Below are positions 1-64,000 of a stretch of DNA of 64,000 nucleotides, one piece after another. A program made the translations under genes and the position numbers. The stretch comes from Pristiophorus japonicus. Lineage: Eukaryota. Location: the NCBI RefSeq assembly GCF_044704955.1, contig NC_091994.1, positions 95,108,001-95,172,000 of the forward strand, written 5' to 3'. The notes beneath the pieces were generated by a model that was not told where the DNA came from, did not search any database, and saw nothing but the letters and a program-made list of their open reading frames with translations. Positions within the stretch are counted from its first letter, which is position 1, and every line of letters begins with the position of its first letter.

Positions 1-249
1 GTCGATGACCTTTTATCATCCTTTAATATTCACTTTCTCATGCAGTTATCTAATTCCCTTATAAAGAATTGATGAATTCTGCGTCAGCAATGGTTTGAAT
101 CCTATTCGACCCTGGTTTGGGGTTGTCATTTAGGTCTGACATTAACCATTCAGGAGTGACTGCCTTGTCCTCGCACTGTCAACTCGCCAACTCTCCTCCT
201 TTTTACACTGTCCGTGCTCAGGGCTGCCTCCCTCTGGCCAAACATTCAG

Positions 250-1027
250 CAGGGTCGCCAACTCTGGTTGGACACGTTCCTGGAGGTTTCATCACATGAC
301 CTCCGACCTCCAACCAGGCCGCCCCCATGCTCCAGCCCCACCCCCGCACTCAATTCCCTCCCACACATTCCCGCCCCAACCGCGCTAACAATCCACGCAC
401 CCACACTCCCGGCCATACCCCCGCACTCCTGTCCCACTCCCACACTCAATCCCCTCCCCCGCGCTCAATCCCCACCCTCCCACTCCATCCCCCACACTCC
501 TGCCCCGCCCCCACAACCAATCTCCGCCCCCACACTCTCAGCCCCACCCCCGCACTCAATCGTACTCCCCCCCCCCACCCCCGCACTCCTGCCCCACCCC
601 CGCTCTCCCGCCCCACCCCCGCACTCAATCCCACCCCCGCACTCCTGCCCCACCCCCGCACTCCCGCCCCTACCCTCCCACTCCAGCCCCTCCCCCGCAC
701 TTGAGCCCCTCGCCCGCACTCCCGCCCCACCCCCACTCCCGCTCCACCCCCACATTTCCGTCCTTCCCCCCTCTCCCATTATTGGTCACCCGACGTATCC
801 ACCTTTGCTGTGAAGAGGCTCTTTGTTACTCGATTGGATGATTCTTGATTGTCAGTCAAACAGCTATTCTCTCACCTCCTATATATTTCTAATCTATAAA
901 CAAAAGTGTTCAGATTAATGAAAAAATACACTATTTTTTAAAAGGTGCTGCATTTTTCTCCTGGGATTGCTTGCAGCAGTGTCCTGGAGATTAACTTGTA
1001 ATTCCTGGAGACTCCAGGGTGATCCTA
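250..1027. mobile_element. Non-autonomous DNA transposon (hAT-like) with an expanded internal C-rich tract
   Basis: Begins CAGGGTCGCCAACTC. Homologous segments recur at 14670-15162 and, inverted, at about 9977-10075. Confidence 0.5.
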
Positions 1028-1209
1028 CTATCCAATATTGAAAGACAGAGAGAATAACGTTAGCCCTGCCATCTTTCTCATTCACCCCTCGATGGATGCT
1101 CACCAGCCTCTAATCTCGCTACCTGTCTGTGCCAACCTTAGTGTCCCACACAGAGACCCCGCCCCTTTCTAGATATGACCAATAGTCACTCGCTATTCCT
1201 CAATAACTT

Positions 1210-1680
1210 GTCAACAACTTGTATTTGTATAGCGTCTTTAACGTAGTAAAGCGCCCTAAGGCGCTTCACAGGAACGATTATCAAGCAAAATCTGACACCC
1301 AGCCACCTAAGGAGATAGTAGTACAGGTGAACAAAAGCTTGGTCAAAGAGATAGGTTTATTTAAAGGGCATCTTAAAGGAGGAGAGAGAAATGGAGAGGT
1401 TTACGGAGGGAATTCCAGAGCTTTGGGCCTAGGCAGCTGAAGACATGGCTGCCAATGGTGGAACAATTAGAATCCGGGATGCGCAAAAGGCCAGAATTGG
1501 AGGAACGCAGAGATCTCGGAGCTTTGTCGGGCTGGAGGAGATTACAGAGATAGGGAGGGGCGAGGCCATGGAGGGATTTGAACACAAGGATGAGAATTTT
1601 AAACTGGAGGCATTGCCGGAACAAGAGCCAATATAAGTCAGCGGGCACAGGGGTGGGGAGTGATCGGAACTTCGTGCAGT
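1210..1680 (-). mobile_element. L2-clade LINE 3' fragment
   Basis: ORF2 C-terminus [23 protein letters not shown]...GPKLWNSL; recurrent 3' tail. Confidence 0.8.
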
Positions 1681-2129
1681 CGCTTTGAACTTACACTTCC
1701 TGTAACTGTGTTTGTCTCAATACTCAAACTATAGTGGCCCAGCAAGAGTCACAGCTGCCCTATCATTAACTGTTTTAAACTTTATCTATAATACATAAAA
1801 ACACAAACTTGGTGTAAAAGATTAAGCAGTATAAAAATGAAAGAAGAGCAGGATTTCCCTTTGTACCTTCCAACATTCCTCAACGAACATCACCACAAAC
1901 AGATGCAGCTGTGATGCATCACAGAATCTTGCTGTATACAGAATGCCTGCCGCCTTCACCGACAATTCTAATGTGATTAATTCTATGCAAAGTGTTTTTA
2001 GATGTCGGTGACTGGAAATGCAAGGTTTCTCTCCATCTCTCTTTCCAACCTGCTGCACAGTTCCAGAACTATTCTGATTTGATTTTAGGTTTTCATCGGT
2101 CACGTATTATTGCTTTATTGAACTACGCT

Positions 2130-2525
2130 GGGCACGGTTGTGTAGTGGTTATGCTACTGGATTAGTAATCCAGAAAGATCGCAAGTGCAAGTCCTCTGGC
2201 CGTTTGAGAATTTGAATTCAGTGTGTTTCTCTGGAATCTGGAAATAAAAAGCTGGTATCAGTGAAAGTGACCGTGCAGCTGTCGGATTGTCATAAAATCC
2301 CACTAAAGTCCTGTTGGGGAGAAAACCTGCCGTCCTTACCTGGTCTGGGCCTATATGTGACTCCAGTCCCAATCCCACGTGGTTGACTCTTTACTGCCCT
2401 GTAAAGAGGTCTAGCAAGAATTGCAGTGGTGCAAGAAGGTGTCCCACCACCAGCACCTTCTCCGAGCAACTAGGGATGGGCAATAAATGCCAGCCGTGCC
2501 AGCGACGACTACATCCCGAGAATTA
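2130..2525 (+). mobile_element. tRNA-derived SINE (family B)
   Basis: A-box-like head and GGATGGGCAATAAATGCCAGC tail; inverted copies at 29855-29975 and 43810-44190. Confidence 0.6.
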
Positions 2526-2907
2526 ATTTCCCCCAGAAATATTCCAGTGGGACAGTTGCACATCCAGACAGTGTTGCAGACAGTGTGTGTGAGAAGCCGA
2601 TCAGCTCCAGTACAGTGTCGATGTCACATTAAGCTGATGTGTGCCTAACAATCTGTCACAATAAGGTGTTAAACAATGATATTTGATTCAGTAATTGGAG
2701 CTGTCCCCTTGCTCCCTCCTCCAGTCACTTTCCCAGGATGTGTGACTTTGTGCTGACATTAATATCCTGGGATTTGTGAGAGACACTTGCTGCCCAGATG
2801 GCACTCAGGGACTCGGGCTGCCCCTGCCCACAATACAGAGGCAGATCGCGTCACTAACTCTCCATGTAGCCAGGCACACGTCTATTGTCCCGCCAGAAAG
2901 TAGTGGG

Positions 2908-2980
2908 ATTGGCCGGCAAGTGTGGGAACCTGAGAGAGAGCAGAGCCCCACACTCTGTCATGCAAATACCGCCCTTTAAA
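2908..2980 (+). promoter_or_regulatory. HES5-like proximal promoter: reverse CCAAT, CSL/RBPJ site(s), octamer, TATA-like box
   Basis: ATTGG 2908-2912; TGTGGGAA 2921-2928; inverted degenerate site GCCCCACA 2945-2952; ATGCAAAT 2960-2967; TTTAAA 2975-2980. A further TGTGAGAA lies at 2588-2595. Confidence 0.7.
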
Positions 2981-3077
2981 TGCAGCAGCTGCTGAGGTTG
3001 GGCCCAGAGAGCTGGATCAGACATCCCCTCTCACTCACACACATCCGCAGTGTGCCGCACCCCACGGTCTGATAGCC

Positions 3078-3155
3078 ATGTCTCCAAGCAGCCCTGCTGA
3101 TCAGCGTCCAAGGGAATGTACCGAGCACAGCATCACCCCCAGAGACCAGTGCAGA
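3078..3155 (+). CDS. HES5: HES5-like exon 1 (MSPSSPADQRPRECTEHSITPRDQCR)
   Basis: ATG at 3078, donor AGA|GTAAGT, phase 0. Confidence 0.85.
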
Positions 3156-4244
3156 GTAAGTGATACCCGGGACACAGGGGTTTCTGAGCTGGGGTTTCAG
3201 AACCTTCCCTTATAGACCGAGAGGTCAGACTTTTGGGGGGTTTGTGCAGATTCATTACTGAGCTGTTTCTCTCTCCCTTTGTCCCGCAGTTGATGAAACC
3301 GATGGCGGAGAAGAGGCGCAGAGATCGGATAAACAGGAGCATCCTGCAGCTGAAGGGATTGCTGGAGAGAGAGTTTCATAGAGACCAGGGCAGCTGCAAA
3401 CTGGAGAAAGCCGCAATCTTGGAAACATCCATCAATTTCCTGAAGCATCATCGCTTACTCGGTGAGTGCGAGTGACACCAGGTCAATGCACCAAGTCCCG
3501 TTCACCCATCACCCCTGTGCTCCTGGATGTACATTGGCTACCTGTCCGGCAAGACCTCAATTTTAAAATTCTCATCCATGTGTTCAGATCCCTCCACGGT
3601 CTTGCCCCTCTCTATCTCTGTAACCTCCTCCAGCCCTACTACCCTCCGAGCTCTCTGTGCTCATCTAATTCTGGCCTCTTGAGCATCCCATTTTGAATCG
3701 CCTAAGCCCCAAGCCCTGAAATTCCCTCCCTGAACCTCTCCGCCTCTGTACTGTTCTCTCTCCTCCTTTAAGACGCTCCTTAAAACCTACCTCTTTTGAC
3801 CAAACTATTTGTCACCTGTTCTAATATCTCCTAATGTGTCTCAGTTTAAATTTTGTCTGATTTACTTCTGTGAAGCGCATTGGGACGTTTTACTACATTA
3901 AAGGCACTATATAAATGCAAGTTATTGTTGTAATAAAAGCTTAACTCTGAACCCTGTCTTCTCTCCTCCTTCCAGAGTCCGGACCCCAGGCGTGGCGCCC
4001 CCTGCAGGACTATAATGACGGTTACGCCCGGTGTCTGCGGGAGACCCTCTGCTTCCTGTCAGCGCACCAGACCAAGATGGTGGCCCCACCTGAACTGCTG
4101 CAGCACCTGTGCGGAGCGAGGGGAGGGGGCGCGGAGCCCTGTGACACCCCCGTGACCTCTCTACAGACTCCGCCCTGTCAGACCCCAGCGAAGCAGGTAG
4201 TGCAGCCCGGCACTAGGACCCTGTGGCGACCCTGGCAGATCTGA
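3078..4244 (+). CDS. HES5: HES5-like bHLH-Orange transcriptional repressor, join(3078..3155,3290..3461,3976..4244), 172 aa
   Basis: Kozak GCCATG. GT-AG introns in consistent phases (0,1). bHLH LMKPMAEKRRRDRINRSILQLKGLLEREF...KLEKAAILETSINFLK, Orange domain QDYNDGYARCLRETLCFL, C-terminal WRPWQI*. The 3-exon layout and residues fit the HES5 subfamily; the exact paralogue is uncertain. Confidence 0.88.
3290..3461 (+). CDS. HES5: HES5-like exon 2 (bHLH)
   Basis: Polypyrimidine tract plus CAG acceptor, donor G|GTGAGT, bHLH translation. Confidence 0.92.
3487..3931 (+). mobile_element. L2 3' fragment filling most of HES5-like intron 2
   Basis: HWLPVRQDLNFKILIHVFRSLHGLAPLYLCNLL and the L2 tail. Confidence 0.8.
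3976..4244 (+). CDS. HES5: HES5-like exon 3 (Orange domain, WRPW)
   Basis: TTCCAG acceptor, phase 1, open to TGA at 4242-4244. Confidence 0.9.
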
Positions 4245-4529
4245 GCCTCACCAGGTGGCTATTTCACCAAGGGAAATCGTGGAATCCCTTAATTACTGAG
4301 GACATTTCTGAAAGTATTAATCGTATTTGTGTTGTTTTGTCATATTGACAACTAGATTGTAAATCAATGATTCATATTAATTTGACTTGCTGCAGTTCAG
4401 ATAAAGACTCGTTTATTTCAATCGCTGCAATCCGGTAAAGGTCGGTATAACTCCACAGGCGGCAGGTCCATGTACTGCTTAGTGTGGCGAATCACACAGA
4501 GTAGGACAGCCGCAGTCTGATCCATGGCC

Positions 4530-4800
4530 TTTGGTGTGTGAGAGGGTCACATTCGGGGCAGCCCATTGGATAGATAGTTGGCCTCAGTTCCCATGAGTTA
4601 GGGAGGTGAATGTCAGCCAGAGTTCCCGCTCCCGATAAACATCCAGGGACTCGGGCTGGAAGGTGCAAGTATGTGGATATCTGGTGAGGGTTGTGATTCT
4701 CCCATGGTTGAATAACTGTCACCACTCATTGTCCAGGCTCACACATGAAGAAAGGGCAGTTGATTGAGATACTGGAGGGTGTCTGGGATCTGTGGACCTG
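4530..4800 (+). mobile_element. Degraded LF-SINE-like element
   Basis: CAGCCAGAGTTCCCGCTCC...ACTCATTGTCCAGGCTCACACATGAAGAA; related copies near 13190-13370, 45640-45845 and 54690-54925. Confidence 0.5.
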
Positions 4801-5185
4801 AACCCCAGTGATCTGCTCTGTTATATTGAATTTCTGTGAGATTGTAGCATTTAAGCTTGTTGCTTCCTTTGAAGGAGTATTGGGGATTATTCCCAAAGAG
4901 TAACACTGTAACAGTGCAGGTAAAGGAAATGTACTGGCTGTATAAACTGTTTCAATATTTGAAAGCTCTAATTGCAATGTTGGGGTTTGTGTGAACGTGT
5001 ATTGTAATACTGTAATATTATTTGCAGGGCTATGGAGAAAGGGCAGGGATAGTGGGGCTAATTGGATAATTATTTCAAAGAGCTGGCGTAGGCATGATAG
5101 GCCAAATGGCCGCCTTTTGTTCTGTATCATTCTAAGATTGTTTGATTCTGAGAGTCAATGATTCTATTTTCTGAAAGGAAATAAC

Positions 5186-5191
5186 AATAAA
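5186..5191 (+). terminator. Candidate polyadenylation signal of the HES5-like gene
   Basis: First AATAAA seen after the stop codon, followed by T/GT-rich sequence. Confidence 0.45.
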
Positions 5192-5637
5192 ACAGATTTA
5201 TTTGAACATTATTGTTTTGTAAACATTGTAGTATGGGGTTACGATCCTCTTGATGAGTCTGAAATCTTGTTTTATTTTGGAGGCGTTCTGATTTGGTGCT
5301 TTAACCGCATGTTGGCCCTAAGCTGCATGTGCCCAGTAGCTGCCCTGCTGACAGGTAGTGATTGCTGTGCCTCCTGTTCACCATTCCCCACCCCCAAACT
5401 GGCACAATGGTCTCTCTGCCTGGTACTGAGCTGGTGAACTAGGTGTGGTGGTGATTCAGACCAGCATTGAAACAGTGGCTCATTAATGTCTCCAGCTGCA
5501 CCCACACACTACCCCAGCTGTGAGATGTGCTCGTGTATTAAATGTGCCTGTCTGTGTTTGATTTGAGGGGCATTATTTACATCAGAGGGAAGGCTCAGTG
5601 TCTGATGATCTATCCCAGAGCTCTTTGTTCAAGAGGT

Positions 5638-6092
5638 AAGAAATACTTGCATTTATATAGTGCCGTTCATGACCACTGGATGTCTCAAAGCGCTTTGCAG
5701 CCAATGAAGCACTTTTGGAGTGTAGGCACTGTTGTAATATAGGAAATGCAGCAGCCAATTTCCCACAAATGTCATCATCATCATAGGCAGTCCCTCGAAA
5801 TCGAGGAGGACTTGCTTCCACTCTTAAAATGAGTTCATAGGTGGCTGAACAGTCCAATACGAGAACCACAATCCCTGTCACAGATGGGACAGATAGTTGT
5901 TGAGGGAAGGGACAAACAGCAATATGATAATGACCACATAACCTGTTTTTTTTGTTATGTTGATTGAGGGATAAATATTGGCCAGGACACTGGGGATAAC
6001 TCCCCTGCTCGTCTTTGAAATATTGTCATGGGACCTTGTACATACACCTGAGAGAGCAGATAAGGCCTCAGTTTAAAGTTTCAGCTGAAAGA
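5638..6092 (-). mobile_element. Deu-domain SINE (SacSINE1/AmnSINE-like) with a nested RTE 3' end at 5770-5911
   Basis: Deu core and L2-like tail. The insert has a (TCA)n tail matching the RTE at 63070-63137 and is flanked by ACAAA at 5765-5769 and 5912-5916. Confidence 0.75.
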
Positions 6093-6465
6093 TGAGAGAG
6101 AACGAGAGACCCACACCCCCATCCCCACACCCCCACCCCACCCCCCTCAGGCAACTCCCATTGGTCATCAGCAAAATAATGGGGCTAGGCCTCCCCCAAC
6201 ATGTTGGAGGGAGAGGAGGAGAGAGTGAGCGGATAAACACTGAAGAATCATCCTTTAGAATATAGTCACCATATGGCCTTAGTGACAAAATGGTAATGCT
6301 ACAACAATATTATAATGTTAAAAATTGTATACATAATGAGCACTTCCTGTACTGTGATAAAGCCGCGTATGGTCTAACCAATAAGGACAAACTGCACTGA
6401 ACAAACATTAAACAGGCTGTCGGTGAGAGGGAGCTCAGATACAGATGGACAGTGACTCATTCAGA

Positions 6466-6823
6466 TGCATACTATAGATATACTCTCTGTGTAGTCACTG
6501 TATAGTTGCATAAGATGGAGACTTGTTACCTGATGTACTATCAAATAAGGTTTACACTGTGTATATACTATGCTGGCACCACTAGAGGGTGCAACTAATG
6601 GAGACCGGGGTTTCCTGCCTCTGTGGCAGAGGCTGTCCACCAGAGGGCACTGTGGTGGGAGACTTGAGGGTCACCTGCATAGGTGTGCAGGGCCCAGTAT
6701 AAATGGCTGCCCACCATGCTTGTGCCCTACTCTGCAGTTATGAATAAAGGACCAAGGTCACTACAGTTTGAGTACAACACATTGCCTCGTAGTCATTCAT
6801 AAGTGCATTACAGACATAACACA
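6466..6823 (+). mobile_element. Probable solo LTR
   Basis: TG...CA ends with possible CAGA target-site duplication, TATAAAT near 6698, AATAAA at 6743; boundaries uncertain. Confidence 0.55.
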
Positions 6824-7000
6824 CAGATAGACACTGACTCTCAAACTAATACACACAGACAGACATACTGACACAAATGAACACAGAAATATAGACACAC
6901 CCAGACAGACTCATACATGATGACACACACAGGCACAGACACACAAAGATACCCAGAGACACAGACATGTGTGCACACCGACACAGAGCTGGACAGTCTC
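6824..7000. repeat. Degenerate CA/GA microsatellite
   Basis: ACAC/AGAC-rich tract. Confidence 0.8.
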
Positions 7001-7333
7001 ATGCCCGACAATACCCAGTGACTCTCAGTAACAGCCCCAGCGAAAATTGCTCCACCCTTTGCTCCCAGCAGGAGTTGGGGTTCATTCCGTACCCTGTCAC
7101 TATTCCCCCTCAGCCCCTGCACTTCCCAAAGTCGAACTGACCCTGATTCAGAAACCTGCAGTTTGAGTGTGACCAGACTCTCAGACAGTGACAGGGGCCT
7201 GTAGGAGAAGAGTAGGAGGAGGAGGAGGGGGGAAGAAGTGGTTAAATTGAGTTTTGATCTCACGCTGCTTTGTAAGTCATTTTTGGCAAACCTGGCTCCC
7301 CGTAATCACATGGGGTTTTACTCACTAGCTTCT

Positions 7334-7345
7334 GAAAGTGAAAGT
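7334..7345 (+). promoter_or_regulatory. IRF-E/ISRE element upstream of PSMB10
   Basis: GAAAGTGAAAGT about 40 nt before the ATG. A second copy, AAAACTGAAAGT, lies at 7719-7730 in intron 1. Confidence 0.75.
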
Positions 7346-7384
7346 CAGCGAGTTGGAGAGGAGAGGCCAGCTAGCCAGGTCGAC

Positions 7385-7449
7385 ATGTTGAAGTGTGAGA
7401 GATTCCTCAGCACCCCTGTGGGGGGATTCAGCTTCGAGAACTGCAGGAG
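7385..7449 (+). CDS. PSMB10: PSMB10 exon 1 ([21 protein letters not shown])
   Basis: GGFSFENC propeptide motif; donor AG|GTGAGG. Confidence 0.9.
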
Positions 7450-10400
7450 GTGAGGAGGAGAGGGTGGGTGAAGGAGAGGCGGGAGGATGAGAGGTGGGTG
7501 GAGGTGAAACAAATCCCCGAATAATGTCCAGAGTGTAAAGAACTACAGGACTTCCGGTATTTGTGGCAGCCTCCCTGTGCCCTGGGATCAGATCTCAAGC
7601 TGGCTCAAGGCTGTCGCGTTAAAGGGTGCACTGTGCTCCTGACTGACTGGCTTTAAGCTGGGAGCTGGGGCTGTGAGTGGGGCTGATGATGTGCATTTTA
7701 AGTAACGTTTGGCAAATCAAAACTGAAAGTCAGACACTTCCTGCATGACCAGCAGATTCAGTGTGCGTGTGTTCTGTACAGGCTGCGATCAACCGGGGGA
7801 ATATTCCCTCTCAAAGCTAACAGACTCTCAAATATAGAAATAGATAGTTTATGATTCTGAGGAGCTGAAATTGCCTCCCTCCTTAAGGTCCATTACCGTC
7901 TCTAAGAGGCTGTGATGGAGCAGATGAGCCTCACCGACCGGGGCAGACGAATGGCCCAGCATAAATTGCCCCGGGGGCGGCGGGAACGGGTTTCTGAGCC
8001 GCCCGTGTTCCTGCCGCGTCGGGCATGTGCTGACTCCCTTTCCGCCCTGCGAGGCAAATTGCTCCGTGGGAGCGGATCGACCGCCACTGATCGCTTTCCC
8101 CTGCGGGAAGTGTGTGAGGCTGGGCGGCGCATCCTGGAATATTGTGTTCAGTTTTGGTCTCCTAACCTGAGGGAGTGCAGCGAAGGTTCACCAGACTGAT
8201 TCCTGGGATGGCAGGACTGACCTATGAGGAGAGACTGGATCAACTGGGCCTTTATTCACTGGAGTTTAGAAAGTTAAGAGGGGGTCTCATAGAAACATAT
8301 AAAATTCTGACTGCACTGGACAGATTAAATGCAGGAAGAATGTTCCTGATGTTGGGAAAGTCCAGAACCAGGGGACACAGTCTCAGGATAAGGGGTAGGT
8401 CATTTAGGACTGAGATGAGGAGAAACTTCTTCACTCAGAGTTGTTAACCTGTGGAATTCTCTACCACAGAGAGTTGTTGCTGCCAGTTCATTGGATATAT
8501 TCAAAAGGGAATTTGATATGGCCCTTGAGGCTAAAGGGATCAAGGGGTATGGAGAGAAAGCAGGAAAGAGGTGAATCAATCAGCCATGATCTTATTGAAT
8601 GGTAGTGCAGGCTCGAAGGGCCGAATGGCCTACTCCTGCACCTATTTTTTATGTTTCTATCCGCTGTTAACCGCGGCAGAGCGCCCTCCCCTTTGCTACC
8701 TTGTTTTAATTGTCGGCCCCTCTTGGGTATCAGGCCGCTGGCTCGGCCGAACCCCTCCCTGGTGGCCCAGGGGGCCAAACTAAACTTCTTGCAGAGTTTG
8801 CAGCGACCCTTCCCCTTTAACTGAAGGGGAGGGATGCTGATGACTCGGAGCGACGGCCGCCTCGCTCCAAGGGCACTTCCGCCCCTCACCCCCCCCCCCC
8901 CCCCGACCGGAAATAGACAAAACCAAGAGGTGAATATCAGTCCAACCTCCGCCCCATCGATTGGGGCAGACATCAACCTATCGAATCGCCGAGTGCGCCT
9001 ACTTTTTTACTTTTTGGTCGTGGGGGCAATGTTGGCTCCTGAGTTTTGTCATGCTCCTGATTCGCTGGCGAGTCTGGAGAATCCCCGTCCCTGCTGAGGT
9101 CTCCCTCCCCCCTCCCATCCCTTCCTCTCCCCTCCCCTCCTCCCCACCACTACTCCCCACCTCTCCCTTCCGCTTCCCTCCTCTCCTCTCGTCCCCACGG
9201 TTCAGGTCGCCCATCCCACCCTGAAGGTGCTGCCTCTCACTGGGGAATAGCTCGCCACCCCCCCCCCGGTTACAGTTTACAAAGTGCCAGTTATTTACCC
9301 GCTCAAATCCCCACCATTTCCGATATTAAAAAGAAAAGAAAGACTTGCATTTTTATAGCGCCTTTCACAACCTCAGGACATCCCAAAGCACTTTACAGCC
9401 AATGAAGTACTTTTTGAAGTGTAGTCACTGTTGTAATGTAGGAAACACAGCAGTCAATCTATGTACAGCAAGCTCCCACAAATAGCAATGTGATAATGAC
9501 CAGGTCATCTGTTTTAGTGACTTTGGTTGAGAAATAACTCCCCTGCTATTCTTTGAAATAGTACCATGGGATCTTTTACATGCACCTGAGAGAGCAGACG
9601 GGGCCTCGGTTTAACGTCTCATCTGAAAGATGTCACCTCTGACAGTGCAGCACTCCCTCAGCACTGCACTGGAGTGTCAGCCAGGATTTTGTGCTCAAAT
9701 CTCTGGAGTTCAGGCTTGAACCCACAACCTTCTGAATTCAAGGCAAGAGTGCTACCCACTGAGCCACAGCTGACATCTAAGTGCCTGCAACATCGCCCCT
9801 GACCTGCTCAGTATCTACATTACTCTCTCCCCATCTCCTTCTCAAACCCTTTGTGTCTTTCAGGAATGCAGCGTTGGAGGGAGAGTTGCAGCAAGTGGGC
9901 TACAAACCCCCGAAAGCAAGGAAGACAGGGACCACCATCGCTGGCCTCATCTTCAAGGTAACTCCTCACCAACATCTAGAGGCTGAGAACCCAGTAGGAC
10001 TGTCCTGGAGTCTCCAGGAATTACAGATTCATCTCCTGGACACTGGTCTGAGCAAAAACCCAGGAGAAAAATCATAGGGGTGTTTCTCCTCTCATTTCTC
10101 TCACCCTGGTGTGAGCCTGGGTATTAATGAACATGTAATTAACCTCACATGACACGGGCTATCTTGGCTGCTTTGGATTCTGAGCTCCTTGTGGGCAGTG
10201 TGACGTGGCTTGGTGGTAATGGAGGACGATCACTGTGACTGACTGTTTCTCATGTTATGTTATGTAGGACGGGGTGATTCTGGGAGCTGATACCCGGGCC
10301 ACAGAGGACATGGTTGTCGCTGACAAGAACTGTATCAAGATCCATCACATCGCCCCCAACATCTAGTAAGTGTTGTCCGCGAGGTCAGTCTGTGTCCCAT

Positions 10401-13400
10401 GGTCATAGGCTCTCAATATCCGTCTAATCGCTCCCCCTAGTGGTCCCGCTGCTGATTGACCTCAGCCTTCCAGTCATTAACTTTCTTTAAACAGAAATAG
10501 TTAATTGAAATACACAGTCAACTAAAGATACCAGTCACTCTCCTTCCAGCTAGCTCTGTGTCTCTCTAACACACACTGAAATGCTCCCTCTCTGTGATAT
10601 TTAATCCCTCATACTCTCCCTCTTTCTATGATATTTAACCCCTTGCTCTCTCATTGTCGTCCTGTGATATTAACCCTTCGCTTGATGGGATTGAAGGCTG
10701 ATAAATCCCCGGGGCCTGATAGTCTGCATCCCAGAGTACTTAAGGAAGTGGCCCTAGAAATAGTGGATGCATTGGTGATCATTTTCCAACAGTCTATCGA
10801 CTCTGGATCAGTTCCTATGGACTGGAGGGTAGCTAATGTAACATCACTTTTTTAAAAAGGAGGGAGAGAGAAAACGGGTATTATAGACCGGTTAGCCTGA
10901 CATCAGTAGTGGGGAAAATATTGGAATCAATCATTAAGGATGAAATAGCAGTGCATTTGGAAAGCAGTGACAGGATCGGTCAGTCCAAGTCAGCATAGAT
11001 TTATGAAAGGGAAATCATGCTTGACGAATCTTCTGGAACTAGCAGAGTGGACAAGGGAGAACCAGTGGATGTGGTGTATTTGGACTTTCAAAAGGCTTTT
11101 GACAAGATCCCGCACAAGAGATTGGTGTGCAAAGTCAAAGCACATGGTATTGGGGGTAATGTACTGATGTGGATAGAGAACTGGTTGGCAGACAGGAAGC
11201 AGAGAGTCGGGATAAACGAGTCCTTTTCAGAATGGCAGGCAGTGACTAGTGGAGTGCCGCAGGGCTCAGTGCTGGGACCCCAGTTCTTTACAATATACAT
11301 CAATGATTTGGATGAAGCAATTGAGTGTAATATCTCCAAGTTTGCGGATGACACTAAACTGGGTGGCGGTGTGAGCTGTGAGGGGGACGTTAAGAGGCTG
11401 CAGGGTGACTTGGGACAGGTTAGGTGAGTGGGCAAATGCATGGCAGATGCAGTATAATGTGGATAAATGTGAGGTTATCCATTTTGGGGGCAAAAACTCG
11501 AAGGCAGAATATTATCTGAATGGCGGCAGATTAGGAAAAGGGGAGGTGCAACGAGACCTGGGTGTCATGGTTCATCAGTCATTGAAGGTTGGCATGCAAG
11601 GAACAACAGGCGGTGAAGAAGGCAAATGGTATGTTGGCCTTCATAGCAAGGGGATTTGAGTATAAGAGCAGGGAGGTCTTACTGCAGTTGTACAGGGTCT
11701 TAGTGAGGCCTCACCTGGAATATTGTGTTCAGCTTTGGTGGTCTAATCTGAGGAAGGACGTTCTTGCTATTGAGGGAGTGCAGCGAAGGTTCCACCAGAC
11801 TAATTCCAGGGATGGCTGGACTGACATATGAGGAGAGACTGGATCAACTGGGCCTTTATTCACTGGAGTTTAGAAGGATGAGAGGAGATCTCATAGAAAC
11901 GTATAAGATTCTGATGGGACTGGACAGGTTAGATGCGGGAAGAATGTTCCCGATGTTGGGGAAGTCCAGAACCAGGGGACATAGGATAAGGGGTAGGCCA
12001 TTTAGGACTGAGATGAGGAGAAACTTCTTCACTCAGAGTTGTTAACCTGTGGAATTCCCTGCCGCAGAGAGTTGTTGATGCCAGTTCATTGGATATATTC
12101 AAGAGGGAGTTAGATATGGCCCTTATGGCTAAGGGGATCAAGGGGTATGGAGAGAAAGCAGGAAAGGGGTACTGAGGGAATGATTAGCCATGATCTTATT
12201 GAATGGCGGTGCAGGCTCGAAGGGCCGAATGGCCTACTCCTGCACTTATTTTCTATGTTTCGCTCTCTCCCTGTGATATTAACCCCTTGCTCTCTCCACC
12301 TGTGATATTAACCCTTTGTGCGCGCTCTCCCTGTGATATTAACCCCTCATTCTCTCCATGTAATATTAACCCTTTGCTCTCTCTCGCTCCCTGTGATATT
12401 AACCCCTCACACACTCTCTCCGTGATATTAACCCCTCACACATTCTCTCCCTGTGATATTAACCCCTCATTCTCTCCCTGTAATATTAACCCCTCACACA
12501 TTCTCCCTGTGATGTTAACCCCTCACACACTCTCTCCCTGTGATATTAACCCCTCACACACTCTCCCTGTGATATTAACCCCTCACACACTCTCCCTGTG
12601 ATGTTAACCCCTCACACACACTCTCCCTGTGATGTTAACCCCTCACACACACTCTCCCTGTGATGTTAACCCCTCACACACACTCTCCCTGTGATATTAA
12701 CCCCTCACACACTCTCTCTCCCTGTGATATTAACCCCTCGCTCTCTCCACCTATGATATTAACCCCTCGCTCGCTCTCTCCACCTGTGATATTAACCCCT
12801 CGCTCGCTCCATCTGTGATATTAATCCCTTGCGCGCTCGCGCCCCTATGATAATTCCTTACTCTCTCCCTGTGATATTAACTCCTCGTTCTCTCTCTCCA
12901 GCTGCTGTGGGGCGGGAGTTGCGGCCGATGCTGACGTTACAACACAGATGCTCTCCTCCAACATCCAGCTCCACACCCTGTCGACTGGGCGCAAACCCCG
13001 TGTGGTCATCGTTAACCGGATGCTGAAACAGATGCTGTTCAGGTGAGAGAGCAGTGACAGAGCAGGATACCTTACATTGCCGATTAGCTGTGATGGCTCT
13101 TTAGTCATTAGAATTAAACAGTGAGGTAGGGGTGACTCCCTGAACTGCTCTCCGCGTAATGTGCGGACCAGCAAGTTCCCAGCTTTGGGTCCCGGTCAGT
13201 GCTGAGTAAATTGAGGTAGTGAGGATGCTACTACACCATGCCTCAGTGTTACTGGGCATGGGTAGGAATGATCAGCCAGGGCTCCCACTCCAGGTCACTG
13301 ACCCGGGTTGGACAATGGTCGTGTGTCGATGTCAGAGAATTGACCTTGGCTTTGATGCCCCCACCGTCAAAGAGCCTGCTGTCACTCGGGGGTCTCTTGG

Positions 13401-15639
13401 TCATCTACCCATTCCAGGGTTGAAGATCTCCACAACCCCTCCCGCAGTGGTTTTGAAACTCCAGCCTGATTTCCATTCGCTGGGCAAGATTTAGGAGCCA
13501 AATGGGCCTCCCCAGCACAGCTCACCAGCTTGGGGGCCCAGAGATTCCACAAGGAAGATGAGTCGTGGTGGGTCGGGATGGGGGGGAGAGAGGGTGTCAC
13601 GATCACGGAAGACGGGGTGGGGAGGGTCACATTGGTGGGAGGGGTTTGGATTGTGTGGGACGGGGGGGGAGGTGGCCGTGGTGCTGGCGGGGGCTTGAAG
13701 AGAGTAGAGGTCATGAGGGGTATTGGGGAGGGTGGGGGTCCGGGGTGGGGTGGAGTCGTGAGTGTCGGTTGCGGGGGGGAGCTGGGGTTCACGGAGGCAG
13801 CGACCCAGATTATTTCAGTGGGTCACTCCTGCTCCTCCGGAGCTAACAGAAATAACTCGCCACTTGACTTTGCTGAACCTCTTCTCTTCCATTGCCAGTG
13901 GTACTGGTTGGAGTCAGCATGGTGCAGGGCCTGCCCAGTTCGGTCCTAAAATGGCTATCGAGGTCCTATTCATGACGTAGGACCCCAGTTTCCATATTAA
14001 ATGGGACGGACGGCCTGAATCAGGCCGGAGCTTTGGAGGAAGGCCACTTTCAAAATGGTGGCGGCCGCATCGCTGGTGTTAATGGGACGGAAAGGACATA
14101 GACCTCATTCTGTGACTGTTACTTCCCAGGTTAATGCCCGATGAGGGCTGTGAAAATCAAGCTCTCCCTGATTTAAACGGAGCATAATCTTTGTCTTCCT
14201 GTAGGTACCATGGGCAAATTGGTGCATCAGTGATCGTCGGGGGTGTGGACTGCACTGGGCCCCACCTGTACACCGTGTATCCTCACGGTTCCACGGACAT
14301 ACTGCCCTATGTCTCCATGGGTAAGGAACAGTTAACCGACAGGGTCTATAGGGTTAATCTGCTAAACAGGACAGGGGCTGGTAACTCTGAGAAATTCCAA
14401 CTGAATGGGAATTGGATAAATAACTTGAAAAGGAAAGATTTGCAGGGCTACGGGAAAAGAGCAGGAGACGGTTGGGCTAATTGGACAGCTGTTTCAAAGA
14501 GCTGGCACAGGCATGATGGGCCGAATGGCCTCCTTCTGCACTATATGGTTCTATGATTTACCCAGGGTCCATCTCTGTGCTCAGTTAGCGGGGGGGGGGG
14601 GGGGTGGCTGAGTTGGCCTCAGTACCCTGTTTCCAGCTGCGACCACAGTCTGCTGACTGTCCCAGGAAAGACAGGATCTGGTTGGATGGATTGCGGCAGG
14701 TTTCATCACATGACCTCCGGCTGCCCCCGCCTCCCCCTTTCCCCCCCCGCCTCCCCCTTTCCCCCTTTCCCCCCCCGCCTCCCCCTTTCCCCCCCCGCCT
14801 CCCCCTTTCCCCCTTTCCCCCACCCCCCCCCCCCCCCCAGGCTCCCACCATTAGTCACCAGACATGTCAAATCATTCTGAGACCCCGCCTTCCTCTTTCA
14901 ATTGGAAGGCAAGTAGTTTGTACCCGGATTGGTTGATTCTTGACTGTCGGTCAAGCAGCCCTTTTACCCATTTCCCACATTTTTATAATTAAGAAACTTC
15001 CCAATAATTATTGCATAAGAACATAAGAAATAGGAGCAGGAGTAGGCCATTTGGCCCCTCGAGCCTGCTCCGCCATTCAATGAGATCATGGCTCGCAGCA
15101 GTGGCCGGGATTTTATCTTTAATTGCTGGGGTCTCCAGGATAATCTGTGAGAGTTGACCCTAACTGATGTCCCCTGGTCAAGTAGCCTGGCTAGGCTCAC
15201 TCGCTGGGCTCCACGGGAAGCATGGGCAGGTGCGCTGGGTACCAGAGGGTGTCCAGTACCCTGGGACTGCAGCCCAGGGAGAGTCAGCACTTCAGGAAGG
15301 GGGGGAGAGATAACGCTTTGACCAGGTCAAGTTTCCTGTCTTGTTTTTCAAACCCTAGCCTGTTGTTTAATTCGGACGGCCCATGTTGGGGACTGTGGAC
15401 GGTAGGCCAGGGGCGAGGGTTTTACCGGGACAGTAATGAGTGTCCGTGTGCCTCCTGTCCGACAGGTTCTGGCTCCTGTGCTGCCATGGCTGTTCTGGAG
15501 GATCGTTTCAAGCCAGACATGGAGGTAAGTGACTGACTCGACGGGTATCGAGCACGCACTGCGCCATCCCCTCCCCCGCTGTCGCCATGGCAACACCTCC
15601 AGCCCAGAACCCCCGAGCTCAACAATCACTGATGGGGAG

Positions 15640-15692
<53 letters not shown>

Positions 15693-18600
15693 GGGGCCAT
15701 TGCACCAGTTTTACACGGGACTTACGCCAATCACTCCTCCGATAGGTATGCAAATGAGCAGACCCAGGAAACGCTCGGTTAAGTACCTCACCAACCACTG
15801 GGTGGTGCAAATCCTCTCCCATTGGCGCAAGAGCCGGAGCTGGATGAAGAATTCTCAGTGTTCTGGACACCAACACATTTGGGGTCTCTCCCCAACCCCG
15901 GCACCATCCCCCACCCTCCCCGGCATCATCCCCCACCCTCCCCGGCACCATAAGAACATAAGAATTAGGAACAGGAGTAGGCCATCTAGCCCCTCGAGCC
16001 TGCTCCGTCATTCAAAAAGATCATGGCTGATCTGGCCGTGGACTCAGCTCCACTTACCCGCCCGCTCCCCATAACCCTTAATTCCCTTATTGGTTAAAAA
16101 TCTATCTATCTGTGATTTGAATACATTCAATGAGCTAGCCTCAACTGCTTCCTTGGGCAGAGAATTCCACAGATTCACAACCCTCTGGGAGAAGAAATTC
16201 CTTCTCAACTCGGTTTTAAATTGGCTCCCCCGTATTTTGAGGCTGTGCCCCCTAGTTCTAGTCTCCCCGACCAGTGGAAACAACCTCTCTGCCTCTATCT
16301 TGTCTATCCCTTTCATTATTTTAAATGTTTCTATAAGATCACCCCTCATCCTTCTGAACTCCAACGAGTAAAGACCCAGTCTGCTCAATCTATCATCATA
16401 AGGTAAACCCCTCATCTCTGGAATCAGCCGAGTGAATCATCTCTGTACCCCCTCCAAGGCTAGTATATCCTTCCTTAAGTAAGGTGACCAAAACTGCACG
16501 CAGTACTCCAGGTGTGGCCTCACCAGTACCCTATACAGTTGCAGCAGGACCTCCCTGCTTTTGTACTCCATCCCTCTCGCAATGAAGGCCAATATTCCAT
16601 TCGCCTTCCTGATTACCTGCTGCACCTGCAAACTAACTTTTTGGGATTCATGCATAAGGACCCCCAGGTCCCTCTGCACAACAGCATGTTCTAATTTCTC
16701 CCAATTCAAATAATATTCCCTTTTACTGTTTTTTTTCTCCAAGGTGGATGACCTCACATTTTCCGACATTGTATTCCATCTGCCAAACCTTAGCCCATTC
16801 ACTTAACCTATCTAAATCTCTTTGCAGCCTCTCTGTGTCCTCTACACAACCCGCTTTCCCACTAATCTTTGTGTCATCTGCAAATTTTGTTACACTACAC
16901 TCTGTCCCCTCTTCCAGGTCATCTATGTATATTGTAAACAGTTGTGGTCCCAGCACCGATCCCTGTGGCACACCACTAACCACCGATTTCCAACCCGAAA
17001 AGGACCCATTTATCCCGACTCTCTGCTTTCTGTTAGCCAGCCAATTCTCGATCCATGCTAATACATTTTCTCTGACTCCGCGTACCTTTATCTTCTGCAG
17101 TAACCTTTTGTGTGGCACCTTATCGAATTGCCTTTTGGAAATCTAAATACACCACGTCCATCGGTACATCTCTATCCACCATGCTCGTTATATCCTCAAA
17201 GAATTCCAGTAAATTAGTTAAACATGATTTTCCCTTCATGAATCCATGTTGCGTCTGCTTGATTGCACTATTTCTATCTAGATGTCTCGCTATTTCTTCC
17301 TTAATGATAGCTTCAAGCATTTTCTCCACTACAGATATTAAACTAACCGGCCTATAGTTACCTGCCTTTTGTATGCCCCCTTTTTTAAACAGAGGCGTTA
17401 CATTAGCTGCTTTCCAATCCGCTGCCCAGAGTCCAGAGAATTTTGGTAGATTATAACGAATGCATCTGCTATAACTTCTGCCATCTCTTTTAATACCTTG
17501 GGATGCATTTCATCAGGACCAGGGGACTTGTCTACCTTGAGTTCCATTAGCCTGTCCAGCACTACCTCCCTAATGATAGTAATTGTCTCAAGGTCCTCCC
17601 TTCCCACATTCCCGTGACCAGCAATTTTTGGCATGGTTTTTGTGTCTTCCACTGTGAAGACCGAAGCAAAATAATTGTTTAAGGTCTCAGCCATTTCCAC
17701 ATTTCCCATTATTAAATCCCCCTTCTCATCTTCTAAGGGACCAACATTTACTTTAGTCACTCTCTTCCGTTTTATATATCGGTAAAAGCTTTTACTATCT
17801 GTTTTTATGTTTTGCACAAGTTTACTTTCGTAATCTATCTTTCCTTCCTTTATTGCTTTCTTAGTCATTCTTTGCTGTCGTTTAAAATTTTCCCAATCTT
17901 CTATTTTCCCACTAACCTTGGCCACCTTATACACATTGGTTTTTAGTTTGATACTCTCCTTTATTTCCTTGGTTATCCACAGCTGGTTATCCCTTCTCTT
18001 ACCGCCCTTTTTCACTGGAATATATTTTTATTGAGCACTATGAAAGAGCTCTTTAAAAGTTCTCCACTGTTCCTCAATTGTGCCACCGTTTAGTCTGTGT
18101 TCCCAGTCTACTTTAGCCAACTCTGCCCTCATCCCACTGTAGTCCCCTTTGTTTAAGCATAGTACGCTCGTTTGAGACACTACTTCCTCACCCTCAATCT
18201 GTATTACAAATTCAACCATACTGTGATCACTCATTCCGAGAGGATCTTTTACTCGGAGATCGTTTATTATTCCTGACTCATTACACAGGACCAGATCTAA
18301 GATAGCTTGCTCCCTTGTAGGTTACATAGAAACATAGAAAATAGGTGCAGGAGTAGGCCATTCGGCCCTTCTAGCCTGCACCGCCATTCAATGAGTTCAT
18401 GGCTGAACATGCAACTTCAGTACCCCATTCCTGCTTTCTCACCATACCCCTTGATTCCCCTAGTAGTAAGGACTCCATCTAACTCCTTTTTGAATATATT
18501 TAGTGAATTGGCCTCAACAACTTTCTGTGGTAGAGAATTCCACAGGTTCACCACTCTCTGGGTGAAGAAATTCCTCCTCATCTTGGTCCTAAATGGCTTA

Positions 18601-21600
18601 CCCCTTATCCTTAGACTGTGTCCCCTGGTTCTGGACTTCCCCAACATTGGGAACATTCTTCCTGCATCTAACCTGTCAAACCCCGTCAGAATTTTAAACG
18701 TTTCTATGAGGTCCCCTCTCATTCTTCTGAACTCCAGTGAATACAAGCCCAGTTGATCCAGTCTTTCTTGATAGGTCAGTCCCGCCATCCCGGGAATCAG
18801 TCTGGTGAACCTTCGCTGCACTCCCTCAATAGCAAGAATGTCCTTCCTCAGGTTAGGAGACCAAAACTGTACACAATACTCCAGGTGTGGCCTCACCAAG
18901 GCTCTGTACAACTGTAGCAACACCTCCCTGCCCCTGTACTCAAATCCCCTCGCTATGAAGGCCAACATGCCATTTGCTTTCTTAACCGCCTGCTGTACCT
19001 GCATGCCAACCTTCAATGACTGATGTACCATGACACCCAGGTCTCGTTGCACCTCCCCTTTTCCTAATCTATCACCATTCAGATAATAGTCTGTCTCTCT
19101 GTTTTTACCACCAAAGTGGATAACCTCACATTTATCCACATTCTAAGAAACAATCCCGTATGCATTCTATGAATTCCTCCTCCAGGCTACCCCGTGCGGT
19201 TTGATTTGACCAATCGATATGTAGGTTAAAATCCCCCATGATTACTGCCATTCCTTTTTCACATGCCTCCATTATTCCCTTGATTATTGTCCGCCCCACC
19301 GTGAAGTTATTATTTGGGGGCTTATAAACTACGCCCACTAGTGACTTTTTCCCCTTACTATCTCTAATCTCCACCCAAAATAATTCAACATTTTGTTCAT
19401 TAGAGCCAATATCATCTCTCACAACTGCCCTGATATCATCCTTTATTAACAGAGCTACCCCACCTCCTTTCCCTTCTTGTCTATCCTTTCGAATTGTCAG
19501 ATACCCCTGTATGTTTAATTCCCAGTCTTGGCCACCCTACAACCACGTTTCTGTAATGGCCACCAAATCATACCCATTTGTAATGATTTGTGCCGTCAAC
19601 TCATTTACTTTATTTCGAATCCTGCATGCGTTTAGGTAGAGTGTTTTAATACTAGTTTTTAAACCATGATTTTTAGTTTTGATCCCTCCTGCAGCCCCCT
19701 TATATTCATACATATTGTCCCTTCCTATCACCTTGTGGTTTACCCTTGCCCCAGTGCTACTCTGCTCTGTTGCCTCCTGCCTTTTGCATTATTTCTTGGG
19801 GTCCTGTTCATCTGAGCTCTCACCCACTCTAACTAGCTCAGAGCCCTCTCCTGGGTTCCGAATACTCCTCGCATTGAGGCACAAGGCTTTCAGGCTTGCC
19901 TTTTTATTACACTTTGACCCTTTAGAATTTTGCTGTACAGTGGCCCTTTGTGTTTTTTGCCTTGGGTTTCTCTGCCCTCCACTTTTCCTCATCTCCTTTC
20001 TGTCTTTTGTTCCCGTCTCCATTTTGTTTCCCTCTGTCTCCCTGCATTGGTTCCTATCCCCCTGCCATATTAGTTTAACTCCTCCCCAACAGCACGAGCA
20101 AACACTCCCCCTAGGACATTGGTTCCGGTCCTGCCCAGGTGCAGACCATCCGGTTTGTACTGGTCCCACCTCCCCCAGAACCGGTTCCAATGCCCCAGGA
20201 ATTTGAATCCCTCCCTGCTGCACCACTGCTCAAGCCACGTATTCATCTGAGCTATCCTGCGATTCCTACTCTGACTAGTGCGTGGCACTGGTAGCAATCC
20301 CGAGATTACTACTTTTGAGGTCCTACTTTTCAATTTAGCTCCTAGCTCCTTAAATTCGTCTCATAGAACCTCATCCCGTTTTTTACCTATATCGTTGGTA
20401 CCTATATGTACCACGACAACTGGCTGTTCACCCTCCCTTTTCAGAATGTCCTGCACCCGCTCCGAGACATCTTTGACCCTTGCACCAGGGAGGCAACATA
20501 CCATTCTAGAGTCTCGGTTGCGGCCGCAGAAACGTCTATCTATTCCCCTTACAATCGAATACCCTATCACTATTGCTCTCCCACTCTTTTTCCTGCCCTC
20601 CTTTGCAGCAGAGCCTGCCACGGTGCCATGAACCTGGCTGCTGCTGCCCTCCCCGGCACCATCCTCCGCCGTCCCCGGCACCATCCTCCGCCCTCCCCGG
20701 CACCATCCTCCGCCCTCCCCGGCACCATCCCCCGCCCTCCCCGGCACCATCCCCCGCCCTCCCCGGCACCATCCCCCGCCCTCCCCGGCACCCTCACCCC
20801 GCCCTCCCCGGCACCCTCACCCCGCCCTCCCCGGCACCCTCACCCCGCCCTCCCCGGCACCCTCACCCCGCCCTCCCCGGCACCCTCACCCCGCCCTCCC
20901 CGGCACCCTCACCCCGCCCTCCCCGGCACCCTCACCCCGCCCTCCCCGGCACCCTCACCCCGCCCTCCCCGGCACCCTCACCCCGCCCTCCCCGGCACCC
21001 TCACCCCGCCCTCCCCGGCACCCTCACCCCGCCCTCCCCGGCACCCTCACCCCGCCCTCCCCGGCACCCTCACCCCGCCCTCCCCGGCACCCTCACCCCG
21101 CCCTCCCCGGCACCCTCACCCCGCCCTCCCCGGCACCCTCACCCCGCCCTCCCCGGCACCCTCACCCCGCCCTCCCCGGCACCCTCACCCCGCCCTCCCC
21201 GGCACCCTCACCCCGCCCTCCCCGGCACCCTCACCCCGCCCCCCTCACCCCGCCCTCCCCGGCACCCTCACCCCGCCCTCCCCGGCACCCTCACCCCGCC
21301 CTCCCCGGCACCCTCACCCCGCCCTCCCCGGCACCCTCACCCCGCCCTCCCCGGCACCCTCACCCCGCCCTCCCCGGCACCCTCACCCCGCCCTCCCCGG
21401 CACCCTCCCCAGCAGCCCCCCTCCCCCACCCTCCGGCATCCTCCCCAGCACCATGAAAACGCAGACATGTAGAAAAATGCATGAAGAAATAGGCTATAGA
21501 ATATTTACACACTGCGTTATTAATAAAGTGCTTATCACAGTACCTTGTACTACTGCACATTGCCTGCATCTTTTCTGTGTTATGGTGAGTTACCCTTGGG

Positions 21601-23046
21601 TACTCTGGCCCTGGGATACTCCGCCCCGGGGCTCTGGGTTACTTTGCCCCTGGGATACTCCATCCTGGAGCCCTGAGTTACTCCAGCCCTTGGATACTCC
21701 GCCCGGGGCTCTGGATTACTCCAGCCCTGGGATACTCCGCCCCAGAGCCCTGGTTTACTCCGGGCCCTGGTTTACTCCGGCACTGGTTGACTACAGCCCT
21801 GGGATACTCCATCCTGGAGCCCTGAGTTACTCCAGCCCTTGGATACTCCGCCCTGCGCCCTGGTTTACTCCAGCCCTGGGATACTCTGCCCCGGAGCCCT
21901 GGGATACTCTGGGTCCTGGGTTACTCTGGCCCTGGTTTACTCTAGCCCTTGGATACTCCGCCCCGGGGCTCTGTGTTACTCTGGCCCTGGGCCCTGGGTT
22001 AATTCACCCCCTGGGCACCGTCGTGTGGAATCTCAGCTCCCACAGCTCTCTCTCAGGCCAGTTATCTGTCTCTAGGAGGAAGCAGCCAAGCAGCTGGTCC
22101 GTGAGGCCATCATATCCGGAATATTCTGTGACCTTGGCTCCGGGAGTAACGTTGACCTCTGCGTCATCACCAAAAACAAGACAGAGTTTCTCCGCGCCTT
22201 CGACATGCCCAACAAGAAGGGCACAAAGTAAGTACCCAGCTCCCAGGAGCATTCATCGGGAGAACAGGGACCAATCTGGGGCCATTGTGGGGGCAAATCT
22301 CTATAAACAGAGGCATAGAGTACTGAAGTAAGGAAGTTATACTGAACCTTTATAAAACACTGGTTAGACCTCAGCTGGAGTATTGTGTCCAATTCTGGAC
22401 ACCACACTTTAGGAATGATGTCACGGTCTTAGCGAGGGTGCAGCAATGATTTACAAGAATGGTACCAGGGATGGGTGGCTGCAGTTATGTGGAGAAGCTG
22501 GGGTTGTTGGCCTGAGAACACAGATGGTTAAGAGGAGATTTAATTGAGGTGTTGTGACGTTATTTAAAATGATGAAGGGTTTTGCTAGAGTAAATAGAGA
22601 GGGTCGATAACCAGAGGACACCGAGTTAAATAATTGGTAAAAGAATCAGGGGACGATGAGAATTATTTTCACGCAGCGAGTTGTTGCGATCTGGATCTGA
22701 CAGGAAGCAGATAAATAGTAACTTTCAAAAGGGAACTGAATAAATTCTCGAAGGGGATAAATGTGCAGGATGAGAGGAATGGGACTATCAGATCGCTCTT
22801 TCAAAGAGCTGCACAGGCTCGATGGGCCGAATGGTCTCCCTCTGTGCTGCCTCATTCAATGACCCCCACCCTCACACTGCCATTCACCCCACCCCCCCAT
22901 GTGTCCTGTTAATTTCCGCTGTCGTTTCCTGCAGGGAGGGTGTGTATCACTACAAGAAGGGCACCACTGCTGTGCTGACAGAGACGGTCACTCCGTTAGA
23001 AATTGAGCTGGTGGATGAGGTTGTGCAGAGGATGGACACTGAGTAA
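7385..23046 (+). CDS. PSMB10: Proteasome subunit beta-2i (PSMB10/MECL-1-like), join(7385..7449,9864..9957,10268..10365,12902..13042,14205..14320,15466..15524,22076..22227,22935..23046), 278 aa
   Basis: Eight GT-AG exons in consistent phase give an uninterrupted frame. The 44-aa propeptide ends in RKTG, followed by mature [21 protein letters not shown] with Thr1/Asp17/Lys33 intact. [18 protein letters not shown] and LEDRF plus the upstream IRF element favour PSMB10 over PSMB7. Confidence 0.85.
7861..9039. mobile_element. PIF/Harbinger-like MITE with a nested CR1 3' fragment (8133-8660)
   Basis: Imperfect TIRs GGAGCTGAAATTGCCTCC / GGGGGCAATGTTGGCTCC, TGA duplicated on both sides. The nested part encodes [20 protein letters not shown]. 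Confidence 0.65.
9331..9772 (-). mobile_element. Deu-domain SINE, near full length
   Basis: tRNA-like head with A and B boxes (on -), Deu core, L2-like tail. Confidence 0.8.
9864..9957 (+). CDS. PSMB10: PSMB10 exon 2 (catalytic Thr1 codon at 9931)
   Basis: [31 protein letters not shown]; CAG acceptor, GTAACT donor. Confidence 0.93.
10268..10365 (+). CDS. PSMB10: PSMB10 exon 3
   Basis: [32 protein letters not shown]; donor GTAAGT. Confidence 0.93.
10683..12258 (+). mobile_element. 5'-truncated CR1 LINE (RT region, frameshifted)
   Basis: [20 protein letters not shown] and KFADDTK motifs; TTCTATG tail; possible TTCGCT target-site duplication. Confidence 0.92.
12261..12899. repeat. ~30-bp minisatellite (CTCTCCCTGTGATATTAACCCCTCACACA), about 21 units, with further units at 10585-10682
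   Basis: Direct inspection. Confidence 0.92.
12902..13042 (+). CDS. PSMB10: PSMB10 exon 4
   Basis: [46 protein letters not shown]. Confidence 0.93.
14205..14320 (+). CDS. PSMB10: PSMB10 exon 5
   Basis: [38 protein letters not shown]. Confidence 0.93.
14670..15162. mobile_element. Second copy of the hAT-like element with a C-rich tract; short CR1 tail nested at about 15015-15092
   Basis: GGTTTCATCACATGACCTCCG and GATTCTTGACTGTCGGTCAA shared with 250-1027; ends GAGTTGACCCTA. Confidence 0.5.
15466..15524 (+). CDS. PSMB10: PSMB10 exon 6
   Basis: [20 protein letters not shown]; donor GTAAGT. Confidence 0.93.
15643..15688. repeat. (CT)n microsatellite
   Basis: Perfect dinucleotide run. Confidence 0.95.
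15948..20654 (-). mobile_element. Composite CR1: disrupted ORF2 (EN+RT) plus 3' part of esterase ORF1, with a second CR1 3' end nested at 18323-19142
   Basis: [25 protein letters not shown] and KFADD motifs; ORF1 VHIGTND and DGLHL; two separate CR1 3' tails at 15948 and 18323. Confidence 0.92.
20646..21450. repeat. 22/23-bp GC-rich minisatellite (CCCCGGCACCCTCACCCCGCCCT), over 30 units
   Basis: Direct inspection; G-quadruplex-like on the - strand. Confidence 0.95.
21590..22000. repeat. Degenerate tandem repeat (TACTC...CCCTGG modules, ~17-21 bp)
   Basis: Recurrent TACTCC/CCCTGG. Confidence 0.85.
22076..22227 (+). CDS. PSMB10: PSMB10 exon 7
   Basis: [50 protein letters not shown]. Confidence 0.93.
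22305..22855 (+). mobile_element. Degraded CR1 3' fragment
   Basis: CTGGAGTATTGTGTCCAATTCTGG and a GATGGGCCGAATGG tail. Confidence 0.75.
22935..23046 (+). CDS. PSMB10: PSMB10 exon 8
   Basis: [36 protein letters not shown]. Confidence 0.93.
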
Positions 23047-23233
23047 CAAGAAGCACATCATCATCTCTCCAAGGTCCAGCAGGAGGATCGAGACAAGCAA
23101 TTCCTGTTCGAAACAAAAGGATTTTGTATCTGGCATTACATTCCTGCCATGTGATTGTAAACACATTGTTGCCTGATAGATTTTATCCTTAACACATTGT
23201 ATCCAGTACATGTATTGTGCAATTTAATCTCCA

Positions 23234-23239
23234 AATAAA
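23234..23239 (+). terminator. PSMB10 polyadenylation signal
   Basis: AATAAA about 190 nt after the stop codon. Confidence 0.65.
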
Positions 23240-23321
23240 GCAGGGGAAGGTGATGTGGATGTTAACATCTGTCTTATTTGGATCTGAGGAGGAGAACCAC
23301 ATGTTTGCAAAACATTCAGCT

Positions 23322-23447
23322 TTTATTCATCAACCAAAGCAGAGATACAACAATCTGAAATGCTTAATTAATCTTTAATAAGTGGTGATTTGCTTATTAA
23401 GTAGCGGAATATATTTACATACTTTCGGTCAGCGTCAGACGTTTATT
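23322..23447 (-). terminator. UTS2 candidate polyadenylation signals
   Basis: TTTATT on the + strand (AATAAA on -) at 23442-23447 and 23322-23327. Confidence 0.6.
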
Positions 23448-23504
23448 AAAAATTACCACGAGAGAAAAGAATGATCGTTTTGAAACCCGGGTGGGCGGCC
23501 GACT

Positions 23505-23621
23505 TCAAACACAGTATTTCCAAAAACAGTCTGAGAAGTTGTTACGTTTCTTGTATTGTTTTCTGCCCTTTCCAGTGAGGAGGCTGCTGGACCCCGGCTG
23601 TGCTTTCCTTCCATATAGAAT
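23505..23621 (-). CDS. UTS2: UTS2 coding exon 4 (mature peptide at 23543-23508)
   Basis: Acceptor CTCTCTGCAG; KKR-NNFSDCFWKYCV-TGA. Confidence 0.97.
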   Translation of the reverse strand: MLYGRKAQPGSSSLLTGKGRKQYKKRNNFSDCFWKYCV

Positions 23622-26600
23622 CTGCAGAGAGCATCAGAATAGAGACTGGTTGCCGAGGGTTCAAAGGATATTTTACATTTTCATTTTTACCGGCGCTTCT
23701 TACATTGTATTTCCCATCCCCACTGCAACCCTGCACCGAGCCCACCCAAATCCCTACACAACCCCACCTCTACCTGCACCCATCCCGGCCCCCAACAGGT
23801 GGCATTGTCTGGTGGGTACAGTTCCAAAGGTTCCAGACTCCCTGACTTACCTCACCCACATATCCATCCTTCATGGGTGAACTGAGACAGTAAATATAAG
23901 CAGGCTTTTCAACTGTGACCGCACTCCCTATCAAACTTCCTTCAAACAGGGCAGGTACAGCAATGGTTAAATACAGAGTAAAGCTCCCTCTACACTGTCC
24001 CTTCAAACACTCCCAGGGCAGGTACAGGTGAGGGACTGACGGACAGGTGTGCTGACTCTCTAAAAGCAATAGTGCCTCAGATTTCTCTCCCACGTTCTGA
24101 ACACTCACCTCTTTCAGGGTTCCGGATTGGTTGTCACTGATTTCCCTCAGACCTGTTGAGAAAGAAGGAAGATTCAGTTCAACTCCTGGACACAACAGAT
24201 GGACGAGATCCCACAGCTTCATCCTCAGAGCCCACAGCAGGTGATGGGATAAGTCTGAGGTATAAAGACAGAATCCACAGAGGGGAGCAGAGGATAAATC
24301 CTGTAAGTCTGGAATGCGAGGATGAAGCTTTCTTTGATGGGAGAAGATGGCAGTGCATCAAATCTCCAGGTCACATTGAATCCAATCCAGTACAGCATAG
24401 GTTAGATACAGAGTAACGCTCCCTCTACACTGTCCCATCAAACACTCCCAGGGCAGGTACAACACAGGTTGGATACAGAGTAAAGCTCCCTCTACACTGT
24501 CCCATCAAACACTCCCAGGGCAGGTACAGCACGGGTTAGATACAGAGTAAAGTTTCCTCTACACTGTCCCATCAAACACTCCCAGGGCAGGTACAGCACG
24601 GGTTAGATACAGAGTAAAGCTCCTCTACACTGTCCCATCAAACACTCCCAGGGCAGGTACAGCATGGGTTAGATACAGAGTAATGCTCCCTCTACACTGT
24701 CCCATCAAACACTCCCAGGGCAGGTACAGTACGGGTTAGATACAGAGTAAAGCTCCTCTACACTGTCCCATCAAACACTCCCAGGGCAGGTACAGCACGG
24801 GTTAGATACAGAGTAAAGTTTCCTCTACACTGTCCCATCAAACACTCCCAGGGCAGGTACAGCACGGGTTAGATACAGAGTAAAGCTCCCTCTACACTGT
24901 CCCAACCTCAGAAGATGAAGATCCTCTACTACACCATTGTGGCCATTTTTTCCATTTCCTGCACAAGCCATTCTGTAGCCACGTTGATTACCAACTAGTG
25001 GTGAAGCAGAGGCGGATCTTTTGCCACTGTTCAAACGCATATAATTTACAGTCGGCAGACATGGGAGATTAATTTATTCTGGCTCATTTCAAACCCAGAT
25101 CCCAGATTTGCAGTACTGATTCCCCACCACAAGGTGTCACCAGCATTCTTAGTAAACACCGAGTTAGCATTCGGTACACAAAACTTGCTAAAGACATCTG
25201 GAGGCCAGACATTGTAACTGCACCGTGTCAACCCTCCTTCAATTTGGCTATCTAAACTCGGTGAGAGTGGAAGTGGAGCTCGGTTATTGCAGCCCGCAAT
25301 CGGTGCACGGTACCATTATTATATTGTTCAGCGGCTTCTAGATCTCTGCTGGCATCATAGAGGCTGTCCTTGGCTATCACAGCAGGTGGGCTCCACAGAA
25401 GGAAGGTGTTGTCCAAGCTTTGCAAATCGTCCCGATTTAAGGATTGATTTTCCTCGCTGGACACTAGAAGGAAATTATTTGAGCATTAGAACATCGGAAG
25501 AGCAAAGGCCATTTAGCCCATCGTCCACTCCTTCCAGAGCCCACATCTGATTAATGTATCTGCGACTCCCACCCATCACCTGATAACCCTCTACTTTATG
25601 GAACACTTAAGTCCTTTCACCGACCTCACTGTAATATCTCACATTAAGGTCTCATCTTATATTACATCGCAGTTAATATTTTCTAAACCCCCAATCCCCT
25701 GCTCAACAAATATCAACCCAGTTCCAGGTTTCAACTGACCAAAAATCTGCTCTTTTCATTAGGTGTTGGTTCCTCAAGTCCATTGTCCAGTGGGAATTAT
25801 TATTCCTCTGATTTCCAACCTTGCGCAGATGATGTAGTAGAGTCAATGTACACAGACCTGTACCCCAGTGAGTGTTAGTATCTGTGGGACTGTACCCCAG
25901 GGAGAGTCAGTGTCTGTGGGACTGTACCCCAGGGAGAGTCAGTGTCTGTGGGACTGTACCCCAGTGTGAATCAGTTTCTGTGGGACTGTAGCCCAGTGAG
26001 AGTCAGTGTCTGTGGAACTGTACCCCCCGTGTGAATCAGTGTCTGTGGGACTGTACCCCAATGAGAGTCAGTGTCTGTGGGACTGTACCCCAGTGAGTGT
26101 CAGTGTTTATGGGACTGTACCCCATGTGAATCAGTTTCTGTGGTGGGGACTAAGGCAATGGCATTAGATTTCTCAATATTTAGTTGGAGCAAATTTCTGC
26201 TGATCCAGCGGTGGTGGTGAGGTAGAGCTGAGTATCGTCAGTGTACATGTGGAACCTGACGTCGTGTTTTCGGATGGTGTCGCTGAGGGGCAGCATGTAG
26301 ATGAGCAATAGGAGAGGCCAAGGATAGATCCTTGGGGGATGCTAAGGTTTATGGTGCAGGGTCGGGTAGAGAAGCCATTACAGGTGAATCTCTGTCTACA
26401 ACTGGTTGGATAGGAATGGAAATAGGCGAGGGCAATCTCACCCTGCTGGATGACGGAAGAGAGGCATTAGGGGAGGGTATTCTGGTCAACTGTGTCAAAG
26501 GCTGCCGGCCAGTCATGAAGGACGAGGAGGGATAGTTTACTATGGTCACACTCACATAGGGTGTCACTTGTGACTTGAACAACGTAGGGAAGAAATGGAA

Positions 26601-27839
26601 GAAAAAATTGCCATCTAAAATCAAAGCTGTTACTATTTCCACATGTAAATTGAGAACAAAAGACACACAAACAAATAACAAATAAAAAGAAACAGCCACC
26701 AAATGTGTGCTTCCAGCACTAGTACCTGAATCAGAGAGGCAGCCCCACTCTCACCATAAACTGGGTGAAATTTATACTGGATGTTAAATATTAATCTTCT
26801 CATCGCTCAGCATTCTGCTATAATACTGAAAGCTCAGGCTTTGAAACCACTGATCTGTATTTTTAGTTTAACACTAGTAATTACATTTGTTAGAAAGTAA
26901 ATTGATTTGTCATTTAATCTTGGCAACTAAACTCTGCCCCCAGCCCGAGAATAGTGGATGTAATTACAGTTCATCAAACAAACAGAAAAATAGAAATTTA
27001 AACCGAATGTGAGAGAGAAGGTTTAACTAAAACTGCATCACCTTCAGAACTAGATCCGAAACTCAACTTTGTACAGTCCAATCCCAAGCAACAAAACATT
27101 GATTCAAAGTTAAAACACACCCAAATCCATCCTATTCAGGAATCCTGTGCACATTAAAAGCACCAAAAACATGATTGTTTAATTTAATTATAAATTCCAG
27201 AGTTAATTAACTTTAACATTTTAATGTATAAACTTATACAAGAATAGTTATCATCTATAACACCTAATAATACAGAAATAAAATACAAAGAACTTCCATT
27301 TATATAGTGCCTTTCACAACCTCATAACGTCCCAAAACGTTTTGGAGCCAATGAAGTACTTTTGAAGTGTCATCACTGTTATAATGTAGGAAACGCGGGA
27401 GCAGGATCCTACAAACTGAAAATGACCAGATAATCTGTTTTAGTGATTTTGGTTAAGGGATAAATATTGGCCAGAACTCCCCTACTCTTTTTCTAATAGT
27501 GCTGCGGGATCTTTTACATCCACCTGAGAGGGCAGACGGGGCCTCGGTTTAATGTCTCATCTCAAAGACGGCACCTCCGACAGTGCAGCACTCCGTCAGT
27601 ACTGCACTGGAGTGTTTTTACATGGTACAGGTACTTCCTATTATATTGAGGTATGGAGATGAGTGAACGATGATGGTCACACTGGATAAGGTTCAGTGGA
27701 GGTTGTCCTCCTCACCCCACCTCCCCTCCTCCCGCTGTCCCCACTTACCTGCTCTGTACCAGGAGTCTGCAATGGGCAGAGCAAAGACATAGGATCCACT
27801 GAGAAGCAATGCACCAGCTACAAGCATCAAGGACATCAT
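23505..27839 (-). CDS. UTS2: Prepro-urotensin II, complement(join(23505..23621,24109..24152,25314..25463,27749..27839)), 133 aa
   Basis: Signal peptide MMSLMLVAGALLLSGSYVFALP. Intron phases 1,1,0 are consistent. The last exon reads ILYGRKAQPGSSSLLTGKGRKQYKKR-NNFSDCFWKYCV*, with the CFWKYC ring, an acidic residue before it and a KKR cleavage site. Confidence 0.93.
24109..24152 (-). CDS. UTS2: UTS2 coding exon 3 (44 nt)
   Basis: Acceptor TTCTTTCTCAACAG; GLREISDNQSGTLKE; donor GAG|GTGAGT. Confidence 0.85.
24388..24903. repeat. 67-bp satellite, about 7.7 units; ~1 further unit at 23945-24027
   Basis: CTCTACACTGTCCCATCAAACACTCCCAGGGCAGGTACAGCACGGGTTAGATACAGAGTAAAGCTCC. Confidence 0.95.
25314..25463 (-). 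CDS. UTS2: UTS2 coding exon 2
   Basis: Acceptor TTTCCTTCTAG; VSSEENQSLNRDDLQSLDNTFLLW...EQYNN. The donor ATG|GTACCG is weak but is the only phase-1 GT in the open stretch. Confidence 0.72.
25850..26150. repeat. 32-bp minisatellite, about 9 units
   Basis: TCTGTGGGACTGTACCCCAGGGAGAGTCAGTG. Confidence 0.92.
26160..26575 (-). mobile_element. L2 RT-domain fragment
   Basis: FHMYTDDTQLY (YADD box) and AAFDTVD remnants. Confidence 0.7.
27287..27615 (-). mobile_element. Deu-domain SINE, headless
   Basis: Same family as 9331-9772. Confidence 0.78.
27749..27839 (-). CDS. UTS2: UTS2 coding exon 1 (signal peptide)
   Basis: MMSLMLVAGALLLSGSYVFALPIADSWYRA; donor CAG|GTAAGT. Confidence 0.88.
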
Positions 27840-27924
27840 GATGGAAAGAGACTGAGATACAATGAGAGAGAGTGAGAGAGAGAGAGAGAGAGCAGAGGTG
27901 TATATCCAGCACTGAACACTTACC

Positions 27925-27932
27925 TATATATA
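27925..27932 (-). promoter_or_regulatory. Candidate UTS2 TATA box
   Basis: TATATATA about 90 nt upstream of the ATG on the - strand. Confidence 0.55.
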
Positions 27933-28409
27933 ACCCTGCAGCCCCCTCCCCCTCATAAAAAACATAGCACTATCAATAACATACCATTTTATTACCTTGA
28001 GTTGTTAAATCCAATCAGCGCTTCATTCTAACTCTTTTTCAAGGATAAAACAAGAAAGCAGATGGGACACAGATTTACTGCCCATCACCAAAGTCAAAAA
28101 TAATATACCCATCTAATTTACTTCTCTCCGTCCCGTCCCGGGTTGAAAGAGTTATTTATTATTCACAAACTCAGTGACGCAGATATATCCAACAGGTTTT
28201 GACATGATTTGTATTTATTATTGAATTAATTAATTGTTTCTTTTTAAACATTTTTTTGCAGATGTTACACTGAGAGTCTCTTAAAGAGTCCTCTCCCCCT
28301 CTGCTCTCCTTCCCATACGCTGCTCTCAATTGATCCAACAATTTTATAAAGCTCCACACCCCTCCCCCCATCTAATTCAATTCTTTTTCTTCATGTAAGA
28401 ATGCCAGTG

Positions 28410-29090
28410 TTTATCCTCCACATGAGCCTTCTACCACCCTATTCCATCTCATCGTACAAACATATCCTTCCATTCCTTTCACCCTCATGTACTTATCCAG
28501 CTTTCCATTAAATGCATCTGTGCTATTTGCCTCAACTACTCCCTGTGGTAGTGAATTCCACAATGTTACCACTCTCCTGCTAAAGAAGTTCCTCCTGAAT
28601 TCATTATTGGATTTCTTAGTGACTATCTTATATTTACGGCCCCCAGTTCTGGTCTCCCCCACAAATGAAAACATCTTCTCTACGTCTATCCTATCAAACC
28701 CTTCCTAATCTTAAAGACCTCTATTAGGGCATCCATCATCCTTCTCTTTTCTAGAGAAAGGAGCCCCAGGCTGTTCAGTCTTTCCTGATAGTTGTACCCT
28801 CTCATTTCTAGTATCATCCTTGTAAATCTTTTCTGCATACTCTTCAGTTCCTCAAAATCCTTTTTGTAATATGGAGACTAGAATTGTGTGCGGTACTCCA
28901 AGTGTGGTCCAACCAAGTTTCTAGATAAGTTTCTTATAGCTCTGCTTTTCAATCCTATTCCTTGAGAAATTAAACCCAGTGCATTTGTTAGTATTTTTGA
29001 TGGCCTTGTTAATCTGCGTTGCTACTTTTAATGATTTATGAATCTGTACCCCCAGATCCCTCTGTTCCCAACCCCATTTAGACTCTTGTT
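28410..29090 (-). mobile_element. Degraded CR1 3' fragment
   Basis: FRRNFFSRRVVTLWNSLP. Confidence 0.8.
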
Positions 29091-30419
29091 GTCCATTTCA
29101 GCACAGGCCAGGGATGAAACTGTTTGACTCAGTTCCACAATAAACTGCACTAGCCTGGGAACGCAATCCAGGTTATTGCCTACGTGTTTCTGTGCCATAA
29201 CTCAAATTCATTATATATTACAATCATTTAAAAAAAATTAAATTAAGATAAAACTAAAATATAGAGAGAATAAAGAAGTAAAGTAGGAAGGCCAATGGTC
29301 AGTAAAGTTTCATCTCTCCGACCTTTACATCTGCCTGCTTGGCTCTGTGTCCAATTACCTTTCGTATCTTTTTAATAAAATACAAAATAGATGCATCCAG
29401 CCACACCTGCGCCTGCATGTCTAAACTAATATTTCTGCTGTTATAAGGAGTAATAAATATGTAGCATTCATATGAATAAATGATTTTTAGATCGCGAGTC
29501 CTGTAATAAATATGCTAAAATGGAATCTATAAATGAAGTTGAAGGCAAATTGAGATAAAGGGTAAAAGGAACACAAAGTGACCTTTCGTTGGGCATCTAA
29601 ATCATGGGGCTGACAGCGATGGTGATGAATCTACGTGTTGTCACCAGAGGAAAAGAGAACTGACCCTTTCCCTGCCAACTGCTTCCATGGTTCCTGCCAG
29701 TTGGAAAGGGGCATCTGAACATGTTATTTTTGTGTCTCATCCCTTCATTTCCCTCGCCTCCTGAAGGCACTGGATTTTGATGGGGAGCAATTCCAAAGGT
29801 GCGGGAATGATTGGTAACCTCAGTCACAACTGTTTCTTCCTCACGTGTTTTTTTTCAATCATTCTCGGGATGTGGGCATCACTGGCAAGGCCAGCATTTA
29901 TTGTCTGTGCCTAGTCACCCTGTACAACTGGCTTGCTAGGCCCATTTCACTGGGCAGTTAAGAGGCAACCACCTTGGTCAATCTCTGGGTGCTAATCCAA
30001 TACCATAACTAGGAACAGTCTAGCATACTAGTTGTCAGCCATTCCTTTACTATGAGCCAGGTGTGTATCCACCCTGGGCTATACTGCAGATGATGCAGAG
30101 ATAGCCTACAATCCAAGCATGCATGGAGAACTTCCAAAGCACTTTGGTCCAAAGTAGTCCCCAGATAAAGGAACCTGGTTATGGCAACAGATTCCTGCCT
30201 GCCATCTCCTGACCATCCCGTCCTCAGCCGCCTATCCATGCCTTGGACCTCAATCCTCTGCCAAAGGATGGACCGGACTTCAGTTGCGATTGTGAATCAT
30301 CCGGGAAGATCACAGCCTGTCTCTGGTGGCCCCAACATACCACTCCCCCCACCCCAATCTAAAGTTGTATCTGGGTCTCCTGACTGCATTGCTGCAGATG
30401 TAATGTTGCGTCAACACAG

Positions 30420-30840
30420 ATAGTGTAATACACCAGTGCAGTTGTGGTGATGCATCAGCGCAGATAGTGTAATACACCAGTGCAGAAAGGGTGATGTGTC
30501 ACTGCAGTTGGGGTGATGCACCAGTGCAGAAAGGGTGATGCACCAGTGCAGTTGTGGTGATGCGCCAGTGCAGTTGGGGTGGTGCACCAGTGCAGAAATG
30601 GTGATGCACCAGTGCAGTTGTGGTGATGCATCAGTGCAGATAGTGTGATGCGCCAGTGTAGGAAGGGTGATGTGTCACTGCAGTTGGGGTGATGCACCAG
30701 TGCAGAAAGGGTGATGCGCCAGTGCATAAAGGGTGATGCGCTAGTGCAGTTGGGGTGATGAACCAGTGTGGTTGGGGTGATGCGCCAGTGCAGTTGGGGT
30801 GATGTGCCAGTACACAAAGGTGATGCGCCCGTGCAGTTGT
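30420..30840. repeat. ~22-23-bp mosaic minisatellite
   Basis: GTGATGCACCAGTGCAG followed by TTGGG/AAAGG/ATAGT variants. Confidence 0.9.
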
Positions 30841-31149
30841 GAGGCCCAGACAGAACACTGGAGGGTGGGACTTGCACCAGGGTCCGCAGCCCCCCCCAAA
30901 AGCATCAGCATACAGGAGCTGGGAGAGCGAGAACCAAGCTGCAATACGAACTGCTTTAATGGTTTCTGTTCTTCCTCACCCAGACGGTTTTCGCTTGGTT
31001 TACATTGACTGGCAAAGAATCATATAGAATAGTACAGTACAGAAACAGGCCAGTTGGCCCATCGAGTTTGTGCCAGCTTTTTCGAGGAACAAACAATTAG
31101 TCCCATTCCCTCGCTCTCCAATAGCCCTGCAATGCTTCCTCCGTCAAAA

Positions 31150-31605
31150 AGAAACCAAGGTTTATATAGCGCCTTTCATGATCTCAAGACATCCTAAAGC
31201 CCCTTACAGTCAATGAAGCACTTTTGAAGTGTAGACACTGTTGTAATATAGGAAACACGGCAGCTAATTTGCTCACAGCAAGATCCCACAAACAGCAATG
31301 TGATAATGACCCGATAATCTCTTTTAGTGATGCTGGTTGAGGGATAAAAATTGTCCAGCACATCACGGAGAAGTCCTCTGCTCTTCTTCGAAATAGTGCC
31401 ACGGGATCTTTTACACCCACCTGAGAGGGCAGATGGGATCTTTATTTAACACCTCATCTGAAAGGCAGCACCTCCAACAGTGTAGCACTCCCTCAGCACT
31501 GCACTGGTAGTGTCAACCTGGATTTTGTGCTCAAAATGCTGGAGTGGGACTTGAACCCACGACCTTCTGACTCAGAAGCAAGAATGCTACCCATGAGCTA
31601 CAGCT
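31150..31605 (-). mobile_element. Deu-domain SINE
   Basis: Same family as 9331-9772. Confidence 0.78.
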
Positions 31606-32106
31606 GACAAGTGCTAGATGATGTTCTTGTGTCCAGAAAGTGCTCAGTGATCATCGCTGGGTCGGGACCGAACAGCCTCCCTCGATGGGGAAATATTAAG
31701 TTCACAGACCGGCTCGGTGAGATGAAACAGTGCTGAGCACAAAGCTGCTGCCTCTGACTGGTGTCTTATCCACCAGCCCAAACACTGCACATACATCAAG
31801 CAGACAGCTGCTTTTTCCTTAACACCACATCCCATCCGAACTCTTACAGCTTGGCCTCAGTCCCAGCCTAGGCTCAACAAAATATCCCAAAGCATTGGCC
31901 AAAAAAAGGGATTTCCTTATATGGATGAGAAAATCCGGAGCTGAGAGTGTGCTGGCACTTGAAGAATTTTCTGTTCTTCTCTTTTTCATTCCTCTTTTTT
32001 CCAGGAATTTTCTTGTCTCTTCACCTGAAGGCACGGACTTAGCCTGGGTTAAGATGCTGGGTGCTCTCTTGCCCCTCACCCACGTAGCCATTCTTCAGTG
32101 ACACAG

Positions 32107-32720
32107 GAGCGTTAAGATATTAGGACAGGACTTGGTCAAAGTGGTAGGTTTTAAGAAGGGTCTTAAAGGAGGAAAGAGAGATAGAGAGGCACAGAAGTTT
32201 AGGGAGGGAATTCCAGAGCATAGGGCCTTGGCAACTGAAGGCACAGCTGTAAATGGTGGAGCGATGAAAGTATGGGGAGCACAAGAGGCCAGAATTGGAG
32301 AAACGCAGAGATCTCGGGGGGGTTGTAATGCTTGAGGAGGTTACAGAGATAGGGAGGGGCGAAGCCATGAAGGGATTTGAAATCAAAGGGTGAGAATTTT
32401 AACATCAAAGCATTGCCGGTTCAGGAGCCAATGTAGGTCAGCGAGCACGAGGGTAATGGGTGAACAGGACTTGGTGCGAGTTAGGATACAGGCAGCAGAG
32501 TTTTGGATGAGTTCGAGTTTATGGATGGTGGAAAAGACATTGGAGGAGGATGCAGACAGGTCGAGGAGGATGAGGAGGTATAGGTTACCATGGTCACAGT
32601 CACACAGAATGTCATTTGTGACTTTGATTAGGGCCCTTTCAGTGCTGTGGCAGGGGCGGAAACCTGATTGGAGAGTTTCAAACATGGAGTTGCAGAATAG
32701 ATGGGCACGGATTTGGGAGA
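32107..32720 (-). mobile_element. L2 fragment with an internal deletion
   Basis: LQSGFRPCHSTERALIKVTNDIL joined to KLELIQNSAA. Confidence 0.8.
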
Positions 32721-33404
32721 ATTTAGTCAGTTGCAATTTTCCCTCTGCTGTCCCAGCCGAAAGCGGACAACTCAGCACAGGGATGGAATTGGTGAGCCTT
32801 CCTGCTCTGTATAAATCCCAGCTATTCACTCATATACCCAGCAGGGATCAAGAAGCTTTTTAATCCTATTTAATCAGCCTGCAACATGGGAGGCACAACC
32901 ACCGGGTGGTGCTGTTTACCCCTGTTGAACACAGTGACGGAGATCAAAAGATTCAGCACCTCTTAACATAGTTTAAGGTTTCGGGTGTGGACCCGTCAAC
33001 AGAAGTGGAAACCAAGACACAGGGGCCCACTTTTCTCAGGGCAACATGTCCCGTTTGGTTTTCGTGGGCCTGGACGTTTTTAAAAAGGACTGTTCTTAAC
33101 GCTGGTGCCTCGGGGGAGGAAATCCTAAATCAGATCAACAACCTGAGATATATGCAGCTTAATGAGAAAGTGAATTTAATCCTCATCATTGGCCTAGTAA
33201 GCACGCCCTGGTCTGTCTCCCAGCTTCCAGTCCCCTTTCTTTCTCTTCACAGGTCTGCCACACCTGTTGTGCATTTCCAGCACTTTCCATTTTTAGACTG
33301 ATAGCAGCCACTACAACAGGTTTTGAATGACCCTATTATACAGTTCCAGCTTATTCCCAAGGCCACAGAATCCAGATAGTGTGAGGTTTTCTCTTTAGCT
33401 CCTG

Positions 33405-33910
33405 ACAGGCCTTCCACCTTCCTTAAACTTGAGCTCATCCAACACTCTGCTGCCCCTGTCCTAACACCCATCAAATCCCGTTCACCCATCATCCCTGTGC
33501 TCGCTGACCAACATTGGCTCGAATTTAAATTTCTCATCCTTGTTTTCAAATCCCTGCGTGGCCTTACCCCTCCCTATCTCTGTAACCTCCTCCAGCCCCA
33601 CAACCCTCCGAGATCTCTGCGCTCCTCCAATTCTGTCCTCTTGTCTATCCCGCACTTCCTTCGCCCCACCATTGGTGGCCGTGTCTTCAGTTGTCTGGGC
33701 CTTAAGCTCTGGAATTCCCTTCTTAAACCTCTCCGCCTCTCTCTTCTCCTTTAAGGCGCTCCTTAAAACCTACTGCTTTGATCCGTTACCTGTCCTAATA
33801 CCTCCTTAAGTGGTTCAGCGTCATATTTTTTTGATAACGCTCCTGTGAAGTGCTTTGGGATGTTTACTACATTAAAGGTGATATATAAATGCCAGTTGGG
33901 GTTGTTGTTG
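33405..33910 (+). mobile_element. L2 3' fragment
   Basis: [19 protein letters not shown]...KLWNSL and tail. Confidence 0.8.
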
Positions 33911-34188
33911 AACTTTAGGCAGGTTTAAACAGAGCCCTGTGTCTGTTTACCAGCCTGCCTGAGTCAGTGCAGCAGTCTGGCAATGGGTGGCCGGGGCAGG
34001 TCTCATGTGTAGCTGTTTGTGTGAAGCTCGACAGTCGGGCTCTGTGTTCACACACTGCTGGGTTTGGCTGCGATTAGCCTGTGCAGATGTGTGGACAGGA
34101 TTTTGAATGTGGTTTGGCAACGGCTGCGCTCCGTACTCCCAAAGACAACAGCTGTTGGAATCAGAGGTGGAGCAGAAAGGAGAGAGGG

Positions 34189-34340
34189 NNNNNNNNNNNN
34201 NNNNNNNNNNNNNNNNNNNNNNNNNNNNNNNNNNNNNNNNNNNNNNNNNNNNNNNNNNNNNNNNNNNNNNNNNNNNNNNNNNNNNNNNNNNNNNNNNNNN
34301 NNNNNNNNNNNNNNNNNNNNNNNNNNNNNNNNNNNNNNNN
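34189..34340. other. Assembly gap (152 N)
   Basis: Run of N. Confidence 1.
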
Positions 34341-34700
34341 AGGGAAAGATAAAGAGGCAAAGAGAGAGAAGGGGAAGGATAAAGAGGCAAAGAGAGAGAG
34401 GGAAGGATAAAGAGGCAAAGAGGGGGAAGGATAAAGAGGCAAAGAGAGAGAGGGAAGGATAAAGAGGCAAAGAGAGAGGGAGAAGGATAAAGAGGCAGAG
34501 AGAGAGGGAAGGAAGGAGAAAAAGGCAAAGAGAGAGGGAGAGGGGAGAGTGAGTAAGAAAGAGGAAAAGAAAAGGAAAAAGTGAGCGAGAGAGAAAAAGA
34601 AAGAGTGAGAGAAAAAGAGAAGCGAGAGAGAAAAAGAGTGAGAGAAAAAGAGAAGCGGCGGGGGGGAGAGAGAGAGAGAGAGAGAGAGGAGGAGGGAGGA
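34341..34700. repeat. Polypurine tract with ~26-bp GGATAAAGAGGCAAAGAGAG units
   Basis: Direct inspection. Confidence 0.9.
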
Positions 34701-34729
34701 ATAACCAGGCAGAGGGAGAGATTGAGAGA

Positions 34730-34960
34730 GCCGGGAGATGGTGGTTTAAAGCGAGACACCGAGGGGAGCAGGCTGGGGTTGTTCCCTGGGACCGAGACTC
34801 CGGATCTCCGGCAGTGAGGGAGGAGCGGGCGGAACTTCCAAGAGTTGGGAAAACTTTTTGTCTCAATTTTTGCAGAGCGAGTGTTGAAGGGGCCGGAGAG
34901 AGAGCGAGCGAGCCCGGGACCGGAGCCGGACACAGACCCACAGCCGGTAATAAGCCGCCC
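34730..34960 (+). promoter_or_regulatory. CpG-rich candidate promoter and non-coding first exon of the CCDC50-like gene
   Basis: Locally high CpG density, TTTAAA at 34745, GGGCGG box, possible donor CCG|GTAATA at 34946/34947; the first coding exon has its own acceptor. Confidence 0.5.
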
Positions 34961-35039
34961 AAACTCTCGAGCTTTGTTACTGTTTATCAACATTAAACGG
35001 ATATTTTTGTGCTTCGCAACATATTCCTCACAATATTGT

Positions 35040-35525
35040 GTGGGTGGAGGGAGGATTTGGTGGGGGGTTAGGGATCAGCTGGGTTTTGGTAGGTTCTGGT
35101 TCGGGGTTTGGATTGGGGGGGGGGGGGGGGGTCTGATTTTGCTGGGTTGTGGGTTTGGGTTTTTGGGGGGGGTTGGGTTGTTTGGGGGGGGTGGGGTTGG
35201 GGTTGTGGGTTTGGGTTGTGGGGGGGTTGGGGTTGTGGGTTTGGGTTGTTTGGGGGGGGGGTTGGGGTTGTGGGGGGGGTGGGGTTGGGGTTGTGGGTTT
35301 GGGTTGTGGGGGGGGGTTGGGGTTGTGGGGTTGGGTTGTGGGGGGGGGTTGGGGTTGTGGGTTTGGGTTGTTTGGGGGGGGTTGTGGGTTTGGGTTGTTT
35401 GGCGGGGGGTTGTGGGTTTGGGTTGTTTGAGGGGGGGGTTGGGATTGTGGGTTTAGGTTGTTTGGGGGGGCGTTGGGATTGTGAGCTTGGGTTGTTGGGG
35501 GGATGGGGTTGGGTTGTGGGGTTGA
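35040..35525. repeat. G/T-rich low-complexity repeat (GGGTT/GGGGTT modules)
   Basis: Direct inspection. Confidence 0.9.
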
Positions 35526-36299
35526 ATTAATTTGAATTTATTTTTGGGAGCAGCAAGTATTATTTCTGACATTATGGAGAGATTTGGAACAAGAAATTGA
35601 GTTGTGGAAAGAGTCTGAACTTTATCCTGGAGTGTGTCTGCAGATGGATGATCTACTGGTATAGGTGGAGCTCTGTTCAGTCTGTAAGCTCTGCCAGACA
35701 TTGTCTGTCATCCTGCCTGGTGATTCTTTTCCTCTAGGCTCTGAACATATTCTCCACTGAAGAGCACCACATCTGCTGCAGTGCCCGTTGTGCCTGATCA
35801 TCACCTGGACCTTCTCCCTGTCTCTGGTGGTGATGTGTGTCTTCACAAGGACCAGCTGTTCTCCAGTGCCCACTCTTCCTGTGTGCGCCTCGGCTGCAAG
35901 TCTCAACTGGCTATTCAGCCATGAGTTTGAAGCTCTAGACACTGTCCAACACACACTTCTTCCTCACTGTATTGAAAGGAAGACTTGTCATGCCATCTCC
36001 TGCTCTAAAATTCTTTTCCACACCACAGAACTGTGAACTTCCTCCCCTCCCTTAGTTATCCCATCTTCCTCCAATCAACAGACTTTAAAGGCCAAGCTTG
36101 AAGTCACCTGACCAGTCTGTGATTTAGCTCCTCTCCTTTGCAGCTCCCACCTGATCCCCAATCCCCCACCAACTCCTCCCTCCATCCACACAATATTGTG
36201 AGGAATATGTTGCAAAACACACAAATATCCGTGGAAGGGTTTTGTGATTGGGTCGAGGTAACTTTATGTGTTACAGTCAAATCGTGGATGGATTTAACT

Positions 36300-37093
36300 G
36301 TGTCAGATTGTGCCGATGCAAATGACTCTTTCATAGGGGTTTATATTCTGGGGTGTGTTGGTCCCATATAAATCTTGGGAATTTATACAGAGGAGGTAAC
36401 TGCGATGCAAATGACCCTTGCATAGGGGTTTGTATTTTGGGATTTGTTCCAATATAAATCGTAGAGAACACCTCCGCCAGTCGGGCTATAAAAGAGCTGG
36501 AGCATACCACTACAACTTTCAGCACGAGCTGCTACAAGTGTGCGACAGTTTTGAGGTGGGCGACTGGGTGGTCATCAAAACCCAGGTCGCTGTTTGGAGC
36601 GTGGGCAGGAACATCGGCAGGGCCCAGGTACAGCGGATGAGCGGGAAGGTCGGGGCAGATGAGCGGGAAGGTCGGGGCGGATGAGCGGTGAGAGATCATG
36701 GCAGATGAGCGGCGAGAAATCGTGGCGGAGGAGCGGTGAATGTTTTTGTGCTGGAGGAGCGGTGTGAGATCGCGGTGGAGGAGCGGCGAGAGATCATGGT
36801 GGCGGTGCGGGGCCCAGAAGAGCCAAGGACCCAGGGGCAGCACCGGCCAGCCCACACTGCAATATGTGTGCGTGCAGCAGTGCATGTCGCCAGTCGTCCT
36901 GGTTTATCCTTGCCATTGGTGGCTGGTGTGCAACGGTCACCACACGTTTTATATATAAAAAAAAAAAATCCACGCACAGGCATCTTCCATCCCCTCAATT
37001 GGAGTTCAGGACGTGAACATCTGGTCCTTCATTGAAACATCTGTGAACTCATGTGGAAGCAAGTCATCCTTGTTCGAAGGACCGCTAATGATT
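36300..37093 (+). mobile_element. Non-autonomous element with an RTE-type 3' end and internal ~22-bp GAGCGG repeats
   Basis: The 3' end GTGGAAGCAAGTCATCC...ATGAT resembles the RTE tail at 63085-63137; the 5' boundary is uncertain. Confidence 0.5.
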
Positions 37094-37312
37094 TGCAGCT
37101 CTTTCCAACCTCGGCTGTGTCCTGCACTGCCTTGGGCCGCCTTCCCCCTGGGTTTCTCAATTTTTAATTTTTTTTTAAACTGTGAGTTAGCTATGAATCC
37201 TTTGTTACATAGTTTGTACATCATATAAAGCATTTTTCTGTGTGTTTATTTTAGATCGCTTAATTATTTGGATGATGCCAACCCAAGTTTGACACTCCGC
37301 CCCAAACTAGCA

Positions 37313-37361
37313 ATGACTGAAATCGCAATCGATCAATCCAATCTCCCTCGGGTGCAAGAAG
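37313..37361 (+). CDS. CCDC50-like coding exon 1 (exon probably starts at 37255)
   Basis: GCAATGA start; donor AAG|GTGAGA; upstream acceptor TTTATTTTAG at 37254. Confidence 0.85.
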
Positions 37362-40300
37362 GTGAGAGGGAGATGAACCTTTCTATGTTGTGTTTTTATA
37401 CATTCCAAGTTTGTGTGTGTTTATTTATAATTGCATTATCTCCTCCAATTGACTCATTTGCTAAGTGCAACGACAAGTTGCATTTATATAGCGCTGTTAA
37501 CGTAGTAAAACGTCCCAAGGTGCTTCATGGGAGCGTAAATCAAACCAAAATTGACACCGAGCCAAAGCAGGAGATATTGGGACAGGGGACCAAAAGCTTT
37601 GTCAAAGAGGTTTAAGGAGGGTCTTGGAGGAGAGAGAAATTTAGGAAAGGAATTCCATAGTTTGTGGCCTAGATGACATCGAGGTAACACCAATGGTCAG
37701 GATGGGGAAGACTGACGACTTGGAAATGCACCAGAAAAGAGTTGGATGCAAAAATGTAACACGCTTCTATGATAAACATCAGGGATTATCATCAGTGAAC
37801 TTTGTATATGATGCAGTGTAACCATAAACTTGAGGTGGCCATATTTCCCTCTAGCAATGAGTTGATAAACAACAGCCCATCATCCCAAAAAATGGTAAAG
37901 GGGCGACCCTGGTAAATAATCTTGGATTTCAGGATTGGCTTTAGTTCTATTCTTCCCCCTTTTTTCCCAGTCAAGAATAGTAGCGAGCCGATGCAAACCA
38001 AACCAGATACATTGATGGGACAGTGTAGAAGGAGCTTTACTCTGTATCTAACCCGTGCTGTACCTGCCCTGGGAATGTTTGATGGGACAGTGTTGAGGGA
38101 GCTTTACTCTGTATCTAACCCGTGCTGTACCTGCCCTGGGAATGTTTGATGGGACAGTGTTGAGGGAGCTTTACTCTGTATCTAACCCGTGCTGTACCTG
38201 CCCTGGGAATGTTTGATGGGACAGTGTAGAGGGAGCTTTACTCTGTATCTAACCCGTGCTGTACCTGCCCTGGGAATGTTTGATGGGACAGTGCAGTCGG
38301 TTTCAGTAGCAGTCAAATTCATATAAACTTGAGCCAACCGCACTGGTGAAAGTCTGGGGCAGTCGCCCTGTTGATTCTGGATGTTTGATTCCCAGCAGAA
38401 ACTTCCTGAGGAAGAAAATGGCATGCAGTGCGATAAGTATTTAATTTATTTGTTTTCAGTTGGAGTGCGATGTCCAGAATAAACAGGTTCTGAGCTTTCT
38501 CTAACACCAACCTTTTGTGTCTTATTCCCGGAGTCTGGGCTGTTTATTCCACAGCAGGCAGTAGATGTAAACATCAATAAACTGTCAGCAAATGTCCTTC
38601 TATAGCATCTATTTTATTTATAATGTTGTCAAAAATCCACTTTGGTCCACAATCCTTCTTTCGACCGTCTCTGGAGGGGGGGCAGAGGTTGGGGGAGGGG
38701 TCGGGGACAGGGTGATGCAAGAATCCTTTCAAAAATGGAGCAGTAGGTGTTTAGTGGGACTGGAAGCCTTAACGGCACTTTGTGAATATATCCCTTGGGT
38801 CAGCTGTTCCACTTTCTGCATGAGGAGAGCAATTTTTTAATGTCAGCACTCACTACTGTTTTGGACTCTGGCCTCCTTTACAATTCCCTTCCTTTTGAAG
38901 ACGGTGAATTCAGCCACCTTGCCCCCTCTCTCCCCAAACCCCCCTCTCATTAACCCAATCCCCTCTGCCCTGCTATCCTTCTCCCCTAAATCCCCTGCCT
39001 AAACCCCCTCCGCCCTGCTACATCTCACCCTTAACCCCTTCCCCTAAAGCCCCTCCACCCTGCTACTTCTCTCCCCTAACCCCCCCTTCCCCTAAATGCC
39101 CTCCACCCTACTATCCCTCTCCCCTAAAGCCCCTCCACACTGCTACTTCTCTCCCCTAACCCCACCCCCCCCCCCCAAAGGCCCTCCGTCCTGCCACCTC
39201 TTTGGCCCTTCTTCAAAAGCCATCTGATTAAAGAGGCTCCTTTATAGATAGATGAATCCAGAACAAGGGGTATAACTTTAAATGAGAGCTCAGCCATTCA
39301 GGGGTGATGTCAGAACGCACTTTACACAAGGGTCGTGGAAATCTGGAAAACTCTCCCCAAAAAGAAAAGAAACGTTTACTTCGTTAAATATTTGGCAAGG
39401 AAGTTTCACCTTGCTTGTTTTGTTTTCCTGTTTACTGAATGAAAGCTCGGCAAGGGGATTTTAAATATCAACTGGGGCAGTTCCACCTCCTATAATATGT
39501 CCTGGTGATTCGTCTCCAGCCTGGGGCACGGTTGAGCTGACTTGTCAGGGCTCCTCTCTAAATGGGTAACTCCAGAGATTATTGCTGAATATAAACTGAG
39601 GGCAGTTGTAACTGATTGTAAATGTTAGCCTCCAGGTCAGTGACTGTGATTTTTTTTCATTCTTCGGATATAGGGGTGTCACTGGAAATATCCTCAACCT
39701 CCCCTTAACCTTCTCTGTTCCAAGGAGAACAACCCCAGCTTTTCCAGTCTCTCCACATAACTGAAGTCCCTCATCCCTGGAACCATTCTCGTAAATCTCC
39801 TCTGCACCCTCTCCAAGGCCTTGACATCCTTCCATTGGGCTCAATACACCAGTTGGGGCCTAAACCTGGGATGTGTAAAGATTTAGCATAACTTCCTTGC
39901 TTGAGCCATTGGAAAAGCCCATGGCCTAAATTCCACCCATCTCCTTTCTTTCTTGCCTCTGCTGTAACCCTTCTCAGACCCATTTGTCCATGTGTACGTG
40001 GGGCTCTAAATTCATAGCTATGCACTGCCTCTGGATTCAGGATTAACAAGGAGGGGTGGGAAAGGGAGATCTTTATGGTGATTCTGAGGAGAGATCTTTT
40101 GAAACCCCTAAAGCTGGTGGCCATCAACTCAAAGTCGGAGCGTTTGCATTTGTAAAACACTCTGGGGAAACTCAAAAGCAAAATACTGTGGATGCTGGAA
40201 TCTGAAATAAAAACAGAAAATGCTGGAAATCTCAGCGGGTCTGGCAGCATCTGTGGAGAGAGGCAGAGTTAACGTTTCGGGTCGATGACCCTTCGTCAGA

Positions 40301-43300
40301 ACTGGCAAATATTCGAAAAGATCAGATTCTAAAGAAAGGGGGAGGGGAAGAAAGAACAAAAGGGGAAGGTCTGTGATCGGGGAGAAGACAGGAGAGATTA
40401 GAGAGCCATAAGGGGTGATGGGCCGACTTGAAATGATAGTGGCAGAAGTTGGAAAACGGTTAGTCTAGATAGGGTGTCAATGGCGGAATAATTACCAGCT
40501 GCCATGGGAGACAGAGAAAAAAATGACAAGATCGAGGAGGGGGGCCAAATATGGACAGAGGTTATGGTCTGAAATTGTTGAACTCGATGTTGAGTCCAGA
40601 AGGCTGTAAAGTGCCTAAACGAAAGATGAGGTGCTGTTCCTCGAGCTTGCGTTCAGCTTCATTGGATCAGTGTAGGAGGCCGAGGACGGAGATGTGGAGC
40701 AGGGATTTAAAGTGACAGGTGACCGGAAGCTCCAGGTCACACTTACGGACTGAACAGAGGTGTTCCACAAAGCGGTCACCCAATCTACCTTTGGTCTCCC
40801 CAATGTAGCAGCGAATACAGTATACTAAATTGAAAGAAGTACAAGTAAATCGCTGTTTCACCTGGAAGGAGTATTTGGGGCCCTGGATAGTGGGGAGGGA
40901 GGAGGTAAAAGGCAGGTGTTGCATCTCCTGCACTTGCACGGGAAGGTGCCGGGGGAAGGGGAGGGAGTGCTGGGGGTGACTGCAGAATGGACCAGGGTGT
41001 TGTGGAGGGAGCGGCCCCTTCAGAACGCTGAGGGGAGGGGGAAGATGTGATTGGTGGTGGGATCACGCTGGAGGTGGTGGAAATGGCGGAGGATGATCCA
41101 TTGAACGTGGAGGCTGGTGGGGTGAAGGGTGTGGACAAGGGGAACCCTATCGTGGTTCTGAGAGGGAGGGGAAGGGGTGAGTGCAGAGATACTCGGGAAA
41201 TTCATCCTGCCCAAGTTTCTCTGTTTCATTTGAGTAAGAGTTTTGTGGGGCGAGTTTTATTCGTAAATGTTTCTGTTGCTGTAAAGCCCTCTGCAGTCGC
41301 ATGAGCCTCCCCAAACCCACCCCCCAGCAGCAGCTGTTTGTACCTCTGTCTACAGCCCCATCTGTGAGGCATTAACATCTGAATGAGCTGCTACATTCGC
41401 TCTGACATTCCCTGTTCAGGGATCTGTTCCCAGAGCATCACGATCAAAAGGAGACTGGAGAGGGAGGGCCTGTTTCTGTTTGGAGAGGGAGGGTTGTTCC
41501 CGTCTGTTCCTTTCACAGCTGAACAAACCCTGGGCACTGTCATTTTGACCATTTTTTGAGTTGAGATGTGTTTTTAAGTTTTGGGGGAAAAAAAACACAA
41601 AAGTCCTTGATTTCAGAAGTTAACTGGGAGTTTGTGGGGTATTTGTACATATTCATTGTAACTCTCAATCCTGCTGCTAACCAGATATCTACCATTTTTT
41701 TTTGTGTGTATCTCTGTGTCTGTCACCTGTACAGTGTACTCCAGCCTCAACCTCAGACAAATACATTGTACTGCACGATTGTTATATTCTTCCATTTCCT
41801 AGCATCGTTACCAGTCCTTCTGTGGTCTCTGAGTCAGATTGTTAAATTTAGGGCAGTTTTGTTCCAGAGACTTGCACCCCCATCACCAGCAACAACTTGC
41901 ATTTATATAGCACCGTTAACGTAGTACAATATCCCAAGGCACTCCATAGGAGCATTATAAAATGAAATTTGACACCAAGCCACATGAGATATATTGAGAC
42001 AAGAGGTAGGTTTTAAGGAGCGTCTTCAAGGTGGAGAGGTTCAGGGAGGGGATTTCTGAGCTTGGGGGGGGAACCTGGGCAGCTGGAGGTACGGTGGTGG
42101 AGCGATGAAAATTGGGGATGTGCAAGAGGCCAGAATTGGAGCAGCGCAGAGATCTCAAAGGGTTATAGGACTGGAGGAGGTTGCAGAGATAGGGAGAAGC
42201 AAGGCCATGGAAGGGTTTGGATATAAGGATGAGTCACCACTTGGTTGGAACCGACCAGATTTATTTTGTATCGGAGTCTTGTCACCAGGCAGAGAAAGAC
42301 ATTCATCCCATAGCACTGCATTGAATTGGATCCAGGACCTGGAGGTGCTGCCCCACAGTATAACTGCACCGTCTGGCTTCCTGCAGCACAGCTTTTGATT
42401 AGAAGTTAATCTGTTTAGGAGCCTGCTGCACAGATGCAACACTCTGGGTGGAGAAATTTCTAATCTTGTACTTGCTTGAGCCTTGTACTTGTGTTCTCTA
42501 GTTCACTAAAATTAATCTGCTTACATTATTAATTTCGGCATGCAGGCAAGTGAGGACCTTTGATCAGATTGGCAATTTCCAGTGTAAACTCTCTGAGCCT
42601 CCCTCATACATAGAGCCAGCACACACCTCCATACCTGGCCTCCTCTACATCCCCTCTTAATTGGTGCCAGTCTTTTCAGCCACTTTGATCCACACTCGGG
42701 GACACTATCCCAAAGCCCCTAGTTATCACACTCCTTTTTCCAAATCTTTCTCAATCCTGGCCTTGAATTGTCACCCCAACTCTTCTCCCACCATTGTTCG
42801 GAGTCCATATTTTCACCTCTCTGAAGTACCTTGGGAAATCTTACGATGTTAAACCTGCCACATAAATGTAAATTTAGTAAGTCCTGGAATAAACCTAGTC
42901 ACCGTTCCTTGAACTCTTTCCAGTATGCCAGTGTTCATTTGATGAAGGCTGTCCAAAATTGTATGTAATACTGCATTCGACCTTGCAAATGAGGTTTATA
43001 CAGGAACATAATAACGATTCACTACTACTTGTCAGTCTGTTGCTGACAGCTTCCCATTGTCTAGTCGTTCTGTTTGGACTATACAGTACTCTGGTCTGTC
43101 GTACCTTGAGTACTGTGTCCAGTTCTGATCACCAAGATTTGGAGACATTGAAGTCCTTGAGGCATTTCGGAGAAGGGCCCTCAGACTGCTCGTCATCATT
43201 AGCCAACTGAGTTATAAGCGAAGGCCACAGAACTTGGGCTATGCAACCTTGAAATGAAGTAGCGTATATGAGATGGTAAACGTGATGGAAGAGGTAATTC

Positions 43301-46300
43301 AGAAACACTATGAACAGGGGCACAGGGTCAAACTGGTAAAAGGCTCCTGTCAAAGCTTTTCTTTTCCAAGTGATCAATATAGGGAATGAACGGCAGGGGG
43401 TGGAGTCGTTTCTAACCGTGGATTCCGCGATTGGGGGAGTGGGGACTGCGGGATTTTCTGGATGGACGAGCTGCAATGGACTGAATTGGTTCTGTATCTA
43501 GGTTGCGATCCTGTGATTGGTCAACAAATGGACCAAAATCCTTTTGTCATTATTTGCCTTTCTAAATTTATTCGCATTTACTTGTGTAAAGATTTCTTCC
43601 CTTTTTGTGCGGTGATGACTGGGCAAGTCACACGGTCATTTGAGGGCAGTGGGAACGGTTTGATGGAAAAACACCCCAACTTAACAGTACAAGGTTCAGT
43701 TCCGAGAATTCCTAACATCACGTCCTCGCAGATCAAGTACGCAATGAGGTTTAAGGCCACTCGAACAGTGAGTTAGACCACGGCTGTCTCACTTCCCACT
43801 TTACTTTCATTTTATTCATTCTGGGGATGTGGGTGTCACTGGCAAGGCTGGAATTTATTGCCCATTCCTAGTTGTCCTTGAGAATACGGTGGTGGGGCTT
43901 ACTTGATATAACTGAGTGGCCATTTCAGAGGGCAGTTAAGAGTCAAACATGTGGATATGGGCCTGGAGTCACATAGACCCAGACCAGGTAAGGACAGCAG
44001 ATTTCTTTCCCATTATTGAACCAGTTGGATTTTTAGCTACAGTCCAACAGCTTCATGGTCACTTTTACTGATGCCAGTTTTTTAGTTCCAGATTTTATGT
44101 TTAACTGAATTCAAATTCTCAAACTGTCATGGCGAGAATTGGATTCGTATTCCCTGGATTACTAGTCCAGTAACATAACCACTACACCAACGTAATCACA
44201 TCTTCCTCACTGGTATTGCTAGCTTAGTGCTCAACTATAGAGCGATGCACCCACACACAGCAGGAGCCAGGATAACACTGCCGAAATCTCACCCAACAAC
44301 GATCAGAGAAAAGTGCCTTTGATCCCTGCAGTCTGGACTCCATATCTCTGGTTCCTTGGTCAACTCTTAACCCAATGTGCCAGCACCTCTACACGTGTTC
44401 TCTTTCTTCCTCTTGGCTATAGTTATTGGACCTTGCTCTCTGGCTCCTGTTCAACATCAAGACGACTTGTGTCCCAAAGAGTGAAGCAAGAATCCACTTG
44501 CTCAATGCAGCCCCTGTTCCTTTCTATTTGTTGAAGGATTATAGATTATGTGGGGAATTATTCAGAGCACAGGAATTGGATGCAGTTAAGCAACATTGCA
44601 TACGATGTATATACTTTAAACAAACATTGGCTCCAATAGCAAATGGATGTTTTGAGTTTTTGAGATGCCTGTTGCCTGACCAACATTGACCAGTTCACTC
44701 TGCTGGTTAGTTGGGCTCCTCAAGGCAGTCAGAACTGCAACAGAATTGAGCTGAAGGAAGAAGATTCTTGGGGGGGGGGGGAAGAGTCAGAGCGTGAGGT
44801 GCTGGGGGCAGAGCAGGAGGTGCTGGAGATTGAGGGCGGAGTGCGAGGTGCTGGAGGGGGTTTGGAGTAAGGGGTGCTGGAGGTGCATGACTCTTTTGAT
44901 GAGATCTGTTCTACTTTTTATTTGCCAATATTCCTCCCTCTGTGAAGAGAGGACCACATATCCACCCCATCACCAAAACTGCCTACTTCCACCTCCCTAA
45001 CATCGCCCGTCTCCACCCCTGCCTCAGCTCATCTGCTGAAACCCTCATCCATGCCTTTGTTCCCTCCAGACTAGACTATTCCAATGCTCTCTTGGCCGGC
45101 CTCCCATCTTCCACCCTCCATAAACTTGAGCTCATCCCAAACTCTGCTGCCTGTATCCTAATTCGCACCAGTCCCATTCCCCCCATCACCTCAGTGCTCC
45201 CTGACCTACATTGGCTCCCGATCCGGCAACACCTCAGTTTTAAAATTCTCATCCTTGTTTTCAAATCCCTCCATGTCCTTGCCCCCTCCCTATCTCTGTA
45301 ACATCCTCCAGCCCTACAACCCCCTGACATCTCCCCACACCTCCAATTCTGGCCTCCTGTGCATCCCTGATTTTAATCACTCCGTTGGTGGGCGTGCCTT
45401 CAGCTGCCAAGGCCCTAAGCTCTGGAATTTCCTCCCTAAACCTCTCCACCTCTCTAACTCTCCTCCTTCATTATGCTCCTTTAAAACCTACCTCTTTGAC
45501 CAAGCTTTTGGTCATCTGTCCTAATATCTCGTTATGTGGCTGTCACATTTTGTCTGATAATGCTCCTGTGAACCGCCTTGAGATGTTTTCCTACATTAAA
45601 GGGTCTGTATAAATACAAGTTGTCAATGTTGTTGATTTGTTCCATGAAGACCAGGTCCATGCCCCCTCACCCAGTCCATGTGTAAGTGGGCAGGCTATTT
45701 GACCAGGGGGCTGATCACAGCCGAACACCATCATATTTGCACCTGGTGTTCTTTCCAGTAGGGTGCTCTGGATAAAGATGTAGGACCCCTCATGGATTAT
45801 ACCTTCTTCCCAGGGGTGCTGGGGCCCTACTGTAGGTGAGATCAGCTAACAATGGAGACAACTCTGGGCCCTTCACAGCCCATGTGGCCTGGATAGTGGA
45901 TGTGCACAGAAATGCAACCTTGTATTCTTTTAAATAAAACCGCTTTTGTCCCACCTTCCCCTTTTTTATAAAATGAAGCCAGATCTGTGCTCAGTCGCTG
46001 GCTCCCTGTGTCCTCACTCAGACCTGTGAAGACTGACTGTATTTCCAAACTTTCCATCAACACATTTCACTTGGCAGAGTTCGGCAACTCCTAAATGTCT
46101 CCATCTGTCTGTGTGGGTTTATTTGCCTCTGTTCTTCACCCATCTTTTCCGATGTGGCGGACACACGATGTGTGTTTACAAGCTGCAATTATTGCACTGC
46201 AGCATTCCAGGAGAAAGTAGTCTTAAGTTGTGGTTGTCTCGACTGCTTTTTCAGCGACTGGCAGCAATGTGTGTGTGGGTGGGGGGGAAGGACATTTTGA

Positions 46301-46548
46301 ATATCGTAGCGGGGCTCCCTCCCACACCCACAAACCGCTGCCTGAGCTGGTTCAGACAGTGACCGAGCCACACAGACCAGGAGGTGCCCAGGTTTAATGG
46401 TCTGTGGGAGCTGGCCTGGTTGCAGGAATTATCCCTCAGTGCCCCTTGGGTGAGGGAGGGGAACAATCTTGCACATCTCCCCGCAGGAGTCTCTGGGTAG
46501 TGATCAGAAACTGGGAGCCCTGGCTAATTATTTATATTGGGGGGGGGG

Positions 46549-46587
<39 letters not shown>

Positions 46588-49500
46588 TTCTCTCCCCACC
46601 CCTCTTAGACCTGAGAACTTCCCTCCGTACAATCGACAGAATGTGAGGTAAATCTGGGGCCTTTCTGCTCTGAGGCCTGGTGTGTGTATTTGAGAGAACG
46701 CTCAGGCCTCCCGTGCAGCATTTCCTTGACCCGGAGCCAGGATTCCACTGTCGGACTAACCCTGACGTCTCCATGGTAACGGTGCTGCTAATACAATCCC
46801 TGCAGCCGTTTCCTTGACCTGGGGGTTGGGGGGCTCTGCTATACAATCCACTTGTCTGAATGACAGAAAGTAGTTTTGTGAAAGGAATGACCTTTGACCT
46901 CTCGCACCCAGTAGCCGCCTCCTGTTTGGCAGTTGCTCAGGCAGCACGCAGACACACAAGGAATTTCATCCTGGTTTATTTTACAGCTGTCTTGCAGTGG
47001 GACGCCGGTGAACTGGCAACTCCCCCAGTCCTCAGTGGGGTACAGCGGTGAGTAGCTATGGGGAGGCCACCTCAAACAGGAGGAGGTCATTGCGCCTGTT
47101 TGACCATCAAATTGTTTTGGCCAGAAAGTGAAAACAGGCTCTAAATGAAGGCAGTGCTATTAAGATTAGGCCCGTTGAAAGTCCGGATTTGGCAGACAAT
47201 TTTGGTCCTAATTGCTGCTTACCATCATTGGAACTTGCCTGGAGGAGCTTGCCAGAAAACTGCAGGTTTAGCACTCAAGTGCTGATTGGACACAATTTTC
47301 GTGGAGCAGTATAGAAACATCGAAACATAGAAAATAGGTGCAGGAGTAGGCCATTCGGCCCTTCTAGCCTGCACCGCCATTCAATGAGTTCATGGCTGAA
47401 CATGCAACTTCAGTACCCCATTCCTGCTTTCTCGCCATACCCCTTGATCCCTCGAGTAGTAAGGACTTCAACTAACTCCTTTTTGAATATATTTAGTGAA
47501 TTGGCCTCAACAACATTCTCACCCACTCTCTGGGTGAAGACGTTTCTCCTCATCTCGGTCCTAAATGGCTTACCCCTTATCCTTAGACTGTGACCCCTGG
47601 TTCTGGACTTCCCCAACATTGGGAACATTCTTCCTGCATCTAACCTGTCTAAACCCATCAGAATTTTAAATGTTTCTATGAGGTCCCCTCTCATTCTTCT
47701 GAACTCCAGTGAATACAAGCCCAGTTGATCCAGTCTTTCTTGATAGGTTAGTCCCGCCATCCCGGGAATCATCCTGGTGAACCTTCGCTGCACTCCCTCA
47801 ATAGCAAGCATGTCCTTCCTCAGGTTAGGAGACCATTGTACACAATACTCCAGGTGTGGCCTCACCAAGGCCCTGTACAACTGTAGCAACACCTCCCTGC
47901 CCCTGTACTCAAATCCCCTCGCTATGAAGGCCAACATGCCATTTGCTTTCTTAACTGCCTGCTGTACCTGCATGCCAACCTTCAATGACTGATGTACCAT
48001 GACACCCAGGTCTCGTTGCACCTCCCCTTTTCCTAATCTGTCACCATTCAGATAATAGTCTGTCTCTCTGTTTTTACCACCAAAGTGGATAACCTCACAT
48101 TTATCCACATTATACTTCATCTGCCATGCATTTGCCCACTCACCTAACCTATCCAAGTCGCTCTACAGCCTCATAGCATCCTCCTCGCAGCTCTCACTGC
48201 CACCCAACTTAGTGTCATCCACAAATGTGGAGATACTACATTTAATCCCCTCGTCTAAATCATTAATATACAGTGTAAACAGCTGGGGCCCCAGCACAGA
48301 ACCTTGCGGTACCCCACTAGTCACTGCCTGCCATTCTGAAAAGTACCCATTTACTCCTACTTTTTGCTTCCTGTCTGACAACCAGTTCTCAATCCATGTC
48401 AGCACACTACCCCCAATCCCATGTGCTTTAACTTTGCACATTAATCTCTTGTGTGGGACCTTGTCGAAAGCCTTCTGAAAGTCCAAATATACCACATTAA
48501 CTGGTTCTCCCTTGTCCACTCTACTGGAAACATCCTCAAAAAATTCCAGAAGATTTGTCAAGCATGATTTCCCTTTCACAAATCCATGCTGACTTGGACC
48601 CATCATGTCACCTCTTTCCAAATGCGCTGCTATGACATCCTTAATAATTGATTCCATCATTTTACCCACTACCGATGTCAGGCTGACCGGTCTATAATTC
48701 CCTGTTTTCTCTCTCCCTCCTTTTTTAAAAAGTGGGGTTACATTGGCTACCCTCCACTCGATAGGAACTGATCCAGAGTCAATGGAATGTTGGAAAATGA
48801 CTGTCAATGCATCTGCTATTTCCAAGGCCACCTCCTTAAGTACTCTGGGATGCAGTCCATCAGGCCCTGAGAATTTATCGGCCTTCAATCCCATCAATTT
48901 CCCCAACACAATTTCCCGACTAATAAGGATTTCCCTCAATTCCTCCTCCTTACTAGACCCTCCGACCCCTTTTATATCCGGAAGGTTGTTTGTGTCCTCC
49001 TTAGTGAATACCGAACCAAAGTACTTGTTCAATTGGTCCGCCATTTCTTTGTTCCCCGTTATGACTTCCCCTGATTCTGACTGCGGGGGACCTACGTTTG
49101 TCTTTACTAACTTTTTTCTCTTTACATATCTATAGAAACTTTTGCAATCCGTCTTAATGTTCCCTGCAAGCTTCTTCTCGTATTCCATTTTCCCTGCCCT
49201 AATCAAACCCTTTGTCCTCCTCTGCTGAGTGCTAAATTTCTCCCAGTCCCCGGGTTCGCTGCTATTTCTGGCCAATTTGTATGCCACTTCCTTGGCTTTA
49301 ATACTATCCCTGATTTCCCTTGATATCCACGGTTGAGCCACCTTCCCTTTTTTATTTTTACGCCAGACAGGAATGTACAATTGTTGTAGTTCATCCATGT
49401 GGTCTCTAAATGTCTGCCATTGCCCATCCACAGTCAACCCCTTAAGTATCATTCGCCAATCTATCCTAGCCAATTCACGCCTCATACCTTCAAAGTTAGC

Positions 49501-52500
49501 CGCCTTTAAGTTCTGGACCATGGTCTCTGAATTAACTGTTTCATTCTCCATCCTAATGCAGAATTCCACCATATTATGGTCACACTTCCCCAAGGGGCCT
49601 CGCACAACGAGATTGCTAATTAATCCTCTCATTACACAACACCCAGTCTAAGATGGCCTCCCCCCTCGTTGGTTCCTCGACATATTGGTCTAGAAAACCA
49701 TCCCTTATGCACTTCAGGAAATCCTCCTCCACCGTATTGCTTCCAGTTTGGTTAGCCCAATCTATGTGCATATTAAAGTCATCCATTATAACTGCTGCAC
49801 CTTTATTGCATGCACCCCTAATTTCCTGTTTGATGCCCTCCCCAACATCACTACTACTGTTTGGAGGTCTGTACACACCTCCCACTAACGTTTTTTGCCC
49901 TTTGGTGTTCTGCAGCTCTACCCATATAGATTCCACATCATCCAAGCTAATGTCCTTCCTAACTATTGCATTAATCTCCTCCTTAACCAGCAATGCTACC
50001 CCACCTCCTTTTCCTTTTATTCTATCCTTCCTGAATGTTGAATACCCCTGGATGTTGAGTTCCCAGCCCTGATCATCCTGGAGCCACGTCTCTGTAATCA
50101 CAATCACATCATATTTGTTAACATCTATTTGCTCAGTTAATTCATCCACCTTATTACAGATACTCCTTGCATTAAGACACAAAGCCTTCAGGCTTGTTTT
50201 TTTAACACCCTTTGTCCTTTTAGAATTTTGCTGTACAGTGGCCCTTTTTGTTCTTTGCCTTGGGTTTCTCTGCCCTCCACTTTTCCTCATCTCCTTTCTG
50301 TCCTTTGCTTTTGTCTCCTTTTTTGTTTCCCTCTGTCTCCCTGCATTGGTTCCCATTCCCCTGCCATATTAGTTTAACTCCTCCCCAACAGCACTAGCAA
50401 ACACTCCCCCGAGGACATTGGTTCCGGTCCTGCCCAGGTGCAGACCGTCTGGTTTGTACTGGTCCCACCTCCCCCAGAACCGGTTCCAATGCCCCAGGAA
50501 TTTGAATCTCTCCCTGCTGCACCACTGCTCAAGCCACGTATTCATCTGCGCTATCCTGCGATTCCCACTCTGACTAGCACGTGGCACTGGTAGCAATCCC
50601 GAGATTACTACTTTTGAGGTCCTACTTTTTAATTTAGCTCCTAGCTCCTTAAATTCGTTTCGTAGGACCTCATCCCGTTTTTTACCTATGTTGTTGGTAC
50701 CAATGTGCACCACGACAACTGGCTGTTCTCCCTCCCTTTTTAGAATGTCCTGCACCCGCTCCGAGACATCCTTGACCCTTGCACCAGGGAGGCAACATAC
50801 CATCCTGGAGTCTCGGTTGTGGCCGCAGAAACGCCTATCTATTCCCCTTACAATTGAATCCCCTATCACTCGCTCTCCCACTCTTTTTCCTGCCCTCCTG
50901 TGCAACAGAGCCAGCCACTGTGCCATGAACTTGGCTGCTGCTGTCATTCCCCCCACCACCCCCCCCAACAGTACCCAAAGCAGTGTATCTGTTTTGCAGG
51001 GGGATGACCACAGGGGACACCTGCACTACCTTCCTTGCACTGCTCTTCCTGCTGGTCTTCCATTCCCTATCTGGCTGTGGACCCTTTCCCTGCGGTACGA
51101 CCAACTCGCTACACGTGCTACTCACGTCATTCTCAGCATCGTGGATGCTCCAGAGTGAATCCACCCTCAGCTCCAACTCCGCAACGCGGTCCGTCAGGAG
51201 CTGGATACACTTCCCGCACACGTATTCGTCAGGAACACTGGTGTCGTCCCTGAGTTCCCACATGGTACAGGAGGAGCATAACACGTGACCGAGCTGTCCT
51301 GCCATGACTTAACCCTTAGATAGGCAACAACAATGTTAAAGTTTACTCACTGTTATAGAAGAAAAAAAAGAAAAACTACTCACCAATCACCAGCCAATCA
51401 CTTACCCCCTTGGCTGTGACGTCACCTTTCTGTTTCTTTCTACTTTTTTGCCTTCTCTCTCTAGCTGCACAAGTACGCACCTCCTCGACCTTTTATAGGC
51501 CTCACCAACAGATTCACGCTGCTCTCGACTGCCGCCGCGTTGGGCCTTTATAGGCCTCTCGCCGACCCCGGAACTCACGCCTCTCCACACACCTCCTCAC
51601 GCTGCTCACGTATATGTGGGCTCCTCGAACCTACTTTCACTGAAGGTGGGGAGTGCTCTGGCTGGCACACACCGGCACGTTGCAGGATGGCTCCGGGTCC
51701 AAGGGAGAGGGTGCAGTGGATGCGCCATTGGAGGTTCTGATGGAGGGGGGATATCCTGTACCCACATGGAGGGAAGGACGCTACCTCGCCCTCCTGTCCC
51801 TCTCTCCTGCAGCAGCTGGTACTGCTCTGCCTGGTCTCGTGTCCTCCCATTTCTCATCCCCTAGAAAGATGCCAATGATTAAGCATTTCCTTTCTCCAGG
51901 GGACTCCTGTAAGATAGAATAGTAGAGCACTTGCTCTTTTTAGGTGAAGTCCTCACAGAATTTCCAGAATAAATGTTGCTTGAGTGTTGGTGAAGTCTTG
52001 ACAAAGTGTCCCAGAAAATCTCCTGATGTGTTTGAGATCCTCTTCTCAGCTCCAATAGCAATGAACATGAAATGATGAGTATCCTTTTAAGTAGCTCTTG
52101 AAATCGACATCAGCGTTGTGCAAAGTGCGTCAGTTGAAGGGCTAGACACCTAAATGCCATTCAGCCTCTTTAATGAGCGCTAGCAGCCATTTTAATTGGC
52201 AATCAGCTGTTTAACAATCTCCCAGCAGCCGTTCCTAGTGCTGGCTTCAACTCCTTTACCAAGATGGCGCCTTGCACAAAACATGGGCTAAACCGGAGTT
52301 TCAGCTTAAAACTCCATCTTGGCCATCTCGGAGGCTATTTAGCTCCTGAAGTATTCAGTGAAACTTGTCCCTTATGGCTCCATCTCCCCGGCTTGGTTCC
52401 ATATTCCTTAATTCCAAAAATATATAAATCTCCGTTGTGAGCTATTCAATTGATCAACAGCTTTTTTTTTGGGGGGGGGGGCCAGGCCTCGGGTTTAATT

Positions 52501-55500
52501 ATCCGCTCTGTGCAGAGTAAGTTGACGCGATGGTAGGGCTGCAATGGTTGGTTGACACAGCACCCAATGGGGACCAAACCCAGGATCATCCGAATCTATG
52601 CGGGTCAGCTAAACAGAAAAAGAGAGAGAATTTGCATTTATATAGCACTTTTCACAATCTTGGGATGTCCCAAAGCGTTTACAGCCAATGAAGGGTAGTC
52701 ACTGTTGTAATGTGGGGAACAGGGTAGCCATACCATGCACAGCAAGCTCCCACAAACAACAAAGTGATCATGACCAGTTAATCTTTTTAGTGATGTTGGT
52801 TGAGGGATAAATATTGACCAGGACACCAGGGACAACTGCTCTGCTCTTTTATGTGCACCTGAGAGGGCAGATGGTGCCTTGGTTTAACTTCTCCTCCAAA
52901 AGGTGGCACCTTCGACAGTGCAGCACTCCCTCAGTGGTTCACCAGAAGTGTCTGTCGGAATTATGGGCTCCAATCTCTGTTTTAACCAGCTGAGCCATCG
53001 GGGCAGCTCTAGGGGATCGGTTTTCCTGAGCATTGCTCACTGTGTTGCTACTACACATCGAAGGATGCCTTACAGCTGCTAACTGCTTGATTCCAAAACA
53101 ACTTGACGGCAAAAGGAGCCCTTTACTTACCATGGCCACACTGAAGGGCTGTTAGGCCTCACCACTTACAGGAGGTAGATACCGCAGGGAATTCAAGGCC
53201 AGACTGATCTCCTGGATTAGTTTCGAACACCTAGATGGGTCGGAGAGGAATTTCCCAGATCTTTTCTCCCCAAAATGGCCTGGTTTTAAAACATTTTTTG
53301 CCTCTCCCAGGAGATCATGTGGTTTAGGGTGGGGTGGAGTGTATATTGTAATACACAAGGTATCGCAATTGTGTGGGACAGGCTGGATGGACCAGAGGGT
53401 CTTGACTTGCCCGCCATTGTCCGTATGTTTGTACAAGTTGAACCTCCCTTATCCAGAACTCTCTCATCCAGAACCATTCCCGGCCACGGGTGCATGCGCA
53501 GAATTCCGACATGAACAAATTGAAGTCCTTTCTAGCTGCCGACTCCTGCAGTCGCTGGCCTGACCCCGTAATCCCCCCCCCCACCCCCCAGCCATGCTGT
53601 CTCTGCCGCACTCCCAGCCCCAAGCCAGCCAACCCCAGATATCCCCTTGCTCAGTACCTGTACCATCCATTTTAACGTGACCACCCCTCGTCCAGAAAAA
53701 TCCCTTATCCAGAACAATGCAGGTCCCAAGGGTTCCGGATAAGCGAGGTTCAACCTGTACTTGCCGGGATCTCTGATTTCTACAGGTCCAACAAAGGGGG
53801 TACGAGGAGCAGGAAGGGTCTTGGGTTCAGCCCCCGGTCTGTGCTGAGTTACTGCATCCCAGGTGAGGCAGCAGTCGATGTGTTTAATGGGCCTCAGTGC
53901 GCCTGGGCTGAGTGTTGGGGAGACCGAGATCAACCCAACTGCTGCCTCTGTTTAATGCCTCTGAGATTTGTTAACTGAGATAAGTAGCCCAGTTCAAAAT
54001 GGGAGGGGGGACTGAGTCTGGGATCATTCGGCTCTCTGTTAAACCCCCCCTCCCTCACCCCGCACCCCACCACCCCCCAGCCACCTCTGAGTCAACCAGC
54101 TCCAGTTTTATACGGTCCCCAGCCCCCCTGTGTTGTTCATAGTGCCCAATGTTTGGGCGAGGTGAGGCACATTACCCACCACCTAGGCAAAAGCCGACTG
54201 GAGTTCTCCATATTAGACAGGAACCAAATATCCGGAGGTGGGTTAGGGTAAAATTAATCTCTTTCCCTTCCCCCCCCCCCCCGCCCCAACCCCCACCCCA
54301 AAGACTGTCCTCGGGCTGAGTAATTCCTTTCTCTGGCACTCGTCTGCCCTCTCTGGCTCTCTCAGAATTGCTGTGTAATTTATATTCTGACACTATATTT
54401 GCATTTAAAAAAATAATCCTTTACTTTGATTTTTTAATGGTCACTGTATTATTGGTGCTTGGGAAATTGAGAACTTCAGACATCCAGTGCCAGCTTTAAA
54501 ACTCCCAGCACCATTCAAGTGTTGCTGCCGCTACTCAGTCCAGCCTCTGACTGCTATATTCTGACTTTTTCCTTTCCTGCAGTGGGTCTCTGCCCAGGTC
54601 CCAGGTTTGCTTGCTCAGCTAGAGCCCTTGGGGAGGGGGAGGGGGGTCAGGGGGCCAAAATGCTGCAGTCAGTCCAAGGAGAGGAAGGATCAGCCAGGGT
54701 TCCCACTCCTCATCACTCTCCAGTGATCCTTGGTACAAAGCGCACTTGGACTGAGCTCGGCTGAAGGACAGGATTGGGCTTGGTTGTGAAGCCCCACGCA
54801 GTGGATTAGCCCTGCTGACACTTGGTGCCAAAAGCAGGCTCCTATGTGAAGAATGGCCACTCTGGGCATGATACTCAGAGTATCCAACAGCTGGCAGTGC
54901 CTGGGGAACCGTACCCTAGCGAGGGTACTGGGAGGGGAATACTTGCAGCGTTTGCAAACCATTGACCCACTGTTGCCGTTGCTGCACTGGGAAGTGAAAC
55001 GGAGTATTATCACTTCATCTCGCTCGTGCAACTTGCAAAGTGGAAGTATTGTGAGCTGAGCCCCTGCAGCAGAACAGACGCTTTTCAGGAAACACTCTGT
55101 GCCAGACAAGGATGGGAGGATGTGCTCTCTGCTTCTGCTGCTGCCCTGGGAATGTGTATTTATATATATCGTGTCACATCGGGTTATCCAATGGCTGTGA
55201 ACAACTTTTATAGAAATTCTGGGTCTGACTAAAAATAGAAGTTTTAGTCAAGCAAACCTTGTTTGGAATGTTTAAGCAGTTAGATTTCTTCTGACATCAT
55301 TCTCGATTAAATCAGAGTGTCTGCTGTTAATGATGGGAAGGGAGTGGTGCATCATGTAACACTATTAATGCTAAATGGGGGAATGTTGATATCCAGCAAC
55401 CCTTTTGCTAACAGAATCTCATAATCTTGCTGCACAGAAGGAGGCCATTCAGCCCATTGTTCTGGTGCCAGCTCTTTTGCAGAGCTATCCAATTAGTCCC

Positions 55501-58500
55501 ACTCCCCCACTCTTTCCCCACAGCCCTGCACATTTCTCCTGAGGGACTATCGCGAGGAAACCCTATTTGTTACGAAAGATTTGCATTTATATAGTACCTT
55601 TCATGACCTCTGGACATCCCAAAGTGCTTTACAGCCAATAGAGTCCTTTTTGAAATGTAGTCATTGTTATAATGTGGGCAAAAGTGGCAGTCAGTTTGTG
55701 CACAGCAAGCTCCCACAAACAGCAATGTGATAAATGACCAGATAATCTGTTTTCAGTGATGTTGGCTCAGGGGTAAATATTGGCCAGGACACCTGGGAGA
55801 ATGCCCCTGCTCTTCTTTGAATAGCGTCCGTGGGATCTTTTACATCCACCTGAGTGGCAGACAGAGCCTCTGTTTAACAGCACCTCCAACAGTGCAGCAC
55901 TCCCTCAGTAATGCACTAGCGTGTCAGCCTAGATTATGTGCTCCAGTCCGGAATGGGGCTTGAACCTACGACCTACTGACTCGGGTGAGAGTGGTACCGA
56001 GTCGCCCTAAGCTGGAGCAGTGTTTATCCCTTTCATGCCACAAAGTGTAACTCACCAGTGCAACAATGTGACTAACTGTTCAACCACTCCCTGTGGGAAT
56101 GTGCTGTAATTGGTGGCTGTGGCTTCAGGCCCTAAGCTCTGGAATTCCCTCCCTACACCTCTCCCCTCCTTAAAACCTACCTCTTTGACCAAGCTTTTGG
56201 TCATCTGTCCTTGTATCTCTTTACATGGCTCAGTGCCAAATTTTGTTTGATTACGCTCCTGTGAAGCGCCTTGGGATGTTTTACTAAGTTAAAGGCGCTA
56301 TATAAACGCAAGTTGTTGTTGTTGACTGGAGGCTGATCACAGTTCTTGGGGAAGGTTTTTAAAACAAAATGGAACATTTTTTAAGGTACTGTGTGTCTGG
56401 TATAAAATGCAGACAGTGTGATGATGCAGGGTGTTGTTACATTCTGGGGAGTGGCGCTTGAGCAAGAGGGTTGGGACTGTGGCTGTGTCTCTGTCTAATA
56501 TTGGAGCCAGTTTGACGGGTCCATTTACCAGTGATGTATGGTGTTCCCAGAACCTTTACTTGCCCCTCTTATGTTGCAGTGTGCCGTGGGTTTGCTGTCT
56601 TGGAGGATGGGGCGTTGGCGCACAATCTTCAGGAACAAGAGAGTGAGTGGAAACAGCGCCAGGGAGGGGCTGAAACACCTGTGGCTTTGGGCGGAGCCTA
56701 TGTTCAATCCCCGTGCGGACTGATTGCGCCATCGGAATTATTCTCATCAGTTTGCTCCTCGACCACCTCGTCAGGCCGAGCCACAACAGTGACCCAGTCA
56801 TACGGACCGGGGGGTTCCGTCCCCAATCTGGGGACAGCTCGGAGGGTGCAGGGGCTTCAAGTTGCGCTCGGCGCCCTTGGGCTAGGACAGTGGGAGCAGA
56901 ATCGGCCGAGGTTCCAGCTCCTCAATTCACGCTCGTACAGCCCCTCGAACTCGAGGGGGCACGATTGGAAACCAGGCGGGAATTGAGGGAAGAGTTGGGG
57001 GACGAGGTCATTTGAAGGTGGAGAGACAGGCAGCAGGCAGGCGAGAGGAGCAGGAAGGGTCCCAGGTTCAGACCCCGGTCTGTGCTGAGTTACTGCATCC
57101 CAGGTGAGGCAGTAGTCAGTGTGTTTAATGGGCCTCCGTGCCTCTGGGCTGAGGGCGGGGAGATTGAGATCAACCCAACTGCTTCCTTCATTAATGCCTG
57201 TGTGATTTGTTAACTGAGATAAGTAACTTGGTACAAAATGGGTGGGGGCGGAGACTGAGACGGAGTCTATGATCGTTCTGTGCTGTTTAACCTGCCCACC
57301 ACCACCTCTGAGTCGACCAGCTGCAGTTTTACACAGTCCCCTGACCCCCTGTGTTGTTCATAGTGTCCAATGGGTGGGCGAGGTGAGACACATACCCACC
57401 TCTGGGCAAAGGCCGACTGGAGTCCTCCATATTGGACAAGAACCAATTACCCGGAGGCGGATTAGGTTAAAATTAATCTCCCCACCCTCCCCCCCCACAA
57501 CCAGTGTGTCCTCAGGCTGAGAAATTCCTTTCTCTGGCACTCGCCTGCTCTCTCTGGCTTTCACAGAATTGCTGTGTAATTTCTTTTCTCACACTCTATT
57601 TGTATTTCTTTATTTTGACTCTTTAATGGTCACGGTATTATTGGCGCAGTCCGAGTTGGGGGTGGAGATGATTTGAAGGTGGGGAGAGGGGACAGCATGT
57701 GAGAGGGAGGAGGTTGGGGAGAGAGTTCCTGAATGCAGCACCGCAGGGGTTGAAGGCTGATTTTTCGGGTAGGGAGTGAGCTGGGATGTAGTAATGGGAA
57801 TACTGCAGACAGAAGGAAAAGGCCAAGCCAGGGAAGGATGGGTAAAATAAGCCCCCAGGTGAAATCCAGTTCTGGGGATGGGCAGCAATAGAGGTCAGTG
57901 GCACTGGGGCTGGGGGGAAATGTGTGTCTGGGGGCATGAGGTGAAGTCTGTAATATCGTCCACAGTAGAATGCTCTGTATCACTGGCGAAGTTTGTACAT
58001 GGAGGGCCTGTGGAACCCGCACCCCGGCGAGAGTCGGGGTCTTTGAGACGGAATATCCTGGGCTTCTGATTCTGATTTTTTGATAAGTTTAAAGCTAAGT
58101 TGCGGTTTATAAAGTGAAGGAGTGAGTCCTGTGTCTCTGCTAAATGATGTCCCGTGCTTGTGTTCCCAGTTGAACAGCACTACGCCTCAAACATTGAGAA
58201 GAACAAGTTGGTCCGTCAGGATGTTTGTGTGGCCAAGAAGTTGCAGGATGAGGAGGCCAAACACTCCAGCCGGGAACACCAGCAACAGATGTACGTACGT
58301 CGGGGGGGGGGGGGAGCTCAACCGGAGAGCTGGCCTTGGCCAACAGGGCCAAAGCAGTGGGTCAAGCTGTGTGAAGGGGCTGGACTGTGTGCGGTGGGGT
58401 GGGGGGGGGGGGGGGGGGGTAGCGGCGGCAGGAGGGAGGAATGTGGGGTGGGGTGGGGTGGGGGGAGGAATGAGGACTGGGAGTGTGGAATGAGGGGGCT

Positions 58501-61500
58501 CCCTGCCAGCAATAAAATTGAATTCTTTGTAAAACAGCAAATAAATTTCTGGTGATTTTGTTTAAAAGAAAAATATATAAAATAATTTAACGATCTCAGT
58601 ATTTGGAACAGTAAGGCCTCCCTTTGATGAGCCGTCCCATTGAATTGACTCACTGGGCTCGGTTCCCAGCCGTGACCCACACAGCCCTCCCGCTGCCTCT
58701 GGACAAGACGGCAAACTGCGGAACAATCGACTATTGTGTGCTGTGCCCACTGGGACAGGGGGTCTGGCCCTGCCCCTCCCCCAGGATCCGGTCCGTTTCT
58801 TTGGCTGGGACTTTTACCACATCACGTTCACCCACTGTGCCGATACTAGACTTCCATTCCAACGTGCCTGATCCACATCTAGAAACCAAAAATAATATAA
58901 TGAATAATCAGCACGGATTTCAAAAGGGAAAGTCTTGCTTGACCAACCTCATTGAATTTTTTTGAAGAGATAACAGAGAGAGTCGATAATGGTAATGCAG
59001 TAGATAATTTATCTAGATTTTCAAAAGGCCTTCGATAAGGTACCCCATAATAGACTGATGAACAAGGTCAGGCAATGCTGAGTCAGGGGACAAGAAGCAG
59101 AATGGATCGCTAGCTGGCTTCAAGACAGAAAGCAGAGAGTCTGGGTAAAGGGTAGCTATTCAAAGTGACAGAAGGTGGGTAGTGATGTTCCACAAGAATC
59201 AGTGCTGGGACCACTGTTGGTCACAATTTATATTAACGATTTTGACTTTGGAATCAAAAACACAATTTCTAAATTTGCGGATGACCCCAAATTGGGGGCG
59301 ATCGTCAATACTGAGGAAGCTTGCAACAAATTATTGGAGGACATTAATAAATTGCAACATGGGCATATAATTAGCAAATTAAGTTCAACACTGATAAATG
59401 TAAGGTATTACATTTTAGTAGGAAGAATAGGGAGGTCTTTGAGGGTGTGAGTCTAGGTGGGGTAGAGAAACAAAGGGATCTCGGAGTACAAATACACAAA
59501 TCGCGAAAAGTTGCAACACAGGTTAGCAAAGCCATAAGAAAAAGCAAACCAAGCACTAGGGTTTATTTCTAGAGGCATAGAATTGAAAAGTAGGGAAGTT
59601 ATGCTAAACCTGTATCGATCCTTGGTTAGACCACACTTGGGGTACTGTGTACAGTTCTGGTCACCATATTATAAAAAGGATACAGAGGCACTGGAGTGAG
59701 TGCAGAGAAGATTTACAAGGATGATACCAGAAATACGAGGGTATACATATCAGGAAAGGATGAACAGGCTGGGTCTCTTTTTCTTCTCTTGGAAAAAGGC
59801 TGAGGGGTGACCTAAAAGAGGTCTTTAAAATTATGAAAGGTTTTGATAGAGTGGATACAGAGAGAATGTTTCCACTTGTGGGGAAGAGCATAACTAGAGG
59901 CCATCAATATAAGATCGTCACCAAGAAACCCAATAGGGAATTCAGAAGAAACTTCTTTACCCAAAAGGTGGTGAGAATGTGGAACTCGCTACCACAGGGA
60001 GTGGTTGAAGTGAATAGTATCGATGTATTTAAAGGGAGGCTAGACAAGCATCTGAGGGAGAAGGGAATAGAAGGTTAAGTGGATAGATTTAGATGAGGAA
60101 AGACGGGTGGAGGCTCGAGTGGAGCATAAACGCAGCATGGACTGGGTTGGGCCGAATGGTCTGTTTCTGTGCCATATATCCTGTGTAATTCTATATAATC
60201 TGGGTTCAAGTCCCAATTGCCAGTTGTGAACGGCTTGTGGTGAGTTGTACTGCTCGGGTGGAACTCCCAATACATGCTTCCACCGACGCAGAGCCCTTGC
60301 CTGCGCTTGTGCGGTGACTGGCTGGTGATGTCTGTGGGGGCTCCACGATCTGTCACCTGAGGCCACTAGGCCCACAGTACCTCTGCTCATGGACATGCCA
60401 GTCTGGAGCGGTCCTGGGACTGGGGTTGCTCCCTCTCAAACTCCAGTGAACATCGCAGGCCGAGGCTAGGATGGGCCTCCGCGGGAAGCTGACCAGAGCT
60501 CTGTGCCAGTAAACGGTGCAGATAAACCCCAGGGATCCCTCCGCACAGACTAGAGCTTCCCTCTCAGCCCTGCTTCTTGCCAAGTTCTTAAACCCTCTGG
60601 ACTATAGCAAGTGGGGCGTGTCTCTACAAGGAGATTGTGTGCACCCTGAATTGGGCAAACACACAGTCTGCGGTGTGTGTCGATCAGGCAGCAGCTTGAA
60701 TTGGTGAGTTTGCACGCCTCGTGTTCATGAGCAGTGAAATCGGGTGTGGTCTGTTTCTCCTGCCCCAGAGCGTCCCCAGTTCTTGCTTCACAATATTCAA
60801 ACCTCCATCACTTGGTACAAGGCAGAAGGATGTTCCCTGTGACAGCTCATCATGTCAATTGAATGTCGAGTCTGATGTGAGCTGGTGTTAATGTTATCCA
60901 TACTGCTATTCCTCCAAAGCTCCAAATCCCCTGGCCTTGCCCAGAATTCCTGCTCCTGCTCCCAACATCATCTTCACTGTTCATAAAATTAAAACTCCTG
61001 GCAGCTTGCGTGACTACAATAAATACCCGCCAAGCACCTCTTCTGCCTGAGCTCTGTTTCTCCTCCGCCCCCCCCACCCCACCCCTCCACTCTGTTAAAT
61101 TAACTGGGCTCCTCGTGTGCTAAACTACAGCAATAGCTCAGTGGGTAACTTTTTTACCTGAGTCAGAAGGTTGTAGGTTCAAGTCCCACTCCCAAGACCT
61201 GAGCACATAATCCAGGCCAACACTCCACTGCAGTGCTGAGGGAGCGCTGCACTGTTGGAGGTGCTGTCTTTCGGATGGGATGTTAAACCGAGGCCCCGTC
61301 TGCTCTCGCAGGTGGAAGTAAAAGATCCCATGGCACCATTTCAAAGAGGAACAGCCAAGTTTATCTGGTCATTATCACATTGCTGTTTGTGGGAGCTTGC
61401 TGTGTGCAAATAGGATGCTGCATGTCCTAGATTGCAACAGTGACCACACTTGACCAGTATTTCATTGGCTGTAAAGTGCTTTTGAGGTTGTGAAAAGTGC

Positions 61501-61646
61501 TATATAAATGCAAGTCCTTGCTTTCTTGAACTAACCGCACTGTTTCCGTGTTTAGTGAGGAGCTCGATTCTCAATATGCCAAAGTAGTTCAGGAGGAGAT
61601 TGAGAAGCGTGTGGAGGAGAGCCTGCGACGGGAGGAGCAGGACAAG
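37313..61646 (+). CDS. CCDC50-family protein, 5' part only, join(37313..37361,56580..56642,58170..58290,61556..61646); continues past the window
   Basis: [16 protein letters not shown]|[21 protein letters not shown]|[29 protein letters not shown]...|[31 protein letters not shown] aligns by eye with the CCDC50 N-terminus ([41 protein letters not shown]). Phases 1,1,2,0. Divergent enough to be a paralogue, so no symbol is given. Confidence 0.88.
37467..37700 (-). mobile_element. L2 3' tail fragment
   Basis: Shared tail TGCATTTATATAGCGC...CGTCCCAAGG. Confidence 0.7.
38011..38293. repeat. 67-bp satellite, about 4 units, inverted relative to 24388-24903
   Basis: Reverse complement of the same unit. 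Confidence 0.95.
38925..39195. repeat. Degenerate C-rich tandem repeat
   Basis: CCCCTAAA/CCCTCCACCCTGCTA modules. Confidence 0.8.
40172..41195 (-). mobile_element. Penelope-like element 3' fragment (GIY-YIG endonuclease remnant plus pLTR)
   Basis: [38 protein letters not shown]...HFHHLQRDP; terminal region carries a hammerhead motif. Confidence 0.85.
40267..40303 (-). ncRNA. Minimal type I hammerhead ribozyme
   Basis: Minus strand AGTT-CTGACGA-A-GGGTC-ATC-GACCC-GAAA-CG-TT-AACT: intact core, stem I AGTT/AACT, stem II GGGTC/GACCC, palindromic mini stem III. Confidence 0.75.
41890..42232 (-). mobile_element. L2 3' fragment
   Basis: [11 protein letters not shown] and tail. Confidence 0.75.
43810..44190 (-). 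mobile_element. tRNA-derived SINE (family B)
   Basis: Reverse-complement homologue of 2130-2525. Confidence 0.65.
44945..45632 (+). mobile_element. L2 3' fragment
   Basis: [24 protein letters not shown]. Confidence 0.85.
47311..51600 (-). mobile_element. Near full-length CR1 LINE: 5'UTR, ORF1 (Zn finger, coiled coil, SGNH esterase; 51305-50369) and ORF2 (APE endonuclease + RT; 50356-47410), a few frameshifts
   Basis: CSSC..CGKC, GDSIVRG, HIGTNN, DGLHL; [32 protein letters not shown]; TTTCTATG-type tail. Confidence 0.95.
52625..52935 (-). mobile_element. Deu-domain SINE, partial
   Basis: Same family as 9331-9772. Confidence 0.75.
53434..53757. mobile_element. Tc1/mariner (pogo/Tigger-like) MITE
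   Basis: 26-bp TIRs CAAGTTGAACCTCCCTTATCCAGAAC / CAGGTTGAACCTCGCTTATCCGGAAC (23/26 identical), TA on both flanks. Confidence 0.85.
53804..54458 (+). repeat. ~0.6-kb duplicated segment, copy 1
   Basis: Colinear with 57045-57647. Confidence 0.9.
55574..56000 (-). mobile_element. Deu-domain SINE
   Basis: Same family as 9331-9772. Confidence 0.78.
56120..56325 (+). mobile_element. L2 3' tail fragment
   Basis: GGCCCTAAGCTCTGGAATTCCCTCCC...GTTGTTGTTG. Confidence 0.75.
56580..56642 (+). CDS. CCDC50-like coding exon 2
   Basis: TTGCAG acceptor; [20 protein letters not shown]; GTGAGT donor. Confidence 0.9.
57045..57647 (+). repeat. ~0.6-kb duplicated segment, copy 2
   Basis: Colinear with 53804-54458. 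Confidence 0.9.
58170..58290 (+). CDS. CCDC50-like coding exon 3
   Basis: TTCCCAG acceptor; [39 protein letters not shown]; GTACGT donor. Confidence 0.87.
58868..60195 (+). mobile_element. Degraded 5'-truncated CR1
   Basis: [41 protein letters not shown]. Confidence 0.88.
61133..61528 (+). mobile_element. Deu-domain SINE
   Basis: TAGCTCAGTGG A box, GGTTCAAGTCCC B box, Deu core, tail. Confidence 0.8.
61556..61646 (+). CDS. CCDC50-like coding exon 4
   Basis: CTAAC branch point at 61531, TTTAG acceptor; [30 protein letters not shown]; AAG|GTAGGC donor. Confidence 0.87.
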
Positions 61647-62109
61647 GTAGGCGCAGTCCTGATACAGTGGCTGATGTTTAGTGTTTGCAGGAAGCACGGG
61701 GAGGGCGATTTCCCACACCGTGCCGCTGGTGCTGAAACCTGTTAACTTCGAGCTGTAGCATGTTGTGGCCTAGCTTTTAAAAAGTTGGTGTCTGTCCAGA
61801 TGTAACAGCTTGCTTCCTATTTATTTCTCCCCTCCTTTCACTGGAATTTAATCCTCCTTTATTCTGAAGTTGCTGACTCTTTCTGGGGTACAGGTCTATG
61901 AGTGCCAAGGCCTCACCCTCACCTGGCACCACCTCTTCCAAGTAGCCAGTCTTCATCTTTGAGCCCAAGTGGATTCCACAGGCTCTACCAGAGTGCCTCA
62001 CCACGGGTCCAGCTGGATCCTCATCATCCTCCAGTCCATACGTGGGCACTTCCAACAGGAATTACTGGATAGTCATTGAGTTTGGACCCTGATCCCAAAA
62101 ATCTTCCTG

Positions 62110-62548
62110 ACTGGGCTTGGGGCCTGGCCTGACCGGGCTCGGGCACTGGGCCGGGCACTCTGGGCCTGACTGGGCTCGGGCACTCGGGGCCTGGCCTGAC
62201 CGGGCACTCTGGGCCTGACCTGGTCTGACTGGGCACTCGGCCAGGCCTGACCTGACTGGGCAGTCTGGGCCTGACCTGACCGGGCACTCTGGGCCTGACC
62301 TGGCCTGACCGGGCTCGGGCACTCTGGGCCTGGGCTGACCTGACCTGACCGGGCTCGGGCACTCTGGGCCGGGCGCTCTGGGCCTGACCAGGCTCGGGCT
62401 CTCAGCCTGGCCTGACCTGACCTGACCGGGCACTGGGCCTGGCCTGACCGGGCTCGGGCACTCTGGGCCTGACCTGACTGGACACTCGGGGCCTGGCCTG
62501 ACCTGACCTGACTGGGCTCGGGCACTATGGGCCTGGCCTGACCGGGCT
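62110..62548. repeat. GC-rich modular repeat (CCTGA/CCTGG/CCGGG/CTCGG/GCACT pentamers)
   Basis: Direct inspection. Confidence 0.88.
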
Positions 62549-62576
62549 GAGTTTGTGGACATGTTGAAGTTCGGGT

Positions 62577-63137
62577 CGAGTTGCTGGAGAAATATCACCA
62601 ACGATGTCTCCGCAAGATCCTACAAATCCCCTGGGAGGACAGGCGCACCAACATCAGCGTCCTCATTCAGGTTAACATCTCCAGCACTGAGTGTGGTCAG
62701 TGCCTTGATCAGCTCTGCTGGGCAGGCCACATAGTCCGCAAGTGCTCTACTCTGAGCTCCCTCATGGCAAACGAGCCAAAGGTGGGCAGCGGAAACGCTA
62801 CAAGGGCACTCTCGAGGCCTCCCTGATAAAGTGCGACATCCCCACCAACACCTGGGAGTCCCTGGCCCAAGACCGCCCTAAGTGGAGAAAGTGCATCCGA
62901 GAGGGCGCTGAGCACCTCGAGTCTCATCGCCGAGAGCATGCAGAAATCAAGCGCAGACAGCGGAAAGAGCGTGCAGCAAACCTGTCCCAACTACCCCTTC
63001 CCTCAACGACTGTCTGTCCCACCTGTGACAAAGTCTGTGGTTCTTGTATTGGACTGTTCCACCACCAAAGAACTCACTTCAGGAGTGGAAGCAAGTCTTC
63101 CTCGATTCCGAGGGACTGTCTATGATGATGATGATGA
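62577..63137 (+). mobile_element. RTE-clade LINE 3' fragment
   Basis: HQRCLRKILQIPWEDRRTN, LYSEL..GKR..GGQRKRYK, AQDRPKWR; (TGA)n tail. Confidence 0.88.
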
Positions 63138-63504
63138 TTGATTTTTTTTTTTACTCCCGCACCTTTGTAAACTGACTGTCACGGGCAACAAGTTGATAAT
63201 GAAAGGTGGCTGGTAAGAATCCACTGTTCGATTTGCCAGTGATGGACCTACTTCGGAAGATAACAAATTAAACAGCAAAATTTGTTTCCTTAAATCACAA
63301 ACTGCCCCCTCTCTCAGCATCCTAACCAGACCTGACGTTGCTGCAATCTCATAAAACCAGGATGAGCAACGTGTGGTTTAGTGACCTGTTGTGAGAGTTC
63401 ATTCATTAACAGCCCAGATCACACTATCTGTTTTAGGTTCTGGTTTACTCGGTACTGCACTGGAGTGTCCGATCTTTGTGCTCCAGTCTCTGGAGGGGCA
63501 GAGG

Positions 63505-63840
63505 AGGGTGGGGGAGAGGATGGGGGGCGGTTGAGGGGGAGCGAGGATGGGGGGCGGTTGAGGGGAAGCGAGGATGGGGGGCGGTTGAGGGGGAGAGAGG
63601 ATGGGGGGCGGTTGAGGGGGAGAGAGGATGGGGGGCGGTTGAGGGGGAGAGAGGATGGGGGGCGGTTGAGGGGGAGAGAGGATTGGGGGGCGGTTGAGGG
63701 GGAGAGAGGATGGGGGGCGGTTGAGGGGGAGAGAGGATTGGGGGCGGTTGAGGGGGAGAGAGGATGGGGGGCGGTTGAGGGGGAGAGAGGATTGGGGGCG
63801 GTTGAGGGGGAGAGAGGATGGGGGGCGGTTGAGGGGGAGA
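63505..63840. repeat. 27-bp G-rich minisatellite followed by a polypurine tract to the window end
   Basis: GAGGATGGGGGGCGGTTGAGGGGGAGA. Confidence 0.93.
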
Positions 63841-64000
63841 GAAGAGGGATAGGGAGGAGGGAGGGAGGGTAGGAGAGGAGGATTAGGTGGAAAGAGAGTA
63901 TGGGGGTAGAGAGAAGGGGGGTTGAGGAGGGTGGGGGGCGTTGAGGGGGGGAAAAGAGGGGGAGAGAGGATGTGGGGGAGGGGAAGAAGGGGAGAGAGCA

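What the first reader, a model, noticed from the sequence alone, without database searches (positions are those of the whole stretch)
23505..27839. A complete prepro-urotensin II gene that the ORF track does not reveal
Seen: four short minus-strand exons splice into a 133-aa precursor ending KKR-NNFSDCFWKYCV. Established: CFWKYC is the urotensin II ring, and NNFSDCFWKYCV is the sequence I recall for dogfish UII. The acidic residue before Cys and the N-terminal extension indicate UII rather than URP (ACFWKYCV). This gives the full precursor and gene structure for an elasmobranch caudal neurosecretory hormone.
Basis: partly seen in the sequence, partly recalled or inferred. Interest (0 to 1): 0.7.

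Follow-up and report, generated by a model that had tools for sequence, protein, structure and literature searches.

The report
Shark urotensin II gene, already annotated
This is the ordinary, intact gene for the shark hormone urotensin II: four coding exons give a 133-residue precursor, identical to a protein already in public databases, that likely releases the same 12-residue ring-shaped peptide as in other sharks.

Summary
Four minus-strand GT-AG exons give 133 codons plus a stop. The product matches all 132 residues of a UniRef 'urotensin-2-like' entry, which is probably the annotation of this same species. It is 101/133 identical to catshark and whale-shark RefSeq precursors, and the last 12 residues are invariant in 7 of 7 homologues. 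Contigs of a related shark (one study; RNA status guessed) join exon 2 to exon 3 exactly at the weak GTACCG donor position, and exon 3 to exon 4. Junction 1 and expression in this species were not seen. It is UII rather than URP: it lies between ERRFI1 and a CAMTA gene, and three other genome loci fit URP, URP1 and URP2. Full elasmobranch precursors are already in RefSeq, so the implied novelty fails. One side point: a CCDC50 paralogue sits head to head with the gene, mirroring URP-CCDC50. This scan noted that block earlier in elephant shark.

The parts
27749..27839 (-). Coding exon 1 (91 nt, two tandem ATGs): predicted signal peptide, about residues 1-20, and start of the pro-region; strong donor CAG|GTAAGT
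   Evidence: hydropathy 2.0-2.7 at the N-terminus, donor 12.6 bits; 29/29 to P0001, 25/30 to P0004; -3,-1 pattern after residue 20; no SignalP run
25314..25463 (-). Coding exon 2 (150 nt, phase 1-1, so skipping it would keep the frame): pro-region
   Evidence: 34/48 to P0004, 36/49 to P0007; 3' end fixed by loose ends compared
25308..25313 (-). Weak intron-2 donor GTACCG
   Evidence: 1.6 bits; the orthologous joint is seen in contigs of runs X1 and X5 of a related shark (14/15 and 28/30 letters match window 25315 onward)
24109..24152 (-). Coding exon 3 (44 nt)
   Evidence: (the X1 contig lies on 24109-24153, one base ambiguous, with exon 2 and exon 4 letters on either side)
23505..23621 (-). 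Coding exon 4 (117 nt): end of the pro-region, KKR site, mature peptide, TGA
   Evidence: the X1 contig stops at 23621; its loose end matches exon 4 at 27/30
23544..23552 (-). Lys-Lys-Arg, predicted prohormone convertase site
   Evidence: sequence; conserved in 7 of 7 homologues; cleavage inferred
23508..23543 (-). Predicted mature urotensin II, 12 residues with the Cys-Phe-Trp-Lys-Tyr-Cys ring; calculated monoisotopic mass 1522.60 with the disulfide
27925..27932 (-). TATA-like box 93 nt upstream of the ATG (candidate promoter)
   Evidence: consensus match only
23322..23447 (-). Two AATAAA polyadenylation-signal candidates (23447, 23327) in the 3' UTR
   Evidence: a relative's contig runs down to 23277

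Best explanation
This is the shark UTS2 gene: four coding exons encode a 133-residue precursor ending in KKR and a 12-residue CFWKYC ring peptide, which is likely secreted, cut at KKR and closed by a disulfide to give urotensin II. Shown here: the reading frame, the splice dinucleotides, identity with annotated shark precursors, junctions 2 and 3 in a related shark's contigs, and the position between ERRFI1 and a CAMTA gene. Inferred: signal-peptide cleavage near residue 20, convertase cleavage at KKR, and the Cys-Cys bond. From the literature, not tested here: expression mainly in caudal neurosecretory (Dahlgren) cells, and action through UT/UTS2R G-protein-coupled receptors, for example raising blood pressure as dogfish UII does in dogfish.
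For: Open 402-nt frame with canonical introns. Pfam hit over the cut-off. Seven named shark UII proteins among 24 candidates. The model is 132/133 identical to P0001 and 101/133 to both XP_038629232.1 and XP_020368918.1, with no alignment gap at junctions 2 or 3 in any of the 7; 4 of the 5 homologues that span junction 1 have no gap there. tblastn of the homologues against the window recovers the same four blocks independently of my model. Contigs in 2 of 4 runs of one study join exon 2 to exon 3 at 25314/24152, and one joins exon 3 to exon 4. ERRFI1 lies 1.35 Mb to one side, a CAMTA gene 1.45 Mb to the other, and a Pro2-type somatostatin is on the same contig. Human 1p36 placement of UII and cortistatin: PMC3533682 and PMC6148080, passages read; the ERRFI1-UTS2-CAMTA1 order is recalled. 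The three other family loci have a candidate acceptor 2 nt before the first Cys codon, as expected of URP-type genes (PMC8354755 passage: the fifth exon alone encodes Urp2).
Against: P0001 is probably the automatic annotation of this species or assembly (two neighbouring genes also match entries of that species at 100%), so it is not independent support. The read evidence comes from a relative (19 differences and 8 gaps over 345 letters), from one study, from contigs of depth 3-5 whose RNA status is a guess; it does not show the relative's donor letters. Junction 1 was not seen in reads, and one homologue (P0005) has 23 extra residues there. The nearest upstream gene is CCDC50-like, a neighbour known for URP (PMC4319907 passage). 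No PER-family hit was found on this contig. PMC3474241 gives 5 exons for human UTS2, so exon number alone does not separate UII from URP.
Confidence: 0.97

Rival explanations
1. The gene is the URP (UTS2B) orthologue with a UII-like extension, because it sits head to head with CCDC50 as URP does in tetrapods.
For: CCDC50_N exons lie at window 56576-56647 and 58169-58288, on the opposite strand. ccdc50 lies close to uts2b in Xenopus (PMC4319907, passage).
Against: A second CCDC50 gene on contig C6 lies 187 kb from L003, which ends ACFWKYCV and has a candidate URP-type acceptor, with a somatostatin-14-type gene 2.8 Mb away. This locus is flanked by ERRFI1 and CAMTA. Five of the 7 homologues are named urotensin 2 alpha or urotensin-2-like, two prepro-urotensin II-beta(-like), and none URP.
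Confidence: 0.01
2. The gene is UTS2, but in this species the weak exon-2 donor leads to substantial exon-2 skipping (in frame, an 83-residue precursor with the same peptide) or to intron retention, so the 133-residue form is not the main product.
For: Donor score 1.6 bits; exon 2 is symmetric, phase 1-1, 150 nt. An earlier unreviewed note of this scan reports exon skipping in a chimaera UII gene (e1-8652147, not tested here).
Against: Exon 2 is conserved at about 70% identity across sharks. The relative's contigs contain the exon 2-3 joint. No stronger frame-keeping GT donor lies before the in-frame stop.
Confidence: 0.05
3. The locus is a silent or decaying copy.
For: No expression data for this species were obtained.
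Against: No stop or frameshift, intact KKR and ring, conserved signal region and pro-region. It was the only place in the genome matched by the precursor (best candidates only were scored).
Confidence: 0.01

Closest known systems
P0001, UniRef100_UPI00398F4EAB 'urotensin-2-like' (Pristiophorus japonicus)
   Same: All 132 residues are identical, across all three junctions.
   Different: It starts at the second of the two tandem Met codons (132 against 133 aa). Probably not independent of this genome.
Elasmobranch 'urotensin 2, alpha' precursors: Scyliorhinus canicula XP_038629232.1, Rhincodon typus XP_020368918.1
   Same: Same length (132 aa), 101/133 identity, same KKR site and same 12-residue C-terminus.
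   Different: About a quarter of residues differ, mostly in the pro-region. Some other shark entries are 5'-truncated (75 and 107 aa) or carry a 23-residue insert (P0005).
URP (UTS2B), URP1, URP2
   Same: Same CFWKYC ring. URP shares the CCDC50 neighbour.
   Different: Their mature peptide begins 1 residue before the ring and is encoded by a short last exon (PMC8354755 passage for urp2; candidate acceptors in L003, L005, L008). Here the last exon encodes 38 residues, including the cleavage site.
Human UTS2 (1p36)
   Same: Precursor of about 130 aa with a C-terminal cyclic peptide (PMC3474241, passage). ERRFI1 and CAMTA1 neighbourhood (order recalled; shark side tested).
   Different: 11-residue human peptide with a different N-terminus. 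The paper gives 5 exons. The immediate shark neighbours are PSMB7-like and CCDC50-like genes, not TNFRSF9 and PER3 (human neighbours recalled).

Membership tests
Urotensin II family (PF02083) | C-terminal cyclic hexapeptide CFWKYC | tested here: met
   (24.8 bits, cut-off 18.6); core named in PMC11109353 (passage)
Urotensin II family (PF02083) | Secreted precursor with an N-terminal signal peptide | tested here: inconclusive
   Hydrophobic residues 1-20 and a -3,-1 pattern after residue 20, conserved in homologues; SignalP was not available
Urotensin II family (PF02083) | Basic cleavage site directly before the mature peptide | tested here: met
   KKR at 23552-23544, in 7 of 7 homologues; cleavage itself is inferred
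UTS2 (UII proper) | N-terminal extension before the ring, with an acidic residue before the first Cys | tested here: met
   Five residues ending in Asp. N-terminal difference from URP: PMC11109353 and PMC3533682 passages. The acidic-residue rule is recalled and was not found in the passages searched.
UTS2 (UII proper) | Closest named relatives are UII precursors over the whole length | tested here: met
   no tree was built
UTS2 (UII proper) | Synteny with the human 1p36 block (ERRFI1, CAMTA1, cortistatin/SST2) | tested here: met
   ERRFI1 at C18:93.78 Mb; CAMTA at C18:96.6-96.8 Mb (CAMTA1 identity inferred); Pro2-type somatostatin at C18:78.67 Mb; PER not found on C18
UTS2 (UII proper) | Spliced transcript with the modelled junctions | tested here: inconclusive
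   Junctions 2 and 3 were seen in a relative's contigs. Junction 1 and this species were not covered.
UTS2 (UII proper) | Expression in caudal neurosecretory cells; activation of UT receptors | not testable with these tools
   Literature only: PMC4364556, PMC11109353, PMC3533682 (passages)
URP / URP1 / URP2 | Mature peptide starts one residue before the ring and is encoded alone by the last exon | tested here: not met
   Exon 4 encodes 38 residues. The pattern fits L003, L005 and L008 instead.

The most novel reading that the evidence does not exclude
Sharks keep two mirror-image blocks from vertebrate whole-genome duplication: UII head to head with a CCDC50 paralogue (9.5 kb apart, this window) and URP head to head with CCDC50 (contig C6). 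This elasmobranch also carries all four family genes (UII, URP, URP1, URP2). That would make the peptide-CCDC50 linkage older than the UII/URP split. The papers most likely to have said so already (Tostivint 2006, 2013, 2014; Vaudry 2015) were not read; the two I asked for were not held.
Probability: 0.6. Interest if true: 0.25.

Novelty: already known. Interest (0 to 1): 0.12.

Why it matters
Little. It confirms an existing automatic annotation and adds evidence from a relative that the unusual weak donor position is used. The hormone has been known from dogfish since 1992 (reference seen in the lists of PMC4364556 and PMC3493602), and full precursors are in RefSeq. The modest extra value is comparative: the gene model and the map of all four paralogues in one shark genome are usable for studies of urotensin and somatostatin family evolution.

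Tried and rejected
Sequencing-run search: no RNA holder was listed on record; 14 rows, all with small shares. In the 4 runs laid on the whole gene, cover was almost all intronic repeats; only X1 had an exon contig, and exons 1 and 2 had no cover. Runs X8 and X11 laid nothing on exon 3. I laid 7 of the 14 runs. PDB sequence search with exon 4: 0 matches. Pfam on exons 1 and 2: 0 families. Osteocrin (Musclin) search of the genome: nothing rang, including the controls, so it is uninformative. A motif scan of the window for an osteocrin-like gene gave only 2 hits inside LINE-like reading frames. PER search found only contig C6. Four of the 7 Pfam genome hits are family loci (this gene and L003, L005, L008); L004, L006 and L007 lack the full ring and were dropped. 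Alternative exon-2 donors: the frame-keeping GT sites downstream lie beyond an in-frame stop or score lower, so they were rejected. Literature: no full-text hit for the 12-residue peptide or for 'four exons/five exons'; one search listed 8 papers on urotensin with shark genomes, none with a shark UII precursor in its title; PMC1413727 and the 2015 IUPHAR review were not held. No structure or complex prediction was run, because none would change the verdict.

Full report
Observation. I read 22500-29000 on the minus strand and tested the four-exon model by coordinates. The exons are 27839-27749, 25463-25314, 24152-24109 and 23621-23505, with phases 1, 1, 0. They give 402 nt, that is 133 codons and TGA. 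All introns are GT-AG with pyrimidine-rich acceptors. The donors score 12.6, 1.6 and 11.5 bits on an approximate, recalled matrix, so the GTACCG donor at 25313 is indeed weak. The ring CFWKYC occurs once in the six frames of the window, against about 1e-4 expected by chance. Exon 4 passes the Pfam Urotensin_II cut-off. The N-terminus is hydrophobic, with a -3,-1 pattern after residue 20; SignalP was not available. An in-frame stop lies upstream of the ATG, so the frame does not extend 5'.

Already annotated. A search of longer proteins with the exon-4 frame returned 7 proteins among 24 candidates, all named shark urotensin II precursors. The model equals P0001 (UniRef 'urotensin-2-like', Pristiophorus japonicus) at all 132 of its residues; P0001 starts at the second Met. 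It is 101/133 identical to Scyliorhinus canicula XP_038629232.1 and to Rhincodon typus XP_020368918.1. KKR and the last 12 residues are invariant in 7 of 7. P0001 is probably not independent, because two other genes of this genome also match entries of that species at 100%. The catshark and whale-shark entries are independent. They align without gaps at all three junctions, and tblastn of the homologues recovers the same four blocks. P0005 has 23 extra residues at junction 1, and three entries are 5'-truncated.

Splicing evidence. No run on record as RNA was listed. With four runs laid on the whole gene, cover came mostly from intronic repeats, but one 405-nt contig of run X1 lay on 23277-23621 and stopped at the exon-4 acceptor with 60 letters left over. 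I then laid four runs of that study on the repeat-free stretch around exon 3. X1 covers exon 3 exactly. Its loose end on one side matches the start of exon 4 (27/30), and on the other side the end of exon 2 (14/15). X5 has a 142-letter loose end whose 30 shown letters match the end of exon 2 at 28/30, and it runs on into intron 3, as a partly spliced RNA would. X8 and X11 laid nothing. The exon 2-3 joint therefore falls at the position of the weak donor in a related shark. Limits: one study, a relative roughly 92-94% alike, contigs of depth 3-5, RNA status guessed, junction 1 not covered.

UII or URP. A genome search with PF02083 gave 7 matches. One is this gene, three lack the full ring, and three are URP-type. 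L003 ends ACFWKYCV, L005 ACFWKYCVTD and L008 ACFWKYCI, each with a pyrimidine-rich candidate acceptor 2 nt before the Cys codon. PMC8354755 (passages read) says the fifth exon alone encodes Urp2 and names rcan1 as a urp2 neighbour; L008 lies about 0.32 Mb from an RCAN gene. L003 lies 187 kb from a CCDC50 gene and 2.8 Mb from a somatostatin-14-type gene, which fits URP (PMC4319907 passage for ccdc50). L005 is URP1 by elimination and by a recalled tail; I did not test its neighbours. This window's gene lies between ERRFI1 (C18:93.78 Mb) and a CAMTA gene (96.6-96.8 Mb), with a Pro2-type somatostatin on the same contig. Human UII and cortistatin map to 1p36 (PMC3533682, PMC6148080, passages); the human gene order is recalled. 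No PER hit was found on this contig. The precursor matched only this place in the genome.

How it likely works. The inferred route is entry into the secretory pathway, removal of a signal peptide of about 20 residues, convertase cleavage at KKR and disulfide closure, giving a 12-residue peptide of 1522.60 Da. [quoted passage not shown] Dogfish UII raises arterial pressure in dogfish (PMC11109353, passage). UII and URP act on the GPCR UT (PMC3533682, passage). Lamprey, dogfish and skate UII are reported to be identical (PMC3493602, passage). I did not find the peptide's letters in print; the match to dogfish rests on the RefSeq precursor and on recall. None of the tissue or receptor steps was tested here.

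Neighbourhood. Downstream and convergent is a PSMB7-like proteasome gene; its stop is at 23044-23046, 458 nt from the UII stop. Upstream and divergent is a CCDC50-like gene; its likely first codon is at 37313, by resemblance to a recalled N-terminus with no Pfam hit. This mirrors the URP-CCDC50 pair on C6. I confirmed the CCDC50 part here but found no osteocrin-like gene (both weak tests).

Papers. I read passages only, through term searches, of PMC4364556, PMC8354755, PMC11109353, PMC3493602, PMC4992253, PMC3474241, PMC6148080, PMC3533682, PMC4319907 and PMC3483629. I opened no supplements; those of PMC8354755 (precursor alignment, synteny table) may bear on the shark paralogues. PMC1413727 and the 2015 IUPHAR review were not held. 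PMC3474241 gives 5 exons for human UTS2, so I do not use exon number as a family test.

Verdict. The gene is already known; interest 0.12.

Noticed in passing
window 37313 to at least 58288 (+): CCDC50-like gene head to head with UTS2, about 9.5 kb away; a second CCDC50 sits beside URP on contig C6. Likely a block retained from whole-genome duplication.
   Followed up: partly
window about 14188-23046 (+): PSMB7-like proteasome beta gene, convergent with UTS2, stops 458 nt apart. Whether it is PSMB7, PSMB10 or another paralogue was not resolved.
   Followed up: partly
L003 (C6:250.30 Mb), L005 (C6:102.71 Mb), L008 (C11:99.89 Mb): Likely last exons of URP, URP1 and URP2, so all four family genes appear present in this elasmobranch. 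PMC8354755 says urp1/urp2 were known only from ray-finned fishes; PMC4364556 cites elephant shark.
   Followed up: partly
window 27923-27852 (-): A perfect donor consensus (AG|GTAAGT) follows the TATA-like box, and a pyrimidine tract with CAG lies 12 nt before the ATG. This could be a 72-nt 5' UTR intron or an upstream non-coding exon; the protein would be unchanged.
   Followed up: no
window 26862-26827 (-), intron 1: Resembles the 23-residue insert of the zebra-shark model P0005 (7/12 identical, E=0.01 within the intron), but the frame is closed by a stop here. Possibly a conserved intronic element or a lineage-specific cassette exon.
   Followed up: partly
window exon 4, 2 nt before the first Cys codon: A CAG stands at the same position as the candidate acceptors of the URP-type loci, but with a poor pyrimidine tract (0.44). 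Probably a coincidence of the Ser-Asp codons.
   Followed up: no
L012, L015 (C18), L013 (C6), L014 (C20): Four somatostatin-family genes were found; two are on the UII contig, one Pro2-type and one divergent.
   Followed up: partly
window about 23950-24030, 24400-24905, 25860-26130, 27300-27615; also 16044-19536 and 47410-50368: High-copy intronic tandem repeats and interspersed elements, and LINE-like reverse-transcriptase/endonuclease frames recognised by eye in the ORF list.
   Followed up: no
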